64,000 bases of DNA from a virus. A program made the translations under genes and the position numbers. Position 1 is the first letter of the stretch; the number at the start of each line of letters is the position of its first letter. Shown piece after piece: positions 1 to 64,000 of the stretch. The stretch lies in the IMG/VR virus record IMGVR_UViG_3300037470_001029, positions 1-64,000 of that record. One strand, given 5' to 3'. The notes beneath the pieces are model-generated. The model ran no database searches, was not told where the DNA came from, and saw only the letters and a program-made list of their open reading frames with translations.

Positions 1-195
1 CCCGACCGGATCCATACGGCCTACCTGACGGTCCAGCCGTGCTTCCGGTGCGCGAAGACGATGCTCAACACCGGCGCCAGGCGCCTGGTCTTCGGCGAGC
101 TGTACGCGGACGAGCCCCAGGCCCTGGAGCTTTGGCAGCGCGCCGGCCGCGAGGCCTGGCTGGGCGGCCCGGATGGCCTCCGCCGGCTTTTCTGA
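1..195 (+). CDS. dCMP deaminase, C-terminal part (5' truncated by window edge)
   Basis: Not in ORF track. Frame 1 reads PDRIHTAYLTVQPCFRCAKTMLNTGARRLVFGELY...RRLF*; the PCxxC Zn motif and flanks match cytidine/dCMP deaminases. Confidence 0.8.
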   Translation, partial: PDRIHTAYLTVQPCFRCAKTMLNTGARRLVFGELYADEPQALELWQRAGREAWLGGPDGLRRLF

Positions 196-352
196 GCGCA
201 GGCCCGCGGCGAGTCCCCGCCGCTGCCTGCTGCCCGGGCAGGCCGTTTTCCCGGCGGACGCGGCGGGGGAGCCCGAAGGCCGAAAGGTTTTTGATTTCGG
301 GCTCCGCCGCCGGGGCTACGGCGGAGACCCGCTTGCCTTGGTGCCGCGGGCT

Positions 353-370
353 TATATAGAGCTATATAAT
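353..370 (+). promoter_or_regulatory. possible -10 box overlapped by an inverted repeat
   Basis: TATAAT at 365-370; TATATAG-AG-CTATATA at 353-368; no clear -35. Confidence 0.35.
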
Positions 371-420
371 TTCAGTGCTGCCCTTCGTAGGCAGCTTCTA
401 ACTGGGAAGGAGTCTGCAAA

Positions 421-603
421 ATGAGTGCACCGAAATTCGCCAACAAGGTCCAGATCGTCGGCCGGCAGATAGACATCTACGCTCCGACGAACGTCGCCAA
501 GACCTTCGACCGCGTCCGCAAACAGCAAAAGGCCGAGGCCGAGGCCAAGGCGAAGATCCGGCAGGAGCAGGACTTGAAGGTCCGCAAGCTCGGGGTCAAA
601 TAA
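421..603 (+). CDS. hypothetical protein
   Basis: 60-aa ORF with AAGGAG RBS. Confidence 0.65.
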   Translation: MSAPKFANKVQIVGRQIDIYAPTNVAKTFDRVRKQQKAEAEAKAKIRQEQDLKVRKLGVK

Positions 604-607
604 AAAA

Positions 608-1024
608 ATGAGCGGCAGCGCCGCCACCCGCAAGGCTTACCAGTTCCACTGGCGTCTCAACGAGATGAGCGCGGCCCTTCGCCGCGACCGTCCGATCGGC
701 GAGCTTCGCGAGCTCGCGCGGAGGATCTGGCGGGAGGAAGGGACTTCCATCCCATTCCCTAACATTGTCTGCGGCCGCGGGTGGGAGCTGGAGTACTGGA
801 AGCTGTGCAGCTACGTCGAGGCGCTCGTCCCGGCGCGGATCGTGCTCTCCAGGGACATGCGCTCCGTGCTGGTGCTGATCCACGAGCTGGCGCACGTGCT
901 CGGGCCTTGGGATAAGCTGGACCACGGCCCCGCCTTCCAGGCTCGAAACTTCCACCTGCTCTCCAGGTACGGCGGCGCGTCGCCTGCCGACCTGATCGCA
1001 GCGGCCCTCGAGGCCAGGCTTTAG
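608..1024 (+). CDS. SprT/YgjP-like zinc metallopeptidase-fold protein
   Basis: VLIHELAH...DHGPAF (HExxH plus a downstream His). Confidence 0.6.
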   Translation: MSGSAATRKAYQFHWRLNEMSAALRRDRPIGELRELARRIWREEGTSIPFPNIVCGRGWELEYWKLCSYVEALVPARIVLSRDMRSVLVLIHELAHVLGPWDKLDHGPAFQARNFHLLSRYGGASPADLIAAALEARL

Positions 1025-1026
1025 CC

Positions 1027-1506
1027 CTACGGGCGGCAGGCAGGGTCCACGACGGCGACGGCCAGGGGAGGCCGGCCGGCAATCTCCACGGTGCACGCCC
1101 CCGAGGTAACGCCCGGCAGCGCGCTGACGCTCGGGACCGTCTGCGGGGACGCGGCGCCGTCGCCGTAGATCACGGCGGGCGTCGACAGCACGCAAGGCCC
1201 GCTCGTCACCTTCAGCTCGGCGCTCAGCGGGCCGTTCGCCCCGCCGGCCCTCACGAAGGGAAGCTGCCCGACGGAGCCGTAGTTGAACTCCGTCGCGGCC
1301 TTGCTGAAGCCGATCACGCCGGCGGCCAGCAGGTTGGGGCCGCACGGGATGTCGGCTGCCCCGTCGGGCGTGACCGTGACGTCGCCGGTGCGCTCGCATT
1401 CGTGGATCAGAATGCCGGCGGCGTCGAACATCCTGACCCGGGCCGCGGCTGCGTCTGAGCTGAATGCCAGGAGCAGGGCGGCAACCGCAGAGGCGGTCTT
1501 GTTCAT
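1027..1506 (-). CDS. putative secreted protein
   Basis: Sec-type signal MNKTASAVAALLLAFSSDAAAA; several Cys; beta-rich. Confidence 0.6.
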   Translation of the reverse strand: MNKTASAVAALLLAFSSDAAAARVRMFDAAGILIHECERTGDVTVTPDGAADIPCGPNLLAAGVIGFSKAATEFNYGSVGQLPFVRAGGANGPLSAELKVTSGPCVLSTPAVIYGDGAASPQTVPSVSALPGVTSGACTVEIAGRPPLAVAVVDPACRP

Positions 1507-1508
1507 GG

Positions 1509-2324
1509 TCAGCGTCCCGTGAGCCGCTTGCCGGCCGCGCGGTAGGCATCCGCCATCCCGTTCTCCTTGATCCCTTGGTACGTGTTACCGCGGTCCTCCA
1601 CGGACTGCCACAGGAAAGGCACGACGGCGACCACGACCGGGTTGGCGTGCGCGTAGTCCTCGAAGCACGCCGGGTCTTGCCGCCACGGCGAGCCCCCGCC
1701 TGGAATGATCATCAAGCGCTGGGTCAACGTCATGGCGCCGCGCAGGGACGCAGTTGCTTGCCCGAGCACGCCGCAGCCGCTGTCGTAGTCGTCGCAGCCG
1801 ACCCAGTCGAACGTGTGAAGGCCAGGGCGCATCCCCGACTTGCAGGCGTAGAACACCGCCAGCTTGGTGTCCTTCATCTCCGGGAACCGGGCGAGCGACC
1901 GGCGCAGCATCGCGCTCGCCTCGACGACGAAAGACTCCTGGAGATCCATCAAGTCCGGCTCGTCGAAGTAGTAGAGCGCCGCAACGGGGCCGAGCAGGTC
2001 CAGGTTCTTGAGCCGCTCCAGGAAGGCGGAGACCTGCTCCTCCGTCATGCCGTGCCACAGCATGAGCACGACGCGCTGCCCGGCGGCCTTAGCCGCCCTG
2101 ATCCCTTCGACCTGCGCCGGCTCCCCGTAGCCGAACGTCGCCCAATAGAGGTTCGCGTGGTCGGCCGTCTCCGAGGCCGCGGCGGCGTTTCCCCAGTAGT
2201 AGCCGAGCAGCACATCGGTGCGCTTCGCCACCGGTGGTTGGGGGATCGGGTCCGGGCGGGAACCGCCGCCGCCCCCGCAGCCTGCGACCAGCAACAAGAT
2301 GACTGCTACTAGCAACGGTTTCAT
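1509..2324 (-). CDS. lipoprotein with putative glycoside-hydrolase-like TIM barrel
   Basis: Start reassigned to ATG 2324 (AAAGGAG RBS). Lipobox LVAGC, G/P linker, ALYYFDEPD and DWVGCDDY motifs. Confidence 0.6.
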   Translation of the reverse strand: MKPLLVAVILLLVAGCGGGGGSRPDPIPQPPVAKRTDVLLGYYWGNAAAASETADHANLYWATFGYGEPAQVEGIRAAKAAGQRVVLMLWHGMTEEQVSAFLERLKNLDLLGPVAALYYFDEPDLMDLQESFVVEASAMLRRSLARFPEMKDTKLAVFYACKSGMRPGLHTFDWVGCDDYDSGCGVLGQATASLRGAMTLTQRLMIIPGGGSPWRQDPACFEDYAHANPVVVAVVPFLWQSVEDRGNTYQGIKENGMADAYRAAGKRLTGR

Positions 2325-2719
2325 TTCGCTTCTCCTTTGGAAATCATCGTGTGGATGGCTATACGCCCACCGCAATGAGGGCACGTATTCGGCCGGCGCT
2401 GGCTGTACGTGCGGGTGCCGATCTTCAATCGGCGGACAATCTCGCTGATACGTGAACGGCTGATATGCACTTTTTCCGAGACCTCGGCCTGGGTCAATCC
2501 TTGATCGAACAGCGGGGAGAGCAGGTCTACCCACTGCTGGTCGGCCCATATCCGCCTCTTCCTGGTGCTCTCCTTCTGCTTCTTGGGGAAAGCCTTCTCG
2601 ATCAGCTCCACGATGTGATCTGATTGCTCGGGAGCAGCAGGCGGTGGCGATGTGACCACGGCTAAATGACGAGGAGCTTTTGGCTCCTCGTCACTGATCC
2701 GATGGACCCTGCGGATCAC
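2321..2719 (-). CDS. HTH DNA-binding protein with C-terminal CxxC
   Basis: GLTQAEVSEKVHISRSRISEIVRR; CPHCGG; overlaps both neighbours by 4 nt. Confidence 0.6.
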   Translation of the reverse strand: MIRRVHRISDEEPKAPRHLAVVTSPPPAAPEQSDHIVELIEKAFPKKQKESTRKRRIWADQQWVDLLSPLFDQGLTQAEVSEKVHISRSRISEIVRRLKIGTRTYSQRRPNTCPHCGGRIAIHTMISKGEAK

Positions 2720-2916
2720 CGGCCTTCGGCGCGTGCCTTGGCGATTGCTGCCTCGAGGTTGGTGCGCGCGGCATCGTCATCGCGGGCGAGCTGGTCCAGC
2801 TCGGCGGTGGAAATGTCGCGGCCCTCGGAAACGGCGTTCTTGATCAGGGCGCCGATGGCACCGGCGCGGTCCATCAGCGCGGTGAGCAGTTGGATGGCGA
2901 TCAGTACGTTTCCCAT
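2716..2916 (-). CDS. small lysis-cassette protein (possible spanin component)
   Basis: 66 aa, AAGGAG RBS, amphipathic; directly follows a lipoprotein gene. Confidence 0.55.
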   Translation of the reverse strand: MGNVLIAIQLLTALMDRAGAIGALIKNAVSEGRDISTAELDQLARDDDAARTNLEAAIAKARAEGR

Positions 2917-2950
2917 GTGCTTCTCCTTTTCAGGTGTGGTGTGGTGGAAC

Positions 2951-3298
2951 TTAGCTGCCGGCGCGCGTGGCGAGGTAGTTCGCCAGGGCGTTCAGCGCGA
3001 TCATAACGCTGTTGAGCTTGGCGTCGCCCGCCTTGGGATCCAGGGTGCTGATCTTGCGCGCCGTCTCGATCCCGACCCTGGCGACGTCCGCGCTGATCTG
3101 GACGTTGGCCGCGTCGTCGCTGCTGATCTTCTTGACCTCGAGCAGTTGGGTCGCCGTGGTGCGGACCTGCGTCACCGTGGCGTAGGCGACGGCGACCTTC
3201 TGGTTGAACGTTTCGGGCTTCGGGATGCCGAGCTGGGCGCAGGACGCCAGCGCGAACGCGAAGATCAACAGGGTGAAGCTGCGGTAGATCTGTCTCAT
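2951..3298 (-). CDS. lipoprotein (possible spanin component)
   Basis: Start ATG 3298; MRQIYRSFTLLIFAFALASC lipobox; helical; follows holin. Confidence 0.65.
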   Translation of the reverse strand: MRQIYRSFTLLIFAFALASCAQLGIPKPETFNQKVAVAYATVTQVRTTATQLLEVKKISSDDAANVQISADVARVGIETARKISTLDPKAGDAKLNSVMIALNALANYLATRAGS

Positions 3299-3696
3299 TT
3301 CACTTCTCCTTTGGGAGGTTTGTCGACTACGTCTGCTGCGGGAACGACCCCGTCCGGATTCTCGGGGCCGGGTGTTACTACGGGCACTTCGGCTTTTGGC
3401 GATGCGGCGGCGACCACGCGCTCGCTCACGACGCTCGGAGCCAGCGGGGAGGCCGCGGCCATGTTGCTGATCGCATCGTCCTTCGCCTTCGAGCCGCGCG
3501 TGGTTCCGAACTCGAATGCGTAGACGTTGTCCACGTAGCCGAGGAAGCGCCCGAGGATGATCGTGATGATCCCCTTGGCGAACTCGTCCGTGATGGTCAG
3601 AAGGACCACCATCACGAGGCACAGGATCACGACCACGAACGCCGCGGCGGCCAGGATGTTGACGCGCCAGTTCTTGTACACAGTCTTCTCGTCCAT
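3295..3696 (-). CDS. putative holin
   Basis: Start ATG 3696 coupled to endolysin stop; two hydrophobic segments then FEFGTTRGSKAKD (FG[ST][ST]xGSxxKD holin-like motif). Confidence 0.6.
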   Translation of the reverse strand: MDEKTVYKNWRVNILAAAAFVVVILCLVMVVLLTITDEFAKGIITIILGRFLGYVDNVYAFEFGTTRGSKAKDDAISNMAAASPLAPSVVSERVVAAASPKAEVPVVTPGPENPDGVVPAADVVDKPPKGEVK

Positions 3697-4211
3697 CAGG
3701 AATCCTCCGCCCCGTACATCAGGTTGCCGGCGATCCGGCGAGCCCACCCCTTGCTCGCGTCCACCCAGTTGCTGCGGTAGGTGAGCCAGTCGAGCCGCTT
3801 GGCGTTGAGCCGCATGATCTGACGATGCTCAAGCATTGTGTCGGCCGCGGCCTGGCTGATCGGCCCCCAGATACCGTCGTCGGAGACGCCGAGCGCCTTC
3901 TGGAAGACGCGGATCGCGTTGCCGTAACCGCTGTGATACGCGAAGTCAGAGAGCTGGTAGGCGACGCCGTCGTAGAGCTTGTCGCCGTGGATCTTCGTCC
4001 AGAAGTCGCGGCTCCACAGGAACTTGGCGCGCTTGACGGTCAGGCCGGCGATGTTCTCGCGAGGGTACGTCGCGGAGCTGATCCCGTACTTCGTCCCCTT
4101 GAGGACACCGACGCCGATAGCACCACCGGTCCAATTGCCGGGGTCCTTCGGGTTCATGCTCAGGCCACCCTCGTGGAGCATCAACCGGTCGAATGCCATG
4201 TCGACGTTCAT
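3696..4211 (-). CDS. endolysin, glycoside hydrolase family 108 with C-terminal PG-binding region
   Basis: HEGG...DPGNWTGG...GTKYGIS; DGIWGP; KGWARRIA. Confidence 0.9.
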   Translation of the reverse strand: MNVDMAFDRLMLHEGGLSMNPKDPGNWTGGAIGVGVLKGTKYGISSATYPRENIAGLTVKRAKFLWSRDFWTKIHGDKLYDGVAYQLSDFAYHSGYGNAIRVFQKALGVSDDGIWGPISQAAADTMLEHRQIMRLNAKRLDWLTYRSNWVDASKGWARRIAGNLMYGAEDS

Positions 4212-4456
4212 GGAAGTGGAGCTCTCATCAGCGGGATGCGCTCGCGGATGTCATCGAGCTTCGCCGAGATAGCACGCAGCTCCGCGCGGATCTCTATCCG
4301 CTCCCGCTCCAGGTTCTCCACGCGACTGTCGACGCGAGCCGCCCACGCAATCAGCGGGATGGTCATCACCACCAGCCCAAGCGTGACCCGGCTGTTGATG
4401 GAGATCGGGTGGTCGGGGCGCTTCGTCGCGGGGCAGTCATCGGGCAGCGGCGACAT
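4208..4456 (-). CDS. single-TM coiled-coil protein (holin/antiholin-like)
   Basis: Start ATG 4456 with AAGGAG; one TM then coiled coil; upstream of endolysin. Confidence 0.55.
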   Translation of the reverse strand: MSPLPDDCPATKRPDHPISINSRVTLGLVVMTIPLIAWAARVDSRVENLERERIEIRAELRAISAKLDDIRERIPLMRAPLP

Positions 4457-4522
4457 TTCTTCTCCTTGCTGGCGAGCGGGCATTGCGAAACGCCCTGTGA
4501 ACACGAGCGCGGCGGCGGTAGT

Positions 4523-4681
4523 TCACAGCTTGCCCGCGAGCACAAGGACAAGCAGGATGACGACGACGATCACCAGCGCCCCGCTCGGGCCATATCCCCA
4601 GCCCTGGCTGTGCGGCCACGTCGGGATGACGCCTATCACGACCAGAATGAGGACGATCAGCAGGACGGTTCCGATGCTCAT
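4523..4681 (-). CDS. DUF3309-family small membrane protein
   Basis: MSIGTVLLIVLILVVIGVIPTWPHSQGWGYGPSG signature; start ATG 4681. Confidence 0.85.
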   Translation of the reverse strand: MSIGTVLLIVLILVVIGVIPTWPHSQGWGYGPSGALVIVVVILLVLVLAGKL

Positions 4682-5256
4682 TTGATGCTCCTTTCGGTCT
4701 GGGAGGCGCTTCTCTCGGTGGTAACGGATTGCGATGGACTTTGCGACGGAACGTAGATTACCTGCGGAGCAGGTACTGGCAGCGGTTGCGGCGCCGGATT
4801 CCTTATCAGGACGAACGCGGCAACGAGAACGCCGAACAGGCCGAACGCGGCGCCAAGCGTCGCGAAGATATAACCCCACGTCTTGTCGGTGCCGGTGTCC
4901 TTCCCGCGCTGCGCGGCGACGAATTCGACCAGCGGCCGGATGATCTCTTCGAGCCGGCTGACGGCAGCTTCAAGATCGGTTTTCGACGCGTACTCTAACC
5001 TCTCCCGGCCAAGCTGTTCGCGCAGCTCGTTCGCCTTCTCGTCCTTGTAAGTCTGAATCTCGCGGGCGAGTTGGAGAGCCTCGGCGCGAGCTGTCTTCTC
5101 GATCTCCAGCGCCTTCTCGCGCTCCGTAGCGACCTCGGCGTAGCGGCGGTCGCGCTCATGCTGAAACTTCTCCTCGGACAAACGGAGCGCCTCGTTATGG
5201 ACCCGGTAAGTGTCCACCGTCCATCCGCTGATGTCGCGCTCCGTTTCACCGGTCAT
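4678..5256 (-). CDS. coiled-coil protein with C-terminal TM
   Basis: Start ATG 5256; GWTVDT...ERDRRY coiled coil; hydrophobic WGYIFATLGAAFGLFGVLVAAFVLI. Confidence 0.65.
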   Translation of the reverse strand: MTGETERDISGWTVDTYRVHNEALRLSEEKFQHERDRRYAEVATEREKALEIEKTARAEALQLAREIQTYKDEKANELREQLGRERLEYASKTDLEAAVSRLEEIIRPLVEFVAAQRGKDTGTDKTWGYIFATLGAAFGLFGVLVAAFVLIRNPAPQPLPVPAPQVIYVPSQSPSQSVTTERSASQTERSIK

Positions 5257-5257
5257 G

Positions 5258-5563
5258 TCAACCCCCTTGGTCGACTCTTGAGACATACTCGGCAAGCTTC
5301 GCTGCATTCATGGCGGTGATCACGTCGAGCATCAGCAGGGAGAACGTCTGCGCCTGCTGCGCAGCGGTATCCCCACCCTGGATGTCGATGAAGCCGAGCT
5401 CCTTGGCGACGTGCGCCCAGTCGAAAGGCGAAGGGCCAGCCATCTGCGTCATCACCAGCTCGAGGCGCTTGCTCAACTGCTGGGCCTTGTAGATCGTGTC
5501 GGCGAGCTCCACCGAGAGCTTGCCGTGCGGAGTGGCGGGATTGACCAACAGTCGATTCATCAT
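5258..5563 (-). CDS. hypothetical protein
   Basis: 101-aa ORF in tightly packed operon. Confidence 0.6.
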   Translation of the reverse strand: MMNRLLVNPATPHGKLSVELADTIYKAQQLSKRLELVMTQMAGPSPFDWAHVAKELGFIDIQGGDTAAQQAQTFSLLMLDVITAMNAAKLAEYVSRVDQGG

Positions 5564-5832
5564 TTGACGAGTCCTTTATCCAGTAGAGCCTTCAGCGTCG
5601 GATTGGTCTTTGCCTCCTCTTCCAGTCGACGACGATCGAGCGCGGCGCCGGCCTTGACGAAATCGAACTGCGCTGCCGGGGGCGTAACGACAACTGGAGC
5701 CGGCATCGGGTCCGGCACGTTGTGCTCTCCAAGCCATGCCTGGTACTGCTTCCACTCCGCCATCTTCGGCGTGATTACCAGGCCAGATGGGCGGTGGAAG
5801 ACGCCGACCATGCGCAGTTCGTAATCGGCCAT
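5560..5832 (-). CDS. tail fibre assembly/chaperone-like protein
   Basis: Start ATG 5832; EWKQYQAWLGEHNVPDP motif typical of small fibre-associated proteins. Confidence 0.5.
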   Translation of the reverse strand: MADYELRMVGVFHRPSGLVITPKMAEWKQYQAWLGEHNVPDPMPAPVVVTPPAAQFDFVKAGAALDRRRLEEEAKTNPTLKALLDKGLVK

Positions 5833-6755
5833 CACACGACCCCTCCCTTGACCTGCGACGCGTTGTTGCCGCCGAGCCAGGTGATGACGACGCCGTTGGT
5901 GCCGATCGCCAGACCTGTGGAACCGCCAGCGCCCGCATCGTATGTACCCGAGCCGCTCTGTCCGCTCTCCCCGCACATCCCGCCGTTGCCGGCGTTATGC
6001 CCACCGAAGCCGTAAAAAGTCTCGTCGCCAGAGGAACCTGTTTGATCGGGTTCGAGTGCATTAGACGGTGCCCCTCCCTGACCACCAACGAGTCCTTGCC
6101 CGCCACCGCCGCCGCCAATAGTGCGCTCCAAACCGGTTGTCCATCCACCTCCGCCGCCTCCGCCGCCTCCACCCCAGATGTAGCCGTTCGTATTGTCTAT
6201 GGAAAGACCTGACGGGCACGTGGTGAGGGCGATGGCCCGAACACCGAGCCCGGCGCCAGAAAACGCAGCTCCACCGCCGCCGCCCTGGCCCATGATGTTG
6301 CCGTTATTGATCAGCCTCAGGTCGCTGCCAACGGAGAACGTCGCCCAGACCATCGAGTAATCGGTCACGCCGGGAGAGGCTTCATTCCCGACGTATATGC
6401 CGGAGTTCACGGTGACCCAGATGCGGGCCGGCGTGCCCGACACCCACCCGGCGACCTGCGCGGCAGCATTCACGTCGTAGCGATAGGAGGTCGACGCGAT
6501 GGTGAGCAGGAAGGTAGGTAGCCCGCCGCCGCGCGCCATCTTCATCATGCCGAAGCCGACGAACATCCCGTGCTGGAAGATGACCGTGAACCGGTCGGCC
6601 TGCGCCCACCCGGCCTTCTCCCGGTACTCGGCGACCAGCCGCTGCTCCGGCGGCATGGCGGCATGCACCAGCGACGGCAGCAGCACCGGGACCGTGAGAA
6701 GCGCGGCGGCGATGCGCCTCGCGCAGCGCGCGCGGACCTTGTCGATGGTGCTCAT
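5832..6755 (-). CDS. glycine-rich receptor-recognition protein (T-even gp38-like polyglycine motifs)
   Basis: Start ATG 6755; INNGNIMGQGGGGG, IDNTNGYIWGGGGGGGGGG. Confidence 0.55.
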   Translation of the reverse strand: MSTIDKVRARCARRIAAALLTVPVLLPSLVHAAMPPEQRLVAEYREKAGWAQADRFTVIFQHGMFVGFGMMKMARGGGLPTFLLTIASTSYRYDVNAAAQVAGWVSGTPARIWVTVNSGIYVGNEASPGVTDYSMVWATFSVGSDLRLINNGNIMGQGGGGGAAFSGAGLGVRAIALTTCPSGLSIDNTNGYIWGGGGGGGGGGWTTGLERTIGGGGGGQGLVGGQGGAPSNALEPDQTGSSGDETFYGFGGHNAGNGGMCGESGQSGSGTYDAGAGGSTGLAIGTNGVVITWLGGNNASQVKGGVV

Positions 6756-7723
6756 CCGCGCTTGCCCATGTGCATGACGTCCCAGACGGTCCCGCCGTCG
6801 CGCGTCGTCGCCGAGAACAGGTTGCGGCCAGCGGCCTCGAGAGTCGTGTCGTTCGGTCGATTGGACGAGCCGCCCATCCACTTAAAGGACGCCGGCCAGG
6901 TGATGCGGCCGTCGATGTCGCGGTCGCCGTTGATGATCTCGAACATGATGGTCTGAGACTTTCCGGCCGCCGGCGGGTTGGAGACGGCGACCGTCATGGT
7001 GTGTGAGAGCGTCGCGCTCGGCGTCATCGCGAAGTGGCCGTACAGGGAGGCGTTCATCGTCGCTGTGGCGCCGTTGCCGATCGCTCCGAGGTCGACGAAG
7101 TTCTCACGGACCCGCGTGGCATCGACCGGCACGGCCGTGCTGTTTCCGACCCCGGTAGAGCCGTTGAAGCTCGACGTGCCGGCGATCGCCATCGCCGTCA
7201 GGCTCGCCGTCGATGCAGAGCCGAGCCCGTGCACCGAGGTTCCTGTGGCGGCGACGTGCGTCGCCAGGCCGGCTACGACGCGCAGGCACTTCGCCCAGAT
7301 CTCGAAGATCAGCGTGGTGATCCCGCCGCTGAAGGTCGTCACCGTGATGTTGTCGTTGGCGTCGAACGTGTTCGACTGCGTGGATCCCATCTGCGTCCAC
7401 ACCGCGGACTCCGGTGTCGCGTTCCAGTCGGCGCCGCTCGTCCAGAACCAGCCGACGGTCAGCGGCTGCACCGTGCCCGTGCCGCCCCAGGTCATCTGCA
7501 TCTTGAAGCCGATGGAGAGCGTGGCGTTCATCCAGTAGAGCCGCTGCGGACGGTCGACGCCGGGGCCGGTGCCCGTCACGCGCGACTGCACCCACCCCGG
7601 GATGCGCCCGGTGATCACGCCGTCGCGCAGGGCGCGCAGGTCGTTCAGCGCGCTGGTCGAGAACGGCGTCGGTGCTTGTGAGGCCTGCGGGTTTGCTGAG
7701 TCGAATTCGGTGTAGGCGGGCAT
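6752..7723 (-). CDS. minor tail/fibre-associated virion protein
   Basis: 323 aa, beta-rich, ITWPASFKW motif; follows tail-tip gene. Confidence 0.6.
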   Translation of the reverse strand: MPAYTEFDSANPQASQAPTPFSTSALNDLRALRDGVITGRIPGWVQSRVTGTGPGVDRPQRLYWMNATLSIGFKMQMTWGGTGTVQPLTVGWFWTSGADWNATPESAVWTQMGSTQSNTFDANDNITVTTFSGGITTLIFEIWAKCLRVVAGLATHVAATGTSVHGLGSASTASLTAMAIAGTSSFNGSTGVGNSTAVPVDATRVRENFVDLGAIGNGATATMNASLYGHFAMTPSATLSHTMTVAVSNPPAAGKSQTIMFEIINGDRDIDGRITWPASFKWMGGSSNRPNDTTLEAAGRNLFSATTRDGGTVWDVMHMGKRG

Positions 7724-7724
7724 T

Positions 7725-10451
7725 TTAGAATCCCTTGAATGCGTACTGCGTCTTCTCTAGTCCTGATGGGGCTTGGGTGATCGCCGTCCCGGCGGCGTCG
7801 AACACGTAAAGCTTGAAGGAGTTGGCTGGGCCGACGCGGGAGTTGGTAACCAAAGAATTTGCGCTAAGTGAGTTTACGGCGGGCTCCCCACTAGACCAAA
7901 TAGAAAGCCTGTCGGCGCCCGCGCCGTCAGTGACGCGAATGCTTCGGTAAAGAATCTTCGCCGCTCCCGATGCTGCATTGCCGTGATTTACAAGCTGCCA
8001 CAGGTTTACGGTCTTCCCGACATACGCCGCCAAAGAAATCTTGCGCGAGTACCACTGCCCGCGTGCAATGGCGTCCATCGCCACGCTCGGTGCGTAGCCG
8101 TTGTAACCGTTCTGATCGGTAGCTAAGTTGGTGTCCGTCACGTCCGTGAATGTCACCCTCATGCCACCGTTAGAGAATGACGCCACAACTGGATTTGATG
8201 GATCAATAAATACGTCGTACTCAAGGTAGTCGCCAGAGGCTATTACGCGGGCGGAATTGTGAATGTTCCAGAACAGATAGTTATCGCCGCTGCCGTTGAA
8301 GTCATAAGCGACCACCAAGCCGTCTTGCGGGTGCAGCAGCACGCGGTCAGCGACCGGCATGCGAGCACGGTTGAGCGCGCCACCGAGATCCACCGGGTTG
8401 AGCACCGTCAACTGCAAGTCCTGAGCACCGACGTAAGCGCCATCCAGCTCCACGAGGGTGCCTGCGGCGTCCACGGCGATCTGGCCAGACTCGCTGCGGG
8501 CGAGCGCTATCAGCGAGATCTTCGGCGGCTGGTCGACCAGCATCGTGCTCGTCGTCAGTGCCTCGATCACGGGGCGGATGAATCGCGTGGCGCCCTTCCA
8601 CGTCTGCCCGGGCTGGCGCGTCCAGTCTGAGCCGTTGTCGCTCGTCTCCAGATAATAGTCGAGCGAGCCGCTGAGCGCCGTTGCGTTCGGCGTCAACTGC
8701 CAGTCGCCGGTGACCGTCGTGCCGATGTCCCACGACTCGCCGACGAATTTCGACGTGGCGGAGGCGTGGTAGGAGGCGACCGGGTTGGCTCCGGAGCTCA
8801 GCGGGTCTGGCATCACCGTACCCCACTGGTCCGAGGCGACCGACGTCGCCCAGCGCTGCTTCCAGACGCCCTCGAGCATCGGGATGGCAACGAGGTTGGC
8901 GCCGGTGAGGTTCGGGTTGACGAACTCGCGGTCCTGAATGAATGCGTCCGAGTCGCTGGTGATCGTCACGTCGACCGTCGTCGCCGTCGGGCTGCGCAGG
9001 CCAACGGAGTCAAGGGCCTTGACGCCGAACCGCCACGTGCCAATCGGCAGGCCGCTGAACTGCGCGCGCAGGCCGTCGATCCGGTCGATCAAGGTGGCGG
9101 TGTCGTAGTTGAAGCTGCCGGGGTCGCCGTACTTCCACTCGTAGCGGTCGATGTCGATGTCGACGGCCGCCTCGATCCGAAAGTAGACGGTGCCGCCGAC
9201 CTCGAACGCAGACAGGATCGACGGCACGTTGCCTGGAGGCAGCAGCTTGCCGAGCGCCGTGATGGTGTCTGAGAGGATTGAGCTGACGAAGCCGGGGTCG
9301 TTGAAGGCCGTGACCTCGACCGTGTAGCCGCGGCCCTGCTGCGCAGGCGGCGAGGAATAGGAGAGCCCTTTCGTGGTCCTCTCGTCGACGACCAAGAGGC
9401 CGTCCATCAGGCGCACGCGGTAGGTGACCGGGTAGTAGTGCGTCGAGGCCGTCCACGAGACCTTGACCCGGCTCTGGTAGATGAAGCCGCGGCTGAGGGA
9501 GTCGCTCGCCTGGTCCTTCTCGAGGTAGACCTCCTCCGCTAGCACCAGAGACGTCGGCGCCGCGACCGACGTGATGGAAGGCAGCCCGGTGTCAGGCGTA
9601 TCCGGCGTCGTCTGTACCGTGTCGCTGAACACGTTGGCGTCGTATTTCCTGAGGCCGATCAGCCAGCGGCCGTAGCCGCGATCCACGCGCCCCATCCCAC
9701 GCATCGGCGTGGCGGTGAGGCCGATGTCGTCTGTGACCGTGAAGCGGTCACCAAGCGTCACCTTGAGGCCGTCCTCGAACACGCCTAGAACCGTCTCGAT
9801 CGCCTCGAGGTTGTAGTGATTCAACCGCTCGACGGCGAACCGGTACGCCTGCGAGTAGCGGCGGATGCCAGGCATGTTGATCCGCGCCTTGCGCCGCGTG
9901 GTGGGCGACATGTCGGCAACGGCGTAGTCCATCGCCCACGGCTTGACGTCCGTTTTAAAATAACCAATCTCGACCACGTTCGGGCGGTTGCGGATTCCTC
10001 GCTTGAAGATCGCCGGCAGCGGGTCCTGATCGATGTTTGCGGCCGTCAGCACGTGGTCAGCCGCGGCGCGCGGCATGTCGGCGATCAGCAAGGCGGTGTG
10101 GCCGTGGTAGTCAACCCACGCCGGCACGTACCCTCGCATCACGTCGATCCACTCCTCGACGTTCCTGGACTCGGCGATCGTCAGCGTGATTAAGCAGCGC
10201 TTCTCCCCGCCGATGATTCCGTCATCGTAGTCGGCGGCCTCAATCACGAGCTGCCAGTCCACGGGGCGACGCGCACCGTAAACCGTGCTGTTCAGCCAGT
10301 CTGCCGTGCACAACGCCGGGTTGTCGCTCCACAGGTACGCGGCGGCGGACTGAGCGTAGTAGTTGAGCACAGGCTCCGGGCCGACGGGAACGTAAGGTCC
10401 GGCCGAGGAGCCGGCCTCGAGTTGCGCGTAGGTGATGGTGCCAACGGTCAA
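7725..10451 (-). CDS. tail-tip/central fibre (gpJ-like) protein, C-terminal part with FN3-like domains
   Basis: WSDNPALC, RPNVVEIGY, FN3-like motifs (VSWTAS, YTVEVTAFN, WRFGVKALD); TTG start overlaps upstream stop. Confidence 0.75.
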   Translation of the reverse strand: MTVGTITYAQLEAGSSAGPYVPVGPEPVLNYYAQSAAAYLWSDNPALCTADWLNSTVYGARRPVDWQLVIEAADYDDGIIGGEKRCLITLTIAESRNVEEWIDVMRGYVPAWVDYHGHTALLIADMPRAAADHVLTAANIDQDPLPAIFKRGIRNRPNVVEIGYFKTDVKPWAMDYAVADMSPTTRRKARINMPGIRRYSQAYRFAVERLNHYNLEAIETVLGVFEDGLKVTLGDRFTVTDDIGLTATPMRGMGRVDRGYGRWLIGLRKYDANVFSDTVQTTPDTPDTGLPSITSVAAPTSLVLAEEVYLEKDQASDSLSRGFIYQSRVKVSWTASTHYYPVTYRVRLMDGLLVVDERTTKGLSYSSPPAQQGRGYTVEVTAFNDPGFVSSILSDTITALGKLLPPGNVPSILSAFEVGGTVYFRIEAAVDIDIDRYEWKYGDPGSFNYDTATLIDRIDGLRAQFSGLPIGTWRFGVKALDSVGLRSPTATTVDVTITSDSDAFIQDREFVNPNLTGANLVAIPMLEGVWKQRWATSVASDQWGTVMPDPLSSGANPVASYHASATSKFVGESWDIGTTVTGDWQLTPNATALSGSLDYYLETSDNGSDWTRQPGQTWKGATRFIRPVIEALTTSTMLVDQPPKISLIALARSESGQIAVDAAGTLVELDGAYVGAQDLQLTVLNPVDLGGALNRARMPVADRVLLHPQDGLVVAYDFNGSGDNYLFWNIHNSARVIASGDYLEYDVFIDPSNPVVASFSNGGMRVTFTDVTDTNLATDQNGYNGYAPSVAMDAIARGQWYSRKISLAAYVGKTVNLWQLVNHGNAASGAAKILYRSIRVTDGAGADRLSIWSSGEPAVNSLSANSLVTNSRVGPANSFKLYVFDAAGTAITQAPSGLEKTQYAFKGF

Positions 10452-11620
10452 GGAAGCTCTGCTCCGGTGAATATCAGGGAACCGCTTGCATTGGTGTAGT
10501 AGGGGAAATACCCGTCACCAGCCGTCAACCCCCCGGCCACCGTGATGACGATAAAGGACGCCCACTGACTACTCGGTGCGCCCCAGGAGATTGCTGTCGC
10601 GGCAATACCACCAGATCCCGTCGATAGCGAAATGTGGGTTGGATCGGAAACAACGATGCCCGTCACACGAACCCTCGTATGAACCGGGAATGTGATGCTT
10701 GCCACACAGGCTGTAGATCCAGTTGCGCGCCCAGCTCCCGGGATCATGTCGGCGGTAGAAGTCGACCGGAAAGCGGGCAGGTAGCGCTGACAGAGTGCTA
10801 GCTCTTCCTGTGAATCTCTAACCTCGACCAGCCCATTTGGAAGTTCACCCAGAAAAAGGCGCACATCGGCGATCTGGAAGATGTTGCCAATGGTGTCGAC
10901 GCAGTTGACTTGATTCGCAGTGCCAACTAGTGAGCCTGTCTGCCAGCCGGCGACGCCCTGCGAATTCGTCCCGACGCCAAGCACGAAGTCCAAGCGAGCA
11001 CCTGTGCCATTGGCGTAGTCCCACGTACCCGCCGAGGGTGACGCAGGAATTTGAATGACGGCCTCCTCCCAAGTGTTCGTCGTGGTCTGGGTGTATTCCG
11101 CGATGAACGAGCGGTCGTAAGCGCCATTGCGGAGCGAGATGCAGTAGGTGCCGGTCTTGGTGTGCTTGTGCCAGAAGCGAAGCGTCAGTGGGAGCTGGGC
11201 ATACCCAAGCCAGCGGTAGCCCTCTATTCTGGTCTGCAGGTTTACGATGTCCGCCGCAGCCATCGCAGCATCTGCTGTGGTTACGGCAACCTTCATGCTG
11301 TGCGTTATCAGCCGCCCGGCTTGCGCCATGGTAGGCGCATCCGCTTCCCGGGTGATTGTGAACACGGCATCTTGGGTGAATGAAATCCACATGTCGGCCG
11401 AACGACCACCGGATGCAATTGCAGGGAAGCTCGTTCCGCGCTGCCACGGGTTCGTCGAAAAATCGCCGCCGATAACGGCGTTGCGCAATCCACGTCCGAG
11501 AGCCAGGATTGCCTCTAGCGTTGTGCGGTAGTTCGCGCCCGCCCGCGCTATCGGAATGATGTCGGCGCTCGGGTCGAGAACCCCCGCGCTACCCCAATCA
11601 GACCACTTGTCGTTTGCCAT
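10448..11620 (-). CDS. tail fibre/spike-like protein inserted within tail-tip gene
   Basis: RNAVIGGDFSTNPWQRG and EELALCQRY fibre motifs; visibly more AT-rich than flanks. Confidence 0.7.
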   Translation of the reverse strand: MANDKWSDWGSAGVLDPSADIIPIARAGANYRTTLEAILALGRGLRNAVIGGDFSTNPWQRGTSFPAIASGGRSADMWISFTQDAVFTITREADAPTMAQAGRLITHSMKVAVTTADAAMAAADIVNLQTRIEGYRWLGYAQLPLTLRFWHKHTKTGTYCISLRNGAYDRSFIAEYTQTTTNTWEEAVIQIPASPSAGTWDYANGTGARLDFVLGVGTNSQGVAGWQTGSLVGTANQVNCVDTIGNIFQIADVRLFLGELPNGLVEVRDSQEELALCQRYLPAFRSTSTADMIPGAGRATGSTACVASITFPVHTRVRVTGIVVSDPTHISLSTGSGGIAATAISWGAPSSQWASFIVITVAGGLTAGDGYFPYYTNASGSLIFTGAELP

Positions 11621-11621
11621 G

Positions 11622-12614
11622 TCACGCCTCTTTCAGCATTGAAGAAGTGCCGTCCTCTTTCAGCATGATCTCGCCGTTCTCCTTGAGCATCACGCTGTTC
11701 GGCTCGAACACCTCGTAGATCGGGTCCACGACGACGTTGCCTTCGCGAGTAACGGTGAAGGTCTTTGGCGCCGCCTGCGTGGCCATCGCGTCGCCGATGG
11801 CGTCAGTGACCGCAGGGGTTGTCTCGCCGTAGCTCAGCTCGAGGTAACCAGTGCCGGCCATCGACAACGTGTGCTCTCCAACCGGCAGGAAGATCGTCTG
11901 CTTCGTCGGGGCTCCGGAATTGATGAAGCGGTAGCCGCCGATCACCGTTTCCAGCCGGGGGTCGTACACCTTCTTGCCCTTGACGAGCACGGTCAGCGCG
12001 GGGAACCCCGGCGTCAGCCCAGCGGGGAAGCGGGCGACGATGTACGCGGTGCCCGGCATCGTCTCGTCGAAGCCGGGGATCGCTGCTGCGAGCGTCGGAT
12101 CGATGCCCTGCGTCGCGGTGCCGAGGTAGGTGGCGATGTAGACCGCCTTGTCGGCCTGCATGTGGTCGGGGTGCAGGTACGCCTGCGTGTTGCCGACGGG
12201 CGCGAGGTAAGGCACCAACGTGTCGTCACCGAGGTCGGGGTCAGTGATCGACTCGATCTCCCCCTCGCACAGGATAAGGCAGACCACCAGGTAGCCGGCG
12301 TGCACGCGGATCGTGTAGATCAGGCCCGCCGTGCGCTCCGGGCCGCCGTAGATCACCGGGATGACGCTGTCGGCCGATGCCGCAACGATCTGGACCTCGC
12401 TCGACTGCGCGACGGTCTGGTTGATCCTGTTCGGCGTCGCCTGCCCGGTCGGGTCGTCCGGGAGAAGTGAGGCGTCCGGAATGACGTTTGGCCGGCGGCC
12501 GATCCCGGTCTGCCGGTTCGGGCCGAGGGAAGGCCCGCCGCCGCGGCCGAGCGGGCTCCTGCCGACCCCTTCGGGGTTGGTGTCGGCGGGTGTGATGGGG
12601 CCGGAGACAGCCAC
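11622..12614 (-). CDS. tail-tip (gpJ-like) protein, N-terminal part
   Basis: IPVIYG, LCEGEIESI, VKGKKVYDPR motifs of tail-hub N-termini. Confidence 0.7.
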   Translation of the reverse strand: MAVSGPITPADTNPEGVGRSPLGRGGGPSLGPNRQTGIGRRPNVIPDASLLPDDPTGQATPNRINQTVAQSSEVQIVAASADSVIPVIYGGPERTAGLIYTIRVHAGYLVVCLILCEGEIESITDPDLGDDTLVPYLAPVGNTQAYLHPDHMQADKAVYIATYLGTATQGIDPTLAAAIPGFDETMPGTAYIVARFPAGLTPGFPALTVLVKGKKVYDPRLETVIGGYRFINSGAPTKQTIFLPVGEHTLSMAGTGYLELSYGETTPAVTDAIGDAMATQAAPKTFTVTREGNVVVDPIYEVFEPNSVMLKENGEIMLKEDGTSSMLKEA

Positions 12615-12615
12615 G

Positions 12616-12966
12616 CTAAACCTCGATCAGTTCAAGGTTGCACTCGTACTGCCCGATGTCGAGCATCGGCAGGTCGATGTCGTTCGGCCCGAAGATCATG
12701 GTGTGGTTCGTCACGACCAGCACACCGTTGACCTCCCGCGAATAAATGTAGTTGAAAGTGATGGCGCGGTTTGCGTCGTAGAACGCCCTCAACGTCTCGT
12801 AGGCGGCTCCCTTGAGCCAGAGGTGCAGGCTGAGATCCAGCTTGCGCCCCGTGCTCGTCATGCGCGCCTTGACGCTGTTCGCCCGCGTGAGCGAGACGAT
12901 TTTCGGGTCGCGCCACCGCTCCGACGTGCCCCTGGCGATGGTCGGAAGGGTCGGGAAATCAGCCAC
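12616..12966 (-). CDS. minor tail protein (distal-tail-like)
   Basis: Position after TMP; 116 aa ending LELIEV. Confidence 0.55.
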   Translation of the reverse strand: MADFPTLPTIARGTSERWRDPKIVSLTRANSVKARMTSTGRKLDLSLHLWLKGAAYETLRAFYDANRAITFNYIYSREVNGVLVVTNHTMIFGPNDIDLPMLDIGQYECNLELIEV

Positions 12967-13492
12967 GGTGCGGCTCCAGAATGAAGGTAGTGGTTCCCCA
13001 AGGAATCTTCGAGCCGCGCGGCAGCGCGTACTTGAAGCCGTTGTAGACGTCCACGCGGCGCCGCGGCCCCTTCGCGTAAGCCGACTGATTCGAAATGAGC
13101 CTCGAATCGATGTAGTCGGGGTTTATCGTCGTGTCGTCGAACACGAGCTGGCCGAGATACTGCGGGTGATCGAGTACCTCGCGGTCGACCTGGTAGATGT
13201 CAATCGTAACGTCCGCCATGTCAGCGTTGAGGAAGGCGCTGCCCAGCTCGTTGCCGTGGTTCGCCGCGCGCAGGCGGCCGGAGATCAGGGCACCGGCCTC
13301 CCACTTGAGCCCGGTGACCTCGAAGTCCAGATCGGCCCACGGCACCACGCCGCCGGCCGAAATGGAGACGTCCACCGAGCCGCCGTTGGACCACCGCATC
13401 ACCAGGTCGGCGTTAATCTGGATCAGGTAAAAGATCTGCGTGATGACCTGGTCGAACCGGGTCTGCAGCGTGGCCGGGATCAGGCGCGGCAT
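12959..13492 (-). CDS. minor tail protein
   Basis: Immediately follows TMP; beta-rich 177 aa ending IPWG region. Confidence 0.55.
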   Translation of the reverse strand: MPRLIPATLQTRFDQVITQIFYLIQINADLVMRWSNGGSVDVSISAGGVVPWADLDFEVTGLKWEAGALISGRLRAANHGNELGSAFLNADMADVTIDIYQVDREVLDHPQYLGQLVFDDTTINPDYIDSRLISNQSAYAKGPRRRVDVYNGFKYALPRGSKIPWGTTTFILEPHRG

Positions 13493-13494
13493 CG

Positions 13495-16400
13495 TCAGCC
13501 CCCGTCGTTCACGACGGTCGTGTTGACCCGGTTATCTTCGACGCTGATCCCGACATCGACGCGGTGTGTGGTGTTCGCGTTGGTGTTCGCGGCCTGGAGC
13601 TGCGTGTTCGCCGCAGCCGTCTGCGTCGCCGCCCCGGCGGTGATCGCCTCCTTGATGGCGTCCAGCGCCGATTGCATCTGCGTCGCGGCCGTGGTCTGGA
13701 TGTCGGTCAGGTGCGTGGTGATCGCGCTCTGCGCCGCGCGGCCGTCCTCGAGGAATTGGGTGCGCAGCGCCGTCTGCTGCTCGGGCGAGAGCAGGCTCCA
13801 CGCCGACGAGATCGACGAGGTTACGATCCCGGCCTGACGCTGGATCTCCGCCGGGTCAGTCGAGAGCAGCGCCGCGTCCCGCGCATCGTTGGCCTGCCGC
13901 TGGTAGAACTCATACTGCTGCTGCGCCGTCATCCCGGACAGCTCGATGGACTGGAGTACCGTGTCGAACATCCCAGTGACCGCCAGCCTGACCTGCTCGA
14001 TGCTTGCGAGCAACTGGACCTGCGCGTTGTAGTAGTCGACCGTCGCCTGCGCGAGCGCCTGCGTTGATTCGAGACTTCCGTCGTACGCTTCGAGCTGGGC
14101 GCGGATCGCCCGGTCGTTGTTGCTCAGCGCGGTCTGGAATTGGTTCGACGACTCGTAGAGCATCGTCGCCACGTCCTCCATCGGGCTGCGGCTGACCACT
14201 TCGAAGATGGTCACCAACGCAACGATCCCGTCGATCAGCTCCGCCTGGGTTCCCCTGAACTTGTCGATGTAGCTCCGGATGTAGCCGGTCGCCTCTCCAA
14301 GGACGAGCGCCGCCTGCTCGACGAACACGTCATTCAAGAACTGCGCGATAGCAGCGTCCACTTCCTCTTGCCCGGAGGTGCTCGTGAGCTGGAGGACGAA
14401 CTCGTGCGTGTAGTTCTCCAGGATCGCGGCGGCGTCCACCCCGATCAGCTTGCCGAGCGCGACCATCTGCTTGTGGATCTGGGCGAGCGCATCGGTGAAC
14501 GGCGCTGCCTGATCCGCCGTCAGCTCCTCGCTCTCCGTCCAGCGGCGGTCGCTGCGGAACCAGCCGCCGGCCTGCGAATAGTCCTGCCACGACCTCCCAC
14601 CCTCGATCTCACCGGCGCCGGTGACCGTGCCACTGATCCCGGATGCGTCGGCCTGCGTCGCACGGCGGCCCCAGATCCGCGTGTGCAGGGACGAGCCGCT
14701 GAGCAGCGAGGCCGCGCGGTCGCCGAGGCCCAGGCTGCGCAGGAGGCGGTCGCCGGTCAAAGGACCGCCAGGCATATCGGCAATCCCGCTCTGGTCGTCC
14801 GCCCGCCAGCCGCGCTGGTACATGGCGTCGTTTGCGATCATCGCTGCGATGACAATCGCCACAATACCGGCAACGGCCATCCCGCTCATCGGTGTTGCAC
14901 CAGCCGCGGCCGTCGAAGAACCGCCGCCGACCACGTTGCCGAATGTAGCGGCCGTAACCTGCCCGCCTGCCGCCGTAGTAGCCCCAGTGCCGGTCAGCGC
15001 ACCCCACGCAGTCGAACCGCCCTGGTAGGCGCTCCATGCGCCGCTCGCATACTCGTACACCGCGCCGGCCGTGCTACCCTGCCCAGCAGCACTAGCCGCA
15101 ATCGACAGAGCGCCGTTGCCGGTGATGTTCGCAGCAAGGTTCAGCACCATCTTCGTCGCGAACAGTTGGATTAGCTCGGCGAAGAACTGCTTCCACATCC
15201 GCTTGAGCATATCAACAGCGTTCTCGTTGTCGACGATCACAGCGGTCAGGAACGTACCGATGTAGTTGCCGACCTCGGCCCATAACGAGATCTGGTCTTG
15301 AACATGCCGGCGCAGCTCCTTCTCGCTCTGCTTATTCGCCTCCTTCTCGTCGATCAAGCGCTGCTCGGCCGCGGACTTGCTCATCTTGCCCATTGCGATT
15401 AAGCCGTCCTCATACTCCTTGATCTGCGCCTCGATGTACTTGACCCACCCAGCGTCATCGAGGTCGCGCATCTTGTTCTGTTCCGCGTGAAAGGCTTCAA
15501 GCGCCTTCAGCTCGTCCGCGAGCGCCTTGCTCTGCTCTCGCCTCAGCTCGTCCGCGGATTTCTTCGCCTCCTGAAGACGCTTCGCGTACATCGCCTTCTC
15601 TTTGGCTTGCCTTGCCAGGATAGCGGCCTCCTGCCCGGCGATTGCCTTGGCGTCCTGCTCCGCTATCAGTTTCGCGTGGGCCACGTGGGCCGCCTGCGCC
15701 GCGTCGGCGGCGACCTTGTCCTTGTCGGCGGCGAGCCCGAGCGCCTGGCGAAGCCGGAGGGAGATTTCGAGCACAGCGTTCGCCGCCTTGATCGGCGCCG
15801 TGTCGCCGATTACCTTCAGGAATTCGGCCCACCAGTCCTTCGCCGTGCGCACCGCGTCGGCCATCAGGCTGACGTTGTGGGCGAGGTTGTCCATCATCGT
15901 GTTGACCTTCTCGCCCTCCTCCGGTGTGCCGCGCCAGGCGCGGAGCAGATCGTCCCACGCCTTCTGCAACGGGGTCAGCCCCTCGTTATGCAGGCCGTCG
16001 ATCCGCCCGTGGAGCGCCTCGAGCGCGATAGCCTGGATCCCGGCGGCATCGCCAACCTCGACCATCGCCTGGACCTGCTTGTACTGGTCGAAGGTCAAGA
16101 TGTTGTACTTCTCGTCGAGCGCGATCACGCCGGTCAACGGCTTGCCGAGAGCCGCGGCGAGCTCCTCGGCGGCGCCGGCCGCATCCACGCCCATCGCGCG
16201 CGCGAAGTCCGGGACCATTCCCGTCAGCTCGCCGAACATCTCCCGACCGATGGCTCCCTGCTTGGCGAAGGACTGCACGACCTTCATCGCCATCTCTTCC
16301 GAGACGTTGCTCACCTTCTTGAGGGTCTCGACGTAAGTAGACAGCTCGCCGCTCGAGACTATCCCAGCGCGGCCGGTGCCGGCAAGCAGAGCCCCGGTTG

Positions 16401-17055
16401 CGCCGATGCTCTGGTTGAACTTTTCGATGTCGACGCCGTGCTTTATCCAGACGCCGAATGCGGCGCCGACCGCCAGCGCCGGGGCAAGCATCGCCGCGAG
16501 CCCCTTAACCGCCGCCCACGAATGGGTGGCAAGCTGGGCGAGCTGGCGCAGCGCCATCGGGAAATCGCCGCGCATCAGGGCCTGGGCCATCTGCATGAGG
16601 TCCGTCTTGGCGCGCTGGGAGAACGAGCCCACCTTTGCTCCGGTCTCGTCCACGACGCCACCCATGTCCTGGAGGACCTTGATCGCCTGTTCAGTCTCCT
16701 TGTTGTAGCTGCCTTGCGCACCACGCAATGCCGCAATCGCGGCCGTCGCCTCATCGGCCGACATCTTGTAGTTCTTGAGGGCGCTTGCCGCGACCTCCTC
16801 GGCCTTCGCCTGCTGCTGCACCGCCTGCGTGGCGCTGTCGATCGACCTTGTCGTGTGCTCGAAACGGGCCTTGACCTGTTCGAGAGTCTCGCCGGTGCGC
16901 TTCATGACACTTTGGTATGCCATGTCTTCGTTGGATAGCCGCTTGACCTGCGCCTCGGTGCGCCCGCCCGCCTCGGTCACCGAGTCGAGCGCCGACTTCG
17001 CCGTGACGGCGGACGTGGAGTCGATCTCGATGCCCAGGGAAGCGATGTCGGTCAT
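13495..17055 (-). CDS. tail tape measure protein
   Basis: 1186 aa, Ala-rich helical, MTDIASLGIEIDS start; follows chaperone pair. Confidence 0.9.
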   Translation of the reverse strand: MTDIASLGIEIDSTSAVTAKSALDSVTEAGGRTEAQVKRLSNEDMAYQSVMKRTGETLEQVKARFEHTTRSIDSATQAVQQQAKAEEVAASALKNYKMSADEATAAIAALRGAQGSYNKETEQAIKVLQDMGGVVDETGAKVGSFSQRAKTDLMQMAQALMRGDFPMALRQLAQLATHSWAAVKGLAAMLAPALAVGAAFGVWIKHGVDIEKFNQSIGATGALLAGTGRAGIVSSGELSTYVETLKKVSNVSEEMAMKVVQSFAKQGAIGREMFGELTGMVPDFARAMGVDAAGAAEELAAALGKPLTGVIALDEKYNILTFDQYKQVQAMVEVGDAAGIQAIALEALHGRIDGLHNEGLTPLQKAWDDLLRAWRGTPEEGEKVNTMMDNLAHNVSLMADAVRTAKDWWAEFLKVIGDTAPIKAANAVLEISLRLRQALGLAADKDKVAADAAQAAHVAHAKLIAEQDAKAIAGQEAAILARQAKEKAMYAKRLQEAKKSADELRREQSKALADELKALEAFHAEQNKMRDLDDAGWVKYIEAQIKEYEDGLIAMGKMSKSAAEQRLIDEKEANKQSEKELRRHVQDQISLWAEVGNYIGTFLTAVIVDNENAVDMLKRMWKQFFAELIQLFATKMVLNLAANITGNGALSIAASAAGQGSTAGAVYEYASGAWSAYQGGSTAWGALTGTGATTAAGGQVTAATFGNVVGGGSSTAAAGATPMSGMAVAGIVAIVIAAMIANDAMYQRGWRADDQSGIADMPGGPLTGDRLLRSLGLGDRAASLLSGSSLHTRIWGRRATQADASGISGTVTGAGEIEGGRSWQDYSQAGGWFRSDRRWTESEELTADQAAPFTDALAQIHKQMVALGKLIGVDAAAILENYTHEFVLQLTSTSGQEEVDAAIAQFLNDVFVEQAALVLGEATGYIRSYIDKFRGTQAELIDGIVALVTIFEVVSRSPMEDVATMLYESSNQFQTALSNNDRAIRAQLEAYDGSLESTQALAQATVDYYNAQVQLLASIEQVRLAVTGMFDTVLQSIELSGMTAQQQYEFYQRQANDARDAALLSTDPAEIQRQAGIVTSSISSAWSLLSPEQQTALRTQFLEDGRAAQSAITTHLTDIQTTAATQMQSALDAIKEAITAGAATQTAAANTQLQAANTNANTTHRVDVGISVEDNRVNTTVVNDGG

Positions 17056-17467
17056 TTCTTCGCCTTGTTCTTTATGGACAGGTACACGGCCTCTAGCGCG
17101 TCGAGCATGTCGTTCTCAAAGGGGGTGAAAACGATCCCGCGCCTGCGCGCCCAAGCCTCGACCCCCTCATCGGTGATCGGGTTGACCGAGTAGCCATTGG
17201 TTGTGCGCCGCTTGTTCATCCTCTTGAAATACTCCCAAAGATACTTGACCTCTTCCGGGCATGGAATGAACGTGAGCTGCTCTGGCATGCGCTCAGGGGC
17301 AAAGTCGTGCTGCCTCCAGTAGCTGTACAATTGCTCCCTGAGCGTCGATCCATCTTCCTGTACCTCCGATAACGTGGTCTCCTGTCCTGCGTGGCCGATC
17401 AGGCCACTGTCTGGGATTGCTTGCCCTTCACCGTCGACGGCTCCCCAGAATCCGACGAGGTATTCGT
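17052..17467 (-). CDS. tail assembly chaperone, frameshift extension (gpT-like)
   Basis: -1 frame continuing from GGTTTTT; YLWEYFKRM...NPITDEGVEAW...ENDMLDALE. Confidence 0.65.
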
Positions 17468-17869
17468 AAAAACCTGCTCGGCTTCGATTGCCTGGAGCGT
17501 CTTGAACCGCCACGTCGGACGCTTGGCGAAGATCTTCTTCAGGGTGTCTTCGTTGGGCGGCATCGGCTTGCCGTCATCGAGGAAGCCGTACACCTCCTTG
17601 AGGCACGCCGAGACGAGGGCGAGCTCCCGCTTCTCGGTCAGCAGGACCAGCTCCTGCGCGCCGGGCTTCGTCGCCGCCTCGATCGCACGGCCGCGGCGAG
17701 CCGCCTTCTGCACGTTGCGCACGCGCCACGCGCGATCGGCCTCCTGGTACTCGTCCGAATTGACGCCGACGACCTTGAAGCCGTCGGTCGGGTTACCATC
17801 CTCGTCGAACAAGAGAGGTACGTCGATCAGGTCTTCCTCGCTGCTTTCCTTCAGGTCTTTCAGGTCCAT
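17399..17869 (-). CDS. tail assembly chaperone (gpG-like)
   Basis: Start ATG 17869 with AAGGAG; between tube and TMP. Confidence 0.75.
   Translation of the reverse strand: MDLKDLKESSEEDLIDVPLLFDEDGNPTDGFKVVGVNSDEYQEADRAWRVRNVQKAARRGRAIEAATKPGAQELVLLTEKRELALVSACLKEVYGFLDDGKPMPPNEDTLKKIFAKRPTWRFKTLQAIEAEQVFTNTSSDSGEPSTVKGKQSQTVA
17468..17474 (-). other. putative -1 frameshift slippery site G GTT TTT
   Basis: CAG GTT TTT ACG near end of gpG-like ORF; -1 shift enters the downstream ORF. Confidence 0.6.
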
Positions 17870-17983
17870 CGTCTTCTCCTTGGTTGCTTCCGGTGACCGG
17901 CCCACCTCCTCCTTGCAAGGGGGAGAAGGGTCCCGAGCGAAAAGTCGGCAGGCCGGGCCGGAAGCGGGTTGAAGCGGCCGGCA

Positions 17984-19264
17984 TTACGCCGCCGCGGAAT
18001 CCTGCACGGTCAAAATGGTCTTGTCCCACGCGAGCGCCGCATCGCCATCGCCGTTGATCTCGGCGGTGAACGGGTAGGTGCGCATGATCGCCTTCAGCCC
18101 GTCGTCCGGCGTGTCGCCCATCAGGGCGATCTTGCCGAGCGTGAACGCCATGAAGTCCGCCGTCGCGCTCGTGTCGACCGCGGCGACCACGGCGAGGCTC
18201 ACCTTGGTGCCGGCGTCGAAGATCGCCTGCAGGACCGTGTCGTCGAACATCGCGGTGAACGATCCGTTCACCTTGACGTTGCCGTGGTTGAAGTCCGGCG
18301 AGGCCGGGTTGCCGATGGAAGCGCCCACCGGGGTCAGGCTGCGGTCGACGGACAGCGACAGGCCGGTCACGTGCTCGACCAGAACACCGTTGATGTAGAT
18401 CGCGCCGTTGACGGCCTGCGAAACGCCGGTCGTCGTCTCGGCCGCCGGGGTAGTGAGCACCTGCGAACTGCCGAGCGTGCGAACCCCGAGCCCTACCAGG
18501 TCGAACGCGACCCCCGACGCGCCCGCGGCCGGGATCGAGAAGTCGATCTTGTTGGACTTGATGTCCGGGAACAGCTCGCTGCGCGCCTTGTCGCTGTACC
18601 ACTCTTCCCAGGTGAAGAAGTCGTTCGTGTGCGCCGTGAGCGGGGCGAGCGAGATCTTGCCGACGACGGTGAACGTGACTGAGCCGGTCTCCGGGGCCTT
18701 CGGCGCGACTGCGGTGCCGTCCAGGAACTTGCCGGTCATGTCGCCGGCGGTCAGCGCCGTGATCCAGAAGTTGCGGTCGTTGTTCGCCGTCGCCGTGGTG
18801 GTGAAGCCTGTCCAGCGCCCGACCATCCCGACCTTGAGCCCTGCGGCGAGGAACCCGGCAGAGCCATCGACGAACTGCGGCCCCGCAGCCTGCGACGTGA
18901 TGTCGGTCCCGGCGACCAGCGGCGTCACCGCCGCGAAATCGGCCATCAGCACAGAGGCGATGATCGGCGAATAGGTGCCGGCCGAGAGCAGGCAATCGAG
19001 CTTGAGCCCGGTGTCCTTCTGCCCGAACACCACGCCGGTATCCTGGCGGTGGCTCACGATCTCGTCGAGGGTCGTCGACTGGCGCGTCGCGGTGGCGACC
19101 GACGTGCGACGGCGGACGATCTGCCCTCCGGCGCCGGACTCCGGCACGCCCAGGCCACCGGCCTGTTTCTTGAAAACCGTCTGCTTGTAGAGGCCCTGCG
19201 CGGGCGACAAACCGAGGAGGAGCCCCGCGCGCTGGAGATACTGAACGATCAACTTGAGTTTCAT
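17984..19264 (-). CDS. major tail tube protein (with N-terminal leader)
   Basis: 426 aa upstream of chaperones; FTWEEWYSD, GSFTAMFDD; AAGGAG RBS. Confidence 0.8.
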   Translation of the reverse strand: MKLKLIVQYLQRAGLLLGLSPAQGLYKQTVFKKQAGGLGVPESGAGGQIVRRRTSVATATRQSTTLDEIVSHRQDTGVVFGQKDTGLKLDCLLSAGTYSPIIASVLMADFAAVTPLVAGTDITSQAAGPQFVDGSAGFLAAGLKVGMVGRWTGFTTTATANNDRNFWITALTAGDMTGKFLDGTAVAPKAPETGSVTFTVVGKISLAPLTAHTNDFFTWEEWYSDKARSELFPDIKSNKIDFSIPAAGASGVAFDLVGLGVRTLGSSQVLTTPAAETTTGVSQAVNGAIYINGVLVEHVTGLSLSVDRSLTPVGASIGNPASPDFNHGNVKVNGSFTAMFDDTVLQAIFDAGTKVSLAVVAAVDTSATADFMAFTLGKIALMGDTPDDGLKAIMRTYPFTAEINGDGDAALAWDKTILTVQDSAAA

Positions 19265-19288
19265 TTGCGTGACTCCTTCGTCTTTGGT

Positions 19289-19654
19289 TTACTTTTCGGG
19301 CGTCGCGTTACGCCGCGCCACGTGCACTTCGCTCGGGTCTCCGCCGTCCGCCGCAGCGACTTGGGCCTCACCCTTGGCGATCTTCTCCCTGGCCGCCGCT
19401 GCCTTGGCCTCGTTCTCCTTGAGCAGCTTCTCGCCCGCGGCCCTGCGCTTGGCATGCACGCGGGCCTGCTCCGGCGTGGGCTCGACAGGAGAGTTCGCCT
19501 CGTCCGTCTTGACGAGCCGCTCGAACTCAGCCTTCTCCGCAGCCGGCGTGCCCTTCGGCCACAGTGCGGAGAATCCGCCCTTGTCGCTGAGCATGCCCTT
19601 GGCATTCTCGATCGTCGCCTCGGTTTTCTTGCCCTTTGCATCGAAGATCCACAT
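19289..19654 (-). CDS. hypothetical protein
   Basis: 121 aa, AAGGAG RBS. Confidence 0.6.
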   Translation of the reverse strand: MWIFDAKGKKTEATIENAKGMLSDKGGFSALWPKGTPAAEKAEFERLVKTDEANSPVEPTPEQARVHAKRRAAGEKLLKENEAKAAAAREKIAKGEAQVAAADGGDPSEVHVARRNATPEK

Positions 19655-19676
19655 GGCCGTCTCCTTCGTTGGAAAA

Positions 19677-20081
19677 TTAAGCTACCCAGGCGTGAAAAGG
19701 AACCCTTACGACGAGCGACCATCGGTCGCCGTCAGGGACGCCGTTGCCTACCTCGGCAGGCTTGTTAATAGAAGTGTTGATCCCCGAATGCGTCAGCGTC
19801 AACGCCTTCGGGAACCAGTCGCCGATCGCCTTTGCGCGGGCCGCGGCGTTGATCGAGCCCTGGTTCTGCGGGTACATCAGCGTCACCTGCAGGTAGCCTT
19901 GCTCGAACCGGCCCTTGCCCCATTCCGCGTTGTCGGGGCGCGCGAACAGGACGTGCGACTTCTGGTAAGGAACCGTTACCGCCGGCGGCGCGAAGGAGAC
20001 GTTCTCCCACGCGGTAGCCAGCGACGGCGCCATCGCGTTCAGGCGGTTTTCGAGCGCGGAGCGGACGGCGGCCTGGCTCAT
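19677..20081 (-). CDS. tail terminator-like protein (DUF4128-like)
   Basis: Start ATG 20081; AWENVSFAPP...GYLQVTLMYP. Confidence 0.75.
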   Translation of the reverse strand: MSQAAVRSALENRLNAMAPSLATAWENVSFAPPAVTVPYQKSHVLFARPDNAEWGKGRFEQGYLQVTLMYPQNQGSINAAARAKAIGDWFPKALTLTHSGINTSINKPAEVGNGVPDGDRWSLVVRVPFHAWVA

Positions 20082-20551
20082 GCCAGTCCTTGCGCGGCGC
20101 CGGCGACAATCTGCTGGAACTCGATCACAGTAATGTGCACCATGCCGGCCGGCGCCTGCGTAGACCACCCGTCCTCGAGCCTTTGCCCGTAAGGCAAGTT
20201 GTTCGTGATGATGAAATTGCCGCCGGCGACCCTCTCAGGGATCGCGCCGATTATCCTCATCGTCGAGACGTTGCTCTCTGCCGGGCTCGGGTCGATGTCG
20301 GGCAGCTCGTTCGACGGCACCGAGTTGTTCCCCCCCTGCCAGTTCGCGCGGAACCTGCCGCCGACGTAGCCGGGAGGGGGCGGAGACTTCCACAAGTCGC
20401 CGTCTCCGACCGGCGAGAGCTCTACCAGCCGCGTGCCGACGTCGATGATCGTCTTGCGCACCGCGGTGTCCGCGTTCTTCCCCGCCTTGGCGGCGAACGC
20501 CGCGAGCTGAAGGCTGAACGAGTCGGACCGGTTGTAGTAGCCGCGAGCCAT
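20078..20551 (-). CDS. HK97 gp10-like neck protein
   Basis: SPV...GRFRANW...NNLPYGQRLEDGWSTQAPAGMV. Confidence 0.8.
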   Translation of the reverse strand: MARGYYNRSDSFSLQLAAFAAKAGKNADTAVRKTIIDVGTRLVELSPVGDGDLWKSPPPPGYVGGRFRANWQGGNNSVPSNELPDIDPSPAESNVSTMRIIGAIPERVAGGNFIITNNLPYGQRLEDGWSTQAPAGMVHITVIEFQQIVAGAAQGLA

Positions 20552-20874
20552 TATCTCCGCTTCTTCTTGAAGATAGACGACGACTTCTTCTTGGACATCG
20601 GTCCGGTGGCAGGCAAATGCAGCGCCCCGCGGGTAAGCGGATTCGGGCGACGCAGGTCGGGCACGCCGGGACCACGCGTGATTGGATTCGGTCTGCGCAG
20701 GTCAGGCACTCCAGGGCCGCGTCGGATGGGGTTTGGACGCCGCAGGTCAGGAATCCCGGCCCCTCGCGTTATGGGGTTTGGCCGGCGAAGGTCCGGCACC
20801 CCGCGACCGCGGCTCAGCGGATTCCGTTGCCGCGCTACCTTTGCCGCCCTTCTTGCCGCTTCGCTCCAAGCCAT
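20551..20874 (-). CDS. MAWS(D/E)AAR-family basic protein with 15-aa tandem repeats
   Basis: Start ATG 20874 (CAGGAG RBS); MAWSEAARRAA then NPxxRGxGxPDLRRP repeats; Lys-rich tail. Confidence 0.7.
   Translation of the reverse strand: MAWSEAARRAAKVARQRNPLSRGRGVPDLRRPNPITRGAGIPDLRRPNPIRRGPGVPDLRRPNPITRGPGVPDLRRPNPLTRGALHLPATGPMSKKKSSSIFKKKRR
20626..20823 (-). repeat. 45-bp / 15-aa coding tandem repeat, about 4.4 copies
   Basis: NPLSRGRGVPDLRRP NPITRGAGIPDLRRP NPIRRGPGVPDLRRP NPITRGPGVPDLRRP NPLTRG. Confidence 0.9.
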
Positions 20875-20935
20875 GTCGATCTCCTGTGGTTCTTGCGCGC
20901 CCAATAAAAAGGCGGTCATGAATATGGAAAGCATT

Positions 20936-21304
20936 TCATTTTCTCAAATGAAGCATGTACAGCACCACGGTTCCTGCGGGGTTCGTCTCTCCGATTCCCT
21001 TAATCACGTAGACCGCGCCGTCGGCGAGGATGATCAGATCCTCGAGCCCTGGCACGATGCCCTTTTCCATCAGCAACTTCTTGTCGCCGACGAGGATTAA
21101 CCCGCCCGGGCCATTCTCCTGTCCTGCCCTGAAGTCGAACAGCGCTGCCTTGCGCGCTACATCCACCGGCCCGCCACCGGTCATCCCACCCGTGTCCGGG
21201 TCGTAGGTGCCAGGCGCGTTATTGCGCAGCGTCACAACCTGACCGAATTCCTCTAGCAGATCGGCGGAAACAACGGCAAGTTCGTCGTAGAGAGGATTCG
21301 TCAT
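20936..21304 (-). CDS. head closure protein
   Basis: LLEEFGQVVTL...YDPDTG...GDKKLL...NPAGTVVLY. Confidence 0.75.
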   Translation of the reverse strand: MTNPLYDELAVVSADLLEEFGQVVTLRNNAPGTYDPDTGGMTGGGPVDVARKAALFDFRAGQENGPGGLILVGDKKLLMEKGIVPGLEDLIILADGAVYVIKGIGETNPAGTVVLYMLHLRK

Positions 21305-21828
21305 GCGCGTGCCACCCGCATATTAAGGGCGCTGCCGGTCAGGTAAGGCGAGAGCATTGCATCGATCGCCCTAAAACGCGGATATTCGCTCGAAGCCGGG
21401 TCGTAGGTCACACTGATTTCTCCGACGCGCACAGAAGACTTCGAGCGCGTCAGATCTGGGGAAAGCTCACCGGCCGCGGCGCGCAGCGCCAGCTCGGCGC
21501 AGGCGTTCTTGACCTCGGCAGGCACGATGTTGTCGGCAACGAGGTAAGGTTGCTCGCCGACGCCGCCCTGGATGAACGGCTCTAAGTAGACGTAAGCCCT
21601 AGGCCAATCGAGGGCCTGCGTAGCATCCTTGCGGAACCCTTTCCAGCGACCGCGGAACATCTGCAACATGTAGTCAGTCGCGCGGCGCAGTGCTTGCTCC
21701 ATCTGCGCCTCGGTAAGCAGTGCCCACGTCGATGCGCCGCGCGCCGCGTGGTATGCGGAGACGTCGGCGACCGAGACGTAGCTCTCGGCGTTCGCCTTCG
21801 CGGTGCCGTCTTCGACTTCGAGGCTCAT
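21301..21828 (-). CDS. head-tail adaptor (DnaT-like annotated family)
   Basis: VEDGTAKANAESYVSVAD...QALDWPR...VKNACAELAL. Confidence 0.8.
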   Translation of the reverse strand: MSLEVEDGTAKANAESYVSVADVSAYHAARGASTWALLTEAQMEQALRRATDYMLQMFRGRWKGFRKDATQALDWPRAYVYLEPFIQGGVGEQPYLVADNIVPAEVKNACAELALRAAAGELSPDLTRSKSSVRVGEISVTYDPASSEYPRFRAIDAMLSPYLTGSALNMRVARA

Positions 21829-23579
21829 GGATAGTCTCTCTGAATCGCAGCAAGCGGATATTGCGCACTTGTTCCGGTGAGCGGGAATTTATCTGATGGC
21901 ACAACACCGATCAGTGGGTACCTATGGCTAGCAGGCACCAGAGCGATGCACTGATCAGTCGCATTGCACGCCTCGTCGACCGAGGCAGCAATGGTCCCTG
22001 GAGGCAGGTCGATCTCGCCGGACAACAGATCGAGCGCGGAGCCTGCCTCGACGGTGATCCCCAAGGTGAGTCGAGAACCACTTGGGGTGTCGATGCAGGT
22101 TGCCGGTTCGGTGACCGAAGCAAGAAGGGTCCCCGTGGCCGCAGGCGCATCCGTACCGCTAGCCGCTTCCGCAACCGCGGCGTCGGCGTCCCTGGAGGCG
22201 CTTGGCGACTCGGATGCGGACGACGCCTCCGCGGTGGCCACAAAATGGGCCTCGTTCAGCCACCCGGGCTCGTCCACGGCTGTCGCCGCTTCAAAGGCCC
22301 CGGAATTCAGGCTCGCTGCTGCGCCAGGAGCATCCGTGGCCGCCGCAGGCTCGTTCACCGCAGCTACGCCCGCCACAAACGACTGTGGGGAATCCATGGC
22401 CGCTGCGGGCTCGCCCACATCGGCTTGGAACGTGGCGATGGCAGACGGCGAATCGGTGGCGGCCGCAAGTTCGTCGCCGGCCGCGGTGATGCCACCCAAG
22501 ATAGCGCTCGGGTCGTCGGTCGCCGCGGCGCTCTCGGTCTGCTCGACCTGCCTCGAGGCAAAGGACTCCGGCGCATCGGTGACAGACGCGGACTCGGCCT
22601 GAGCAGCTTCCCGTAAGGCCTGACTTGTCGGATCGTCGGTCGCAACTGCCGATTCAGTCGTGTCCGCGACGGCGGAGGTCTGGGCGCTCGAGGAGTCAGC
22701 CGAAGCACCCGTCTCTCCCGTCGCCGCGGCATGCACGACCACCGCGCTGGGGGAATCTGCGGCAGACGAAGTCTCCGTTGTATCGCCTGCAACCGCGCCT
22801 CCTCCTGCCTCGATGGAAGCATCCAAGCTGTCAGCAGCAGAGGCCGACTCGTCTGCCGCCGAGTTCAGGGTAGACGCGCCGCTTGGGGAGTCAGTTGCGC
22901 TCGCCGCCTCGCTACTGTCGGCATCGATCGCCGGATCTGTCCAGGTAAGGACCACGATCCCGGCGGCGCCAGCGCCGCCGATCTTGTTCGCCGCCTGGTT
23001 TGTGTTCCCTCCTGAGCCTGCGCCGCCGTAGATGCTGCCAGCCGTGCCTACGACTCGGACCGCTACGCCTGCGCCAGAGGCCCCGCTGTAGCTGTTGCCG
23101 TCGAGGAAGGCGCTCGTCTCTGGCGTGCCTGCCGTGTCGGCCGAAGCCGCACCACCGACACCGCCAGGCCCTGCCGCGCCGCCGCCTGCCCCAGAGACGG
23201 TGTTCGTCCCGGTCGCGTTCCCGCCGTTCCCGCCCGCAAAGGTGACGTCACCGGTATTCGCCCCGACTAGGGCCGAGGCGCCAGTCGCGCTGTTCGCGGC
23301 AACTGTTGCACCGCCAGCGGCCGACAGGACGGTTGATGCGCCCTGCACTACCGTGGATGCTGCTGCCGCCCCGCCGACCGTGATGTCGAGAGTGCTCTCG
23401 CCGCCTTTGGTAATGGCGACCTTCGCGTAGCTGCCGCCCTTGCCGCCCCCGCAGTTCGCGGGGTTGTTCGTGGCATCTCCACCCGCACCGCCGCCCCCCA
23501 ACGCCTCGGCGGTGAGTTGTGTGACGCCGGCAGGCCACGCCCACGCGGCGTCAGATGCGGTGAGGACGGCAGAGCCCAA
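21825..23579 (-). CDS. virion-associated protein: Gly-rich N-domain plus acidic repeats
   Basis: WPAGVT...GGGGAGG domain, then about 16 ExAxAxD-S/A-P repeats of ~21-22 aa period. Confidence 0.65.
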   Translation of the reverse strand: MGSAVLTASDAAWAWPAGVTQLTAEALGGGGAGGDATNNPANCGGGKGGSYAKVAITKGGESTLDITVGGAAAASTVVQGASTVLSAAGGATVAANSATGASALVGANTGDVTFAGGNGGNATGTNTVSGAGGGAAGPGGVGGAASADTAGTPETSAFLDGNSYSGASGAGVAVRVVGTAGSIYGGAGSGGNTNQAANKIGGAGAAGIVVLTWTDPAIDADSSEAASATDSPSGASTLNSAADESASAADSLDASIEAGGGAVAGDTTETSSAADSPSAVVVHAAATGETGASADSSSAQTSAVADTTESAVATDDPTSQALREAAQAESASVTDAPESFASRQVEQTESAAATDDPSAILGGITAAGDELAAATDSPSAIATFQADVGEPAAAMDSPQSFVAGVAAVNEPAAATDAPGAAASLNSGAFEAATAVDEPGWLNEAHFVATAEASSASESPSASRDADAAVAEAASGTDAPAATGTLLASVTEPATCIDTPSGSRLTLGITVEAGSALDLLSGEIDLPPGTIAASVDEACNATDQCIALVPASHRYPLIGVVPSDKFPLTGTSAQYPLAAIQRDYP

Positions 23580-23582
23580 CGC

Positions 23583-23762
23583 TTACTCCTCGACCGACTC
23601 GACCTGGTCCTCGGTGAACGACCTCTCCTGCCCGTCCTCGGTCTTGACGATCACGCCGACCTCGCCGGTTTCCTGGTTGAACACGAAGCGCTCGATCACA
23701 CCCTCAACCGGCGCTGGGAGGACTTGGCGAACCGCGTCGCCCTTCTTGAACTTCGTTGCCAT
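23583..23762 (-). CDS. small hypothetical protein (59 aa, SH3/KOW-like)
   Basis: Not in ORF track; AAGGAG RBS; MATKFKKGDAVRQVLPAPVEGVIERF...ERSFTEDQVESVEE*. Confidence 0.7.
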   Translation of the reverse strand: MATKFKKGDAVRQVLPAPVEGVIERFVFNQETGEVGVIVKTEDGQERSFTEDQVESVEE

Positions 23763-23773
23763 GTGCCTTCTCC

Positions 23774-24496
23774 TTACAGCGAGGAGCTGTAGCTGACGTT
23801 GAGGGTATCGGAGACGTCCACGACCTTGTCACCGCCGGTGAACACGCCGGCCGACCAGAGCTTGCCGTTCACGTCGGCGATGGTCGAGAGGGCGCCGGTG
23901 CCGAAGATGATGAAGCAGCCCTTGACCGTGCCGCCTGTGGTGATGATCGGGAACGACAGCGCAGCCGAAAGAGCCTTCGACTTCGCCGCCGCTGCCGACC
24001 ACGCGCACGTCTTGCGCGGTGTGGTATACAGCGGGAAGTTCGTCGAGGACCCGGCCTCCTTCCAGCCGTTCGTGCCGTTGATCTGCGCGGCGGTGTCACC
24101 GATCGCCGTGGTCGTATAGCTGACCGAGCTGATCAGCCCCATGTAGGGGCCGACGACGGTGTAAGCAGAACCCGCGAGGAACGTATCCAGCGCGAGGTTC
24201 GCGCCCTCGGTCGTCACGTGGTTCGGTGCCTCGCCGCGCCACTTCTCCTCGAGCGGGATCTCCGCGAGCGCCTTCCGAAGGGAGCGAGCGCGCAAGACCA
24301 GCGAGCCAGGCTTGAAGCAGAGCAGCTCGTCGTTGATCTCGGTATACTCGCGGCGGAGATGTTCGACCGGACCAACGTTGACGGCGCGGAATATCCCGAC
24401 GGCCTTCGCAGCCTCGACGACGACCAGGTTCTTGGAAATTCCTGCGAGAGCAGAGGATCGACCATTTGCCCTTTCGTTCGTTTCCTTGCGTTCCAT
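23774..24496 (-). CDS. virion structural protein
   Basis: NHVTTEGANLALD...GDKVVDVSDTLNVSY; AAGGAG RBS. Confidence 0.6.
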   Translation of the reverse strand: MERKETNERANGRSSALAGISKNLVVVEAAKAVGIFRAVNVGPVEHLRREYTEINDELLCFKPGSLVLRARSLRKALAEIPLEEKWRGEAPNHVTTEGANLALDTFLAGSAYTVVGPYMGLISSVSYTTTAIGDTAAQINGTNGWKEAGSSTNFPLYTTPRKTCAWSAAAAKSKALSAALSFPIITTGGTVKGCFIIFGTGALSTIADVNGKLWSAGVFTGGDKVVDVSDTLNVSYSSSL

Positions 24497-24510
24497 CTGC
24501 GTCTCCTTAG

Positions 24511-24553
24511 AAAGAGAAAAGGGGTTGGGCCGTTGCGCAGCCCAACCCCTTTG
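24511..24553 (-). terminator. intrinsic terminator after capsid cluster
   Basis: Minus strand GGGGTTGGGC-loop-GCCCAACCCC followed by TTTTCTCTTT. Confidence 0.75.
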
Positions 24554-24570
24554 GGCTTTTGATCGGCGGA

Positions 24571-25254
24571 CTAGCCTTTCTTGTCCGCCTTCTTCAGCTT
24601 TTTGATCAGCTCATCCTTGTTCTCGCCCTGCGTGTAATCCACGCCGGCGGCGTCAAGGCGCTCCTGCAGCTCGGACTTGGTCAGGGTCTCGAGGTCCTCG
24701 TCGGCGGGAGGAGCCGCGGTGCCCTTGCCGGCGCCCTTGCCCGACGCAGCCTTGGCTTCCTTCTCCTGGCGGGCCTTGAGTGCCTCGTTGGCGGCCGCGG
24801 CGTCCTTCTCGGCCTTGTCGGCATCGGCCTCGGCCTTCTCCGCGGCCTTTTCTTTCGCCGCGGCGTCGGCCTTCAGCTTCGCCAGGCTCGCGGGCGTCGC
24901 GGTAACGTTGACGCCGGGGTTGCCGCCGTTGGCGGCGAGCGCGGCGGCGCTGTCGGCGGCGGTGCGCGCAGCGACGGCGGCGGCGCGGGCCTTCATCGCC
25001 GGGTTCGTCTCGGCCATCTTCCGGTGGTCCTGGACTTCGGTCGAGGCGGCGTGCTGCTCGTACTGCGAGCGCATGTTCTCCTTGCGCCGCTCCTCTTCGG
25101 AGGCGCGGAGCACCTCGCCGGCGGTCTTGGCGGGCGGGTCGCCCTTGGCAGCGTTCGGGTCGTCGAACGTGTACTCGCCGGTCTCGACCATCTCTTTCGC
25201 GTCGACGGCTTCGTGGTGGGAGACGGCGCCGGTTTCCTTGTGGAAGACTTTCAT
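24571..25254 (-). CDS. Ala/Lys-rich protein with C-terminal HeH/LEM (Rho-N-like) domain
   Basis: DLETLTKSELQERLDAAGVDY...NKDELIKKL. Confidence 0.65.
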   Translation of the reverse strand: MKVFHKETGAVSHHEAVDAKEMVETGEYTFDDPNAAKGDPPAKTAGEVLRASEEERRKENMRSQYEQHAASTEVQDHRKMAETNPAMKARAAAVAARTAADSAAALAANGGNPGVNVTATPASLAKLKADAAAKEKAAEKAEADADKAEKDAAAANEALKARQEKEAKAASGKGAGKGTAAPPADEDLETLTKSELQERLDAAGVDYTQGENKDELIKKLKKADKKG

Positions 25255-25337
25255 GTTCTCTTACTCCTTCGGGTGTTCTCTTACGTTGGGAGGCCCCGCC
25301 GCCGGGCTTGGAAAGCCGAGCGGCGGGGAGGGCGGGA

Positions 25338-25841
25338 CTAGCGCTTCGCCAGGAAGGCGAGGTAGGTGATGCTGTTCGCCACGGCGCCGACGTTCACCGT
25401 GCGGATGCGCAGGTAGCGGAAGGTCGTGCCGCCCTTCTCGTTGCGCACCGGCATGATGTAGCGGCCGACGACGTCGTCGTAACCCTGGCCGTCCGCGACG
25501 TGGCGCGCCGACAGCGCCGCGCCGAGCGTGATGCTGCCCAGCGAGGCAATGTTGGCGGCCGTGCCGAAGGTGGCATCCGGAGAACCCTGGACGATGATCT
25601 CGTAGCTCTCGTCGGTCGTCACCACGTCGATCGCGGAGACGTCGACGACGAGGTCCATCGCGGCCAGCCCGTTGCCGATGTCGACGATCAGCGTGCCGTC
25701 CGCGGAGGCGGTGACCGCGGCCGACGCCTTGAGCAGCAGCGCGTTGTCGTAGGTCTTGCTGGAGTAGAGAGCGGAGAGCACCGTTCCCGTCCACGCCATG
25801 TAGGCGGCGATGCCCGCCAGGAAGTGCTTGATGCTTTTCAT
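25338..25841 (-). CDS. capsid cement/decoration protein (with N-terminal leader)
   Basis: Start ATG 25841 (GAAAGGA RBS); jelly-roll-like YDNALLLK...YEIIVQGS...RYLRI; directly after MCP. Confidence 0.7.
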   Translation of the reverse strand: MKSIKHFLAGIAAYMAWTGTVLSALYSSKTYDNALLLKASAAVTASADGTLIVDIGNGLAAMDLVVDVSAIDVVTTDESYEIIVQGSPDATFGTAANIASLGSITLGAALSARHVADGQGYDDVVGRYIMPVRNEKGGTTFRYLRIRTVNVGAVANSITYLAFLAKR

Positions 25842-25869
25842 GAGCTTTGTCCTTTCGGTGGGTGGCAGG

Positions 25870-26895
25870 TTACGCGACGACGGCGAGGTTGCCGATGTGG
25901 CGCAGGCGGGTGAGGGAGCGGCCGTTGTAGACGGCGAACCCGTTGTACCACTCGACGCGGGTCCGATACATCGGAGAAGCCTCCAGCTCGCCCAGGTCGC
26001 GCACGTCGACGCCGCCATTCTGGATGCCCTGGATCGCGCCATCGCCCATGCTCAGCACGTAGATCGACGTCGCCGTCGCGGTGCCGGAGGCCGCGGCCTC
26101 GTTGAAGCCGAGGATCGCCGCCTGCGTGTTGTCCAGGTCCACCGTCAGGATCGGCAGGTCGTTGTAGATGGTGATGCGCTTGCCGAAGGAGTCCTTGTCG
26201 TAGGTGATGAAGCCGCCGACGGTGTAGTTGCGCGCGGCCGCGGTGATGAGCCGGCGCATCGCCTTGCTCATCAGCAGGTGGGTCGGGTTCAGCGTCTGGT
26301 CGATCGCCTCATCGAGCTTGCCGAGCGAGAGCGCGGCGCCGTTGGCCGTCGAGCCTGCGCTGATCACCTGCGCTCCGGTGGCTCGCGTCTGCAGCCCGTC
26401 GAACTCGCGCGGATCGGTGGCGGTGTCGCCCTTGATGAACTTCTTCGTCCACGCCAGCGCCAGGGCGCGGACCTTCATGGCCTCGTGGGTGGAGCGCTGG
26501 GCCATGCCCATCGTGTCGACGATGAACTTGTCGACGTCGAGGTCGCCGCCGGCGATCACCAGCGACTCGGTGAGGGGATTCAGCACGCCGGTCGAGGGCG
26601 TGTAGGCCTCGTTCACCCCGCGGAAGCCGACGCCGGGCAGCGACTCTTCCCGGTTGTACTTCATCGCGTTGCCGGGGATCGTGTCGAAGGGCAGATTGGC
26701 GAGGATGTCGCTGGAGCCCGCGTAGAGCTCGATGATGGCCTGGCGGATCACGTCGCCGGTCTCGAGCTTCGCAGCCTCGACGAGAGTCAGGCCGCCGAGC
26801 ACGACGCCCTGGCGGTACATCAGGTTGTTGAGGAACGCGGAGAGCGCTGCGATGACCAGCATGACCGCGAGATGGAGTTTCTTGAGGGCAGCCAT
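25870..26895 (-). CDS. major capsid protein (with N-terminal leader)
   Basis: Start ATG 26895 (AAAGGAG RBS); LTLVEAAK...LPGVGFRGVNE...GGDLDVDKFI...EFDGL. Confidence 0.88.
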   Translation of the reverse strand: MAALKKLHLAVMLVIAALSAFLNNLMYRQGVVLGGLTLVEAAKLETGDVIRQAIIELYAGSSDILANLPFDTIPGNAMKYNREESLPGVGFRGVNEAYTPSTGVLNPLTESLVIAGGDLDVDKFIVDTMGMAQRSTHEAMKVRALALAWTKKFIKGDTATDPREFDGLQTRATGAQVISAGSTANGAALSLGKLDEAIDQTLNPTHLLMSKAMRRLITAAARNYTVGGFITYDKDSFGKRITIYNDLPILTVDLDNTQAAILGFNEAAASGTATATSIYVLSMGDGAIQGIQNGGVDVRDLGELEASPMYRTRVEWYNGFAVYNGRSLTRLRHIGNLAVVA

Positions 26896-27138
26896 GGAGG
26901 CTCCTTTCGAATCGGTTGAATGGGAAAATCGTTTGCCGCTCGCCCATCCCGGACGATTCGCCGAAGTCCCCGCATCCCGCGGATCTCCAAGCAACTTCTT
27001 TTCTGGGTTCGCAGGCCAAAGCACCTGTCCCAGATGCTTTGGCCTTGACCCCAGTGCGTCGGGAACTCCTAGGCTCTCCCGACCAAGCCTGAGCCGGCAG
27101 CATATACCTGCCGGAGCGGCGCTGTAACCCAGTGCCTT

Positions 27139-28185
27139 TTAGCGCTTGGCCCCTGCCTGCAATTCGCGCGCTTTCGTCAGCCGATCGGTCGGAGACAATC
27201 CCGAGAAATCGGGCGCGCCGCGCACGGTGCGCTTGTCGCCCTTGGCGTCGCCGCCGCTCCCGCCTGCCGGGAACCAGTGTGGGCAGTCCGCGCGGCGCTC
27301 CTCGATCCAGTCCTCGACCGAGAAGGGCGCCTTGCCCTCCTTGTTGAGCACGACCGTCTCGCCGTCCTCCTCGAACTGGACAGCCTTGAGCTCGTCGTTC
27401 AGCGAGAAGATCTGCCTGGCGCGCAGCAGCGCATCCTCGATCGCGCCCGGGAACATCCCCGCGTTGGTCGCCGCGGCGCGCACCTTGTTGTCGATCGCGT
27501 GCTCCATCAGCGTCGAGGCCACCTCCAGCGCGCCGTCGCGCTCCTCGCCCGCGGTCTGCGCCTGGCTCATCAGCTCCTCGCGCATCTTCTGGGTGCGGGC
27601 CTCCATCACCTTGTCGATGTGGCCGGCCTGGATCATCTTGCGCTCTTCCTCGCTGGCGAACTGCGACAGGAGCTCGCGGGTCTTGACCGGGTCGATGCCG
27701 TCGAACTGCTTGAGCTGCGTCTCGTACTCCTCCCTAACCTTCTTGATCTTGTCTTCCGAGTTACGGCGCTCGTTCTCCGCGACCTTCTTGAGCCCGGTGA
27801 CATCTTCGACGTCGACCTTGGAGTGGTCCAGCTTGAACTTCTTCGTCGCCGGGTCCTCGGCGTACCAGGCGCGCATGAACTCCGGCACCGCCTCGAGCTT
27901 GTCGACCTCGGGGGCGATGGCGCCGAGAGACAGCCCGCAGCGCTCGATCCATGACGGCTCGAACGGGTCCGCCGCCATCAGCTTCAGCGGCTGGAGGGGA
28001 CGCCCGAACGTCAGGACGCTGAGCCACAAGCGGCCGGTGAACAGGAGGTAGATCCGCTCGCGGAGCGTCAAGCCCCAGCACGAGATGGCCTGCCCGTTGT
28101 CGCCGACGTGCGCCGGCAACGGGATGTACGGCTTCTGGTCCTTCGCGATCACGATGTTCTGCTGCTTGAATTCGACCGGCTTCAT
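27139..28185 (-). CDS. capsid scaffolding protein with extra N-terminal domain
   Basis: VDKLEAVPE...EDVTGLKK...coiled coil...PHWFPA-GGSGG; position upstream of MCP. Confidence 0.8.
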   Translation of the reverse strand: MKPVEFKQQNIVIAKDQKPYIPLPAHVGDNGQAISCWGLTLRERIYLLFTGRLWLSVLTFGRPLQPLKLMAADPFEPSWIERCGLSLGAIAPEVDKLEAVPEFMRAWYAEDPATKKFKLDHSKVDVEDVTGLKKVAENERRNSEDKIKKVREEYETQLKQFDGIDPVKTRELLSQFASEEERKMIQAGHIDKVMEARTQKMREELMSQAQTAGEERDGALEVASTLMEHAIDNKVRAAATNAGMFPGAIEDALLRARQIFSLNDELKAVQFEEDGETVVLNKEGKAPFSVEDWIEERRADCPHWFPAGGSGGDAKGDKRTVRGAPDFSGLSPTDRLTKARELQAGAKR

Positions 28186-28252
28186 GCTCTTCTCCTTTGA
28201 TGGAGTTGCCCGCGCATCCCGCGCGGTAAGGTTTGCCCGAATCCCTCGAGCC

Positions 28253-28372
28253 CTACTTGCTTTTTTTCTTGCCCTTCTGGAACGGCGGCAGCTTGCCCTT
28301 GCCCTTCGGAGCTTCGGACTTGCCTCTGCTGCCCTTCTGGTAGTTCTTCAGCCCTTCAGGTACCTTTCCCAT
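28253..28372 (-). CDS. 39-aa Lys/Gly-rich peptide
   Basis: Not in ORF track; AGGAGG RBS; MGKVPEGLKNYQKGSRGKSEAPKGKGKLPPFQKGKKKSK*. Confidence 0.6.
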   Translation of the reverse strand: MGKVPEGLKNYQKGSRGKSEAPKGKGKLPPFQKGKKKSK

Positions 28373-28829
28373 GATCGCCTCCTAAGTTTTGCTCGCGCGA
28401 TCCCTGCGCGTAGGGTTCACTTCTGAGAGTATATCCTGGCTTGTTCTCCAGCCGACGCGCCCGCACGTTGTCGGTCGCGTCGAAGCCCAGCTTGCGCAGC
28501 GCGCTGGCCAGCGCCATCGGATCTCCGTGGCTCGCCGCGTAATCGTCTGCCTCGAGTTCTTGCCTGTAGCGGCGCGACGGCGACGCGCGCATGAAGAAGC
28601 AGACCAGCAGGAGATTCTTCCAGATGTGGCGGTGGTGGCGGTGCCCCTCCTCGTGCAGACGCACGGCGTGCCACTCGTCCGGCGTGAGGCGGTCTACGTA
28701 ATCGTCTGGGATGATGATGCGGAAGCCGTTGAAGGATGCGCCCTGCGGATTGGCGTAATACATGCCGACTAGATGCAGCGCGATCCACAAGACCCAGATG
28801 ACGGCGAAGACTGTTCCGGCAATGACCAT
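28356..28829 (-). CDS. M48/M56-like zinc metallopeptidase with N-terminal TM
   Basis: LTPDEWHAVRLHEEGH...RQELEADDYA...LASALRKL. Confidence 0.75.
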   Translation of the reverse strand: MVIAGTVFAVIWVLWIALHLVGMYYANPQGASFNGFRIIIPDDYVDRLTPDEWHAVRLHEEGHRHHRHIWKNLLLVCFFMRASPSRRYRQELEADDYAASHGDPMALASALRKLGFDATDNVRARRLENKPGYTLRSEPYAQGSREQNLGGDHGKGT

Positions 28830-29902
28830 CAGGCGTATCTCGCGCGCAGTTGTCCGACGGTCATTATGCGCGTCCCGTCGAGCGACAGCAACTGCTCCAG
28901 TGTCAGCTTATTGTCGCGCCAAAGGTCTGCGCGCCCGGGTCCGAGCGCCTCGTCCTGCCATGCCTTGCCCTTGCGGCGCAGGAAGGCCTCGAAGTCCATG
29001 CCAGCCGACACGGGACCGTCGCTCGATGCGCGGCGGCCGGGCTTGGCCTCCTCGGCGTCGATCCCTAGCTCCTTGTAGGTCTTCGTCACCGCGACCGCCA
29101 CGCACCGGCAGCCCCAGTGGATGACGCCCGGCCCGCCCTCCCACGCGAGGGAGTGGCCCTGCGGTTTCGGCGGGTCGTCGAGCAGAGTGTACCGCTTGCG
29201 ATCGCGCGGCCCGCAGATCGGGCATGTGTGGACATCGAGCGTCGCGAGCCAGCGGATTCCCGAGAGCGCGTCTGCATTCCTGCGGAATGTCTCCATGCGC
29301 GCCTCATTGGCGGCCGCCTGGATGCTTGTGTGCACGAGCGAGCGGGCATTGCTGCGCGCCACATCCATAACTCCTGGAATGCCGAGCCGCGGCGACCCGA
29401 CAACGCGGCGAACAATTTGTTCGTTGGCCTCGCCTGCGGCGATCCCCTGGCGGACGGCGGTGGAGAACCGCCAGGCGGTGTCCTGCGACTGCCGCAGCCA
29501 CCAGTCGGCCGACGACGAACCCAGCAGCAGAGCGTTGGACGCCACGCGGGCGAGGAACGTCTCCGTAGGCAGGCCGACCGCCAGCACGATGCGGAGCGCA
29601 GGCCCGAGCGCCTGCGCGGTGGTCTCCGCCGTGGCTCGCGCCGCGCCGGCCATCGACGTGCTGAGGACGGCCTGCCCGGTCGCGTAGTAGCGGTCGATCA
29701 CGGCCGTGGCCTGGCGCAGCATCTGTTGCGTGCGCGCCTTGGTGAACTCGGTCAGGTCTCCGCCCGCAAGCGTCTGCGCCAGCTCGGCCTGCAGCCGGTT
29801 GAGTACGGCGAGCACGCGGGCGCGCACGCCGGCCTCGAACCTGAGCAGGTCGATCTGGTGCTCGAGGATGAGGTCGATCAGCGCCTGGTCTATGGTTCCC
29901 AC
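28829..29902 (-). CDS. MuF / SPP1 gp7-like minor head protein
   Basis: ARSLVHT, WLATLDVHTCPIC, IHWGCRC. Confidence 0.85.
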   Translation of the reverse strand: MGTIDQALIDLILEHQIDLLRFEAGVRARVLAVLNRLQAELAQTLAGGDLTEFTKARTQQMLRQATAVIDRYYATGQAVLSTSMAGAARATAETTAQALGPALRIVLAVGLPTETFLARVASNALLLGSSSADWWLRQSQDTAWRFSTAVRQGIAAGEANEQIVRRVVGSPRLGIPGVMDVARSNARSLVHTSIQAAANEARMETFRRNADALSGIRWLATLDVHTCPICGPRDRKRYTLLDDPPKPQGHSLAWEGGPGVIHWGCRCVAVAVTKTYKELGIDAEEAKPGRRASSDGPVSAGMDFEAFLRRKGKAWQDEALGPGRADLWRDNKLTLEQLLSLDGTRIMTVGQLRARYA

Positions 29903-30090
29903 TAGCAAGAGCTCCGCGGTTTAGGCGCAATGATAATGCGGCGATCAGTGACCTGCGTACGCAACCTGAGGCTGTTGTCGCGCCAACCACACTTTGAGGC
30001 TTCGAGAGCATCAAACCTCTCATCGATGTCCTTCATCATGCTCACGGCAAGATTTCTAGCCAACTGCTGAAGTAGCTCTTTGAGCATCAA
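29902..30090 (-). CDS. hypothetical protein
   Basis: 62 aa filling the gap with overlapping start/stop codons. Confidence 0.45.
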   Translation of the reverse strand: MMLKELLQQLARNLAVSMMKDIDERFDALEASKCGWRDNSLRLRTQVTDRRIIIAPKPRSSC

Positions 30091-30557
30091 AACCTCCTCT
30101 GCCGCTGCATAGGGTCGGGCTTGACGCGCGTCGTCTCGATGCCGCGGGCACTCATGCTCTTGAACACAGGGTCAGCCGACGGCGCAGCCTGGTTCGGCAG
30201 GTACGCCGGGTCCGAGAAATTCTTCGCCAGCAGCACCGGCTCCGGGAACCAGCCGTTGCACATGGTCGTCAGCTCGCGCAGCACCTTCTGCGGCAGCTTG
30301 CTCGGCGTGACCGTCGTGATGATCCGGCACTTCGACAGGTGCCGGTACAGGCACACGCGCGGCAGCGTAGCGTCGCTCTTGCATTCATTGTCGAGGTACG
30401 CGATGTCCTCTATCACAGACCACTGGTGCTTCTCCATCGGCTCGGTGACCTTGACCCACTTGATCGGCGGCCCTCCCTCGACCGGCGGGACCTGCGCGAA
30501 CGAAACCGCGATCACGAAGTAGGGAAGCGACAGCATCGTCAAAATGATGGCTCTCAT
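30087..30557 (-). CDS. putative secreted Cys-containing protein
   Basis: Start ATG 30557; signal-like MRAIILTMLSLPYFVIAVSFA; 4 Cys. Confidence 0.55.
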   Translation of the reverse strand: MRAIILTMLSLPYFVIAVSFAQVPPVEGGPPIKWVKVTEPMEKHQWSVIEDIAYLDNECKSDATLPRVCLYRHLSKCRIITTVTPSKLPQKVLRELTTMCNGWFPEPVLLAKNFSDPAYLPNQAAPSADPVFKSMSARGIETTRVKPDPMQRQRRF

Positions 30558-30805
30558 CGTTGGCCCTCCGCGGCGCGCTGCCGCGCTTCGTAGGCGTCGC
30601 CCAATTGCTTCGCCAGCGGGTGCTTGACCCACGCCAGCACCATCCGGTTCAGCTCTATATCGCACTCCACGCACAGCGGGCGGTGGAGGTTGCCGTCCGA
30701 GCAGATCTGCCAGGTGGCGTGCGCCCTGCGCGGGCAGCGCACGCACTTGAGACGGCGGACGCCCGCGTCGGTGTACGGCCGGCGCCGACCGATCAGTCCC
30801 ACCAT
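30554..30805 (-). CDS. small Zn-finger-like protein
   Basis: CVRC...C...CVEC. Confidence 0.55.
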   Translation of the reverse strand: MVGLIGRRRPYTDAGVRRLKCVRCPRRAHATWQICSDGNLHRPLCVECDIELNRMVLAWVKHPLAKQLGDAYEARQRAAEGQR

Positions 30806-31236
30806 TCCGCCTTCTTCATTCTGTTGGTCATGCCCTCTTGCAGCATCAGGCAGGAGCCGTAGTCGTGGCAGACGAGCCTGCCCTTGAGCATTCCATAGTT
30901 GTACCGCTTGAAGTCGGTCAGGTAAGCGGGCATTCTCTCGGGGAACTTCGTTGCCATCGTCGTGCGGCGCTGCATCAAGATCCCGCCGCTCTGCGAGATC
31001 CAGACACACGGGGCGAACCACCTGGCATGGGGAGTTCCCTTGACCATATCCCACACCTGCCACTCGAAGATATTCTGGAAACGGTCCTTGTTCTGGTCTT
31101 CGATCTTAATAACGATGCCATCGTCGATCGCAGACTCGTACACGTGCCGCGTCAGCCCGGTGCCGATCAGGGCGCCCGTTACGCTGACTGCCAGCTCGTG
31201 CTGAAGCGACGGGTTGTACAGGTGCGTATTGCTCAC
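30793..31236 (-). CDS. minimal protein-kinase-like fold protein
   Basis: GTG start coupled to portal stop; IGTGLTRHVY, VIK, QNIFE, DFKRYNYG, HDYG. Confidence 0.7.
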   Translation of the reverse strand: MSNTHLYNPSLQHELAVSVTGALIGTGLTRHVYESAIDDGIVIKIEDQNKDRFQNIFEWQVWDMVKGTPHARWFAPCVWISQSGGILMQRRTTMATKFPERMPAYLTDFKRYNYGMLKGRLVCHDYGSCLMLQEGMTNRMKKAEWWD

Positions 31237-32795
31237 GCGATCGCCTTGCCAGGCTGGCCGCCGCCGGCCCCCGATTCGCCGAAAATCTCCTGCTGCAGGG
31301 CAAGCGCCGCGGCGTTCTGCTCCTGGATCTGCTGCTGGCGCTCGGCGATGCGCGCCTGCTCCTCTTCGAGGGTGACCTCCTCGGCCACGATCTCGCCGGC
31401 CTTCAGCAGGTTGAACAGCCCCTGGTCGGAGAGGCCCGGCGCGCCCTGCTGCCAGCCGCCCAGCAGCGCGGAGAGCATGGCGGGATCCATCGGGGCCGGG
31501 TAGAAGTCGCGGTTGAGCTCGACGAGAACCTTCGACGGGTCGGCCTCCGCCCACTCGGTGAACCACTTGAGCGCCTGCGTCATGCCGAGCGAGATGGCCT
31601 GCGCCATGCTCGACAGCGTCGACTCCTCGCCCTTGCGGTGGATGCTCGACGACTCGGCTGTCTCCACCGCCTTCTTCTGCGGCTCCAGCATGCGGGCGCC
31701 GAGGATGGCCATCTGCTGCTCCTCGCGGTTGAGCTTGTTCTCGAGGGTGCTCAGGCCCGCCCCGCTGAACTCGACGAAGGACGCCTGCGCCTTCTCGTTG
31801 GCAGAGACGATCGCCGTCTCGCTGCCGATGTAGACGTCCTTGGGGTTCCCCGCGGCGTCGAGCTCACGCTTGAACCCGGCGAGGAACAGGGTGGGCAGCG
31901 CCGTGAAGTGGCAGCCGTGCGCGTAGTCGGCGCTCGTGCGGTAGTGCGCGAGGTTCAGGTCGACCAGATCGATCAGCGGCGGCTCGTCGACGTCGGGCCC
32001 GACCTCGTCGGTGCCCATGATCACGAGCGGGATGAAGCCGAGCTTCATACTGCGCATTTCCGGGTAGATCGGCGGGCCGGGAACGTAGGCCGTCGCATTG
32101 CCCTTCATCCCGGTAGTCGACTTGGTTAGCTGCGGCTTGAACACGCGCTGCCGGTAGACCGGCGACGCGGGGGTGTTGTCGCCGGGGCTCGCCGGCAACT
32201 GCTCCAGGTCGAGCACGCGATACGTGTCCTGCTCCTTGGACTCGAACTCGTCCTTCGGATTGTCGACGCTCTCGGGCTCCTTCAGCACGACCTGCGTCAG
32301 CACCGTCTGGTTGTTGACCCGCCCGGTGCGCCAGTTGATGACCGACTCCGCGCGGTAGAGCAGCATCGTCGGGCGAAGGTTCATCCGCCTGGCGTCGGCC
32401 TGCGTCAGTCCCTTAGGGGCGGTCGGGTAGTCGACCAGCACGGCGATGCGCCCGACCGTCAGCGCGTTCTCGCTCACGTCCTGGAGGAGGAGCTGGAACG
32501 GCTGGCCCGCGGCGTCCACGTCCTTGAGCAGCTCCTCTACCGCGGCAGGGACCTCCACCTTTGGGGGCTTGCGGAACATCATCCCGAGCAGACCGGAGAT
32601 AGTACGCCACGTGGCGTTGTAAAACGTGGAGCGCAGCACCATCGCCTTGTAATCATTGGAGGTCTGCGCCTTTAGCTTCGGCAGGTACTTCTCGCCGGCC
32701 TGGTGCACGGCGTCCTGGCCTGCGGCCACGTCGCGGCAGCGCTCCCACTTCTTGGAAAACTCCTGATACTGCCTGTGCTGAGTATTGACGGGCAT
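31233..32795 (-). CDS. portal protein (DUF4055 family)
   Basis: KYLPK...FYNAT...LNLAHYRTSADY...LGARML; between terL and MuF. Confidence 0.9.
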   Translation of the reverse strand: MPVNTQHRQYQEFSKKWERCRDVAAGQDAVHQAGEKYLPKLKAQTSNDYKAMVLRSTFYNATWRTISGLLGMMFRKPPKVEVPAAVEELLKDVDAAGQPFQLLLQDVSENALTVGRIAVLVDYPTAPKGLTQADARRMNLRPTMLLYRAESVINWRTGRVNNQTVLTQVVLKEPESVDNPKDEFESKEQDTYRVLDLEQLPASPGDNTPASPVYRQRVFKPQLTKSTTGMKGNATAYVPGPPIYPEMRSMKLGFIPLVIMGTDEVGPDVDEPPLIDLVDLNLAHYRTSADYAHGCHFTALPTLFLAGFKRELDAAGNPKDVYIGSETAIVSANEKAQASFVEFSGAGLSTLENKLNREEQQMAILGARMLEPQKKAVETAESSSIHRKGEESTLSSMAQAISLGMTQALKWFTEWAEADPSKVLVELNRDFYPAPMDPAMLSALLGGWQQGAPGLSDQGLFNLLKAGEIVAEEVTLEEEQARIAERQQQIQEQNAAALALQQEIFGESGAGGGQPGKAIA

Positions 32796-32801
32796 CTTAA
32801 A

Positions 32802-33305
32802 TTACTCCTCGAGCATTGCGAGTAGGGCCCCCTGCCGCAGGGCGCGGGTGACCAGTCCCGTGGGCGTCGGCGCGTCGCCGAAGTCCTCGAGCAGAAGCTT
32901 TGAGCGAATGAAGGCCGCGGCCTCGGCGCACTGCCACTTCTCGTTCGCGCCCGGCACCACCTTCGTGATGGCGGACTTGATAGCCTCCACCTTGGAGTAC
33001 CGCTGGCCGACGATCGCCATAGCGGTGAGCTCGGCCTTGTTGTCCCATTGCTCGCGGATCTCGTCGCGCAGCCAGTAGCACGGCAGCAGGCGGGACAGCG
33101 GGAAGATCCGCACCGCGGGCACCACGGCCTCGATCACCAACACGCGCTTGCCGACGCACCAGGCGACGCCGACGTGCGCGTACTCGCTCCTCGTGAACAC
33201 GCGAACGAACTGCACCTCGAGGTCGTGCCACGTGCGCCACGCCTCGTGACCCCACGCCAGAAGATCGCCGGAGCGGAGAAACGGGCGCGCGGCAGGGTAG
33301 TTCAC
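32802..33305 (-). CDS. permuted papain-like NlpC/P60 protein (YiiX/YebB-like)
   Basis: RSGDLL...SEYAHVG...IEAV...VGQRYS...WQCAE. Confidence 0.75.
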   Translation of the reverse strand: MNYPAARPFLRSGDLLAWGHEAWRTWHDLEVQFVRVFTRSEYAHVGVAWCVGKRVLVIEAVVPAVRIFPLSRLLPCYWLRDEIREQWDNKAELTAMAIVGQRYSKVEAIKSAITKVVPGANEKWQCAEAAAFIRSKLLLEDFGDAPTPTGLVTRALRQGALLAMLEE

Positions 33306-33661
33306 GGCTGCTGCACCTTGACGCGCAGCTCGCGGTTGACATCGTCCAGCTCAGCCTTGTAGCGGAAGAACTGCTTCAGCTCCCACTGGTTGATCATGCG
33401 CGCGTCGCGCTTTGCCTCCAGCTCGAACACCTTGTCCTCGAGCGAGTTCTTGCGCTGGCGCAGGAACCCCGCGTCGGTGTACGCGCGCTGGGCGGCCAGC
33501 TCTTTTTTGAGCTCCTTCTTCGCCGCGGCGACGGCCTCCTCGGCCCTCTTGACGTCGGCGGCCTTTGCGTAGCGCGCGTCGATCGCCAGGGTGGCAATCA
33601 CGATCGCGGCGACCAAGCTGGCGAGCCACCAGATAGTCTTCTTCACTGCGGGATCGATCAT
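33302..33661 (-). CDS. single-TM coiled-coil protein
   Basis: N-terminal TM followed by charged coiled coil. Confidence 0.6.
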   Translation of the reverse strand: MIDPAVKKTIWWLASLVAAIVIATLAIDARYAKAADVKRAEEAVAAAKKELKKELAAQRAYTDAGFLRQRKNSLEDKVFELEAKRDARMINQWELKQFFRYKAELDDVNRELRVKVQQP

Positions 33662-34371
33662 TGTGGCCTCGCAGTCATCTTTTGCTCGACTGCCGCGCAG
33701 GCCTCACCCTCCTCGTGGATCAGGCGCTCCAGGTCGGCGAGCGGCATGTAGAAGGCGCCGGCCTTGCCCCAGTTGTCGCCCCACGAATTCTCGAGGGTGG
33801 CGAGCGAGCGCGTGGCGTTGATCCCCCGGAGCAGGTAGGCGTGGCCGCCGAGGACCGCGGCGCCCGGCTCGATCTTAACGATCCCCTCGGGATCCGGGTG
33901 CTCGAACGAGCTGTACCAGTTGGTGCCGACGACGCACGGACCGTTGGTCAGCACCCACTCGACCACGGTGGACAGGTCGAACGCCCAGAGGTAGCTCTTG
34001 AGGTGCCCGAGGTCGGTCAGCACTTTGGCGCCGGCGCGCACGCTCGTGCCCCCATCCATGGAAGGGTCCCAGTCGCCCATCGCGGCCTCGGCATCGTTGT
34101 CCGCCCACGGATCGATCGCGACCGCCCTGCGGTAGATGTCGAACGGCGACGGCCCGCTCTTCTCGGTCTGCATCGGCGCGCAGCGCAGGAAGTTCTTCCA
34201 CGCGTGGCCGACGCAGGTGCTGGTCAGGCCCTGGTCGAGCGAGCGCCCGTTGACCCGCCACGTCTTCGCGCTCGGAAGCAGCACCTTGTCCGCGGTGGCG
34301 AGCTTGCGGCGCATCAGGTACTCGCGGTCGCGCGGGTCGACGGCGATCCGGCGGCCCAGTCCCTTGTTCAT
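33658..34371 (-). CDS. papain-family (C1) cysteine peptidase
   Basis: DQGLTSTCVG, GGHAY, ENSWGDNWG. Confidence 0.85.
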   Translation of the reverse strand: MNKGLGRRIAVDPRDREYLMRRKLATADKVLLPSAKTWRVNGRSLDQGLTSTCVGHAWKNFLRCAPMQTEKSGPSPFDIYRRAVAIDPWADNDAEAAMGDWDPSMDGGTSVRAGAKVLTDLGHLKSYLWAFDLSTVVEWVLTNGPCVVGTNWYSSFEHPDPEGIVKIEPGAAVLGGHAYLLRGINATRSLATLENSWGDNWGKAGAFYMPLADLERLIHEEGEACAAVEQKMTARPQ

Positions 34372-34685
34372 AGTTGTCGTCCTCCCAAGCGATGCAGCGG
34401 GTGGTTCTTGAGATAGCCAATCCGCACGCGGCCGTACCTGGCGACGTACTCGATCTGGCCGTTCGCGATCCCCGCGACGCAGTGAACCTCGCCGAGCTGC
34501 TCGTCGGCGAAGACGCAGCGCCGGATCTGCGCGCCATCCAGCATCACGACGGCATAGGAGAAGTAGGGATCGTACGCGGGGTGATCCTTATTCGTCGAGA
34601 TCCTGCGCCCGCGAGGCTGCGAGCCGACGGCGAACGGCAGCAGCGCCGCGGCGGCCGGAAGCTGCACGAAGCGGCGGCGGTTCAC
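34368..34685 (-). CDS. hypothetical protein with twin-arginine-like leader
   Basis: MNRRRFVQLPAAAALLP. Confidence 0.5.
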   Translation of the reverse strand: MNRRRFVQLPAAAALLPFAVGSQPRGRRISTNKDHPAYDPYFSYAVVMLDGAQIRRCVFADEQLGEVHCVAGIANGQIEYVARYGRVRIGYLKNHPLHRLGGRQL

Positions 34686-35005
34686 GCGAGCCCCTTCAGC
34701 GCGTCCTCGAGGTCGTGCGCCTCTTTCGCCTGCCTGTTGCCCTCCCTGGAGACCTGCACGGCGCGGGCGGCCTTGACGAGCCGGCGCACCTTGACGGCGT
34801 GGTCGGCGTCCGCGAGCGCGGCCTTGATCGAAGGCTCGTCGTAGTCGAGCGCCTCGTCGATGATGGCGACGGCCTGGTCCCTGGCCTCGTCGCTGGATGC
34901 CGAGGTGGATAGGCCCGCCACCAGGTCGCGCGCCGCTTTCAGCGCGTTGTGCATCTGCGCGGTGAGCTGGCGGGACGCGGCGAGCTGCAGTTCGGTTTCG
35001 TGCAT
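34682..35005 (-). CDS. hypothetical protein
   Basis: Start ATG 35005 just after terL, AGGAG RBS. Confidence 0.55.
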   Translation of the reverse strand: MHETELQLAASRQLTAQMHNALKAARDLVAGLSTSASSDEARDQAVAIIDEALDYDEPSIKAALADADHAVKVRRLVKAARAVQVSREGNRQAKEAHDLEDALKGLA

Positions 35006-35007
35006 GG

Positions 35008-36291
35008 TCAGACTCCTCTTATGACGACGCGCTCGATGCGGTCGTGGACGATCGGGTGCTCGTAGGCTATCGGGTAGGTCGAGGCGTCGTTCTGATGGTC
35101 GTGCCCGCTCTTCTTGTCGGGCTCGCCGTTCTCGTCGTAGGCCTGGCTCTCGAAGCAGCGCGCCACGGTCGGGCACTCGCGATCGTTGACCCAGAGCCTG
35201 GCGATCTCGAACTGCTTGTTGGTGGCGTTGACGCGGTCCTTCACGGCTGGGTTGGCGTTATCGGCGCGCACCTCGAACCCTGCCTGGTCGAGCAGCGCCA
35301 GGTCGGACTTGCTGGCGTCGACCGTCTCGCGGTTCTTGCCGCTCGGGTCCGGGTAGACGATGATGCGGTGCCCCTCGTCCTTCCAGCGCTCCGTGATGAT
35401 GCGGATCATGTCGGGCGTGTCGAGCACGTCCTTCAGCTCGGCGACCGCGTGCCACCCGTTCGCCCGCGGCACGTAGACCGTCGCGGCCATCTTCGTGACG
35501 TTGAAGTCCATGCCGATCAGCAGCGCCTCGGCGTCCGCGCCATTCTTGCGCGCGCGGATGGTCTCCCTCGACCTGCACCGGACTCGGTCGTAGTTCCTGT
35601 AGACGGTGCCCGCGGTGAGGTTGACGAACTTGCCGTCCAGGTACGCCTGCCGCAGCTCCTCGGTGTAGGCCTCGTAGAGAGACTGGATGTAGTCGTCCGG
35701 CAGGTTCTCCTCGTTGTCGTAGGTCGACGCCTGGACCAAGCCGTAGTTCTCCTTGAGCGCGGGCCGCTCCTCCGGGTCGGAGACGAAGAGCTTGTGCGTC
35801 GCGCGGAAGCCCTCCGGCGTCGTCGTGACGTCGATGCCGTTGCGCAGCCCGGGCCGCTTGATCCGCATGCGCGCCAGGATCTTGCGCCACGCAAGACGGG
35901 CCTTGTTCATCGGCAGCGTGTCGAGTTCGTCGACCAGGGCGTGGCCCACGTTGAAGCCGATGATGGTCTCCGGCTTCTCCATGGAGCGGCAGATCGTCGT
36001 GCCGCGGTAGCGGGCGCCGCTGTAGAAGTGGACCTCCTTGTTGCCCTCCATGGCCTTCGTACGCAGGCCGAACTCGAAAGCGACCTCGTCGATCGTCGGG
36101 TAGAAGATGTCGCGGATAAGCGAGTAGGTCGGCGCGAAGTACCCAGAGTTCACGCGCGGCCACTCGAGGTGGTGGGTGCAGGTCGCCATGCTGCCCGCCC
36201 AGGTCTTGCCCGAGCCGAAGCCCCCGACGTAGGCGCGGTTCTTGGTTTCGAGCGCCAGGAACTCGCACTGCGGGAGGTTTGCGTGGGGCAT
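35008..36291 (-). CDS. terL: terminase large subunit
   Basis: GGFGSGKT Walker A, LVDELD Walker B, TTTPEG, IGMDFN, DHQNDA. Confidence 0.95.
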   Translation of the reverse strand: MPHANLPQCEFLALETKNRAYVGGFGSGKTWAGSMATCTHHLEWPRVNSGYFAPTYSLIRDIFYPTIDEVAFEFGLRTKAMEGNKEVHFYSGARYRGTTICRSMEKPETIIGFNVGHALVDELDTLPMNKARLAWRKILARMRIKRPGLRNGIDVTTTPEGFRATHKLFVSDPEERPALKENYGLVQASTYDNEENLPDDYIQSLYEAYTEELRQAYLDGKFVNLTAGTVYRNYDRVRCRSRETIRARKNGADAEALLIGMDFNVTKMAATVYVPRANGWHAVAELKDVLDTPDMIRIITERWKDEGHRIIVYPDPSGKNRETVDASKSDLALLDQAGFEVRADNANPAVKDRVNATNKQFEIARLWVNDRECPTVARCFESQAYDENGEPDKKSGHDHQNDASTYPIAYEHPIVHDRIERVVIRGV

Positions 36292-36650
36292 CAGAGCTTT
36301 GCCGCCTCGTCCTCTAGCTGCGCAGCTCTCCTCAGATAAGCCCTAGGCTTTAGCCCGCGCTGCGCCAGCCCGCGGAGCTCGGCCGCCTGACGCAGGAGCG
36401 CGTCGCGCCTAGCAGGCTGCGCAGCGGACGCGCGCCTCAGGCCGCCCTTGCCGAACAGCTGAACCCTGACGCGCTCCTGCGCCCTGGCCAGGGCGGCCTT
36501 AGACATCCGGCCGCTCGGAGAGTCGAGCGCGAGCGCATCGGAGAAGGCCCTCGGCCCTCCGCGCTTGGGCCGCAGGCGCCACGGCTTTCCAGCCGCGCGC
36601 CTGCGGCGCATTTCAAGGGCGGCGGCTCGCGCCGCGTCGGACCAGGCCAT
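36291..36650 (-). CDS. MAWSDAARAAA-family Arg-rich protein 5
   Basis: Shared N-terminal tag; TGATG coupling on both sides. Confidence 0.75.
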   Translation of the reverse strand: MAWSDAARAAALEMRRRRAAGKPWRLRPKRGGPRAFSDALALDSPSGRMSKAALARAQERVRVQLFGKGGLRRASAAQPARRDALLRQAAELRGLAQRGLKPRAYLRRAAQLEDEAAKL

Positions 36651-36949
36651 CAGTATCCGTACCTTCTGCGATGCGGATCTTTGGGCCCGTACTTGAGCTC
36701 GAATTTACGGGCTTTTTCCGCGACGATGTTAGCCTTGAGCCGCTTGAGCACCTTCGAGTAACGCTCGACGTTGCGGTTCGCGGCGCCCGCCGGGTAGCGG
36801 CCGCCCACGCCCATCGATTGGAGCTCGCCCAGGTTGCGCTTCGCCGCGGAGATCTGCGCCGCGTAGGAGCGAGGGCCCCTCTTGCGGCCCTTCGCCCTGC
36901 GGCGCCTGGCCTCCGCGGCCGCGGCCCGGGCCGCGTCTGACCAGGCCAC
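36650..36949 (-). CDS. MAWSDAARAAA-family Arg-rich protein 4
   Basis: GTG start with GGAGG RBS; shared tag. Confidence 0.75.
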   Translation of the reverse strand: MAWSDAARAAAAEARRRRAKGRKRGPRSYAAQISAAKRNLGELQSMGVGGRYPAGAANRNVERYSKVLKRLKANIVAEKARKFELKYGPKDPHRRRYGY

Positions 36950-36952
36950 GGC

Positions 36953-37489
36953 TCAGCGCCTCCCGCCGATCGGGCCGAACTCCGCCTGCACCATGCGCCC
37001 GGCGATCACCCTGGCGTGCAAGTTCCTGTACCTGGCGTCGCCGCCCGACCTGCGCGCCTGCGCCCTGGCAGCCTTGAGCGTCCTGGCGAAGACGTCGCGC
37101 CTCTGGAAGACGCCGGGCGCGGCCTCGTGCATCGACTGCGACCGCAGGCCGCGGAGCCTGGCGGCCGCCTCGAGGTGCCTGGCCGAGTCCCTCTTGACCA
37201 GTTGCCCGAGCCTGGCGTGGAGCCTGGCCGTGGCCGCGTACCTGGAGGCGGTCATGCCGCCCATGCCGCCGACCAGCTCGGAGGACGGGTGGCGCGCCTC
37301 GCGCTCCGCCATCGCCAGCAGCGTATTGGACCCGACCCTGGCGCGCAGCCTGGCGCCGTCCTTGCCGGGCGTCGCGAGCAGCCTGGCCATTTCGTCCCGG
37401 TTCTGCCCGACCGTGGGCACCTTGCGCCGCCTGGCATTCCTGCGCCTGGCTTCCAGTGCCGCCGCCCTCGCCGCGTCGCTCCATGCCAT
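36953..37489 (-). CDS. MAWSDAARAAA-family Arg-rich protein 3
   Basis: GGAG RBS; shared tag. Confidence 0.75.
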   Translation of the reverse strand: MAWSDAARAAALEARRRNARRRKVPTVGQNRDEMARLLATPGKDGARLRARVGSNTLLAMAEREARHPSSELVGGMGGMTASRYAATARLHARLGQLVKRDSARHLEAAARLRGLRSQSMHEAAPGVFQRRDVFARTLKAARAQARRSGGDARYRNLHARVIAGRMVQAEFGPIGGRR

Positions 37490-37490
37490 G

Positions 37491-37922
37491 TCAGTTCTCC
37501 CCGGGAGTTCTGCGGCCGGCCCGCCTGGCCGCGGCGCGAACCTTAGAATTTACCTTCGAGCTGTCCCCGCCGAAATTCCTGGCGGCCAGCACGGCGCGCC
37601 TCGCCGCGGCCTTGCGATTGCGGCCGCGCTGCCTGAGGAGTTCTGCCTTGTCGGAGAACCTGCCCGGCGGCCGCACCGCGCGCAGGTCGGAGGGCCTCAG
37701 CGTCTCGACCGGGACTATGCGGCCGCGCGTGCCCTGGACCGCGGCGTGGACGCGGTCGAACCCGCCGGTGTCGTAGTGCGCTTCCCTCACGGTAAACCTG
37801 ATCCCGCGCTCGCCTGGCCCGGGCCTGGCGTATCTGGCCGTCTGGCCTGGCTTTAGCCTCCGCGCGAGGCGGCGTCGCCTCGCCTCCAGTGCCGCCGCCC
37901 TCGCCGCGTCGCTCCAGGCCAT
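37491..37922 (-). CDS. MAWSDAARAAA-family Arg-rich protein 2
   Basis: Start reassigned to ATG 37922 (GAGGAGG RBS); shared tag; possible SH3-like middle (LKPGQTARY...FTVRE). Confidence 0.75.
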   Translation of the reverse strand: MAWSDAARAAALEARRRRLARRLKPGQTARYARPGPGERGIRFTVREAHYDTGGFDRVHAAVQGTRGRIVPVETLRPSDLRAVRPPGRFSDKAELLRQRGRNRKAAARRAVLAARNFGGDSSKVNSKVRAAARRAGRRTPGEN

Positions 37923-37924
37923 AG

Positions 37925-38278
37925 CTAGATCCTCCTCTTCATGCGCCGGACGCGCTCGGCCAGCGTCGAGCTGCCCCAGTGCCGGTCGCGGTGAAAGTTC
38001 CGCGCAGCGGTCGATTGCCGCGCCGAGTCCATCACTTGCGAGGTAGAGCGGCCCTCGACTATCCAGCCGCGGCTCGTGAGGATGCTCTCCCCGGTCTTCT
38101 TGCCCTTCCTGATGGCGCGGATTTTGCGCGCCAGCTCTGCGCGGAACGCGGGCTCGCCGGGTCCGGCGTTGTACTTCGTCAGGCTTCGCAGCGCATGCTG
38201 GGGAAAGCGCTGCTTTGACTTCGAGTGCGCCCTGCGCGCTTCCAGCGCCGCCGCCCTCGCCGCATCTGACCATGCCAT
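37925..38278 (-). CDS. MAWSDAARAAA-family Arg-rich protein 1
   Basis: Starts 4 nt after terS stop; shared tag. Confidence 0.75.
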   Translation of the reverse strand: MAWSDAARAAALEARRAHSKSKQRFPQHALRSLTKYNAGPGEPAFRAELARKIRAIRKGKKTGESILTSRGWIVEGRSTSQVMDSARQSTAARNFHRDRHWGSSTLAERVRRMKRRI

Positions 38279-38282
38279 GGTG

Positions 38283-38891
38283 TCACCCCTTCCGACGCCG
38301 CGCGTCCTTGAACTCGATTGTCACCGCGACGGGAGGCGGGGCCTCGCCGTCGTCCTCTGGCTGCGCGCCCTTGTCCTTGGAGTAGAGGCCGAAGTGCTTC
38401 ATGGCCTGGTCGCGGGCCGCGTGCCTGGCGGGGAACTTGACCTTGGCGGTGGTGACGCTCAGGAGGGTCACCTCGTCCTTCGAGCCCTTCTTTCCCTTCA
38501 AGACCTTAGAAACCTGGTCGACGTCGACGCCCTCTAACTCGAGGCGCACCTCGTCGGGCATGTCCTGCACCCTCTTCAGGGTCCCATCCTCGTTGTACAT
38601 CAGGCCTGGGTCGAAGCGCATCGCCCTGGCGAGCGACCTGATGACCTCCTCCGCGGTGAGGGCAACCATATCCCCAAGTTCTTTGGAGCGGAACTCGATC
38701 ATTTCCTTGACCCAAGGGTCTTTGAGAATCGCGTAGGCGCATTCTCCGGCGGTTTTCGGGCTGTAGCCCACTGCCCTGGCCGCGGCGCTCGCGTTGCGGT
38801 TGTTCGCGAAGTATGCATCCACGAACAAGCGCTTGCGCTCCTGCGACCTAGTCTTTGATGTTCCTGCCTTCGCCCGCTTTGCTGCCGCCAC
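38283..38891 (-). CDS. terS: terminase small subunit
   Basis: FVDAYFANNRNASAAARAVGYSPKTA HTH; first gene of the late arm. Confidence 0.88.
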   Translation of the reverse strand: MAAAKRAKAGTSKTRSQERKRLFVDAYFANNRNASAAARAVGYSPKTAGECAYAILKDPWVKEMIEFRSKELGDMVALTAEEVIRSLARAMRFDPGLMYNEDGTLKRVQDMPDEVRLELEGVDVDQVSKVLKGKKGSKDEVTLLSVTTAKVKFPARHAARDQAMKHFGLYSKDKGAQPEDDGEAPPPVAVTIEFKDARRRKG

Positions 38892-39091
38892 ATTCCCGCC
38901 TTCCTATCCCAATATTTCCGTTCGCCTCTCCATGCCGCAGCATCATGCACCTGCCCGGCAGCAGGTGTAACCCATGCCGAGGCGCGGCGCAGGCCGAAAT
39001 TTTGTGTTATTTGGAGGAGGTCTGCTATGGCGGCGGGGCCGAACGGAGGCCGAAATTAACGCAATCCTAACGGAATAATGGGACTTTCGTT

Positions 39092-39121
39092 ATCGCGATT
39101 TCTCATAGCGGAAATCGCGAT
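39092..39121. repeat. 11-bp inverted repeat in AT-rich divergent control region
   Basis: ATCGCGATTTC-N8-GAAATCGCGAT. Confidence 0.7.
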
Positions 39122-39326
39122 TTCATAACAGAATTAACAGTTTATTCTTTATCTATATATAAGAGTAAAAATAGTAAGGTAGTAATAATAGCAGAGTAAA
39201 AGAGAAATAATAGCTATAAGCTTGGTGCGTTTTTCCGATTTCTGTTTTCGCGACCTGGGAGCCTTGGTCGCCGACCCGCGTCCGAAGTCCGTTTCCATAG
39301 CGGAAAATGCCGAAATATCTAACTGG

Positions 39327-39356
39327 TTTACAAGTTGCTCGTTGAAAAAATATAAT
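39327..39356 (+). promoter_or_regulatory. sigma70-like promoter for the replication arm
   Basis: TTTACA-18-TATAAT upstream of 39415. Confidence 0.6.
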
Positions 39357-39414
39357 GTCGGTTCACTGAAATTCGTGCTTTGGATGCGCCTCCGGGCGCC
39401 TTGGGAAGACAAAA

Positions 39415-39849
39415 ATGCCGAACGTGCTGATCGCCATACCCGACCTAGTGCTGGGCGAAATAGACGCCGAAGTGGCGAGGGAGAACGCGAAGAGGGCGGC
39501 CGAGGCGCCGAGGCCGCGGGCCAGGACGAAGGCCAAGGTGCCGCCGCTCAGCAAAGCGGAGCTGGATGACCTGACGCTCAGAGCGCACGAGATCCGCAGG
39601 GAAAAGGGGCTCGCTGCCGCGAACGAATTCCTGAAAGGGGAGAGCCAGAAAAGGAAGGACGCGCATTGTGCGAAGCGAGCAGCCGAGCGTGCACTTGATC
39701 GGGCGCCGAAGAAGCTCACCCGCACGGCGCTGGCGACGCGTCTGCTGATACTGGGCTTCGACACGCACCAGGCCGACAGGAAGAGGAGCGGCAACGGCAA
39801 AGTGCCAGGCAGGCGCAGGCCGACCAAGGCGCAGGCCGCAGGCGCGTGA
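39415..39849 (+). CDS. hypothetical basic protein
   Basis: 144 aa; first gene after promoter; overlaps primase start. Confidence 0.55.
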   Translation: MPNVLIAIPDLVLGEIDAEVARENAKRAAEAPRPRARTKAKVPPLSKAELDDLTLRAHEIRREKGLAAANEFLKGESQKRKDAHCAKRAAERALDRAPKKLTRTALATRLLILGFDTHQADRKRSGNGKVPGRRRPTKAQAAGA

Positions 39850-41909
39850 AGAAGGCCAACGGGGCGCGCGGCCCTCTGGCCGCGACGGATTTCTCCCCGC
39901 GCGCCCTAGGTCTCGCCGACCTGAGGCGCTCGGGCCTGGACGAGTCCGATGCCGCGCGCATGCGCCTGAGCTTTTTATCCGGCAGGCAGACCGCGGCCCT
40001 CGGGGCAAATTTCAAGGACCGCCCGAGCCTGAAGATACCGTACCACGACGCGGCCGGCAAGCCGACAGGGTTCTTCCGCGTCAGGTACCTGGGGCCGGAA
40101 GAGGGGCTCGACGCGCTCGCGAGGAAGCCGCAGCGCTACGCGCAGCGCGAGGGGACGAAGCCCGAGCTGTACTTGCCGCTCGGCGTACCGTGGAAGAAGC
40201 TCTCCGGCAGCGAAGCGGTCACGGTGTGGATCACGGAGGGGGAGAAGAAGGCGGCGAGCGCCTGCAAGTCGGGCGTCGCGACGGTGGGGCTCGGCGGCGT
40301 CTGGTCGTGGAAATCCACGAGGGAGGGCATACCGTTCCTGCCGGCGCTCGAGGCGATCGGGTGGAAGGGGCGCCAGGCGCGCATCGCCTTCGACTCCGAC
40401 GTCGCGACGAACTCGCAGGTCCTGCGCGCCCTGCTGGCGCTGGCCCGCGAGCTGACCGGGCGCGGGGCGCAGGTCAAGATAGTGGAGATCGGCGACGGGC
40501 CGGAGGGCAAGAAGCGCGGCATCGACGACCTGATCGCCGAGGAGGGCAGGGGCGCCCTCGTCGACCTTGAAGAATCGGCCAAGCACTTCAGCGAGTCCGA
40601 GGAGCTGTGGCGGCTCAACGAGGAGGTGGTCTACATCAAGGACCCGGGCCTCATCGTCGTGCTGGCCGACGGGCGCAAGATGAGCGCGGCCGCGTTCAAA
40701 GAGCATGCCTACGCGAATCGCTCATACACGGAGACGCGAGTCGACAAAGACGGCAACCCGAGCCAGGTCGAGAAGCCGATCGCGCCGGCATGGCTGGCGT
40801 GGCCCCACCGCGCGGAGCTGGCGCGCGTCACCTACGAGCCGGGGGCGCCGCGCGTCACCGCCGGCCGCGGCTACAACTACTGGAAGGGCTGGGGGTGCGA
40901 GCCGCGCGCGGGGGACACCAGGCTCTGGTCGGAGCTGCTCGACTTCATGTTCGGAAAGAACGTGGGCACGCGGACGTGGTTCGAGCGCTGGTGCGCCTGG
41001 CCCCTGCAGCACCCGGGCGACAAGCTCTACACCGCGGCAGTCATCTGGGGCGTCGCGACGGGCACGGGAAAATCCCTGATAGGCTACTCGCTGGCGAAGA
41101 TATACGGCGAGAACTTCTCCGAGATCACCGACCAGGACCTGCAGAACCAGTTCAACGAGTGGGCCGAGGGCAAGCAGTTCGTGATGGGCGACGACGTCGC
41201 GGGCAGCGAGCACAAGAAGGGCACCGCCGACCGGCTCAAGTTCATGGTGACCCGCCAGCAGATCAGGCTGAACCCGAAGTACGTGCCATCGTTCGTGTTG
41301 CCGGACCGCATCAACTACTACTTCAATTCCAACCACCCGGACGCTTTCTTCGTCGAAGACGACGACAGGCGCTACTTCGTGCACGAAGCGCCGCCAGAGC
41401 CCATCGAGGGCGATTTCTACAGGCGCTACGACGACTGGCTGCGGTCGAAGGCCGGGCCTCCAGCGCTGTTCCACCACCTGCTGCAACTCGACACCGGGGA
41501 CTTCGATCCGAAGGCCCGCGCCTTCGAGACGCGGGCAAAGCGCGCCATGATCTCGGATGCGAAGTCCGACGTCGCCGCGTGGGTGGCCCGCCTGGCAGAG
41601 GACCCGGATTCGGTGCTGCGGCTCGGGGAGGTGAGGCTGGAGCGCGACCTGTTCACCAACGCGCAACTGCTGGCGCTGTACGATCCGGAGGGCAAGGGGC
41701 GGGTGACCGCGAACGGGCTGGGGCGCGAGCTCAAGCGCGCCGGCGTCAGGCAGGCGCTCGAGGGGCAGGTCGTGGCCGCGGCGTCGGGCGCCGGCCGCTA
41801 CTACGCGGTCAGGAACGCGGGTCGCTGGCTGCGGGCCGACCACGCGGAGGTCGCGGCGCACCTGTCGGGCGCGTCCAGGCCAGAGAAGAAAAGGGGGAAG
41901 TACGCGTGA
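39846..41909 (+). CDS. primase-helicase (DUF3854 Toprim + DUF5906/SF3-like NTPase)
   Basis: ITEGEKKA, AFDSD, RGIDD; GVATGTGKS; NSNHPDA...DDRRY. Confidence 0.85.
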   Translation: MKKANGARGPLAATDFSPRALGLADLRRSGLDESDAARMRLSFLSGRQTAALGANFKDRPSLKIPYHDAAGKPTGFFRVRYLGPEEGLDALARKPQRYAQREGTKPELYLPLGVPWKKLSGSEAVTVWITEGEKKAASACKSGVATVGLGGVWSWKSTREGIPFLPALEAIGWKGRQARIAFDSDVATNSQVLRALLALARELTGRGAQVKIVEIGDGPEGKKRGIDDLIAEEGRGALVDLEESAKHFSESEELWRLNEEVVYIKDPGLIVVLADGRKMSAAAFKEHAYANRSYTETRVDKDGNPSQVEKPIAPAWLAWPHRAELARVTYEPGAPRVTAGRGYNYWKGWGCEPRAGDTRLWSELLDFMFGKNVGTRTWFERWCAWPLQHPGDKLYTAAVIWGVATGTGKSLIGYSLAKIYGENFSEITDQDLQNQFNEWAEGKQFVMGDDVAGSEHKKGTADRLKFMVTRQQIRLNPKYVPSFVLPDRINYYFNSNHPDAFFVEDDDRRYFVHEAPPEPIEGDFYRRYDDWLRSKAGPPALFHHLLQLDTGDFDPKARAFETRAKRAMISDAKSDVAAWVARLAEDPDSVLRLGEVRLERDLFTNAQLLALYDPEGKGRVTANGLGRELKRAGVRQALEGQVVAAASGAGRYYAVRNAGRWLRADHAEVAAHLSGASRPEKKRGKYA

Positions 41910-42448
41910 GCCTCAATACTGAACCATCGGCTTATGCTTTTGACTTATTCGCTGATATAAAGCATGCACCAAACAGAAAAGCTACGCCCTCTCAAATAGT
42001 GCAGAAAGTTTTGCTTTCGCGTGAAAACGTCCATAGCTTAGGGTTTAACAGGGCTCTCCTTAGAGCTACTATTGACGACGCAATCGAAGAAGATCGCGGA
42101 GAGGCTTACCTGCGCAGGCTGAATAAATGGGTCGGAGCAAGAACTAAGCTTAGAAGTGCTTCAGAGAATATTGCCCTCTTGAGCGAGGTTAAGTACTACG
42201 GCTCTCGTATAGTGCCAGACGCTTTTTTGCTTTGCCCTAGCAAGAAGACCGTCGTTTGCTATGAAGTAGAAGACCGTCACGCGCTTCCAGCTAGGACATT
42301 AAGCAATTACCTACAGTTATGGTTTGCCCTTGAGTATCTTTATTGGGATCTTCATTTGATCTCTTACGATACTTTTGGCAACCCTAGAATTATAGAAGTT
42401 TTAAGCACTGGTATGAGTGCTCTGCGCTTGCTAGGAGAAGATTGGTGA
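41906..42448 (+). CDS. AT-rich PD-(D/E)xK-like protein
   Basis: GTG start; IVPDAFL...CYEVED; base composition differs from flanks. Confidence 0.5.
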   Translation: MSLNTEPSAYAFDLFADIKHAPNRKATPSQIVQKVLLSRENVHSLGFNRALLRATIDDAIEEDRGEAYLRRLNKWVGARTKLRSASENIALLSEVKYYGSRIVPDAFLLCPSKKTVVCYEVEDRHALPARTLSNYLQLWFALEYLYWDLHLISYDTFGNPRIIEVLSTGMSALRLLGEDW

Positions 42449-42535
42449 AGCCTACCTACGAGCAGATGAAGCAAATGATGGCCGGCAGCGCGGGTGCTGG
42501 ATATTTTGTGAGTCATCTTTAAAGGGGAAATTTGC

Positions 42536-42820
42536 ATGAAATACACCTTCGACAGCGTGCCAGACTCGAAAGATTGGAAGTTCGTCGACGCGCGTACCGG
42601 ACTGCAGCCCGTCGGCGACGACTACGTCGCGCTGGAGATAGACGACGCTGCCAACACGGTGGAATTCCAGCACCGCGACACATACGAGGTGACGACGGTT
42701 CACGCGCCGATGGTGGTGGTCAGCCTGGGCAGGAAGTGCGTTCTGCTGAACTACGACCCGCCCGGCGACGGCCTGGCAGAGGCGTTTGCGGACGCGCGCA
42801 CCGCGAAGGCGGGGGAGTAA
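42536..42820 (+). CDS. hypothetical protein
   Basis: 94 aa with RBS. Confidence 0.6.
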   Translation: MKYTFDSVPDSKDWKFVDARTGLQPVGDDYVALEIDDAANTVEFQHRDTYEVTTVHAPMVVVSLGRKCVLLNYDPPGDGLAEAFADARTAKAGE

Positions 42821-42821
42821 G

Positions 42822-43937
42822 GTGGCCATCCTGCCTTACATGACGGAGCAGGAGCGCCGGGCCCTGCTCGAGTTCGAGGCGCCCGCGAAGCTGCTCGGAA
42901 AGTTTCACCTGTGGAAGCCGTGCATGGCGCAGAACCCGGCGAGGCCCGACGAAGCGTGGGTGCAGTCGCGCTGCGGCAGGATGGAGAGGGCGAGCATAGT
43001 GAAGATATTCGGCATCGGGGCCAGGGGAGACGTCAAGTGCGTCGCCTGCTTCGGGCCGCCGGTTCAACCAAAGGAGAAGACGATGGCTACGAAAATTGGC
43101 GGCGCGGGCAACCTCGCCGAAGACGACCTGCCCGGCATGCTGGCGGTGCAGAAGGCGACCGCGGAGAAGCAATGGCCGCACACCGACGACGCGCAGGAGT
43201 GGGCGCGGCGCTGGGCCGAGCAGTTTGGGACGAACCCCGCCATGGCCGCGGACGAGGGCACGATGATCGCCTGGTTCGCCAACGCGCTCGTGGCCGGGAA
43301 GGATGCCGCCGCGGCGGCGTCGCCCTCGCCCTCGCCGGGCTTCGTGCTGCTGCCCTGGCTGGCGCGCTGCTCGTGGAAGGAGCAGACCTGCGTCCTGTGC
43401 GCGCTGCGCGGACCGGACGCCGGCGCCTCGGCCAAGGTGAAGTCGTGGACGCGCTTCCTGCGCGCGGCCGCCTGCCGCAACGCGGACCCGTCAGACCGGT
43501 TCATGCGGCCCGAGGAGCGCCAGACGTTCGTCGAGATCGAGAGCACGTCGCAGGACCTGCTCAACATGCTGCCGGTCCACTACCTGGCGCACCTCATGCA
43601 CGCCCTGCAGATCATCGGGCTGAGGCACGACGACGCGCAGACCTCGCGCGTCGCGCGCTGCGCCTACCTTGACTTGTGCGGCTACCTGCACCTGAAGCCG
43701 GAGCCGGACGGCGAGATGGAGATCAGGCTCTCGGACCGGGTCCAGCTTGCGACGAGCAATCTCGAGCATGCCAGCCTGGGCAACGAAGTGACGCCGGACG
43801 GCATCGTGCACCGCTGCTCTTGCGGGTGGGTTTCGCGCCCGTGCTTTTCGAACATGGTCGCGTCGAATCTCGGCGCTGATCACCGCGAGGCTGTCACGCG
43901 GAACCCTACGCTGGTCGACAAGCACATGACGCCGTGA
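42822..43937 (+). CDS. mosaic multi-domain hypothetical protein (internal start at 43083 likely)
   Basis: Open frame with a strong internal AAAGGAG-ATG at 43083; several Cys/His motifs. Confidence 0.5.
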   Translation: MAILPYMTEQERRALLEFEAPAKLLGKFHLWKPCMAQNPARPDEAWVQSRCGRMERASIVKIFGIGARGDVKCVACFGPPVQPKEKTMATKIGGAGNLAEDDLPGMLAVQKATAEKQWPHTDDAQEWARRWAEQFGTNPAMAADEGTMIAWFANALVAGKDAAAAASPSPSPGFVLLPWLARCSWKEQTCVLCALRGPDAGASAKVKSWTRFLRAAACRNADPSDRFMRPEERQTFVEIESTSQDLLNMLPVHYLAHLMHALQIIGLRHDDAQTSRVARCAYLDLCGYLHLKPEPDGEMEIRLSDRVQLATSNLEHASLGNEVTPDGIVHRCSCGWVSRPCFSNMVASNLGADHREAVTRNPTLVDKHMTP

Positions 43938-43947
43938 AGCTGCGCGC

Positions 43948-44238
43948 GTGAGCGTTTACGTCGACCGCTCGGCCAACCCGTTCGGGAGGATGGTGATGTG
44001 CCACATGCTCGCCGACACTCCCGAAGAGCTCCTCGCGATGGCCAGGAAGATCGGCGTCGCGGCGCGCTGGTTCCAGGGCAAGGGAAGCGCGCCGCACTTC
44101 GACATCTGCAAATCAAAGCGGGCCCTGGCGGTCGCGGCTGGGGCCAGGGAGATCGACCGCGCGGAACTGTCTAAGGTGCTGGCGCGCGTCCGCGCGTCGT
44201 GGCCGAGGGATGCCGCCTCGAAGAACTGGTTGCTCTAA
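43948..44238 (+). CDS. DUF4031-family protein
   Basis: VYVD...MCHMLADT-EEL...WFQ...PHFDI. Confidence 0.8.
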   Translation: MSVYVDRSANPFGRMVMCHMLADTPEELLAMARKIGVAARWFQGKGSAPHFDICKSKRALAVAAGAREIDRAELSKVLARVRASWPRDAASKNWLL

Positions 44239-44249
44239 AAGGAAAGTCA

Positions 44250-44492
44250 ATGCCTGATCTCAATCCGACCGAATTCGAGTACGCCGATACCTACGCACCG
44301 GGCACGCGCATCGCGTCGCGACTGACGCGCCGCAAGGGCACGGTCCTGGGATGGCCGGACGGGCGCGCGTACCCGCCGGGCCACGGCAGCGACTCGCCCA
44401 TCCGCGGGCAGGTCTACGGAGCCATCTGGGTCCGCTGGGACGACACCGGCGACTGCCACCACGCCTGGCGCCACCAGGTGCACAGGATATGA
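44250..44492 (+). CDS. hypothetical protein (SH3-like)
   Basis: PGTRI...GTV...IWVRWD. Confidence 0.55.
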   Translation: MPDLNPTEFEYADTYAPGTRIASRLTRRKGTVLGWPDGRAYPPGHGSDSPIRGQVYGAIWVRWDDTGDCHHAWRHQVHRI

Positions 44493-44779
44493 AGAAGACA
44501 ACAAAAGCGAAGGCCAAGCCGAAAAAAGTCCAAGGGCCGAAGGGGCAAGGCGCGCTCGACCTGCGGCCGCCGCAGGCGCCGAAGGGCGCCGCGCAGAAAA
44601 AGCTCGGCCCGGTATTCTACTCGGTGACCATCTTCGTCTCGCGGCACGAGGGGGAGAAGGCGGCCATGCTCAGGCACTACGAATTCAACCGCGACCCGGT
44701 GACCTTTTACCCGACGGAGAAGGCGATGCGCGAGGCGCAGGAAGCCGCCTGCCTGGCGTCGTTCGGGAAGAAGCGGTGA
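44489..44779 (+). CDS. hypothetical protein
   Basis: ATGA-coupled, 96 aa. Confidence 0.5.
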   Translation: MKKTTKAKAKPKKVQGPKGQGALDLRPPQAPKGAAQKKLGPVFYSVTIFVSRHEGEKAAMLRHYEFNRDPVTFYPTEKAMREAQEAACLASFGKKR

Positions 44780-44967
44780 GTAACCTAAGAGCCTGGATGG
44801 CCGTCAGCGAGGCGCTCGTCAGGCTAGAGAGGCCGTTCTACCGCGCCTGCGCCGGCGGGCCGCACTTCGCCACGACTCCAGAGTGGCACGCGGCCCGCGC
44901 CTCTCTGCGAGACGCCGAATTGCGGCTGCGCAGGCTGAGCAGCAAACCCGGAAGGAGGGTGCTATGA
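44776..44967 (+). CDS. hypothetical protein
   Basis: GTGA-coupled, 63 aa. Confidence 0.45.
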   Translation: MSNLRAWMAVSEALVRLERPFYRACAGGPHFATTPEWHAARASLRDAELRLRRLSSKPGRRVL

Positions 44968-45137
44968 GCACCAACAACGGGCGCACATGCGAGCATTGCT
45001 GTTTTTACAACAGTATCCAGAATCAATGCAGGATAAATCCTCCAGTCGTGGTAGCTTTCGCCGACGGGACGCGCACGATAACCGTCTGGCCCGACGTCAG
45101 TCTTACCGATTGGTGCGGGCAGTGGCAAAGCAAGTGA
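44964..45137 (+). CDS. small Cys-rich protein
   Basis: CEHC...CRINPP...WP...DWCGQW; GGAGG RBS. Confidence 0.6.
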   Translation: MSTNNGRTCEHCCFYNSIQNQCRINPPVVVAFADGTRTITVWPDVSLTDWCGQWQSK

Positions 45138-45391
45138 GCCTGGAGAATTACAGCGTCAAACAGTTTGTCTGGCTGCAACGGCCACCGCGCGTGCAATGGG
45201 CTATGAAAGTGATCGTCGAGAGCGAGCATGGCGTCGCTGTAGTCAGAACCTGGTTCCATGAGTACGGCCCGACAGAGCGGCCGCCATGCTCGGTTACCAT
45301 ACCGCTGGCGGAGATGTGCGAACGCGTAGCGCTTGCAGCGCTGGCAAGCAACTTAGAAGACGCAGACCTGCGTCTAGAGATCGTTGCATAA
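45134..45391 (+). CDS. hypothetical protein
   Basis: GTGA-coupled, 85 aa. Confidence 0.4.
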   Translation: MSLENYSVKQFVWLQRPPRVQWAMKVIVESEHGVAVVRTWFHEYGPTERPPCSVTIPLAEMCERVALAALASNLEDADLRLEIVA

Positions 45392-45410
45392 AATCAAAGG
45401 AGTAGAGAAA

Positions 45411-47414
45411 ATGAACGATGTCGTCGTCAATATTCAATTCAAGCGCGCCTTGCCAACGCAATACCAGGAGTTCATCCACCTCAGCCGCTACTCGAGATGG
45501 ATAGAGGCCGAAGGCCGGCGGGAGTCGGCTTGGCCGGAGACGGTAGACCGCTGGGGCAGCTTCTGGAAAAAATACCTGCGCGAGAAGTTTTCGGAGCGCC
45601 TGGACGAGCGGCAGGTCGACGATTTGGTGGAACGCTGCGCGCATGCCATCACGGCGCTGGAAGCCATGCCCTCCATGCGCGGGCTCATGACGGCCGGGCC
45701 GGCGCTCGAGAGGGACCACGCCGCGGGCTACAACTGCGGGTACCTGGCGGCCGACGACCAGGCAGCCTTCTCCGAGCTGATCTACCTGGCCGCCTGCGGC
45801 ACCGGCGACGGCTTCTCCGTCGAGCGCCAGATGACGAACAAGCTGCCGCAGCTTCCGGAGACCCTGCACGACGTCGCGACGACGATCACCGTCGAGGATT
45901 CTAAGGTCGGCTGGGCGGTGGCGCTGCGCCAGCTCGTCGCGATGCTCTTTGTCGGCCAGGTGCCGGGCTGGGACGTCTCCGGCGTGCGCGAGCGCGGATC
46001 CAGGCTCAAGACCTTCGGCGGGCGAGCGAGCGGCCCGGGCCCGCTCGTGGAGCTCTTCGAGTTCGTCATAGCGACGTTCCGCGCAGCCGTCGCGCGCGGC
46101 CAGGAAGAGGGGCTGTCCGCCAGGCTCACGTCGGTGGAGTGCCACGACATCTTCTGCATGGTGGGGGAGTGCATCGTCTCGGGCGGGGTGCGGCGGACGG
46201 CGCTCATCTCGATCTCCAACCTCTCCGATGACCGCATGCGCGACGCCAAGACCGGCGGTTGGCGCGACCGCTCGCCGTGGCGGAGCCTGGCGAACAACTC
46301 GGCCGCGTACACGGAGCGGCCCGACTTCAAGGTGTTCATGCGCGAGATGACGGCGCTCTACGAGAGCTACTCGGGCGAGCGCGGAATCTTCAGCCGCGTC
46401 GCGGCGAGGGCCAAGGCGGCCGAGAACGGCCGGCGCCGGGTGTCGCGCCTCGTCGACGGCAAGGAGACCCCATGGGAGTACGGGACGAACCCTTGCGGCG
46501 AGATCATCCTCCGCCCGATGCAGTTCTGCAACCTCAGCACCGTCGTCGTGAGGCCCGGAGATTCGTTCGACGACGTCGCCGCGAAGGTCGAGATCGCGAC
46601 GGTCATCGGCACGCTGCAATCGACGTTGACAGACTTCAGGTTCCTGCGGAAGGAGTGGAAGAAGAACTGCGACGAGGAGCGGCTGCTGGGAGTCTCCATG
46701 ACTGGTCAGCTCGACCACCCGGTGCTCGGTGACCCCGCTCTGGCCGGCGTCTGGCTCGACAGGCTGAAGGCGCTCGCGATCGACACCAACGCGGCAACGG
46801 CAGATATGCTCGGCATCAACCGCTCGGCTGCCATCACGACCGTGAAGCCGGAGGGCACGGCGTCGCAGATGGTCGGCGCCGGCAGCGGAATGTCTCCGCG
46901 GTGGTCCGAGTTCTACATCCGCCGGGTCACCAACGACGACAAGGATCCGATCACGGCGCTGCTCAAGGAGGCAGGCGTGCCGCACGAGCCGGTGCGCGGC
47001 AAGGAGGGTATCTCCACCGTCTTCGAGTTCCCGATGCGGGCGCCCGCCGGCGCCAGGCTGCGGAAGGACACGCCGGCTCTCGCGCAACTCGAGCTCTACA
47101 AGGTCTACCGCGAGCACTGGTGCGAGCACAACCCGTCGACGACGATCTACTACAAGGATTCGGATTTCTTTGTCGTCGCGCAATGGATCTGGGATAACTT
47201 CGACTCGATCGGCGGGATCGCGCTGCTGCCCGACGACGGCGGTGCGTACAAGCAGGCGCCCTTCGAGGAGATCGACGAGGAGGAGTACGAACGCCGCGCG
47301 GCCGCCATGCCGGTCCTCGACTGGTCGCGGCTGCGCGAGCTTGAGACCGAGGACGGCACGAACCCGCAGGCTGTCGCGGCCTGCGCCGGCGGCGCCTGCG
47401 AGGCTAACATCTGA
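45411..47414 (+). CDS. nrdJ: class II (B12-dependent) ribonucleotide reductase
   Basis: PSMR, YNC, SGGVRRTA, TNPCGEI, TTVKPEGT, C-terminal CAGGACE; no nrdB in window. Confidence 0.9.
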   Translation: MNDVVVNIQFKRALPTQYQEFIHLSRYSRWIEAEGRRESAWPETVDRWGSFWKKYLREKFSERLDERQVDDLVERCAHAITALEAMPSMRGLMTAGPALERDHAAGYNCGYLAADDQAAFSELIYLAACGTGDGFSVERQMTNKLPQLPETLHDVATTITVEDSKVGWAVALRQLVAMLFVGQVPGWDVSGVRERGSRLKTFGGRASGPGPLVELFEFVIATFRAAVARGQEEGLSARLTSVECHDIFCMVGECIVSGGVRRTALISISNLSDDRMRDAKTGGWRDRSPWRSLANNSAAYTERPDFKVFMREMTALYESYSGERGIFSRVAARAKAAENGRRRVSRLVDGKETPWEYGTNPCGEIILRPMQFCNLSTVVVRPGDSFDDVAAKVEIATVIGTLQSTLTDFRFLRKEWKKNCDEERLLGVSMTGQLDHPVLGDPALAGVWLDRLKALAIDTNAATADMLGINRSAAITTVKPEGTASQMVGAGSGMSPRWSEFYIRRVTNDDKDPITALLKEAGVPHEPVRGKEGISTVFEFPMRAPAGARLRKDTPALAQLELYKVYREHWCEHNPSTTIYYKDSDFFVVAQWIWDNFDSIGGIALLPDDGGAYKQAPFEEIDEEEYERRAAAMPVLDWSRLRELETEDGTNPQAVAACAGGACEANI

Positions 47415-47432
47415 CCAAAGGAGGAAATAGCC

Positions 47433-47984
47433 ATGGGAACTTTGAACAGGCCGGGCGACTACGATTGCATGGCCAAGCTGAGGGAAAATCCCGACATGCC
47501 CTACTTCCTGTTGCTGGCGTCGGACCCGCGCAGCGCGGCCCTGGTCTGGCTATGGGCAAGCATGCGCGAGCTGAGCGACGACCAGAACCTCGACAAGGTT
47601 AACGAGGCGCGGCGAGCCTGCGTCGAGATCATGGAATGGCAGGCCGCTAACGGCAGGAAGGCCAGCGGCTTCGGGCAGGCGCTCATGTCCGGTCTCCTGG
47701 AGATGTGCCGCACGATCAACTCCATGGCCAAGGAAGAGCCGAAGAACGAGGCCACGCCGCTGGACGTGGTGCGCCGTTACCTCGCGGCCGTCGAGTTCGG
47801 CGACGAGGAGCAGTTGAGGAAGGCATCGGAAGACGAGAGGGCCCTGTCGGAGGTGATAGGCGAGTACGACAGGGTCATCGAGGGAATCCTGCCCGCCGTC
47901 CTGGCGGAAGACGGCGACGAGGCCGACTTCGTCATTCGCGCGAAGGACTACCGCATTCTCAAGGCAGCCGCGCTGAAGATCTGA
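47433..47984 (+). CDS. hypothetical protein
   Basis: GGAGG RBS; PYFLLLASDP-A-LV-LWA phage motif. Confidence 0.65.
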   Translation: MGTLNRPGDYDCMAKLRENPDMPYFLLLASDPRSAALVWLWASMRELSDDQNLDKVNEARRACVEIMEWQAANGRKASGFGQALMSGLLEMCRTINSMAKEEPKNEATPLDVVRRYLAAVEFGDEEQLRKASEDERALSEVIGEYDRVIEGILPAVLAEDGDEADFVIRAKDYRILKAAALKI

Positions 47985-47997
47985 AAGCTCCAACCGG

Positions 47998-48026
47998 TTT
48001 ACGCGGGCCGGCAGGCCGTTTACAAT
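47998..48026 (+). promoter_or_regulatory. sigma70-like promoter
   Basis: TTTACG-17-TACAAT in AT-rich gap. Confidence 0.55.
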
Positions 48027-48059
48027 TAACTAATTATAAAGTTGGAAAAGGAGATGGAG

Positions 48060-48479
48060 ATGGCTGCAGGCAAGGGGAAGGCGCTGAAAATACCGGCCAC
48101 GCCGGGGCTCGCGGTCGACCTGCTGGACAAGATGCGCGACGCGCGCAAGGCGGTGGCGGAGAGGGCCGCGGAGATGAAGCGGCAGGAGGACGCGCTCGAG
48201 TCCGCCATCTTCGAAAAGTTCAAGAAAGCGGACCTGGAAGGCTGCCGCGGCAAGCGCGCCCAGGCGTCCATCTCGCGCTCGGAGGTGCCGACGCCGGATG
48301 ACTGGGTTGCGACCGACAAGTACATCATCAAGAACAAGGCGCTCGACCTGCTCCAGCGCAGGCTGTCTGTCGAGGCCGTGCGGCTGCGCTGGGCGGACGG
48401 CGTGACGATCCCCGGAGTCGGCAAGTTCACGCGGATCTCGCTGCACCTGTCGAAGGTCAAGAAGTCGAAGGCGAAATAA
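48060..48479 (+). CDS. conserved phage replication-region protein
   Basis: Coiled coil then DW...LDLLQRRLS...IPGV. Confidence 0.65.
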   Translation: MAAGKGKALKIPATPGLAVDLLDKMRDARKAVAERAAEMKRQEDALESAIFEKFKKADLEGCRGKRAQASISRSEVPTPDDWVATDKYIIKNKALDLLQRRLSVEAVRLRWADGVTIPGVGKFTRISLHLSKVKKSKAK

Positions 48480-48489
48480 AGGGGCCGCG

Positions 48490-48879
48490 TTGAGCGCTCT
48501 CGCCAGGTCGCGCCATCCGTCCGTCAGCTCGCTAACGTACGACGCCTACCTGCTCCACTTCGATCGCCCCTTCGGGCACGCGCGCCATTATATAGGGATC
48601 TGCGAGCCCGGCAAGGCGGCCGACAGGCTGGCGACGCACCAGGCAGGCAGGGGCGCAGTCCTTACGAGGCACGCGGCGGCCGCGGGAGCGCGCCTCTTCT
48701 TGGTTAGGACGTGGGAGGGAGTACCTAGGTTCTACGAAATGAGGCTGAAGAAGCAGGGCGGCGCATCGCGGATGTGTCCGGCGTGCAAGGCGGAAATAGC
48801 GGGCTATGCCTACGCCCAGATCAGCCCCGGGATCTTCGGCGCCAGGAGCCTCGCCGAGATTCTGAGCGGCATCCTGTGA
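48490..48879 (+). CDS. GIY-YIG-like nuclease
   Basis: AYLLHF...HYIG...RLATH-AG-GA...E. Confidence 0.7.
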   Translation: MSALARSRHPSVSSLTYDAYLLHFDRPFGHARHYIGICEPGKAADRLATHQAGRGAVLTRHAAAAGARLFLVRTWEGVPRFYEMRLKKQGGASRMCPACKAEIAGYAYAQISPGIFGARSLAEILSGIL

Positions 48880-48911
48880 AATACTTTGCGGCCAAAAAGT
48901 GAGGCGATAAT

Positions 48912-49115
48912 ATGGAGCAGGTAGACGTAAAAGAAGTTCACGCGGTCGTAGGCACGATGCTCGATTTCCTGGAGAACGCGACGGCGACTCGGCCGGAGGT
49001 GCAGGTCGCAGCCTTGCGCGCGACGGCAAACCTGATGGAGGAGACGATGAGCGCCACAAACTCCGTCTCCATGAAGGAGATGGTCAAGGACTTCTGGCGC
49101 CGGAAGAGCAGATGA
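48912..49115 (+). CDS. hypothetical protein
   Basis: GAGG RBS, 67 aa. Confidence 0.55.
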   Translation: MEQVDVKEVHAVVGTMLDFLENATATRPEVQVAALRATANLMEETMSATNSVSMKEMVKDFWRRKSR

Positions 49116-49288
49116 TGGAAGTCGACCGCAGTTCGACGGAGTATCTCGAGAAGTGCGTCGAAGCCGAGAACTGGGAGGGGTTCAGTGATTTCCTTGGAAC
49201 TACCGAGATGAGGGCGGCGACGTGGCTGCTGGTCTCGCTCGTCTACCGCGCGCTGGTGCGCCTGAAAGGGAAGGCAAATGGAGCTTGA
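49112..49288 (+). CDS. hypothetical protein (58 aa)
   Basis: Not in ORF track; coupled start; fills gap. Confidence 0.4.
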   Translation: MMEVDRSSTEYLEKCVEAENWEGFSDFLGTTEMRAATWLLVSLVYRALVRLKGKANGA

Positions 49289-49472
49289 TAAGGGAGCGTT
49301 GAACGAGCTGGAACGCAATATCAGCCCGCCGATGCGCGCGGCGATCACGCTGCCGGTGAGCGGCACCAACGTGACCGTGTACGTGTGCTCCTCGAGGTTC
49401 TCGCCGCCGACGGACGATGCGGTGATCCGCGCCGTGGCCGAGCGCCTGACGATCGCGGAGGCGGGGAAGTGA
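49278..49472 (+). CDS. hypothetical protein
   Basis: 64 aa. Confidence 0.5.
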   Translation: MELDKGALNELERNISPPMRAAITLPVSGTNVTVYVCSSRFSPPTDDAVIRAVAERLTIAEAGK

Positions 49473-49629
49473 GCCGCCTCGAGGCTGCCGGCACGAAGCC
49501 CTGCACCGACACTAACGCGGAGAAAATCGCCTGGGAGAGTGCGATGCGCCGGGCCGCGGCTGTAAAGGCTCCCGTTCTGTGCCAGCGCAAGGCCCCGCGG
49601 CTGCCGCCGCGCAGGCGGGAGTTTGCAAC

Positions 49630-50103
49630 GTGAAGGCGCTCAATCCCGAGCACCCGATGTCGCAGCATGCGCAGGAGAACGCGACGAAGTTCATCGCGCT
49701 CATGATCTGGAAGATGCGGGCGCACCTGAAGAACCTGGAGGTGCGGCTTGAGGTCTCTGACATGGAGGACTTCACGCGCGCGTTCGCCGGGCAGCGCCCG
49801 GTCGTCGCCTCGATAGGCGAGAAGAGCGCCATCATTCTGCGGCTGCTCGACGAGTCCGGCGGCGAGCTCATGCTGAAGTCTCCCGAGGCGTCGCTGGACC
49901 ACCCCGCGGTGAAGGAGATGGAGCTGATGCTCCACGCGCGCAGGCACGCGCCGAATATAGCCAAGGACCTCGGCGCGGTGATCGCCAGGATGGAGCTGGC
50001 GGCCGCAAGGCGCGAGGACATCAATCTGATATACGCGGCGATCGGCGCGCTCAAGGCGCTGTCGGACGACGGACTGCTTGGAGAGAAAAATGCGACAGGC
50101 TGA
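49630..50103 (+). CDS. hypothetical protein
   Basis: GTG start with GGGAG RBS. Confidence 0.55.
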   Translation: MKALNPEHPMSQHAQENATKFIALMIWKMRAHLKNLEVRLEVSDMEDFTRAFAGQRPVVASIGEKSAIILRLLDESGGELMLKSPEASLDHPAVKEMELMLHARRHAPNIAKDLGAVIARMELAAARREDINLIYAAIGALKALSDDGLLGEKNATG

Positions 50104-50467
50104 AGATCCGACGCGGGCGCAGGAGTTCGACTCGGCCCTGGGCCCGGCAGGCGAGGATGTCTTCTACGCCGTGCACAGGCGCGGCGAGCGTGATCCCGAG
50201 TACAGGGAGCGCCGCGTGCTCGACCGCGCCGCCTACCTCGCCAGGCTCCGCCAGGAGTGCGCGACCAACGGCGCGGTGGTGGAAGAGCTGGCAGAGGCCG
50301 AGTACAGGGAGCGCTCCAGCAGCGCGCGTCGCCTGCGCGAGGCGCTGCGAGTGGTGGCCAGGTACGACGCCAAGATCGCGGAGAACGAGGCGAGCGACCC
50401 GACGATGTCGACCGTCAACATGCTCGTCGAGGACTACGCCGCCCTGCGCGCTTTGGTGAAGCGGTGA
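50090..50467 (+). CDS. hypothetical protein
   Basis: GGAG RBS; helical. Confidence 0.5.
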   Translation: MRQAEDPTRAQEFDSALGPAGEDVFYAVHRRGERDPEYRERRVLDRAAYLARLRQECATNGAVVEELAEAEYRERSSSARRLREALRVVARYDAKIAENEASDPTMSTVNMLVEDYAALRALVKR

Positions 50468-50572
50468 TCTGGGATTTCCTGGCGCTGCTCTGCCTCTACC
50501 TGGGCGCGCGGCTATTCTTGTGGGCGCTGCTCGGCAGCAGCGGCCCGCTCGACAACAGAGAGGACAGGCAAA

Positions 50573-50809
50573 ATGAGCGGTAACAGGCAGCAGGAGAGGT
50601 TCCGCGTCGACTGCAGGGAGATTATCCGCGAGACCGACAGGGCGGTGCTCGTCTACGTCGACTACGAGAAGTACGGGCTCGCGCGCGGCGGCAACTGCGA
50701 GATGTGGTTCCCGCTCTCGCAGGTGCACGAGATCCACCAGGCCGGGCTCGAGAGCGGCCCTTACATCGTCGTCACCCCGTGGATAGCCAAGCAGAAGGGC
50801 CTGGAGTGA
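50573..50809 (+). CDS. small phage protein
   Basis: ETDRAVLV...WFPLSQ...WIAKQKGL motif. Confidence 0.7.
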   Translation: MSGNRQQERFRVDCREIIRETDRAVLVYVDYEKYGLARGGNCEMWFPLSQVHEIHQAGLESGPYIVVTPWIAKQKGLE

Positions 50810-51012
50810 ATTCCCTCATGGCGCCTTCCGGCGAGCAGCTCGACTTCATCGCGAGGGAGGTAAAGGAGATCCGCGAGAAGATGCAGGCCTCTCGCGGAGT
50901 CGGCGCCCTGCCCCTGGCCGCGCGCCTGCACATGCTGCTGAGCCTCGCCGAGTCCGTCAAGCAGGCGCGCTACCACAACCTAAACTGCCGCAACCTGGAG
51001 AAGAAGCGATGA
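50806..51012 (+). CDS. hypothetical protein
   Basis: Coupled on both sides. Confidence 0.45.
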   Translation: MNSLMAPSGEQLDFIAREVKEIREKMQASRGVGALPLAARLHMLLSLAESVKQARYHNLNCRNLEKKR

Positions 51013-52190
51013 GCAAGATCGAATGCCCGAAATGCCACCACAAGTTCGAGCTGGACGCGGCGCTCGCCGGCCCGCTGATCGCCCAGGCACGCGCCGAGGC
51101 CGACGAGCAGGCAACGGAGAGGATCGCCGCCGCCCGCGCCGCCTACGAGAAGGCGGCGGATCAGAGGGCGGCCGACGCCGCGGCGGCGCGGGTCACCACG
51201 GCCCTCGCAGACGCGGAGAAGGCCCGCGAGGACGCGGCCCGCCAGGGAGTCAGGGCCCGACAGCTCGAAGAGAAGCTCTCAGAAGCGCAGGCCGTTCAGG
51301 CCGCGGCGCTCAAGGAACGCAGAGAGCTGGAAGACGCCCGCCGCGAGCTGGAGCTGACGGTCGAGCGCAGGACGCAAGAGGGACTCGCCGCGGCCAGGCA
51401 GACAGCCGAGCGCGCAGCAGAAGAGCGGATCGGGATCAAGCTCGCGGAGAGGGACGAGACCATCGCCTCGCTGTCGCGCACGGCCGAAGACCTGCGCCGG
51501 AAGCTAGAGCAGGGAAGCCAGCAGGTGCAGGGCGAGTCGCAGGAGACCGCCTTGGAGGCCGCGCTGCGGGCGCGCTTCCCGCACGACAGGGTAGAACCGG
51601 TGGCCAAGGGCGTCGCCGGCGCCGACTGCCTGCAGGTTCTCGTGACGCCGGCCGGGGAGGAGTTCGGCCGCATACTGTGGGAGTCGAAGCAGACGAAGGC
51701 ATGGTCGCCCTCGTGGCCGGCGAAGCTGCGCGACGACGGGCGCGCGGCCAAGGCCGACCTGCTCGTCCTGGTATCGTCGGCGCTGCCCAAAGGCGTAGAC
51801 CAGTTCGAGCTGGTCGACGGAATCTGGGCCTGCTCGCCGCGCTGCGCCGGGCCGCTGGCCACCGCGCTCAGGGCGGCCCTCGGCGAGGCGCACTCGGCCC
51901 GCAAGTCGGGCGAGGGCCTCGAGACGAAGGCCGGGCTCGTCTACTCGTACCTCGTGGGGCCGAAATTCAGGCAGCGCGTCGGCGCCGTCGTCGAGGCCTG
52001 CGCCTCGATGCAGGAGGACCTCGCGGCGGAGCAGCGCGCCTTCGGCAAGGCGTGGGCCAAGCGCGCCACCCAGATCGAGCGCGCCCTCGTCGGCGCGTCG
52101 GGCATGTACGGAGACCTCCAGGCGATCGCCGGCCGCTCGCTGAAGGAGATCGAGGGCCTGAGCATGGAGAAGATCGGAGGACCGTCGTGA
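51009..52190 (+). CDS. DUF2130-family coiled-coil / PD-(D/E)xK-like protein
   Basis: IECPKC, QGSQQVQGE, FPHD, GADC, ILWESK-TK-W. Confidence 0.85.
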   Translation: MSKIECPKCHHKFELDAALAGPLIAQARAEADEQATERIAAARAAYEKAADQRAADAAAARVTTALADAEKAREDAARQGVRARQLEEKLSEAQAVQAAALKERRELEDARRELELTVERRTQEGLAAARQTAERAAEERIGIKLAERDETIASLSRTAEDLRRKLEQGSQQVQGESQETALEAALRARFPHDRVEPVAKGVAGADCLQVLVTPAGEEFGRILWESKQTKAWSPSWPAKLRDDGRAAKADLLVLVSSALPKGVDQFELVDGIWACSPRCAGPLATALRAALGEAHSARKSGEGLETKAGLVYSYLVGPKFRQRVGAVVEACASMQEDLAAEQRAFGKAWAKRATQIERALVGASGMYGDLQAIAGRSLKEIEGLSMEKIGGPS

Positions 52191-52486
52191 GCCGCGGCAG
52201 CGGACTCTCCGCCGCCGAAGAGGAGCGCCTGGCCCTGGTGATAGAGGAGATGGCAGAGGCCATCCAGATCGCCGCCAAGGCGCTGCGCCACGGCTGGCAG
52301 CCCTTCGACCACGCGGTCGACCCGCCGGTCGAGTACGACAACCGCGCCCTCTTTGAGAAGGAGATGGGCCAGGTGATGCACGCCGCTAAGCTCATGTGCA
52401 CTAAGGGCGACATCAGCGGGGAGAAGATCCAGGAGTCGATGGACGAGAGGGGGCAATCGGTCAAGAAGTACCTTCACCACCAGTAA
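52187..52486 (+). CDS. MazG-like NTP pyrophosphohydrolase-fold protein
   Basis: ERLALVIEEMAEAIQ-AAK-LRHG...EKEMG. Confidence 0.6.
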   Translation: MSRGSGLSAAEEERLALVIEEMAEAIQIAAKALRHGWQPFDHAVDPPVEYDNRALFEKEMGQVMHAAKLMCTKGDISGEKIQESMDERGQSVKKYLHHQ

Positions 52487-52503
52487 ACCAAAGGAGAACT
52501 AGA

Positions 52504-52818
52504 ATGGCAATTTACAGAGTAGCGACGCCTGCCGTCGATGACGTCCACGCAGAGCAGGGCGGAAATACCGGAATCGTGCACGTTCGCTTCGCGCCGAGCG
52601 AGGGCGCAGCCAAGAAGCACCGCCGCGAGCTGGCCGAGGCGCACGGGTTCAAGCTCGACGAGGTGAAGTACGCGACGATCGACGCGAAAGGCGGCAAGGC
52701 CGGCATGATCGCCTACCTGAACGCGTTCCACGCGCAGGCGCCGGCGGGCTACAGCCCGGCAGGCTACTCGAAGATCGCAGTCAAGAAGGTGGCAAAGGCC
52801 AAGGCGAAGAAGCGCTAA
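52504..52818 (+). CDS. hypothetical protein
   Basis: AAAGGAG RBS, 104 aa. Confidence 0.6.
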   Translation: MAIYRVATPAVDDVHAEQGGNTGIVHVRFAPSEGAAKKHRRELAEAHGFKLDEVKYATIDAKGGKAGMIAYLNAFHAQAPAGYSPAGYSKIAVKKVAKAKAKKR

Positions 52819-52847
52819 CGGCTGCGCAACCAAGGGAGAGTTGGCAA

Positions 52848-53006
52848 ATGAAGTCGCGCATCGAAACGCAGATCGACGCCGTCATAGATGCAGCCAAGAC
52901 GGCGCAGGAGGAAGGCCACGGGCCGGATCCGGATTATCGCAAGTCCGCCGAAAAAGAGCTCGAAGAGCAGAAGCAAAAACTGATGGAAATGATCAAGTCG
53001 ATCTGA
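52848..53006 (+). CDS. hypothetical protein (52 aa)
   Basis: Not in ORF track; RBS present; MKSRIETQIDAV... Confidence 0.45.
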   Translation: MKSRIETQIDAVIDAAKTAQEEGHGPDPDYRKSAEKELEEQKQKLMEMIKSI

Positions 53007-53026
53007 CCAACCAAAGGAGAAGCAAA

Positions 53027-53872
53027 ATGGCGAAGGCCAAGAACCTGCCGGCGACGGCGAAGAACACCCTCCCGGTAGACTGGGAGAAGCAGATGGCCGC
53101 GGCGGCCGAGATGTACAAGCAGATGGAGGCGGCGACGGGCGGCGGGCAGTTCATCTCGTACAAGGGCGGCACGATGTCCTTCGACGGGGCGCCGATGAAG
53201 GAGAATACCATCGTCGCGGTACCGGTGGAGGCCATCTTCGAGAACGCCTTCTACGTGCACGAGTTCGACCCCGACGATCCGCACCCGCCGGTGTGCTTCG
53301 CGTTCTCGGACTCGACCAGCACCCTCAAGCCCGGCGAGGACGCGTCAGTGCTGCCGCTGCGCATGAAGCCGCACCCGGATTCTTCCGATCCACAATCGCC
53401 GGACTGCAAGAGCTGCAGGCACGCCCAGTTCGGCTCTGCCGACAAGGGCCGCGGCAAGGCCTGCAAGAACATCCGGAAGATCGGATGGCTCCACTCCGAT
53501 TACCTGAAGAAGCCGGAGGCGATCGCATCGGCGCCGCTCGCCATCTCGAAGGTCCCGGCGACGTCGCTGACGGCCTGGGCCGCCTACGTCAAGAAGGTGT
53601 CGAACGTGCTCGGCAAGGCGTTCTACGCGGTCGTCTGCAAGCACGTGCAGGTGCCCGCCTCGGGGCAGCCCGGGTGGAAGCTGACCTTCGAGCCGAGTTC
53701 CGAGATCCCGAAGGCCCTACTTGGACCGGTGTTCGCCAGGCACCTGCAGGCCTACGCGGAACTCGCGGTTCCGTACCAGGCCGAGGCCTCGGGGGGCAAG
53801 GCGAAGAAGCCGTTCAAGGGAAAAGGCAACGCCGCGACGAAGCCCGCGGCCGGCAAGCGGAAGAAGTACTGA
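53027..53872 (+). CDS. putative Zn-binding ssDNA-binding protein
   Basis: Start ATG 53027; FISYKGG, PPVCFA, CKSC-HAQFGSA-GRGKACKN; upstream of polymerase. Confidence 0.6.
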   Translation: MAKAKNLPATAKNTLPVDWEKQMAAAAEMYKQMEAATGGGQFISYKGGTMSFDGAPMKENTIVAVPVEAIFENAFYVHEFDPDDPHPPVCFAFSDSTSTLKPGEDASVLPLRMKPHPDSSDPQSPDCKSCRHAQFGSADKGRGKACKNIRKIGWLHSDYLKKPEAIASAPLAISKVPATSLTAWAAYVKKVSNVLGKAFYAVVCKHVQVPASGQPGWKLTFEPSSEIPKALLGPVFARHLQAYAELAVPYQAEASGGKAKKPFKGKGNAATKPAAGKRKKY

Positions 53873-53873
53873 C

Positions 53874-54137
53874 ATGGCCGCGCGCGGAACCAAGAAAAGG
53901 AAGGGGGCCAGCGGAGCCGCGCTCGACTTGCAATCCAAGCTCGACGAGAAGCTGCGCAACTGGAACGACCTCAACAAGAAGCTCATGAAGATGGGAGAGG
54001 AGGAGGTGGCCGCGCTGCTGGAGGCGGAGAAGAAGTCGCGCGGCCGCCTCTCCACCCTCCTCCGTCTCCAGTCGCGTCTCAACAGGCTGCGCCGCGAGCG
54101 CGAGCGCCACCAGCTACACCGCAACGCGAAGCGCTAG
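53874..54137 (+). CDS. hypothetical basic protein
   Basis: 87 aa; LLEAE-K-RGR...RL-SR-NRLRRERER. Confidence 0.55.
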   Translation: MAARGTKKRKGASGAALDLQSKLDEKLRNWNDLNKKLMKMGEEEVAALLEAEKKSRGRLSTLLRLQSRLNRLRRERERHQLHRNAKR

Positions 54138-54149
54138 AGGGAGGAAAAT

Positions 54150-54401
54150 ATGGGATTCAAATACGCAATGCTCGGCGGGCCGGTGGCGGTGGTGCTGGAG
54201 GCCGACGACTTCGAGGCCGCGCAGAGGGAGGCGCTCGCGTCTCTCGGCTTCCGCGTCGAGGGGCCCCTGCCGGAGCCGGAGTCGGAGCCGCGCTGCACCT
54301 GCGCGGCTCCGGGCTACCTGCACGACGCGCCCTGCCCGATGCGGCGCGCATTCAGGCAAGACCTGGATGAATACGAGTCGCGCGAAGGACAGCCGCCTTG
54401 A
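54150..54401 (+). CDS. hypothetical protein
   Basis: GGAGG RBS; CTC...H...CP motif. Confidence 0.5.
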   Translation: MGFKYAMLGGPVAVVLEADDFEAAQREALASLGFRVEGPLPEPESEPRCTCAAPGYLHDAPCPMRRAFRQDLDEYESREGQPP

Positions 54402-54607
54402 GCAAGTACGCCGATCTTAAAGTAGGCCAGCAGATCTGGATCCGGGCCCGCGTCAGCGGGCTCTTCAAGCCAGGCACGATGGGCCACCGCGAGGGCCTGC
54501 TCACCGCAGAGATAATCTCCGGCAGCCAGATCCAGGGAGATCAGACGGTCACGGCGCAAGCGCGAGGCGTGCGAGACGAGTATTTCGAGAAGGTGACAGG
54601 CGAATGA
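54398..54607 (+). CDS. hypothetical protein
   Basis: Coupled on both sides. Confidence 0.5.
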   Translation: MSKYADLKVGQQIWIRARVSGLFKPGTMGHREGLLTAEIISGSQIQGDQTVTAQARGVRDEYFEKVTGE

Positions 54608-56577
54608 GAGCTCCGGAAGTCACCACTATCGATTTCGAGACCGAGGCCATAGAGAAGCGGCCGTCCTACCCGCCGGTGCCCGTCGGCGTCGCGATCAAGG
54701 AGCATGGGCAGAAGCCCTTTTACATGGCGTGGGGACACCCTTCGGGGAACAACTGCTCGAAGGCCGACGCGCGCCGCGCGCTGCTGAAGATCTGGAAGGA
54801 CCCGCGCGGGAAGCTCTTCCACAACGAGAAGTTCGACGTCGACGTCGGCGAGGCGCACATGGGCCTGCCGCGCCTGCCGTGGGGCTCCTACCACGACACC
54901 ATGTTCCTGGCCTTCCTAGATGACCCCGACCGGCCGAACGTGAAGCTGAAGGACGTCGGCGAGGAGGTGCTAGGCAAGGTGCCGAAGGAGCGCGACGCGC
55001 TGCGCGACTGGATCCTGGCCAGCGTGCCGGGAGCGACGCGCAAGGAGTGGGCGGCCCACATCAGCAAGGCGCCCGGAGGGCTGGTAGGAAAGTACGCGGG
55101 CCAGGGAGACGCGGAGACCACGGCCAGGCTGTTCGCCAGGCTCTACCCGCAGGTACTCGCCCGCGGAATGGGTCTCGCATACGACCGCGAGCGCCGCTGC
55201 ACCCCCGGTCTAATGGATTCTGAGCGCCGCGGCATACGCGTCGACGTCAAGAAGATGGAAAAGGAGGCGCCGTTCTACGAGGCGCTCCTCGAGCGAGCCG
55301 ACGCGCTTCTCCGCAAGATACTCAAGAGCCCGGGCCTGGACCTCGACAAGAACGAGCAGGTTGCCGATGCCATGGACAAGGCTGGAGTCGTCGACTCGTG
55401 GACGCTGACTCCAGGAGGCAAGCGGGCCACCAACAAGAAGGTCCTGCTCAACGCGGTCAACAACAAGAAGCTGCTGGCGCTGCTCTTCTACCGCAACGCG
55501 CTCGCGACGTCGATCAGGACGTTCATGCGGCCGTGGCTCGCGACGGCGCACGAGGGCGGGGGCGGCCGGATCTTCACGTCCTGGAACCAGGTCAGGCAGG
55601 CCGATCGCGGCAATCCGTTCGGGGCGCGCACCGGGCGCCTCTCGTCGTCTCCGAACTTCCAGAATATCCCCATCTACACGCGTTCGATCCTGATCCTGCC
55701 GAAGCTCATCGAGTCCGGCTACATGGACAAGCTCGTCGACGCTGAGATGATAAAGAGATTTCCGTGGATCAGGCAGGAGTCGTTCGCCATAGAGATGGCC
55801 GACAAGACGAAGCGCACGATCGGACACGCCTGCCCGCTGCCGATGATGAAGGGCTACGTCTTGCCGGAGAAGGGCCACGTGCTCGTCGAGCGCGACTACT
55901 CGCAGCAGGAGTTCCGCATCCTGGCGCACTTCGAGGACGGGGCGCTGCTGCAGGCCTACCGCGAGAACCCCCGCATGGACGTCCACGACGCGGCGCGCGA
56001 CCTGATACACGACATCCTCGGAATCATGCTCGACCGCCGGCCGGTGAAGGACGTCGGCTTCTCTCTCATCTACGGCATGGGCCTCGCGGAGCTGGCGCGC
56101 AAGACCGAGGTGGACCTGGAGCAGGCCAAGAGCTTCAAGGGCGCGTACCTGCAGGCCATGCCCGGGCTCAAAGACCTCATAAAGGGGCTAAAGGAGTGCG
56201 CCGCGGCAAAGCAGCCGATCACCACGTGGGGAGGGCGACAGTACTACTGCGAGAAGCCGCGCATCGTCAAGGGCAGGCTCAGGACCTTCGAGTACAAGCT
56301 CATCAACCGGCTCGTGCAGGGCAGCGCCGCCGACTGCACGAAAGAAGGGAACGCGCGTTACGACGAGCTAGGGGAAGAGGGGCGCCGCGGCGGCCTCTTC
56401 ATGATGACCGTGCACGACTCGACCGTCTCGTCCGTCCCGAAGGAGTGCTGGAGGGAGGCTGACGCGGCGCTCAAGGGCGCGATGGAGTCAGTGGAGTTCG
56501 ACGTCCCCATGCTGACGGACGGGAAGGTCGGCACGAAAAACCTCGGCAACCTTGCGAAGATAAAGGATGCCGCTTGA
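54604..56577 (+). CDS. polA: family A DNA polymerase with 3'-5' exonuclease
   Basis: IDFET, HNEKFD, TGRLSSSPNFQNIP, DYSQQEFR, KDVGFSLIYG, QGSAAD, VHDS. Confidence 0.95.
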   Translation: MRAPEVTTIDFETEAIEKRPSYPPVPVGVAIKEHGQKPFYMAWGHPSGNNCSKADARRALLKIWKDPRGKLFHNEKFDVDVGEAHMGLPRLPWGSYHDTMFLAFLDDPDRPNVKLKDVGEEVLGKVPKERDALRDWILASVPGATRKEWAAHISKAPGGLVGKYAGQGDAETTARLFARLYPQVLARGMGLAYDRERRCTPGLMDSERRGIRVDVKKMEKEAPFYEALLERADALLRKILKSPGLDLDKNEQVADAMDKAGVVDSWTLTPGGKRATNKKVLLNAVNNKKLLALLFYRNALATSIRTFMRPWLATAHEGGGGRIFTSWNQVRQADRGNPFGARTGRLSSSPNFQNIPIYTRSILILPKLIESGYMDKLVDAEMIKRFPWIRQESFAIEMADKTKRTIGHACPLPMMKGYVLPEKGHVLVERDYSQQEFRILAHFEDGALLQAYRENPRMDVHDAARDLIHDILGIMLDRRPVKDVGFSLIYGMGLAELARKTEVDLEQAKSFKGAYLQAMPGLKDLIKGLKECAAAKQPITTWGGRQYYCEKPRIVKGRLRTFEYKLINRLVQGSAADCTKEGNARYDELGEEGRRGGLFMMTVHDSTVSSVPKECWREADAALKGAMESVEFDVPMLTDGKVGTKNLGNLAKIKDAA

Positions 56578-57062
56578 TGGAAGTCTACCTAGGTCCGTGC
56601 GCAATGATACACGCGATGGCTTTCGTGCGCTCGACGCACCGTCGCCTGCCGAAGATTCTAGGCGGTATGTGGGCAATAGGGCTATACGGCAAGCGCGGCG
56701 CGCTGCTGGGAGTTGCCATAGTCGGCAGGCCCTCGGCCCGCCTGCTCGACGACAAAAGGCGTCTGGAGATAACCCGCGTCGCCGTCAGGGCCAAGGTTCC
56801 TAACGGCTGCTCGATTCTCTACGGAGCATGCTCGCGGGCCGCGAGGGCGATGGGCGCCTCGGACCTGATCACCTACATACACTCCGACGAGCTGGGCGCG
56901 AGCGTGCGGTCCGCCAATTTCGTAGAGATGAGCATCGCGGCGAAGGGCCCGCGCGACTGGAGAAGGAGTAGCATCGACTGCGGGCGAACCGCCCCGCACG
57001 ACAACTTGCCGAAGCGCCGATTCCTGGCGCCTTGGTCAGAAATGCTGAAACAAGGAGACTGA
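56577..57062 (+). CDS. XF1762-family / Mom-like GNAT protein
   Basis: FV--HR...GVAIVGRP-AR-LDD...LEITR...NGCSILYGA...ITY...E-GAS. Confidence 0.75.
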   Translation: MEVYLGPCAMIHAMAFVRSTHRRLPKILGGMWAIGLYGKRGALLGVAIVGRPSARLLDDKRRLEITRVAVRAKVPNGCSILYGACSRAARAMGASDLITYIHSDELGASVRSANFVEMSIAAKGPRDWRRSSIDCGRTAPHDNLPKRRFLAPWSEMLKQGD

Positions 57063-57066
57063 AGAT

Positions 57067-57822
57067 ATGCCCACCAAGGCCAAGGCCGCTCTGCTCAGGT
57101 TCACCGCGTGGAGCTGGTCGCGCTTCAACGACCACCGCCGCTGCGCATTCTACGCGTTCTGCAAGTACCTGCGTAAGCTGCCGGAGCCGGGCTCGCCGGC
57201 GATGGACCGCGGCGGCGCGATCCACAAGCTCGCGGAGGACTGGACGCTCGGCAAAGGCGACAAGCTGCCGCCGGAGCTCAAGCTCTTCAAGACGGAATTC
57301 GCGCACCTTCGCAAGATCAAGGCTAATGTCGAGGGCCAGATCGCCGTCGACCGCATGTGGAAGCCGACCGACTGGTTCGGCAAGGACGCCTGGCTCCGCG
57401 TCGTCACCGACGCGCGCTACGAAGAGAACCCGAAGGACGGAAAAGTAGTTTCCGCGATCGACCACAAGACCGGCAAGATCTACGAGGAGAACGACGAGCA
57501 ACTCTCGCTTTACATCCCGGCGCTCTTCTCGCATTACCCGCGCGCCGACGAGATCAACCTGAAGCTCTACTACCTCGACCAAGGCGAGGAGCGCCTGTAC
57601 CGCTACCGCCGCGAGGGCATCGCCAGGCCGCGCGAGCTGCCGCCCGCCAGGAAGGGCGGCGCGCCGGTCGTCGAGAAGGCGCCCTCGCACGTAGCGCTCA
57701 TGAAGATCTGGACAGAGAAGTCCTACCCGATCCTGACCGACAGGCAGTTCGTCGCGACGCCGAACGACAAGTGCCGCTTCTGCCACTACAGGAAGTCGAA
57801 CGGCGGCCCTTGCCGATACTAG
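57067..57822 (+). CDS. PD-(D/E)xK exonuclease (RecB/Cas4-like)
   Basis: WSWS...C...RG--IH...DHKTGK...QL-LY...CRFC...C. Confidence 0.85.
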   Translation: MPTKAKAALLRFTAWSWSRFNDHRRCAFYAFCKYLRKLPEPGSPAMDRGGAIHKLAEDWTLGKGDKLPPELKLFKTEFAHLRKIKANVEGQIAVDRMWKPTDWFGKDAWLRVVTDARYEENPKDGKVVSAIDHKTGKIYEENDEQLSLYIPALFSHYPRADEINLKLYYLDQGEERLYRYRREGIARPRELPPARKGGAPVVEKAPSHVALMKIWTEKSYPILTDRQFVATPNDKCRFCHYRKSNGGPCRY

Positions 57823-57831
57823 GAGGCCTGA

Positions 57832-58368
57832 ATGAGAGACATCATGATAGACCTGGAGACGATGGGGACGCGGGCAGGCTGCGCCCTGGTCTCCATCGGC
57901 GCGGTCGCGTTCGGACCCAAGGGCCTTGGAGAGGAATTCTACGAGGTGGTAAATTCGGCATCTTGCAAGGGGCTCTTCGTCGACGTAGACACGGCCGCCT
58001 GGTGGTCAAAGCAGTCGCAAGAGGCCCGCGAGGTACTGCGGCTCGCATCGCGCAAGGCCAGCAGCCTTCCTCTCCCGAAAGCGCTCTGGAAGTTCCGCGC
58101 CTACGTCCGCGGCGTCAGCGTCGACGCGAGGGTATGGGGCAACGGAGCCGACTTCGACCTGCCGATACTGGCGGCGGCCTACGCGTCGATAGGAGAGGAC
58201 GCTCCCTGGCCGCCGTTCAACGGCCGCTGCTACCGCACGCTGAAAGGCCTGGCCCGCGAGGTCAAGCTAGAACGCGGCGGCACGCACCACAATGCGCTGG
58301 ACGACGCCAAGACGCAGGCCTTGCACCTTATCAAAATATTGAAGAAGCTAAAACTGGAGGTAACATGA
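57832..58368 (+). CDS. DEDDh 3'-5' exo(ribo)nuclease
   Basis: MIDLET, WGNGADFD, HNALDDA. Confidence 0.88.
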   Translation: MRDIMIDLETMGTRAGCALVSIGAVAFGPKGLGEEFYEVVNSASCKGLFVDVDTAAWWSKQSQEAREVLRLASRKASSLPLPKALWKFRAYVRGVSVDARVWGNGADFDLPILAAAYASIGEDAPWPPFNGRCYRTLKGLAREVKLERGGTHHNALDDAKTQALHLIKILKKLKLEVT

Positions 58369-58775
58369 GGAAGGCCGCAAAAAATGCGCCGGGATTTTCT
58401 CGCGCCAAGGGGAAGCCGCTGAAGAGGCCGCGGCGCATCAATCGGACGGAGGCCTCGGTGGAAGGCGCCTGCTGCCGCTACCTGAAGAAGCTCGGGCTCG
58501 TGCACCGCAAGATGAACGGGTTCGGCTTCAACGCCTGGCCCGACAGGATGATCCTGCCGCCGAACATGGGCGCTCCCTGGAGCAAGAACAGCGTCCACGG
58601 GCATGTTCTGTGGGTAGAGCTGAAGAGGCCGCTCGAAGATCCGACTCCGCTGCAGGCCAAGCTGCACGACGACCTGCGATGCAGCGGCCAGGAAGTCTGC
58701 GTCGTCCGCTCGGTGGAAGAATTCAAAGAGGTGGTGAATGCGTTCCACAGAAAATACTGCCCGATCGATATTTAA
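58365..58775 (+). CDS. VRR-NUC domain nuclease
   Basis: Start ATG 58365; EASVE...WPDR...WVELKRP...TPLQ. Confidence 0.85.
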   Translation: MRKAAKNAPGFSRAKGKPLKRPRRINRTEASVEGACCRYLKKLGLVHRKMNGFGFNAWPDRMILPPNMGAPWSKNSVHGHVLWVELKRPLEDPTPLQAKLHDDLRCSGQEVCVVRSVEEFKEVVNAFHRKYCPIDI

Positions 58776-59216
58776 ATGAGCAGATCTCCAGCTCATTGCG
58801 CTTACCAGGCAAAGCTAGAGAAAAAGGGTTTGCGCGAATGCCCTAAATGCAAGAAGATCAAAAAGCTGAGATACTTTGGCCGACATTCGCAAACCAACAA
58901 TGGTCTTTGCTGGTGTCTTAAGTGTAATCGCGCAGCGTCTATTGGATGGCATAGGAAAATCAAGGCAGAGGTCTTTGCGCATTACGGCAGCAAGTGCCGC
59001 AAATGCGGAGAGTCGGATATAGATGTCCTGACCATAGATCACATCGATCAAAAGGGCTCGGTGCACAAAAGAAGCCTGAGTTTGACAAGTGGTAGCAAAA
59101 TGTGGAGGTGGCTCCGCGAAAATAATTATCCAAAAGGCTTCAGGCTGCTATGCTTTAATTGCAACGTCAAAGAGTACCGAAAGTTCCTCTACCGTAAAGA
59201 GAAGGAAATGATATGA
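58776..59216 (+). CDS. HNH-type endonuclease (AT-rich, likely mobile)
   Basis: CPKC, CLKC, CRKC...TIDHI...LCFNCN. Confidence 0.75.
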   Translation: MSRSPAHCAYQAKLEKKGLRECPKCKKIKKLRYFGRHSQTNNGLCWCLKCNRAASIGWHRKIKAEVFAHYGSKCRKCGESDIDVLTIDHIDQKGSVHKRSLSLTSGSKMWRWLRENNYPKGFRLLCFNCNVKEYRKFLYRKEKEMI

Positions 59217-60707
59217 AAGGAGTCGAGCCCTTCCGGGTTGAGGCTCAGGCCTGGGTTCCGGTCCCGTTCATGCTGCGCGCCATGCGCTTCATGCTTGAAC
59301 GCGGCGCGGCTGGCCTGCTCCTTGACCCGGGCTAGTTGAGGCATGCGCAAGACCTCCATCAGCCTGGCGGTGATGAAGATCCTGAAGAAGAACCACCGCC
59401 GCTTCCCGTTCCTGGTGATCGCGCCGCTGCGCGTCTGCCAGCTCGTGTGGCCCAAGGAGCTGAAGAAGTGGAAGGAGTTCTCCGGACTCACGATGGAGAT
59501 ACTGCACGGCCCGAAGAAGGGCGAGGCACTGCGCAGGAAGGCCGACATCTACGTGATAAACCCGGAGGGCCTCGACTGGCTCTTCGAGGAGCTTCGCGGC
59601 ATCAACGGCTGGCCGTTCGAGGGACTGCTCGTCGACGAGTCGACCAAGTTCAAGCGCGCGTCGTCGCTGCGCTCGCGGCTGCTGCGCGGCTACCTGCCGA
59701 TGTTCAGGCGCCGCTACATACTCACGGGCAGCCCGTCGCCCAACGGGCTCATCGACCTCTTCGGGCAGATACTGGTGCTGGACCTCGGCAATGCGCTCGG
59801 CCGCTACGTCACGCACTACCGCCGCGATTACTTCTTCCCTATGGAAGGCCGCTGGATACCCGAGGAGGGCGCGGAGGAGAAGATCTACAAGCGCCTCCGC
59901 CCGCTCGTCGTGCACATGGACGCGGCAGACTACATCAAGCTGCCGCCGCTGATCGGCGACATCACGAGCGACGAGCCGCTCATCACCGAGGTCGAGCTCC
60001 CGCCCGCTGCGCGCAAGATCTACGACGACATGGAGGAGAGCCTCATCGCGATGGTGGACAAGGGCGTGGTCACCGCGGCGAACGCGGCCGTGGCGATGAT
60101 GAAGTGCCGCCAGATCGCCAACGGCGGCATCTACAACGACCCCGAGCGCAAGAGCTGGAGCAAGATACACGACGCAAAGACCGACGCGGTGCTGGAGCTG
60201 GTGGAGTCCCTGCAAGGACAGCCGCTGCTCGTCGCGATCGACTTCAGGCACGACGAGGACAGGCTCTTGCGCGCGCTCCCGCCGGGCACGCCCTCGTTCT
60301 CCGGAGGAAAGTCGCTCAAGGAAGCGCAGCGCATCGAGGCCGCGTGGAACGCCGGCGACCTGCCCGTGCTGCTCGGCAACCCGCAGTCCGTCGCGTGGGG
60401 GCTAAACCTGCAGGAGCACGGACGCGCGGTCGCGTGGCACTCGCAGACCTGGGATTGGGAGCAATACATGCAGTTCATCCGCCGCGTCTGGCGCAGCGGG
60501 CAGAAGGGCCGCGTGTTCGTCCACCACATCGTCGCGCGGCACACGGTGGACAGGCCCATGCTCTCCGCCGTGAAGCGCAAAGGCAAGGACGAGGGCGCGC
60601 TGCTGCACGCGCTGCGCGAGTACGCGGAGGAGAAGCTCGGGCGCCGAGTCAAGGCGCAAAAGAAGAAGGGCGCCGGAGCGCCCTTCAAGGGTCGTGCGAA
60701 GCGCTAG
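59213..60707 (+). CDS. SNF2-family helicase, interrupted by 10 nt inside Walker A
   Basis: 59213-59332 encodes ...GLLLDPG, then TAG; 59343 on encodes MRKT...VDEST...LTGSP...GLNLQ...RRVWRSGQ. Confidence 0.85.
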
Positions 60708-60949
60708 CCCACCGTGTAATCTGGGTGGCCCTTGCTCGCGAGGTAGGCGCACCATCCCTTGTAGCGTGCCTCGTACGCGCTCCCCGCGGAGCCGTGCCAG
60801 TAGAACTTGTCCGGCCCGTGGAACTCCCAGTGGTCCCTGTCGAAGTGGTAGGTCCAGGTCTCCTTGCGCTGCGCCGCGGTCGTGTACTCGCGGACCTCGG
60901 GCATCACCTGCGCGAGCAGCGCGCGTCCGAAGTCGGAATCGAGGCTCAC
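60704..60949 (-). CDS. hypothetical protein
   Basis: 81 aa, aromatic-rich; coupled to upstream gene. Confidence 0.6.
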   Translation of the reverse strand: MSLDSDFGRALLAQVMPEVREYTTAAQRKETWTYHFDRDHWEFHGPDKFYWHGSAGSAYEARYKGWCAYLASKGHPDYTVG

Positions 60950-61434
60950 AGGAGTTCCATCTCGGCGCGGTACTCCGTCAGCATTTCCAACCTTCCCTCG
61001 AAGCGCTGCGCGATGCTGCTCTCGACCGCGGCCTTCTCGCCGTCGACCGCGTTAGAGAAGGCGCTGCTGCTGCCCCGCGTGTACCGGTTATTCGCCGCGT
61101 TTGCACGGAACTGCTGCGCGTGGTAGCTGAGCACCTCGAAGACGGTGTGGCCGCTCGCGATGTCGGAGAGCACTTCTACCGCGATCTGCGCCGCATAGTC
61201 TTCCTTGACTCCGTGGCCCCAAGAGGCTTCGTACACCAGCGAGCCGGCGCTGCTGAGCAGCTTCTTCGACAGCTCTTCGCGCGACTGCTTGCCGATTTCG
61301 ACCAAGTCTTCGAGGTACTTCATGACGCGCGCCTCTGCGTCGCTGTACTTCTGCTCCGGCGTGCGCTCGTCGATCGGCTGCACGAAGGCGGGCTTCGCCA
61401 CTTTGTAGTCACCGGTTCTGCGATGCTTGCTCAT
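60946..61434 (-). CDS. hypothetical early protein
   Basis: Start ATG 61434 with AAGGAG. Confidence 0.65.
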   Translation of the reverse strand: MSKHRRTGDYKVAKPAFVQPIDERTPEQKYSDAEARVMKYLEDLVEIGKQSREELSKKLLSSAGSLVYEASWGHGVKEDYAAQIAVEVLSDIASGHTVFEVLSYHAQQFRANAANNRYTRGSSSAFSNAVDGEKAAVESSIAQRFEGRLEMLTEYRAEMELL

Positions 61435-61467
61435 GATCTTCTCCTTGGGTTGCACTGCAATGAATGA

Positions 61468-61495
61468 AGCATAGCGTAACCATGGGATACCGCAA
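61468..61495 (-). promoter_or_regulatory. leftward early-type promoter
   Basis: TTGCGG-16-TATGCT with A-rich upstream tract. Confidence 0.6.
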
Positions 61496-61679
61496 GCACT
61501 TTATTTTCAGGCATCCTCTGGTTTCTGGCGTGCTTCCGTCCAGGCATCCCCGTACCACATGCTGAAACTGGCTAGTTAGCCGCTTGCTTGCGCTCCGACC
61601 GGTTTGGGTGCATTATATAGGTACGGCAGGCGGCGTGCCAGAGGACTTGGATCGCCACGAAATAAACTTCAAAAAAAGC

Positions 61680-61707
61680 TTGCAGTCTCCCATGGTCGTG
61701 GTATCAT
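61680..61707 (+). promoter_or_regulatory. rightward early-type promoter
   Basis: TTGCAG-16-TATCAT with A-rich upstream tract. Confidence 0.6.
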
Positions 61708-61849
61708 GGGTACATTAGCAGCGCAGCACGAAGGACGAATCCGAGGGGCAGCGGGCGCAGGAGCAGAACAACGCCGAAAGCGCCGCCCTCCAAAAGCCAG
61801 AGCGCGGGCCCCTCGGATTCACCCTCAAAAACAGAATAGGAGCAAGAGC

Positions 61850-62110
61850 ATGAAACCCATCAACGCGACGCGCAGCACGAACAAGTTCTGCATCACCTCA
61901 GGACACCTCTACGCCTTTAAGAAGATCGGCGAGAAGTTTCCCAAGGGGCTGGTCGCTGTCGCCTACGACGACGCCGACGACGAGTACACGGTGCGGGTCG
62001 CGGAGGACGAGAGGCTGGTCGACTACCGCCTCAACCTGATCGCCTGCGGGATGATCGCGGTGGCGGAGGAGCAAGTGGTCGCGAAGTTCTCCAAGTACGC
62101 GTCCCTCTGA
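61850..62110 (+). CDS. hypothetical early protein
   Basis: Start ATG 61850 with AGGAG. Confidence 0.6.
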   Translation: MKPINATRSTNKFCITSGHLYAFKKIGEKFPKGLVAVAYDDADDEYTVRVAEDERLVDYRLNLIACGMIAVAEEQVVAKFSKYASL

Positions 62111-62131
62111 AAAACAGAATAAGGAGCAGAA

Positions 62132-62653
62132 ATGAAAAGCATCTACGCAGTCGGCAGCATCAAGACCTTCCGCGGAAACGAGGGGTACGGCCTGAACGCG
62201 ACGATCACGCGCGACGGGCGCGCGGTAGCCTTCGTCCTCGACGACGCGAGCGGCGGCGAGGTCCGCGTGGACTTCCGCAACCCTCTGCAGACGCCGCGCT
62301 CCTACCAGCTCACCACCGCGGAGGACGCGCTCGCTGAGCAGCAGCAGGCGCATGCGTTCGCGCTGGAATGGTACAAGACGGCGCCGAAGGAGGCGCAGTA
62401 CCTCGGATGCGGAATCCCCGTGACGGGCGAGCGCTGCCTCGCGGTGTGGATCGATGAGCAGGTCGACCTGCACGAGACGCGCAAGCAGTTCGACCGCGAC
62501 GCGAAGAAGACGACGCTGTTCAAGATCAAGGGAGACGACAAGGACGCGTGGCGCACCCTGAAGAATGCGCCCTACTCGCCCGCGGTGCAGGCCTTCCTCG
62601 ACAAGAAGTACGGAGACAGGCTGGAGCGCGTCTACAACAGGGACGGACTCTGA
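62132..62653 (+). CDS. hypothetical early protein
   Basis: TAAGGAG RBS; IKTFRGNEG-G-NA...GGE motif. Confidence 0.7.
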   Translation: MKSIYAVGSIKTFRGNEGYGLNATITRDGRAVAFVLDDASGGEVRVDFRNPLQTPRSYQLTTAEDALAEQQQAHAFALEWYKTAPKEAQYLGCGIPVTGERCLAVWIDEQVDLHETRKQFDRDAKKTTLFKIKGDDKDAWRTLKNAPYSPAVQAFLDKKYGDRLERVYNRDGL

Positions 62654-62862
62654 TGAGAGCGCTTCGCAAGATGGGAGACGCGCAGCGCGCCGCGAGAATC
62701 TTCGGTTGCAGCGTCGAGCAGGCCAAGGCGCTCTACCGCAAGAACGCGGAGCAGCTCGCGCAGATGGCGGAGAAGGCGGAAGACACGGGCGGCAGGTACA
62801 ACGGCTACACTGCCGCCGAGCTGAGGGAGAAGGCCAAGGCCTTCGAAGAGAAAAGCAGGTGA
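62653..62862 (+). CDS. hypothetical protein
   Basis: TGATG-coupled. Confidence 0.55.
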   Translation: MRALRKMGDAQRAARIFGCSVEQAKALYRKNAEQLAQMAEKAEDTGGRYNGYTAAELREKAKAFEEKSR

Positions 62863-62935
62863 CTCCCGCAGCGCCTTCCAAGAGGGCGCTGCGAGGGCAA
62901 ACCCGCCCGCACAAACCTAAAATAGGAGTAACGAC

Positions 62936-63163
62936 ATGAACAAGACCGAGATCCTCAAGAGCACCGTCGAAGCCGCAGGCGTCGCTCTCCGCGCGAAGCG
63001 CGCCGGGCGCAAGCCCGCCACCAAGGGCGCGCTCTGCCGCGGCCTCATCCTCGAGGGCAAGAAGTCCGTGGCCGAGATCGCCAAGGCCGCCAAGACCACG
63101 GAGAACTCCGTGTACTGGTACCGCAGCGAGCTGAAGTCCCTCGGCGCGCGGGTGCCGGCGTGA
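62936..63163 (+). CDS. small HTH-like protein
   Basis: GKKSVAEIAKAAKTTENSVYWYRSEL. Confidence 0.6.
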   Translation: MNKTEILKSTVEAAGVALRAKRAGRKPATKGALCRGLILEGKKSVAEIAKAAKTTENSVYWYRSELKSLGARVPA

Positions 63164-63480
63164 GCAGGTCAGCGACCAAGAAGACGAAGCGGCCCGCCAC
63201 CACGCGGGTCGTCTTCGACTACCTCATCGGCGCTGACGACTTCCGCACGATGTCCGCGATCTGCGCCGACACCGGAGAGCACCCAAACCGCGTGAGCGCC
63301 GCTCTGCACCACCTGCAGAAGCACAGCGCGGCCGACTTCGTCGAGGGCGACGCGCAGGTGCCGCACTGGTATGCGAAGCCCGGCGACGACACGCGCACCA
63401 AGGTCGTCGACGAAGTCCCCGAGCACATCGAGCACCGCGCGAAGCGGCGGGCCCGCATCACGAAGAGGAAGCTGCCATGA
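63160..63480 (+). CDS. winged-HTH-like protein
   Basis: VFDYL...TMSAICADTG--PNRVSAALHHL...WY. Confidence 0.55.
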   Translation: MSRSATKKTKRPATTRVVFDYLIGADDFRTMSAICADTGEHPNRVSAALHHLQKHSAADFVEGDAQVPHWYAKPGDDTRTKVVDEVPEHIEHRAKRRARITKRKLP

Positions 63481-64000
63481 CCATCTACAGCAACAGGCCC
63501 GCCCCCGCGTGGGACAAGTCGGGCGAGAGGAGGATCCCCATGACACACGAGATGGCGAAGAAGCTCGGCGCCGGATCCATCAAGGTCGCGGTCGTCGTGG
63601 CGGCCAAGGACGGCCGCTGGGCGTTCGGCCGCAAGGAGGACGAGGCGAAGCTGCGCGAGAAGAAGCGGGGCGACTTCGACACCGCCCCTGAGGCGGTGGC
63701 CGCAGCCGGGCGCGAGTTCGAGATCATCATCAACACGGCGCCTGCCGCGGCCGCGAAGAAGAAGGGCTGGGAGCTGGGCCCGGCCGCGCGCAGGGTCGCG
63801 GAGAAGGTCGACCTCGCCACGGCGGAGGAGCGCGTCGCGGCGCATGCAGCCAAGGATACCCTTGGCGTGCACCGCTTCGCCGGCAAGAAGCAGGCCGCCG
63901 AGATTTCCAAGAAGGCGACCAAGCCCGGCGCGAAGCCGCGCGGCAAGGGCATCGGCCACTTCTGCGAGGCAATGATCGCCGACGGCAAGACGAACGCGGA
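63477..64000 (+). CDS. hypothetical protein (3' truncated by window edge)
   Basis: ATGA-coupled frame open to window end; Ala/Lys-rich. Confidence 0.55.
   Translation, partial: MTIYSNRPAPAWDKSGERRIPMTHEMAKKLGAGSIKVAVVVAAKDGRWAFGRKEDEAKLREKKRGDFDTAPEAVAAAGREFEIIINTAPAAAAKKKGWELGPAARRVAEKVDLATAEERVAAHAAKDTLGVHRFAGKKQAAEISKKATKPGAKPRGKGIGHFCEAMIADGKTNA

What the first reader, a model, noticed from the sequence alone, without database searches (positions are those of the whole stretch)
36291..38278. Array of five Arg-rich genes sharing an N-terminal MAWSDAARAAA tag, wedged between terS and terL
Seen: five consecutive, tightly coupled ORFs (99-178 aa), each starting MAWSDAARAAA(L/A)E(A/M)RRR and with no evident similarity downstream. 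All are extremely basic. Two tags are 37/38 nt identical (37452-37489 vs 37885-37922); the others differ mostly at synonymous positions, so the peptide rather than the DNA looks conserved. Known: terS and terL are usually adjacent, and T4 internal proteins use a short shared N-terminal capsid-targeting sequence. Inference: a modular tag-plus-cargo system that addresses variable DNA-binding/condensing or anti-defence proteins to the head or packaging motor, with the tag DNA possibly serving as a recombination point for cassette exchange. I know of no description of this family.
Basis: partly seen in the sequence, partly recalled or inferred. Interest (0 to 1): 0.9.

Follow-up and report, generated by a model that had tools for sequence, protein, structure and literature searches.

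The report
Shared leader peptide on phage head-module genes
Five small, very basic and otherwise unrelated genes wedged between the two DNA-packaging genes of an uncultured phage all begin with the same 17-residue helix, which also heads hundreds of other small phage proteins and most likely loads them into the virus head, though nobody has measured this.

Summary
Five tightly coupled minus-strand genes (117, 143, 178, 99 and 119 aa) lie between terS and terL. All start (M/V)AWSDAARAAA[L/A]E[A/M]RR and have pI 11.4-12.0. Their bodies show no homology by BLAST, phmmer or hhalign.

The tag is selected as a peptide: Ser and Arg switch codon families, and codon identity among the five tags equals the codon-usage expectation.

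The same tag heads 60 distinct ORFs in related uncultured phages. Of these, 39 could be placed, all in the virion morphogenesis gene block, 38 in four head-module slots. A tag profile finds 616 protein clusters. Most of the best 149 are small proteins with the tag at residue 1. Twenty-four carry internal copies, 22 of them only internal, some in prohead-protease-like proteins.

One relative's cargo is ART-fold. Window gene T1 belongs to a conserved helical family.

Best reading (about 0.5): a head-loading address helix for swappable internal or ejected proteins, analogous to the T4 capsid targeting sequence and the phage P1 DarB signal. It is unrelated to them in sequence, and this phage has no detectable prohead protease.

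Loading, cleavage and ejection are untested. Recombination at the tag DNA is not supported. Other agents of this scan reported analogous leaders, with different sequences, on other DNA.

The parts
38283..38891 (-). Small terminase subunit (terS), first gene of the packaging/head operon; its stop lies 4 nt before T1
   Evidence: PF03592 Terminase_2 E 7.2e-20 and phrog_51 E 1.7e-22; junction
37925..38278 (-). T1: tagged gene, 117 aa, pI 11.9; member of the commonest tagged family (conserved blocks R46..A50..R57 and S-T-x-x-R-N)
   Evidence: An iterative HMM on the bodies finds 41 non-redundant relatives among 173 tagged small proteins. Alignment A6. AF2 model with pLDDT 77.6, all-helical, tag helix residues 5-24. 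No fold match in PDB or BFVD
37491..37922 (-). T2: tagged gene, 143 aa, pI 12.0; orphan body
   Evidence: ESM Atlas model pLDDT 0.65 with only sub-0.5 TM resemblance to small beta-barrels such as KOW (a lead only). GC3 0.86
36953..37489 (-). T3: tagged gene, 178 aa, pI 12.0; only its C-terminal third is shared with a tagged gene of relative L011
   Evidence: phmmer to L011 9126-9563 at E 1.6e-8. ESM Atlas model pLDDT 0.49, pTM 0.21, so no confident fold
36650..36949 (-). T4: tagged gene, 99 aa, GTG start, pI 11.4; has an orthologue in relative L011
   Evidence: 77% identity of the body to L011 8830-9126. DNA block 36628-37005 matches L011 8807-9169
36291..36650 (-). T5: tagged gene, 119 aa, pI 12.0; orphan body; its stop overlaps the terL start by 1 nt
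   Evidence: In relative L011 a different tagged gene occupies this slot. A related contig in run X4 also carries other sequence there
35008..36291 (-). Large terminase subunit (terL)
   Evidence: PF03237 E 2.9e-24, PF17289 E 1.9e-10, phrog_2. 57% identical to terminases of cultured Klebsiella and Pseudomonas phages, where the feature listed beside the terminase is in most rows a small terminase subunit
20551..20874 (-). T6: sixth, looser tag (MAWSEAARRAAKVARQRN) on a 107-aa protein with four PDLRRPNP-type repeats, between the head-closure and neck genes
   Evidence: Neighbours are phrog_161 head closure and phrog_169 Neck1. GC3 is only 0.68
31233..32795 (-). Portal protein; candidate partner of the tag (inferred only)
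   Evidence: PF13264 E 8.9e-42 and phrog_145 E 1.3e-134
28829..29908 (-). MuF-like head morphogenesis protein, 359 aa, without an effector extension; candidate partner (inferred only)
   Evidence: PF04233 E 1.8e-11. phrog_241 E 2.4e-91, matching profile positions 12-357 of 679
27139..28185 (-). Scaffolding protein; candidate partner (inferred only); carries no copy of the motif
   Evidence: phrog_206 E 2.7e-31; motif scan of the window
25870..27024 (-). Major capsid protein; candidate partner (inferred only)
   Evidence: phrog_212 E 1.6e-82 and PF20911 E 2.3e-11

Best explanation
The 17-18 N-terminal residues (M-A-W-S-D-A-A-R-x-A-A-x-E-x-R-R) form a portable amphipathic helix. It most likely acts as an address that recruits small, very basic, interchangeable proteins into the assembling procapsid.

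Proposed steps:
1. The tagged genes sit inside the late packaging/head operon and are translationally coupled to terS and terL, so they are made together with head proteins. The gene arrangement is shown; co-expression is inferred.
2. One conserved face of the helix (W3, A7, A11, with A10, A14, R8 and R15 nearby) binds a procapsid-internal partner: scaffold, the inner capsid surface, or portal/MuF. This step is inferred and the partner is unknown.
3. The cargo stays in the head with the DNA, which its high positive charge would favour. Inferred.
4. The cargo leaves with the DNA at infection and acts early in the host. An ADP-ribosyltransferase-fold cargo in relatives is the main hint. Inferred.

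In other phage lineages the same motif is written several times inside long proteins that carry prohead-protease-like domains. That fits a motif marking head-internal modules.

The slots between terS, terL, portal, MuF and scaffold behave as hot spots where tagged cassettes come and go.
For: 1. Selection acts on the peptide. Across 60 tagged ORFs, Ser4 uses AGC, AGT and TCN codons and Arg8 uses AGR and CGN codons. E13 (40 of 60), R15 (56 of 60) and R/K16 (51 of 60) are conserved although the search pattern did not require them. Within the window, codon identity is 0.442 against 0.447 expected.

2. One tag, many bodies. The 60 ORFs fall into 52 BLAST clusters. 173 non-redundant tagged small proteins fall into 127 clusters, 112 of them singletons.

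3. Different predicted architectures behind the tag. T1 is all-helical. P0107, which equals L011 4426-4773, is alpha/beta. Its first 20 listed Foldseek rows are all ART-superfamily entries (Tpt1/KptA, Arr, NarE; E 8e-3 to 0.14, TMq 0.38-0.56). It also has a sub-threshold ART-PolyVal hit, E 0.0038.

4. Position. All 39 of the 60 ORFs that could be placed lie co-directionally in the virion morphogenesis block. 18 lie upstream of terL, 9 between terL and portal, 6 just upstream of MuF, 5 between MuF and scaffold, and 1 among the neck genes.

5. Breadth. A tag profile finds 616 clusters at E<=1e-3. Of the best 149 hits other than the window's own protein, 126 carry the motif within the first three residues. 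24 carry internal copies, and 22 of these have only internal copies, up to five per protein.

6. Pfam on all 149 gives DUF2213 in 4, Mu-like_Pro in 1 and a 2H phosphoesterase in 1, plus weak hits below the curated cut-offs (E 0.003-0.005) to Peptidase_S78, ART-PolyVal, DUF3990 and DZR_2 in 1 each. In three DUF2213 proteins a motif copy starts about 20-30 residues after the protease-like domain.

7. P0006 lies between MuF and an acidic scaffold-like ORF followed by an MCP-like gene.

8. The tag is predicted helical: residues 5-24 with pLDDT 86-90 in T1, and residues 5-17 in P0107.

9. Precedents exist. The T4 CTS is the only feature shared by diverse internal proteins (PMC3012670, passages read). 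The first 30 residues of P1 DarB suffice to load a reporter protein (PMC9024508, passages read).
Against: 1. There is no experimental datum: no virion proteome, no cultured phage with the tag, and no listed RNA run.

2. tblastn of the tag against 50,697 cultured phage records found nothing, possibly because of the low-complexity filter.

3. The binding partner is unknown, and the window's scaffold, MuF, portal and MCP carry no copy of the motif.

4. No prohead protease of four families (S78, DUF2213, Mu-like_Pro, ClpP) was detected in this genome. T4-style removal of the tag therefore has no support here.

5. The bodies of T2, T3 and T5 have no confident fold or homologues, so they may not be enzymes or effectors at all.

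6. T6 lies among neck genes, outside the four head-module slots.

7. 21 of the 60 tagged ORFs are in loci where no head gene could be recognised, so their position is unknown.

8. Gene position in a late operon also fits roles in assembly or packaging that need no encapsidation.
Confidence: 0.5

Rival explanations
1. The tag is itself a nucleic-acid-binding arginine-rich helix. The proteins are DNA-binding or charge-neutralising proteins, packed with the genome or acting on DNA or RNA, and the shared N-terminus is the common binding arm rather than an address.
For: All tagged proteins are strongly basic: median pI 11.5 and K+R 22% over 60 ORFs, and pI 11.4-12.0 for the window's five. The tag ends in R-R-(R/H/K), and the basic run continues into the body. 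DNA is the one partner common to all the phage lineages that carry the motif. T3 has no confident fold.
Against: The most conserved positions are W3 and a stripe of alanines, together with D/E5 and E13. That pattern looks more like a helix-packing face than a phosphate-binding one. The motif recurs next to prohead-protease-like domains. An enzyme-fold cargo (ART) would not need a DNA arm. No DNA- or RNA-binding family matched.
Confidence: 0.15
2. The motif is chiefly a maturation or processing signal. It marks where a head protease cuts polyproteins into modules, and on free-standing genes it is a propeptide to be removed.
For: In the 24 proteins with internal copies, the residues just before the W are similar among the repeats of one protein, for example ..t-v-k-a|..x-x-N-A| and ..G-K-A|. 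Several of these proteins carry protease-like domains (DUF2213, Mu-like_Pro). The T4 CTS is removed by the prohead protease (recalled; the passages read do not state it).
Against: This genome has no detectable prohead protease of four families, yet it keeps six tags. The conserved part is a 15-residue helix face, far longer than known cleavage motifs. Cleavage and addressing are not exclusive, so this is partly a sub-case of the best explanation.
Confidence: 0.1
3. The tag addresses the proteins to a common host structure, such as the ribosome, RNA polymerase, nucleoid or membrane, rather than to the capsid. The bodies deliver different activities there during late infection or after entry.
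For: There is one conserved helix on many different bodies. An ART-fold cargo suggests modification of host proteins or nucleic acids. The bodies of the polyvalent-protein repertoire act on the host (PMC5512222, passages read).
Against: This does not explain why the motif is repeated in proteins with prohead-protease-like domains that sit in the protease/scaffold slot. Nor does it explain why all 39 placeable genes lie in the virion morphogenesis block.
Confidence: 0.1
4. The five genes are simply fast-diverging tandem duplicates of one small structural or regulatory gene, in which only the N-terminal helix stays under constraint.
For: They form a tandem array, have similar sizes and composition, and all are basic. 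T1 and T2 share a short A-A-R-N-F string near the C-terminus. The T2 and T3 tags are 45/51 nt identical.
Against: There is no body homology at profile level: hhalign probability is 0.1-2.1% for all 10 pairs. Different predicted architectures follow the same tag in the wider family. T1, T3 and T4 each have their own relatives elsewhere that do not match the other four. The same tag occurs inside unrelated long proteins.
Confidence: 0.05
5. The conserved element works at the DNA level, as a recombination or cassette-exchange site or a translational start element, and the peptide is a by-product.
For: Homology between the window and its close relative L011 (terL 85.5% identical in DNA) breaks at the tags. 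T5 is replaced by a different tagged gene, and T1 and T2 are absent. A related contig in run X4 shows the same replacement. T2 and T3 share an identical run of 32 nt.
Against: Codon identity among the five tags equals the codon-usage expectation: 0.442 against 0.447, sd 0.057. Pairwise identity over 51 nt is mostly 33-39 of 51. Across phages every synonymous codon family is used. The motif also occurs in mid-protein, where no start or cassette boundary exists.
Confidence: 0.05

Closest known systems
Capsid targeting sequence (CTS) of phage T4 internal proteins IPI-III and Alt
   Same: A short N-terminal peptide is the only thing shared by a diverse, fast-changing set of small proteins (PMC3012670, passages read). 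The passages read say these proteins are packed in the head and include counter-defence proteins, and that the T4 tag can carry foreign proteins into the head. T4 Alt is a packaged ADP-ribosyltransferase (PMC5512222, passage read), and an ART-fold cargo also occurs here in relatives.
   Different: No family of Pfam, PHROGs or NCBIfam matched the five. The phage type differs: a MuF plus scaffold head module with no detected prohead protease. The genes sit inside the terS-terL-portal-MuF-scaffold operon. The motif also occurs internally in long proteins. Packaging and cleavage are untested here.
N-terminal packaging signal of phage P1 DarB (Dar antirestriction system)
   Same: An N-terminal stretch of at most 30 residues suffices to direct a heterologous protein into the head (PMC9024508, abstract and passages read).
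   Different: In P1 the authors found no consensus among the N-termini of the Dar proteins (same paper). Here one clear consensus is shared by six genes of one phage and by hundreds of proteins elsewhere. DarB is 250 kDa, whereas these proteins are 50-228 aa.
MuF-fused polymorphic toxins and phage polyvalent proteins (Jamet 2017, PMC5576092; Iyer 2017, PMC5512222)
   Same: Variable effector modules are encoded in the head module next to portal and MuF and are thought to be delivered with the DNA (PMC5512222, passages read; PMC5576092, listing and abstract start only). The domain repertoire overlaps in relatives: ART-PolyVal-like, 2H phosphoesterase, and an HExxH peptidase-like module (weak).
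   Different: In those systems the effector is covalently fused to MuF, to portal, or within one giant protein. Here the window's MuF is a bare 359-aa protein, and the cargos are free-standing genes that share a short tag. 'Arginine-rich' occurs nowhere in the main text of PMC5512222, and none of the 12 of 23 passages shown for the terms I searched describes such a tag. Its supplementary files could not be seen.
Cargo-loading (targeting) peptides of encapsulins
   Same: A short terminal peptide shared by different cargo proteins directs them into an HK97-fold shell, and foreign proteins fused to it are also loaded (PMC11866011 and PMC8346489, abstract starts only).
   Different: Encapsulins are protein compartments defined by self-assembling shells (abstract starts). 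This is a tailed phage with terminase, portal and tail genes. No sequence relation was tested or is claimed.
Analogous shared leaders reported by other agents of this scan on other phage DNA (e1-5929311, e1-5847337, e1-5892931, e1-5847325, e1-3721142, e1-5954365)
   Same: They report the same architecture: several unrelated head-module proteins of one uncultured phage start with one arginine-rich helix. One note also reports the tag mirrored in a protease-scaffold polyprotein. These are AI notes and are unchecked.
   Different: A look-up by this tag's sequence found no other window that shares it. I tested none of their claims.

Membership tests
T4-type capsid targeting sequence / internal proteins | A short N-terminal peptide shared by otherwise unrelated small proteins of one phage | tested here: met
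   13 invariant columns in the first 16 residues of the five. Bodies are unrelated by BLAST, phmmer and hhalign.
T4-type capsid targeting sequence / internal proteins | Sequence relationship to the T4 CTS or to T4 internal-protein families | tested here: not met
   No significant PHROGs, Pfam or NCBIfam family for any of the five at E<=0.01. That PHROGs contains the T4 proteins is my recollection, not a call result.
T4-type capsid targeting sequence / internal proteins | A prohead protease that removes the tag after loading | tested here: inconclusive
   No match in the 72-kb record to Peptidase_S78, DUF2213, Mu-like_Pro or CLP_protease at E<=1. Peptidase S77 (T4 gp21) and S49 were not searched. 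This tool's first look missed a MuF in another record. Cleavage itself cannot be tested here.
T4-type capsid targeting sequence / internal proteins | Proteins are physically present in the head and ejected; the tag suffices to load a foreign protein | not testable with these tools
   The phage is uncultured. No listed sequencing run is RNA, and no proteome exists.
MuF polymorphic toxins / polyvalent proteins | Effector domain covalently fused to MuF, to portal, or within one multidomain protein | tested here: not met
   The window's MuF is 359 aa and matches only positions 12-357 of the 679-position phrog_241 profile. The five are separate ORFs with their own starts and stops.
MuF polymorphic toxins / polyvalent proteins | Bodies belong to the known effector repertoire (ART-PolyVal, 2H, MPTase and others) | tested here: inconclusive
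   None for the window's five. In relatives: ART-PolyVal below the cut-off (E 0.0038 and 0.0066) plus ART-fold Foldseek matches; a 2H phosphoesterase at E 1.5e-13 in one long motif-bearing protein; and a weak HExxH-peptidase match (E 0.002).
MuF polymorphic toxins / polyvalent proteins | Encoded within the head morphogenesis module | tested here: met
   38 of the 39 placeable tagged ORFs lie in head-module slots and the other among the neck genes.
Encapsulin cargo-loading peptide | The shell is a dedicated protein compartment rather than a virus | tested here: not met
   terS, terL, portal, tape measure and neck genes are present.
T1 family (tag + R..A..R block + S-T-x-x-R-N block), defined here | Three conserved blocks in a protein of roughly 80-140 aa (78-137 aa in alignment A6) | tested here: met
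   Met for T1 only. An iterative HMM on the bodies recovers 41 non-redundant members. R46, A50, R57, R93 and N94 are invariant in 29 sequences. T2-T5 are not recovered.

The most novel reading that the evidence does not exclude
W-S-[D/E]-x-A-R-x-A-A-x-E-x-R-R is a widespread, portable 'head-interior address helix' used by several unrelated tailed-phage lineages. It is written in two ways: as the first residues of free-standing cassette genes, and as punctuation between modules of long proteins with protease-like domains. It would recognise a conserved feature of procapsids or of the packaged DNA. Phages would then keep a swappable arsenal of injected proteins in the gaps between their packaging and head genes, without MuF or portal fusions and, in this phage, without a prohead protease. 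If true, it would also be a ready-made tag for loading chosen proteins into many non-model phage heads.
Probability: 0.35. Interest if true: 0.85.

Novelty: new variant of a known kind. Interest (0 to 1): 0.66.

Why it matters
Proteins carried in phage heads and injected with the DNA act before any phage gene is expressed. They are therefore prime candidates for counter-defence and host takeover. Outside T4, P1, P22, N4 and the jumbo phages, however, we cannot recognise them from sequence.

A conserved, easily searched leader could mark such proteins in hundreds of uncultured phages: 616 protein clusters at 50% identity. That would turn 'hypothetical small basic proteins' into a defined, testable class. 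It would expose hot spots of accessory-gene exchange inside the supposedly conserved packaging/head operon. It could also give a generic loading tag for engineering phage heads.

The finding also links free-standing cargo genes with long multi-motif proteins that carry prohead-protease-like domains. This suggests how such systems may evolve, by splitting or fusing modules at the motif.

Tried and rejected
1. Known families for the five. Pfam, PHROGs and NCBIfam gave nothing significant.

2. Fold of T1. Foldseek against PDB and BFVD gave no match better than E 1.4. A profile of alignment A6 against PDB sequences gave nothing.

3. Folds of T2 and T3. I used only the ESM Atlas's own models, which are of low confidence. 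The KOW or beta-barrel resemblance of T2 has TM below 0.5 and is a lead only.

4. Cargo guesses made by eye found no support:
- 'ParB-like' for L010 5450-5974 and 'PD-(D/E)xK nuclease-like' for L011 8350-8829 and L020 909-1379 got nothing from Pfam, NCBIfam or PDB sequence search. I use 'nuclease-like' only as a label.
- The HExxH module of P0011 has only a weak match, E 0.002.

5. Cultured phages. tblastn of the 32-aa tag found nothing, and the low-complexity filter may be the cause. For P0006 only the DUF2213-like N-terminal part matched, and P0007 gave one short hit. I therefore could not link the tag to any virion proteome.

6. MuF co-occurrence. A search for PF04233 in five tag-bearing records returned 0 of 5. 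One of those records does hold a MuF homologue by tblastn (L032), so this search is too insensitive and I dropped the line.

7. DNA-level homogenisation of the tags: rejected.

8. Expression. No RNA holder is listed. The laid runs are contigs only. Small-share runs X2-X4 are not used as evidence of habitat.

9. Literature. No paper held any of the motif strings. Searches on capsid targeting sequences, polyvalent proteins with MuF, virion-packaged anti-defence proteins and shared N-terminal cargo returned no description of this tag in the listings I saw. Only open-access text is searched. The domain tables of PMC5512222, held off-paper, might mention the motif.

10. Rows dropped before counts. 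Of 80 regex matches I dropped all matches in nine genome loci judged to be chance (L038, L042, L044-L047, L049, L051, L052). I judged them by eye: mostly GTG starts, no R-R after the tag, and short or embedded frames. I also dropped ORFs under 50 aa and exact duplicates, leaving 60. Positions 2-8 and 10-11 of the tag were fixed by the search pattern, so their invariance in alignment A3 is by construction. The protein library behind one search is clustered at 50% identity, which inflates apparent body diversity.

Full report
**What is there**

The window is the first 64 kb of a 72,037-bp virus record that CheckV rates complete. Public contigs close it into a circle: one 71,475-nt contig runs off both sides of the stretch that I laid.

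On the minus strand the packaging/head operon starts with terS (38283-38891; PF03592 E 7e-20). It continues with terL (35008-36291; PF03237 and PF17289).

Five ORFs lie between them:
- T1, 37925-38278, 117 aa
- T2, 37491-37922, 143 aa
- T3, 36953-37489, 178 aa
- T4, 36650-36949, 99 aa, GTG start
- T5, 36291-36650, 119 aa

Spacers are 1-4 nt or 1-nt overlaps, and each start is preceded by a purine-rich stretch. GC3 is 0.81-0.95, like the bona fide genes around them.

All five start (M/V)AWSDAARAAA[L/A]E[A/M]RR. A back-translated pattern finds them 5 times, against 0 in 100 shuffles. pI is 11.4-12.0. A looser sixth copy heads a 107-aa repeat protein at 20551-20874, between the head-closure and neck genes.

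**Are the bodies related?**

No, at any level I could test.
- BLASTP on residues 21-end gives none of 10 pairs.
- phmmer on residues 19-end gives none.
- hhalign on residues 19-end, using family alignments where I had them, gives probabilities of 0.1-2.1% for all 10 pairs.

T1, T3 and T4 each have their own relatives elsewhere, which do not match the other bodies.

**Peptide or DNA?**

Peptide. Among the five tags, codon identity at same-residue positions is 61 of 138 (0.442). The expectation from the genome's own codon usage is 0.447, sd 0.057.

Only T2 and T3 stand out, at 45 of 51 nt.

Across 60 tagged ORFs from many phages, Ser4 uses both the AGY and TCN codon families, and Arg8 uses both AGR and CGN. 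E13 (40 of 60), R15 (56 of 60) and R/K16 (51 of 60) are conserved although my search pattern did not ask for them.

On an ideal helix (100 degrees per residue; my arithmetic) W3, A14, A7, A11, R15 and R8 fall within one arc of about 140 degrees. This suggests a single binding face.

**The tag elsewhere**

Pattern scans gave 29 viral-contig stretches (12 with the stricter pattern) and 19 genome-contig stretches. After dropping chance hits, ORFs under 50 aa and duplicates, 60 distinct tagged ORFs of 50-228 aa remain. Their median pI is 11.5, and their bodies fall into 52 BLAST clusters.

Among the genome-contig stretches, clear tag-type ORFs occur on a contig binned with a Betaproteobacteria MAG, on one binned with a Gallionella MAG, and on one binned with a Bathyarchaeia MAG. 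All three carry terminase and portal genes.

**Where tagged genes lie**

I mapped terS, terL, portal, MuF, scaffold and MCP in the loci by tblastn and jackhmmer with the window's proteins. Of the 60 ORFs, 39 are in loci with at least one recognisable head gene. All 39 are co-directional with the head genes:
- 18 upstream of terL: window 5, L009 5, L011 3, L020 2, L028 2, L037 1
- 9 between terL and portal
- 6 just upstream of MuF
- 5 between MuF and scaffold
- 1 (T6) among the neck genes

The other 21 are in loci where nothing could be mapped.

The window's closest relative, L011, has a terL that is 85.5% identical in DNA. It keeps T4 (body 77% identical) and the tail of T3. It lacks T1 and T2, and it has a different tagged gene in T5's place. 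DNA homology stops at the tags. A related contig in run X4 shows the same replacement. The slots are therefore hot spots of cassette turnover.

**A profile search**

An HMM of the first 32 residues of the 60 ORFs was searched against 1.84 billion representative proteins. It found 616 at E<=1e-3. I examined the best 149 hits other than the window's own T1.
- 126 have the motif within the first three residues. They include 124 small proteins (46-178 aa) and two, of 178 and 350 aa, that also carry an internal copy.
- 24 carry internal copies. 22 of these have only internal copies, up to five per protein, and range from 148 to 1,895 aa.
- One further protein has a motif-like string that my regular expression missed.

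Pfam on all 149 gives the following:
- DUF2213 in 4
- Mu-like_Pro in 1
- a 2H phosphoesterase in 1
- weak hits below the curated cut-offs (E 0.003-0.005) to Peptidase_S78, ART-PolyVal, DUF3990 and DZR_2, in 1 each
- nothing for the rest

In P0006, P0014 and P0016 a motif copy begins about 20-30 residues after the DUF2213 domain.

P0006 lies between a MuF gene and an acidic scaffold-like ORF followed by an MCP-like gene. That is the protease/scaffold slot. It also matches phrog_530, head maturation protease, at E 1.3e-6.

Pooling all sets gives 173 non-redundant tagged small proteins in 127 body clusters, of which 112 are singletons. The library is clustered at 50% identity, which inflates this diversity.

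**What the bodies are**

T1 belongs to the largest body family: 28 members by BLAST and 41 by iterative HMM. It has invariant R46, A50, R57, R93 and N94.

Its AF2 model is all-helical (pLDDT 77.6), with the tag as a confident helix at residues 5-24. It matches no known fold.

T4 has one orthologue. T3 has a partial one and no confident fold. T2 and T5 are orphans.

In relatives, one tagged family has an ART-fold body (RLFHGT...; P0107, which equals L011 4426-4773, just upstream of MuF).
- The AF2 model has pLDDT 74.
- The first 20 listed Foldseek rows are all ART-superfamily entries (Tpt1/KptA, Arr, NarE). E-values are only 8e-3 to 0.14, and TMq is 0.38-0.56.
- The Pfam ART-PolyVal hit is below threshold.

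Other guesses that I made by eye were not confirmed (see Tried and rejected).

**Mechanism**

The most economical reading is an address helix that brings interchangeable, very basic proteins into the procapsid. They would stay there with the DNA and leave with it.

What is shown:
- selection on the peptide;
- one tag on many unrelated bodies;
- confinement to the virion morphogenesis block wherever position could be read;
- the helical prediction;
- recurrence of the motif next to prohead-protease-like domains.

What is inferred: binding to a procapsid partner, encapsidation, ejection, and any host-side activity.

Two points count against a simple copy of the T4 scheme. This genome shows no prohead protease of four families. 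Its own scaffold, MuF, portal and MCP carry no copy of the motif. The rivals are scored in their own section.

**Comparison with what is known**

The T4 CTS is described as the only conserved feature of a diverse set of internal proteins, and it can load foreign proteins (PMC3012670, passages read).

The first 30 residues of P1 DarB load a reporter protein, but the Dar proteins share no consensus (PMC9024508, passages read).

MuF fusions and polyvalent proteins deliver effectors by covalent linkage (PMC5512222, passages read). 'Arginine-rich' occurs nowhere in that paper's main text, and the passages I saw describe no such tag.

Encapsulins use terminal cargo-loading peptides on HK97-fold shells (abstract starts).

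The present tag works like these in architecture. It is not a member of any of them by sequence, and it fails or leaves open several defining features (see Membership tests).

I found no description of the motif. These searches cover open-access text only, and supplements are closed.

Other agents of this scan reported analogous leaders with different sequences on other phage DNA. I did not test their claims, and they did not change my reading.

**Verdict**

This is a new, sequence-distinct and apparently widespread variant of the 'capsid-targeting tag on diverse internal proteins' idea. It still awaits any experiment.

Noticed in passing
window 32802-35176 (-): About 2.4 kb holding five ORFs lies between terL and portal. 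One is a papain-family peptidase-like protein (33658-34371; phrog_16701 E 1.8e-47; PF00112 just below its cut-off). Relative L011 has no counterpart, and there terL and portal are adjacent. This is a second accessory hot spot in the same operon. None of these ORFs carries the tag.
   Followed up: partly
window 28356-28829 (-): A 157-aa protein with an N-terminal hydrophobic stretch and an HEEGH motif sits between MuF and scaffold (weak Peptidase_M48 hit, E 1.3e-4). It is conserved in that position in L011, L016 and L048. A membrane-type zinc peptidase inside a head module is unexplained.
   Followed up: partly
L016 4193-4351 (-): A 52-aa tagged ORF ends by overlapping the start of the M48-like gene (3816-4196). 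It could be a tagged version of that peptidase split by a frameshift, or a separate small gene.
   Followed up: no
window 20551-20874 (-): The sixth tagged protein consists mostly of four tandem 15-residue repeats (..G-V-P-D-L-R-R-P-N-P-I-T-R-G..). Its stop overlaps the start of the Neck1 gene. That gene matches only positions 120-257 of its 275-position PHROG profile.
   Followed up: no
window 37454-37914: The public assembly of the likely source run breaks at the T3 and T2 tags. A separate 461-nt contig (depth 14.9, against 13 for the main contig) covers T2. The main 71,475-nt contig closes the genome into a circle. Exact repeats of the tag can therefore fragment assemblies of such phages.
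   Followed up: partly
P0011 (350 aa, representative library): This protein has two tags: tag, then an 80-aa T1-like module, then a second tag, then a module with HEYGH. The last module weakly matches the zinc-peptidase region of lethal-factor chains (E 0.002). It looks intermediate between free-standing cargos and the long multi-motif proteins.
   Followed up: partly
L009 3519-5197 (-): Another uncultured phage has an array of five tagged genes directly upstream of terL and a sixth between terL and portal. No terS was recognised, and a primase-like gene lies next to the array on the opposite strand. This mirrors the window's layout.
   Followed up: partly
window 25870-27024 (-): The longest MCP ORF has about 78 residues ahead of the region matched by phrog_212 and an internal Met at residue 44. 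Either the true start is later, or there is an N-terminal extension.
   Followed up: no

Follow-up and report, generated by a model that had tools for sequence, protein, structure and literature searches.

To our knowledge, few natural cases of programmed bypassing are documented: T4 gene 60 with its homologs, the byps of yeast mitochondria, and a candidate in phage phiHau3. Bonocora et al. are said to have described the T4 gene 60 bypass, with its MobA HNH homing-endonuclease element, in 2011, and Smith et al. reportedly found two 10-nt inserts in the terminase of the Streptomyces phage phiHau3 in 2013. Low-level hops of +5 and +6 past stop codons in E. coli were reportedly observed by Weiss et al. 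in 1987. Byps measure 27–55 nt, belong to mitochondrial translation, have an unassigned triplet as their A-site codon, and are not known to involve a homing endonuclease. For T4, a recent preprint gives take-off/landing pairs that include GGU/GGC, places UAG or UGA after the take-off codon, and states that the bypass insert protects against nicking by MobA (bioRxiv 10.1101/2022.08.31.505936). A second paper cites the byps of Magnusiomyces capitatus mitochondria and reports mass-spectrometric detection, in E. coli, of the junction peptide of the 10-nt phiHau3 terminase bypass (PMC10732093). On that evidence, a 10-nt hop is mechanistically possible. The remark in the first-pass annotation that short bypasses are reported in actinophage genes is therefore correct, the phiHau3 terminase having 10-nt inserts (PMC10732093).

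Within the 64,000-nt stretch of viral DNA analyzed here (the window), a helicase gene is broken at motif I by a gap of comparable size. The first-pass annotation had described GGC at 59330-32, TAG at 59333-35, a second GGC at 59340-42, and ATG at 59343-45; the letters, read directly, run CTT GAC CCG GGC TAG TTGA GGC ATG CGC AAG ACC in the 59300s and agree. All features discussed lie on the + strand. ORF1 (59213..59332, with the stop to 59335) has 40 codons, extends through the motif I Gly, and ends in GAAGLLLDPG. Its last codon, GGC (Gly40, 59330..59332), is the putative take-off codon and is adjoined on its 3' side by an in-frame TAG (59333..59335), the start of a 10-base coding gap, TAGTTGAGGC (59333..59342), that relatives lack. 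The gap closes with the putative landing codon, a GGC identical to the take-off codon (59340..59342), which is overlapped by GAGG (59338..59341), a Shine-Dalgarno-like purine run whose function is inferred. ORF2 (59343..60707) encodes 454 aa (MRKTSISL...) with the SNF2-type ATPase core and resumes at M-R-K-T of motif I. Its frame is +1 relative to ORF1, and the two open frames never overlap. Because a TGA occupies the ORF2 frame at 59337..59339, no single frameshift can join the two halves, and a simple frameshift is ruled out for the window.

Both ORFs align to the uninterrupted helicase P0004, ORF1 to residues 5-44 (26/40 identical, E 1e-14) and ORF2 to residues 44-480 (74% identical), and thus tile one protein. 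At the junction, the closest uninterrupted relatives read LFLDPGLRKTSITLA, and P0010 reads EPGMRKSS, indicating that the "MRKT" continuation is native to the subfamily and that the window's surplus is exactly 10 bases. Deletion of 59333-59342 gives DPG-MRKT, in agreement with the DPGLRKT or EPGMRKS of these relatives; the earlier inference that skipping 10 nt rebuilds SNF2 motif I is upheld by both the relatives and the P0004 tiling. The window accordingly combines matched take-off and landing codons, a stop in the A site, a gap that cannot be read by frameshifting, and a protein restored on skipping.

ORF2 matches Pfam SNF2-rel_dom (E 6.1e-12, 45.7 bits; cut-off 24.9) and the PHROG family phrog_62, "DNA helicase" (E 1.2e-107), while its Helicase_C score of 20.6 bits falls just under the cut-off of 23.5. 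Judged by sequence, the interrupted gene is predicted to be the SNF2-type SF2 replication helicase of the phage. The canonical Walker A pattern G-x-G-K-T is absent, as the predicted hop product reads G-M-R-K-T. The same Arg variant is found in the uninterrupted proteins P0004-P0007, P0009, P0010, P0015, and P0047 and at loci L036, L054, L055, L060, and L066, and hence represents a subfamily trait rather than damage. The gene neighborhood holds a family A DNA polymerase, a PD-(D/E)XK nuclease, and an exonuclease. An ORF at 58365-58772 lacks any Pfam match and bears a weak likeness to a VRR-NUC ORF at another locus, L208 (E 0.007 in a single comparison).

The arrangement shares much with T4 gene 60. 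In both, a Gly take-off codon is followed at once by UAG or UGA, the landing codon suits the same tRNA, a purine-rich Shine-Dalgarno-like element lies near the landing site, take-off occurs ~40-46 codons into the ORF, and an HNH gene sits directly upstream; the insert also interrupts coding sequence of high conservation, and in T4 it blocks self-nicking there. The helicase gaps differ in spanning 5-10 nt, compared with 50 nt in T4 (20 nt in one clade), in having the AGG overlap the landing codon rather than precede it by 6 nt, and, at the window gap, in lacking a significant take-off stem-loop. The host gene is a SNF2-type helicase, broken in motif I, and not a topoisomerase subunit. Unlike T4 MobA, the HNH proteins are of the phrog_2255 type in the window and of HNH_3+NUMOD3 type at L207, L208, and L159. 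Assignment to the MobA/gene 60 homology family was rejected on these grounds (SNF2 helicase rather than Topo2L, 10-nt gap, phrog_2255 HNH). The spontaneous E. coli hops also involve a stop and re-pairing with a matching codon only a few bases beyond it, a description that covers a 5-base case (L107), but they are synthetic and inefficient, whereas the helicase arrangement occurs naturally, recurs, and is under selection. Byps are likewise numerous, short, mobile non-coding inserts bypassed between matched take-off and landing codons; the helicase inserts are shorter, have a stop as the A-site codon where byps have an unassigned one, and are linked to HNH genes. With phiHau3, the window has in common a gap of exactly 10 nt and an essential phage enzyme, and an internal Shine-Dalgarno-like signal has been proposed there (PMC10732093). 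The A-site trigger given in that paper is a rare UUA, proposed to sense host growth phase, in contrast to the UAG of the window, so a phiHau3-type, UUA-triggered bypass was excluded (PMC10732093). The gene and host clade also differ, and the text of that paper contains no mention of HNH.

Six further metagenomic helicase genes, phylogenetically scattered, are broken at this codon boundary too, by inserts of 5, 9, or 10 bases. Written as take-off codon, insert, and resume codon, they read GGC / TAGGC / ATG (L107), GGT / TAGTGAAGGT / TTA (L208), GGC / TAGTGAAGGT / TTA (L219), GGC / TGAGTAGGC / CTA (L159), GGA / TAGTCAGGC / GCA (L207), and GGT / TGAATAGGC / TTA (L101). In all seven genes, the window included, the take-off position is a Gly codon with a stop immediately 3' of it (five TAG, two TGA), a GGY landing triplet directly precedes the resume codon, an A directly precedes that GGY to form AGG, and removal of the insert yields DPG-x-[G/R]-K-T. 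One tRNA could read both take-off and landing codons in six of the seven, the exception being L207 (GGA/GGC). Alignment with the nearest uninterrupted sisters resolves clean 5- and 9-base insertions. On a FastTree phylogeny of 114 helicases, the interrupted genes require at least six changes, five of them forced by well-supported branches. The seven examples are partly dependent, with L208 and L219 sharing an insert and four sharing a homologous HNH. For L107, a -1 shift, and for L208/L219, a +1 shift, remain formally open; either would add 2-3 residues to the P-loop.

A spacing screen was used in place of a tblastn screen that was blind to in-frame inserts; its pattern misses the window, where Arg precedes the Lys. 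Several narrower searches retrieved nothing comparable. The exact junction 19-mer in viral_contigs matched only L015 and L016, the same unrelated ORF reading through, and is a chance match. The strict pattern GGCTAG...GCATG...AARAC returned three loci without a helicase break, the DPG-stop pattern with TAA returned four loci without a helicase, and the version with TGA returned 16 loci, whose sole helicase, L234, is the contig of L159. At the protein level, 26 of 30 short database proteins (20-76 aa) matching the N-terminal profile terminate at ...DPG. Several of these reside on 25-62 kb contigs, and one is found on 39 contigs; DNA was read for only two of the 26 contigs, L219 and the window.

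The L208/L219 pair permits a view of selection after the insert was gained. Their inserts are identical in 10/10 bases, and within ~25 nt on either side the sole difference is the take-off wobble base. The dN/dS is 0.06 for ORF2, at a dS of 1.65, and 0.17 for ORF1, as computed with our own Nei-Gojobori implementation and with dS near saturation. Both halves of this pair have been under strong purifying selection since gaining the insert.

Directly upstream of the window's helicase lies a 146-aa HNH endonuclease gene (58776..59216) of low G+C, the stop of which overlaps the helicase start (ATGA). The ORF matches phrog_2255, "HNH endonuclease" (E 2.8e-11); its Pfam HNH match (E 0.026) is below the cut-off. 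Its G+C of 0.45-0.48, against 0.62-0.69 in the flanks, and its sporadic presence between conserved neighbors are traits of free-standing homing endonucleases. An HNH gene directly upstream is found at 5/5 interrupted loci for which upstream DNA exists, compared with 2/92 uninterrupted loci (Fisher p = 3e-7). The types vary: phrog_2255 in the window, HNH_3 + NUMOD3 at L208, L207, and L159, and a decayed copy at L219. The 146-aa HNH protein is probably the homing endonuclease of the cassette; that it cleaves the insert-free allele is inferred.

A predicted 11-bp stem with four G-U pairs (59307..59338), whose 3' arm includes the take-off codon and stop, is not significant. The minimum free energy of 59300-59375 is -29.4 kcal/mol versus -30.2 +/- 3.7 for shuffled sequences (z = 0.22), with no excess stability, and the weak hairpin suggested by the first-pass annotation around the take-off codon gains no support from it. 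Folds of the seven examples, compared by eye, revealed no common stem-loop. Codons 7-14 of ORF1 (FRVEAQAW, 59231..59254), situated 26-33 residues before the take-off codon, contain an N-terminal [RW][VI]...W motif that is present in 25/27 interrupted ORF1s versus 6/97 uninterrupted N-termini, although the motif was defined post hoc. We infer that it is a candidate nascent-peptide signal or a cassette-borne extension; its enrichment could also reflect shared ancestry.

Our preferred reading, which we hold to be probable but by no means settled, is that translation crosses the gap by a short programmed bypass associated with a homing-endonuclease cassette. In a ribosome with peptidyl-tRNA-Gly on GGC 59330-32, the A site would hold UAG, a codon read slowly; the tRNA-Gly would then unpair and the mRNA would slide by 10 bases. 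The same tRNA would then re-pair at GGC 59340-42, possibly aided by pairing of AGG/GAGG with 16S rRNA, and decoding would restart at AUG 59343 to give a single full-length helicase with a native ...LLLDPG-MRKTS... loop. The gap would be one of a class of 5-10-base gaps that travel with HNH genes lodged immediately 5' of the helicase. If T4 MobA/gene 60 is a guide, it most likely splits the endonuclease recognition sequence within conserved motif I DNA; a split site would protect the carrier from the nuclease it encodes, and the hop would preserve helicase function. We observed the anatomy of the gap, its recurrence, its association with HNH genes, and purifying selection on one interrupted pair; the hop, its efficiency, and the immunity role are inferred without RNA, proteomic, or reporter evidence.

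Results in support of a bypass include recurrence at the same codon boundary, with a stop and a GGY landing, in scattered helicase genes; the 26/30 short proteins ending in ...DPG; purifying selection on L208/L219; and the lack, at L159 and L207, of any start codon from which a second half containing the Walker A lysine could be made. The hop from the first to the second GGC inferred by the first-pass annotation thereby acquires comparative, though not experimental, backing. Other features weigh against it. GGC pairs strongly with its anticodon, so take-off should be disfavored, and no single standard tRNA reads both the GGA and GGC of L207. Three 9-base inserts are in frame, leaving stop-codon readthrough as an alternative for those genes. 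We found no published description of these short helicase gaps; supplementary Files S1-S6 of the T4 preprint might hold cases (bioRxiv 10.1101/2022.08.31.505936).

Among the competing explanations, an unlikely but still credible one is that the gene is dead, disrupted by a recent inactivating insertion such as imprecise repair after cleavage by the neighboring HNH enzyme, in a phage whose helicase is dispensable or decaying. The first-pass annotation had named a private, inactivating insertion as grounds for refutation, and the part concerning privacy holds for the exact sequence: no other phage is known to carry the window's 10-mer, an X2 contig from another study that is ~81% identical lacks exactly 10 bases (gaps of 1+3+5+1 at 59326-59339), and the four closest protein relatives (70-74% identical) lack it as well. 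A recent defect in this particular genome therefore cannot be excluded. In scans of viral and metagenome contigs, the best helicase relatives reached 52-54%. Nor did interrupted forms appear in cultured phages, where P0131, a typical ORF1, used as a tblastn query on 50,697 GenBank phage records, gave four hits, all uninterrupted, or in genome_contigs, where an ORF1 profile search gave five loci, all uninterrupted. Stenotrophomonas phage AXL3 is a cultured relative whose helicase is intact. The GGC...GGC repeat could itself be a repair-made 3-base duplication. Privacy does not extend to the class of insert, however, which recurs in six other helicase genes, and the same site and grammar in scattered lineages are difficult to reconcile with decay, as are the dN/dS of 0.06 in the L208/L219 pair and an unbroken 454-codon ORF2 that retains all the columns invariant in an eight-sequence alignment. 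A random 10-mer would place a stop right after the Gly with a frequency of 3/64 and end in GGY with a frequency of 2/64.

Separate synthesis of the ORF1 peptide and ORF2, which we consider quite improbable, would require termination at TAG and reinitiation 7 bases on at ATG 59343, after which the pieces would associate or ORF2 would work alone. The window and L107 both resume at ATG where the family mostly has Leu, a feature compatible with termination-reinitiation too, and their stop-start distances of 7 and 2 bases suit coupling. In L208 and L219, the ORF2 frame also offers an ATG, 11 codons upstream. In that pair, however, the overlap evolves as ORF1-frame coding sequence, with one amino-acid change versus three in the ORF2 frame. 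In L159 and L207, the stretch from the stop to the Walker A Lys-Thr is free of ATG, GTG, and TTG, so separate initiation cannot yield the ATPase there. GAGG lies only 1 base from the window's ATG, too close for a normal ribosome-binding site. Separate synthesis would also break the chain inside the P-loop, deprive ORF2 of the first beta-strand, and predict neither the stop right after Gly nor the GGY before the resume codon, each present in 7/7 genes.

It is very unlikely that the gap is removed or neutralized in some other way, whether by RNA excision or editing, by a minority of insert-free DNA, or, for the in-frame 9-base inserts only, by readthrough. RNA data for the phage are lacking, with no RNA run among the listed holders of the sequence; three of the seven genes have in-frame inserts; and DNA without the insert, if a minority, would go unseen because rare variants are lost from contigs. 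Against this, we know of no mechanism for excising 5-10 nt from a bacterial mRNA, and readthrough is useless for 5- and 10-base gaps and would put three extra residues in the P-loop. No tRNA genes were found in the window, which thus encodes no suppressor tRNA; reassignment of TAG was discarded on the same basis and because a 10-base gap shifts the frame anyway. An assembly or sequencing artifact has next to nothing left in its favor beyond the origin of the assembly in a sediment metagenome and a sole other full-length holder, run X1, that probably derives from the same sample, as the Logan contig from that run (71,475 nt), an independent assembly, reproduces the insert at a word depth of 13 with no differences across 58700-60800, and assemblies made independently within other collections contain similar inserts at this codon. 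We conclude that no assembly artifact is involved; the 10 nt, for which the first-pass annotation had sought read support, are reproduced by a second assembler.

Short programmed bypassing at this site, if real, would reveal the minimal signals truly needed for a ribosome hop, support the view that bypass elements evolve as homing-endonuclease immunity devices, and offer a compact reporter cassette of ~130 nt. There is also a consequence for annotation: gene callers split such helicases into a ~41-aa "hypothetical protein" and a truncated helicase and, where no start codon is nearby, lose the Walker A motif entirely. More speculatively, and with doubts that presently outweigh our confidence, unrelated HNH cassette families may carry a portable minimal ribosome-hop module, planted where phage helicase codons are most conserved and giving immunity to self-cleavage without loss of the enzyme. 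Such a module would begin with a stop codon, continue through 0-4 filler bases and an A, and close with a second Gly codon; a ~14-residue N-terminal peptide extension might accompany it as a nascent-chain signal. Were this so, these 5-10 nt gaps would be the shortest natural programmed bypasses, achieved without large mRNA structure, and selfish DNA in phages would commonly employ programmed bypassing as a modular device, which would then no longer count as a curiosity of T4.

The helicase gene lies in an uncultured virus record of 72,037 bases that CheckV rates as complete, 64 kb of which are covered by the window. Its neighbors encode a family A DNA polymerase (54604–56577), a PD-(D/E)XK nuclease (57067–57822), and an Rv2179c-like exonuclease (57832–58368); a 146-aa ORF (58776–59216) has a stop that overlaps the start of ORF1. 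The N-terminal piece of the helicase, ORF1 (59213–59332, MKGVEPFRVEAQAWVPVPFMLRAMRFMLERGAAGLLLDPG), comprises 40 codons from 59213 and is closed by TAG at 59333–59335. The remainder, ORF2 (59343–60707, 454 codons, opening MRKTSISLAV), lies in the +1 frame relative to ORF1. Owing to a TGA at 59337–59339 in the ORF2 frame, the two frames are nowhere open together. The first-pass annotation had described a pair of GGC codons around the stop, and both were found (59330–59332 and 59340–59342). ORF2 is an SNF2-type helicase, matching SNF2-rel_dom at 45.7 bits (cut-off 24.9), Helicase_C at 20.6 bits, slightly below the cut-off of 23.5, and phrog_62 "DNA helicase" with an E value of 1.2e-107. Annotated phage homologs, 46–48% identical, are each one single ORF reading LLLDPGLGKS/T. 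The nearest database proteins, P0004 (74%), P0005 (73%), and P0006 and P0007 (70%), read LFLDPGLRKTSITLA at motif I, while the related P0010 reads EPGMRKSS. ORF1 aligns with residues 5–44 of P0004 (E value 1e-14) and ORF2 with residues 44–480. Judged from the sequence, skipping 59333–59342 would restore the family sequence without adding or removing a residue. Given the Arg at motif I of P0004–P0007 and P0010, substitution of Arg for the second Walker A glycine is a subfamily trait. This G-[LM]-R-K-T P-loop (Arg at 59346–59348 in the window), unusual for an SF2 ATPase, also occurs in uninterrupted P0004–P0007, P0009, P0010, P0015, and P0047 and in five viral loci (L036, L054, L055, L060, and L066). 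ORF1 opens with M-K-G encoded by ATGAAAGGAG (59213–59230), a perfect Shine-Dalgarno-like string within its first codons; the same start is found in ORF1 of L107, a helicase locus on another contig (26–43), and in the database proteins P0149 and P0153.

Read support for the 10 nt and their conservation in related phages were checks proposed in the first-pass annotation. Read support was obtained from a contig of sequencing run X1 in the separate Logan assembly (71,475 nt, depth 13), which is identical to the window across 58700–60800 and keeps the insert; as X1 is probably the source sample, this identity does not provide confirmation from an independent sample. Run X2, from another study, contains a 4,677-nt contig, ~81% identical to the window, that is short of exactly 10 bases at the gap (gaps of 1, 3, 5, and 1 at 59326–59339) and has A replaced by C at 59343, which makes the codon Leu. 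The nearest known relative is thus an uninterrupted form. Conservation was only partly borne out: the exact insert of the window is known from this phage only and absent from its nearest relatives, but the class of insert recurs, in seven genes. Alongside the ~81% relative, X2 yields, at depth 2, three pieces of 151 bases that match the window exactly (58749–59039 and 60521–60671), and X2 may contain the same phage at low abundance; the gap is covered by none of the 151-base pieces listed. Exact 19–20-base matches to the junction at L015:5053–5071 and L016:1112–1130 were rejected as chance, lying on two other viral contigs in an unrelated ORF that is read through in another frame.

Further genes with a stop-led insert in motif I were sought with tblastn, after which all fetched loci were screened for spacing. 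The distance between the Gly and Lys codons was the canonical 6 bases in 150 of 160 motif matches and was lengthened by an interruption to 11, 15, or 16 bases in six, while the other four lacked an upstream PG; the pattern misses the window's own Arg-Lys. L101, L107, and L159 came from unbiased homolog searches, and L207, L208, and L219 from a pattern search for DPG followed by TAG (3 true of 14 loci). Given as take-off codon, gap, and resuming codons, the seven genes read GGC, TAGTTGAGGC, ATG CGC AAG (window); GGC, TAGGC, ATG GGA AAA (L107); GGT, TAGTGAAGGT, TTA GGA AAA (L208); GGC, TAGTGAAGGT, TTA GGA AAA (L219); GGC, TGAGTAGGC, CTA GGT AAA (L159); GGA, TAGTCAGGC, GCA GGA AAA (L207); and GGT, TGAATAGGC, TTA GGG AAG (L101). 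In all seven, a stop immediately follows the Gly codon, the insert ends in GGY preceded by A, and its removal regains D-P-G-x-[G/R]-K-T. One tRNA-Gly could read both take-off and landing codons in six of the seven; the mismatch in L207 (GGA/GGC) weakens the bypass reading. When each is aligned with its nearest uninterrupted sister, L107 has a clean 5-base insertion (sister L081) and L101 a clean 9-base insertion (sister L056). Independently, a profile built from 30 N-terminal pieces was searched against 5.8 billion proteins for short matches (20–76 aa) and matched 30, of which 26 (38–53 aa, among them the window's own ORF1 and that of L219) terminate exactly at DPG; several of their contigs are 25–62 kb, and one protein occurs on 39 contigs and another on 14. 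Gene calls for P0008 (442 aa, 61% identical to ORF2, on a 61-kb contig) and P0027 (427 aa, on a long contig) start past motif I and right at it (MNGLGKT), respectively; from these start points, both are probably further interrupted helicases. L107 (26–162) is the shortest case, its landing GGC overlapping the G of the stop (GGC TAG GC ATG). It is 80% identical to L081 in the helicase tree, with roughly 53% of aligned columns alike upstream of the gap versus 86% downstream (counted by eye), and its gap may represent the 3' boundary of a replaced segment carried in on the cassette.

Because these features match those of T4 gene 60 and its homologs, we read the window as a ribosome hop. Peptidyl-tRNA-Gly would detach from GGC at 59330–59332 with UAG waiting in the A site, the mRNA would slide by 10 bases, the tRNA would re-pair with GGC at 59340–59342, and decoding would restart at AUG 59343. 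In gene 60-type bypasses, take-off is from a Gly codon with UAG, or in some cases UGA, directly behind it, the same tRNA reads the landing codon (GGU/GGC pairs are reported), and a Shine-Dalgarno-like element is close to the landing site; MobA is an HNH element, and the bypass insert blocks its self-nicking (bioRxiv 10.1101/2022.08.31.505936). The window would work alike without belonging to that element family, from which it differs in gene, HNH families, and gap length, and it apparently lacks a large structure. A 10-nt bypass in the phiHau3 terminase is experimentally supported, with the junction peptide detected in E. coli (PMC10732093); the window's gap has the same length, whereas the UUA trigger of phiHau3 is missing. 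Local RNA folding at the window gap was no better than shuffles (z = 0.22), and no shared stem-loop was seen among the interrupted genes, both of which speak against the hop. The length of ORF1 is 40–43 aa in 23 of the 27 interrupted genes, and a [RW][VI]-x(4-8)-[WFY] motif, picked after inspection of the data, lies 26–33 residues before take-off in 25 of 27, compared with 6 of 97 uninterrupted N-termini. The motif might serve as a nascent-peptide signal or simply reflect cassette ancestry. The break described in the first-pass annotation is confirmed, the ribosomal hopping put forward there is supported by comparative evidence, and we favor a short programmed translational bypass with moderate confidence; the hop, its efficiency, and any role in immunity are inferences without RNA or protein evidence.

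Stop-codon readthrough could instead apply to the 9-base inserts. A recent defect in this particular phage would fit a singleton insert missing from the nearest relatives and remains possible, but we consider it unlikely, as inactivation is difficult to reconcile with L208 and L219. These share the same 10-base insert, which must therefore predate their split, yet their ORF2 sequences give a dN/dS of 0.06 (dN 0.099, dS 1.65) and ORF1 a dN/dS of 0.17 (own Nei-Gojobori script; dS near saturation). Separate production of the two halves, by reinitiation, would also suit the ATG at the resume codon of the window and L107, but seems quite improbable, since L159 and L207 have no ATG, GTG, or TTG from the stop to the motif I Lys-Thr, the next start lying past the motif, and separate initiation there would yield no ATPase.

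Returning to the bypass, the insert is identical in L208 (minus strand) and L219 at 10 of 10 bases, and the ~25 bases on each side differ solely at the take-off wobble base. At a dS of 1.65, such near-identity indicates nucleotide-level constraint beyond coding, imposed either by a recoding signal or by a nuclease site. Upstream of the gap there is a stretch in which the ORF2 frame is also open; translated in that frame, the two loci show three residue differences, compared with one when translated as ORF1, implying that this stretch codes in the ORF1 frame. A FastTree phylogeny was built from 114 helicases (97% non-redundant). At least six state changes are required on it to account for the seven interrupted genes, and well-supported branches force five of these; each interrupted gene has uninterrupted close kin. 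Shuffled labels perform about equally (56/500), and the distribution of the trait is therefore scattered, not clustered. No paper describing bypass gaps in the Walker A motif of a helicase was found in a search lacking most subscription journals and supplements, and this gap is probably a variation on a known bypass phenomenon, undescribed in the literature found.

In the window, the 146-aa ORF that precedes the helicase has a match to phrog_2255 "HNH endonuclease" (E value 2.8e-11), with Pfam HNH at an E value of merely 0.026; the G+C of this ORF is 0.45–0.48, versus 0.62–0.69 in its surroundings. HNH_3 plus NUMOD3 proteins abut or overlap ORF1 in L208, L207, and L159. Excluding L107 and L101, which stop at the contig edge with no upstream DNA to score, an HNH gene lies upstream in 5 of 5 interrupted loci versus 2 of 92 uninterrupted ones (L111, adjacent, and L069, 353 bases away; Fisher p = 3e-7). 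The uninterrupted loci had at least 1.1 kb upstream, and ORFs were scored if ending 40–400 bases before the Gly codon; the usual ORFs there were PD-(D/E)XK (23), exonuclease (14), and VRR-NUC (7). In L111, the HNH_3 gene (2042–2509, E value 1.2e-16) is directly 5' of an uninterrupted helicase with motif I IEPGLGKTG, where immunity, if any, would come from sequence divergence and not from a gap. L057 and L023 are uninterrupted with no recognizable HNH upstream, yet their N-termini carry the RVEK/ERVK...W extension that characterizes interrupted genes; they may be ex-carriers that lost the gap or precursors. The presence of two different HNH families at one place suggests convergence or cassette exchange. 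In L219 (1191–1701), the same HNH_3-type gene upstream of the helicase is split over three frames (tblastn pieces), yet the 10-base insert has been kept and neither half of the helicase is broken. The gap in L219 has outlived its endonuclease, and, as inferred from sequence comparison alone, the interrupted helicase genes appear to be still functional.
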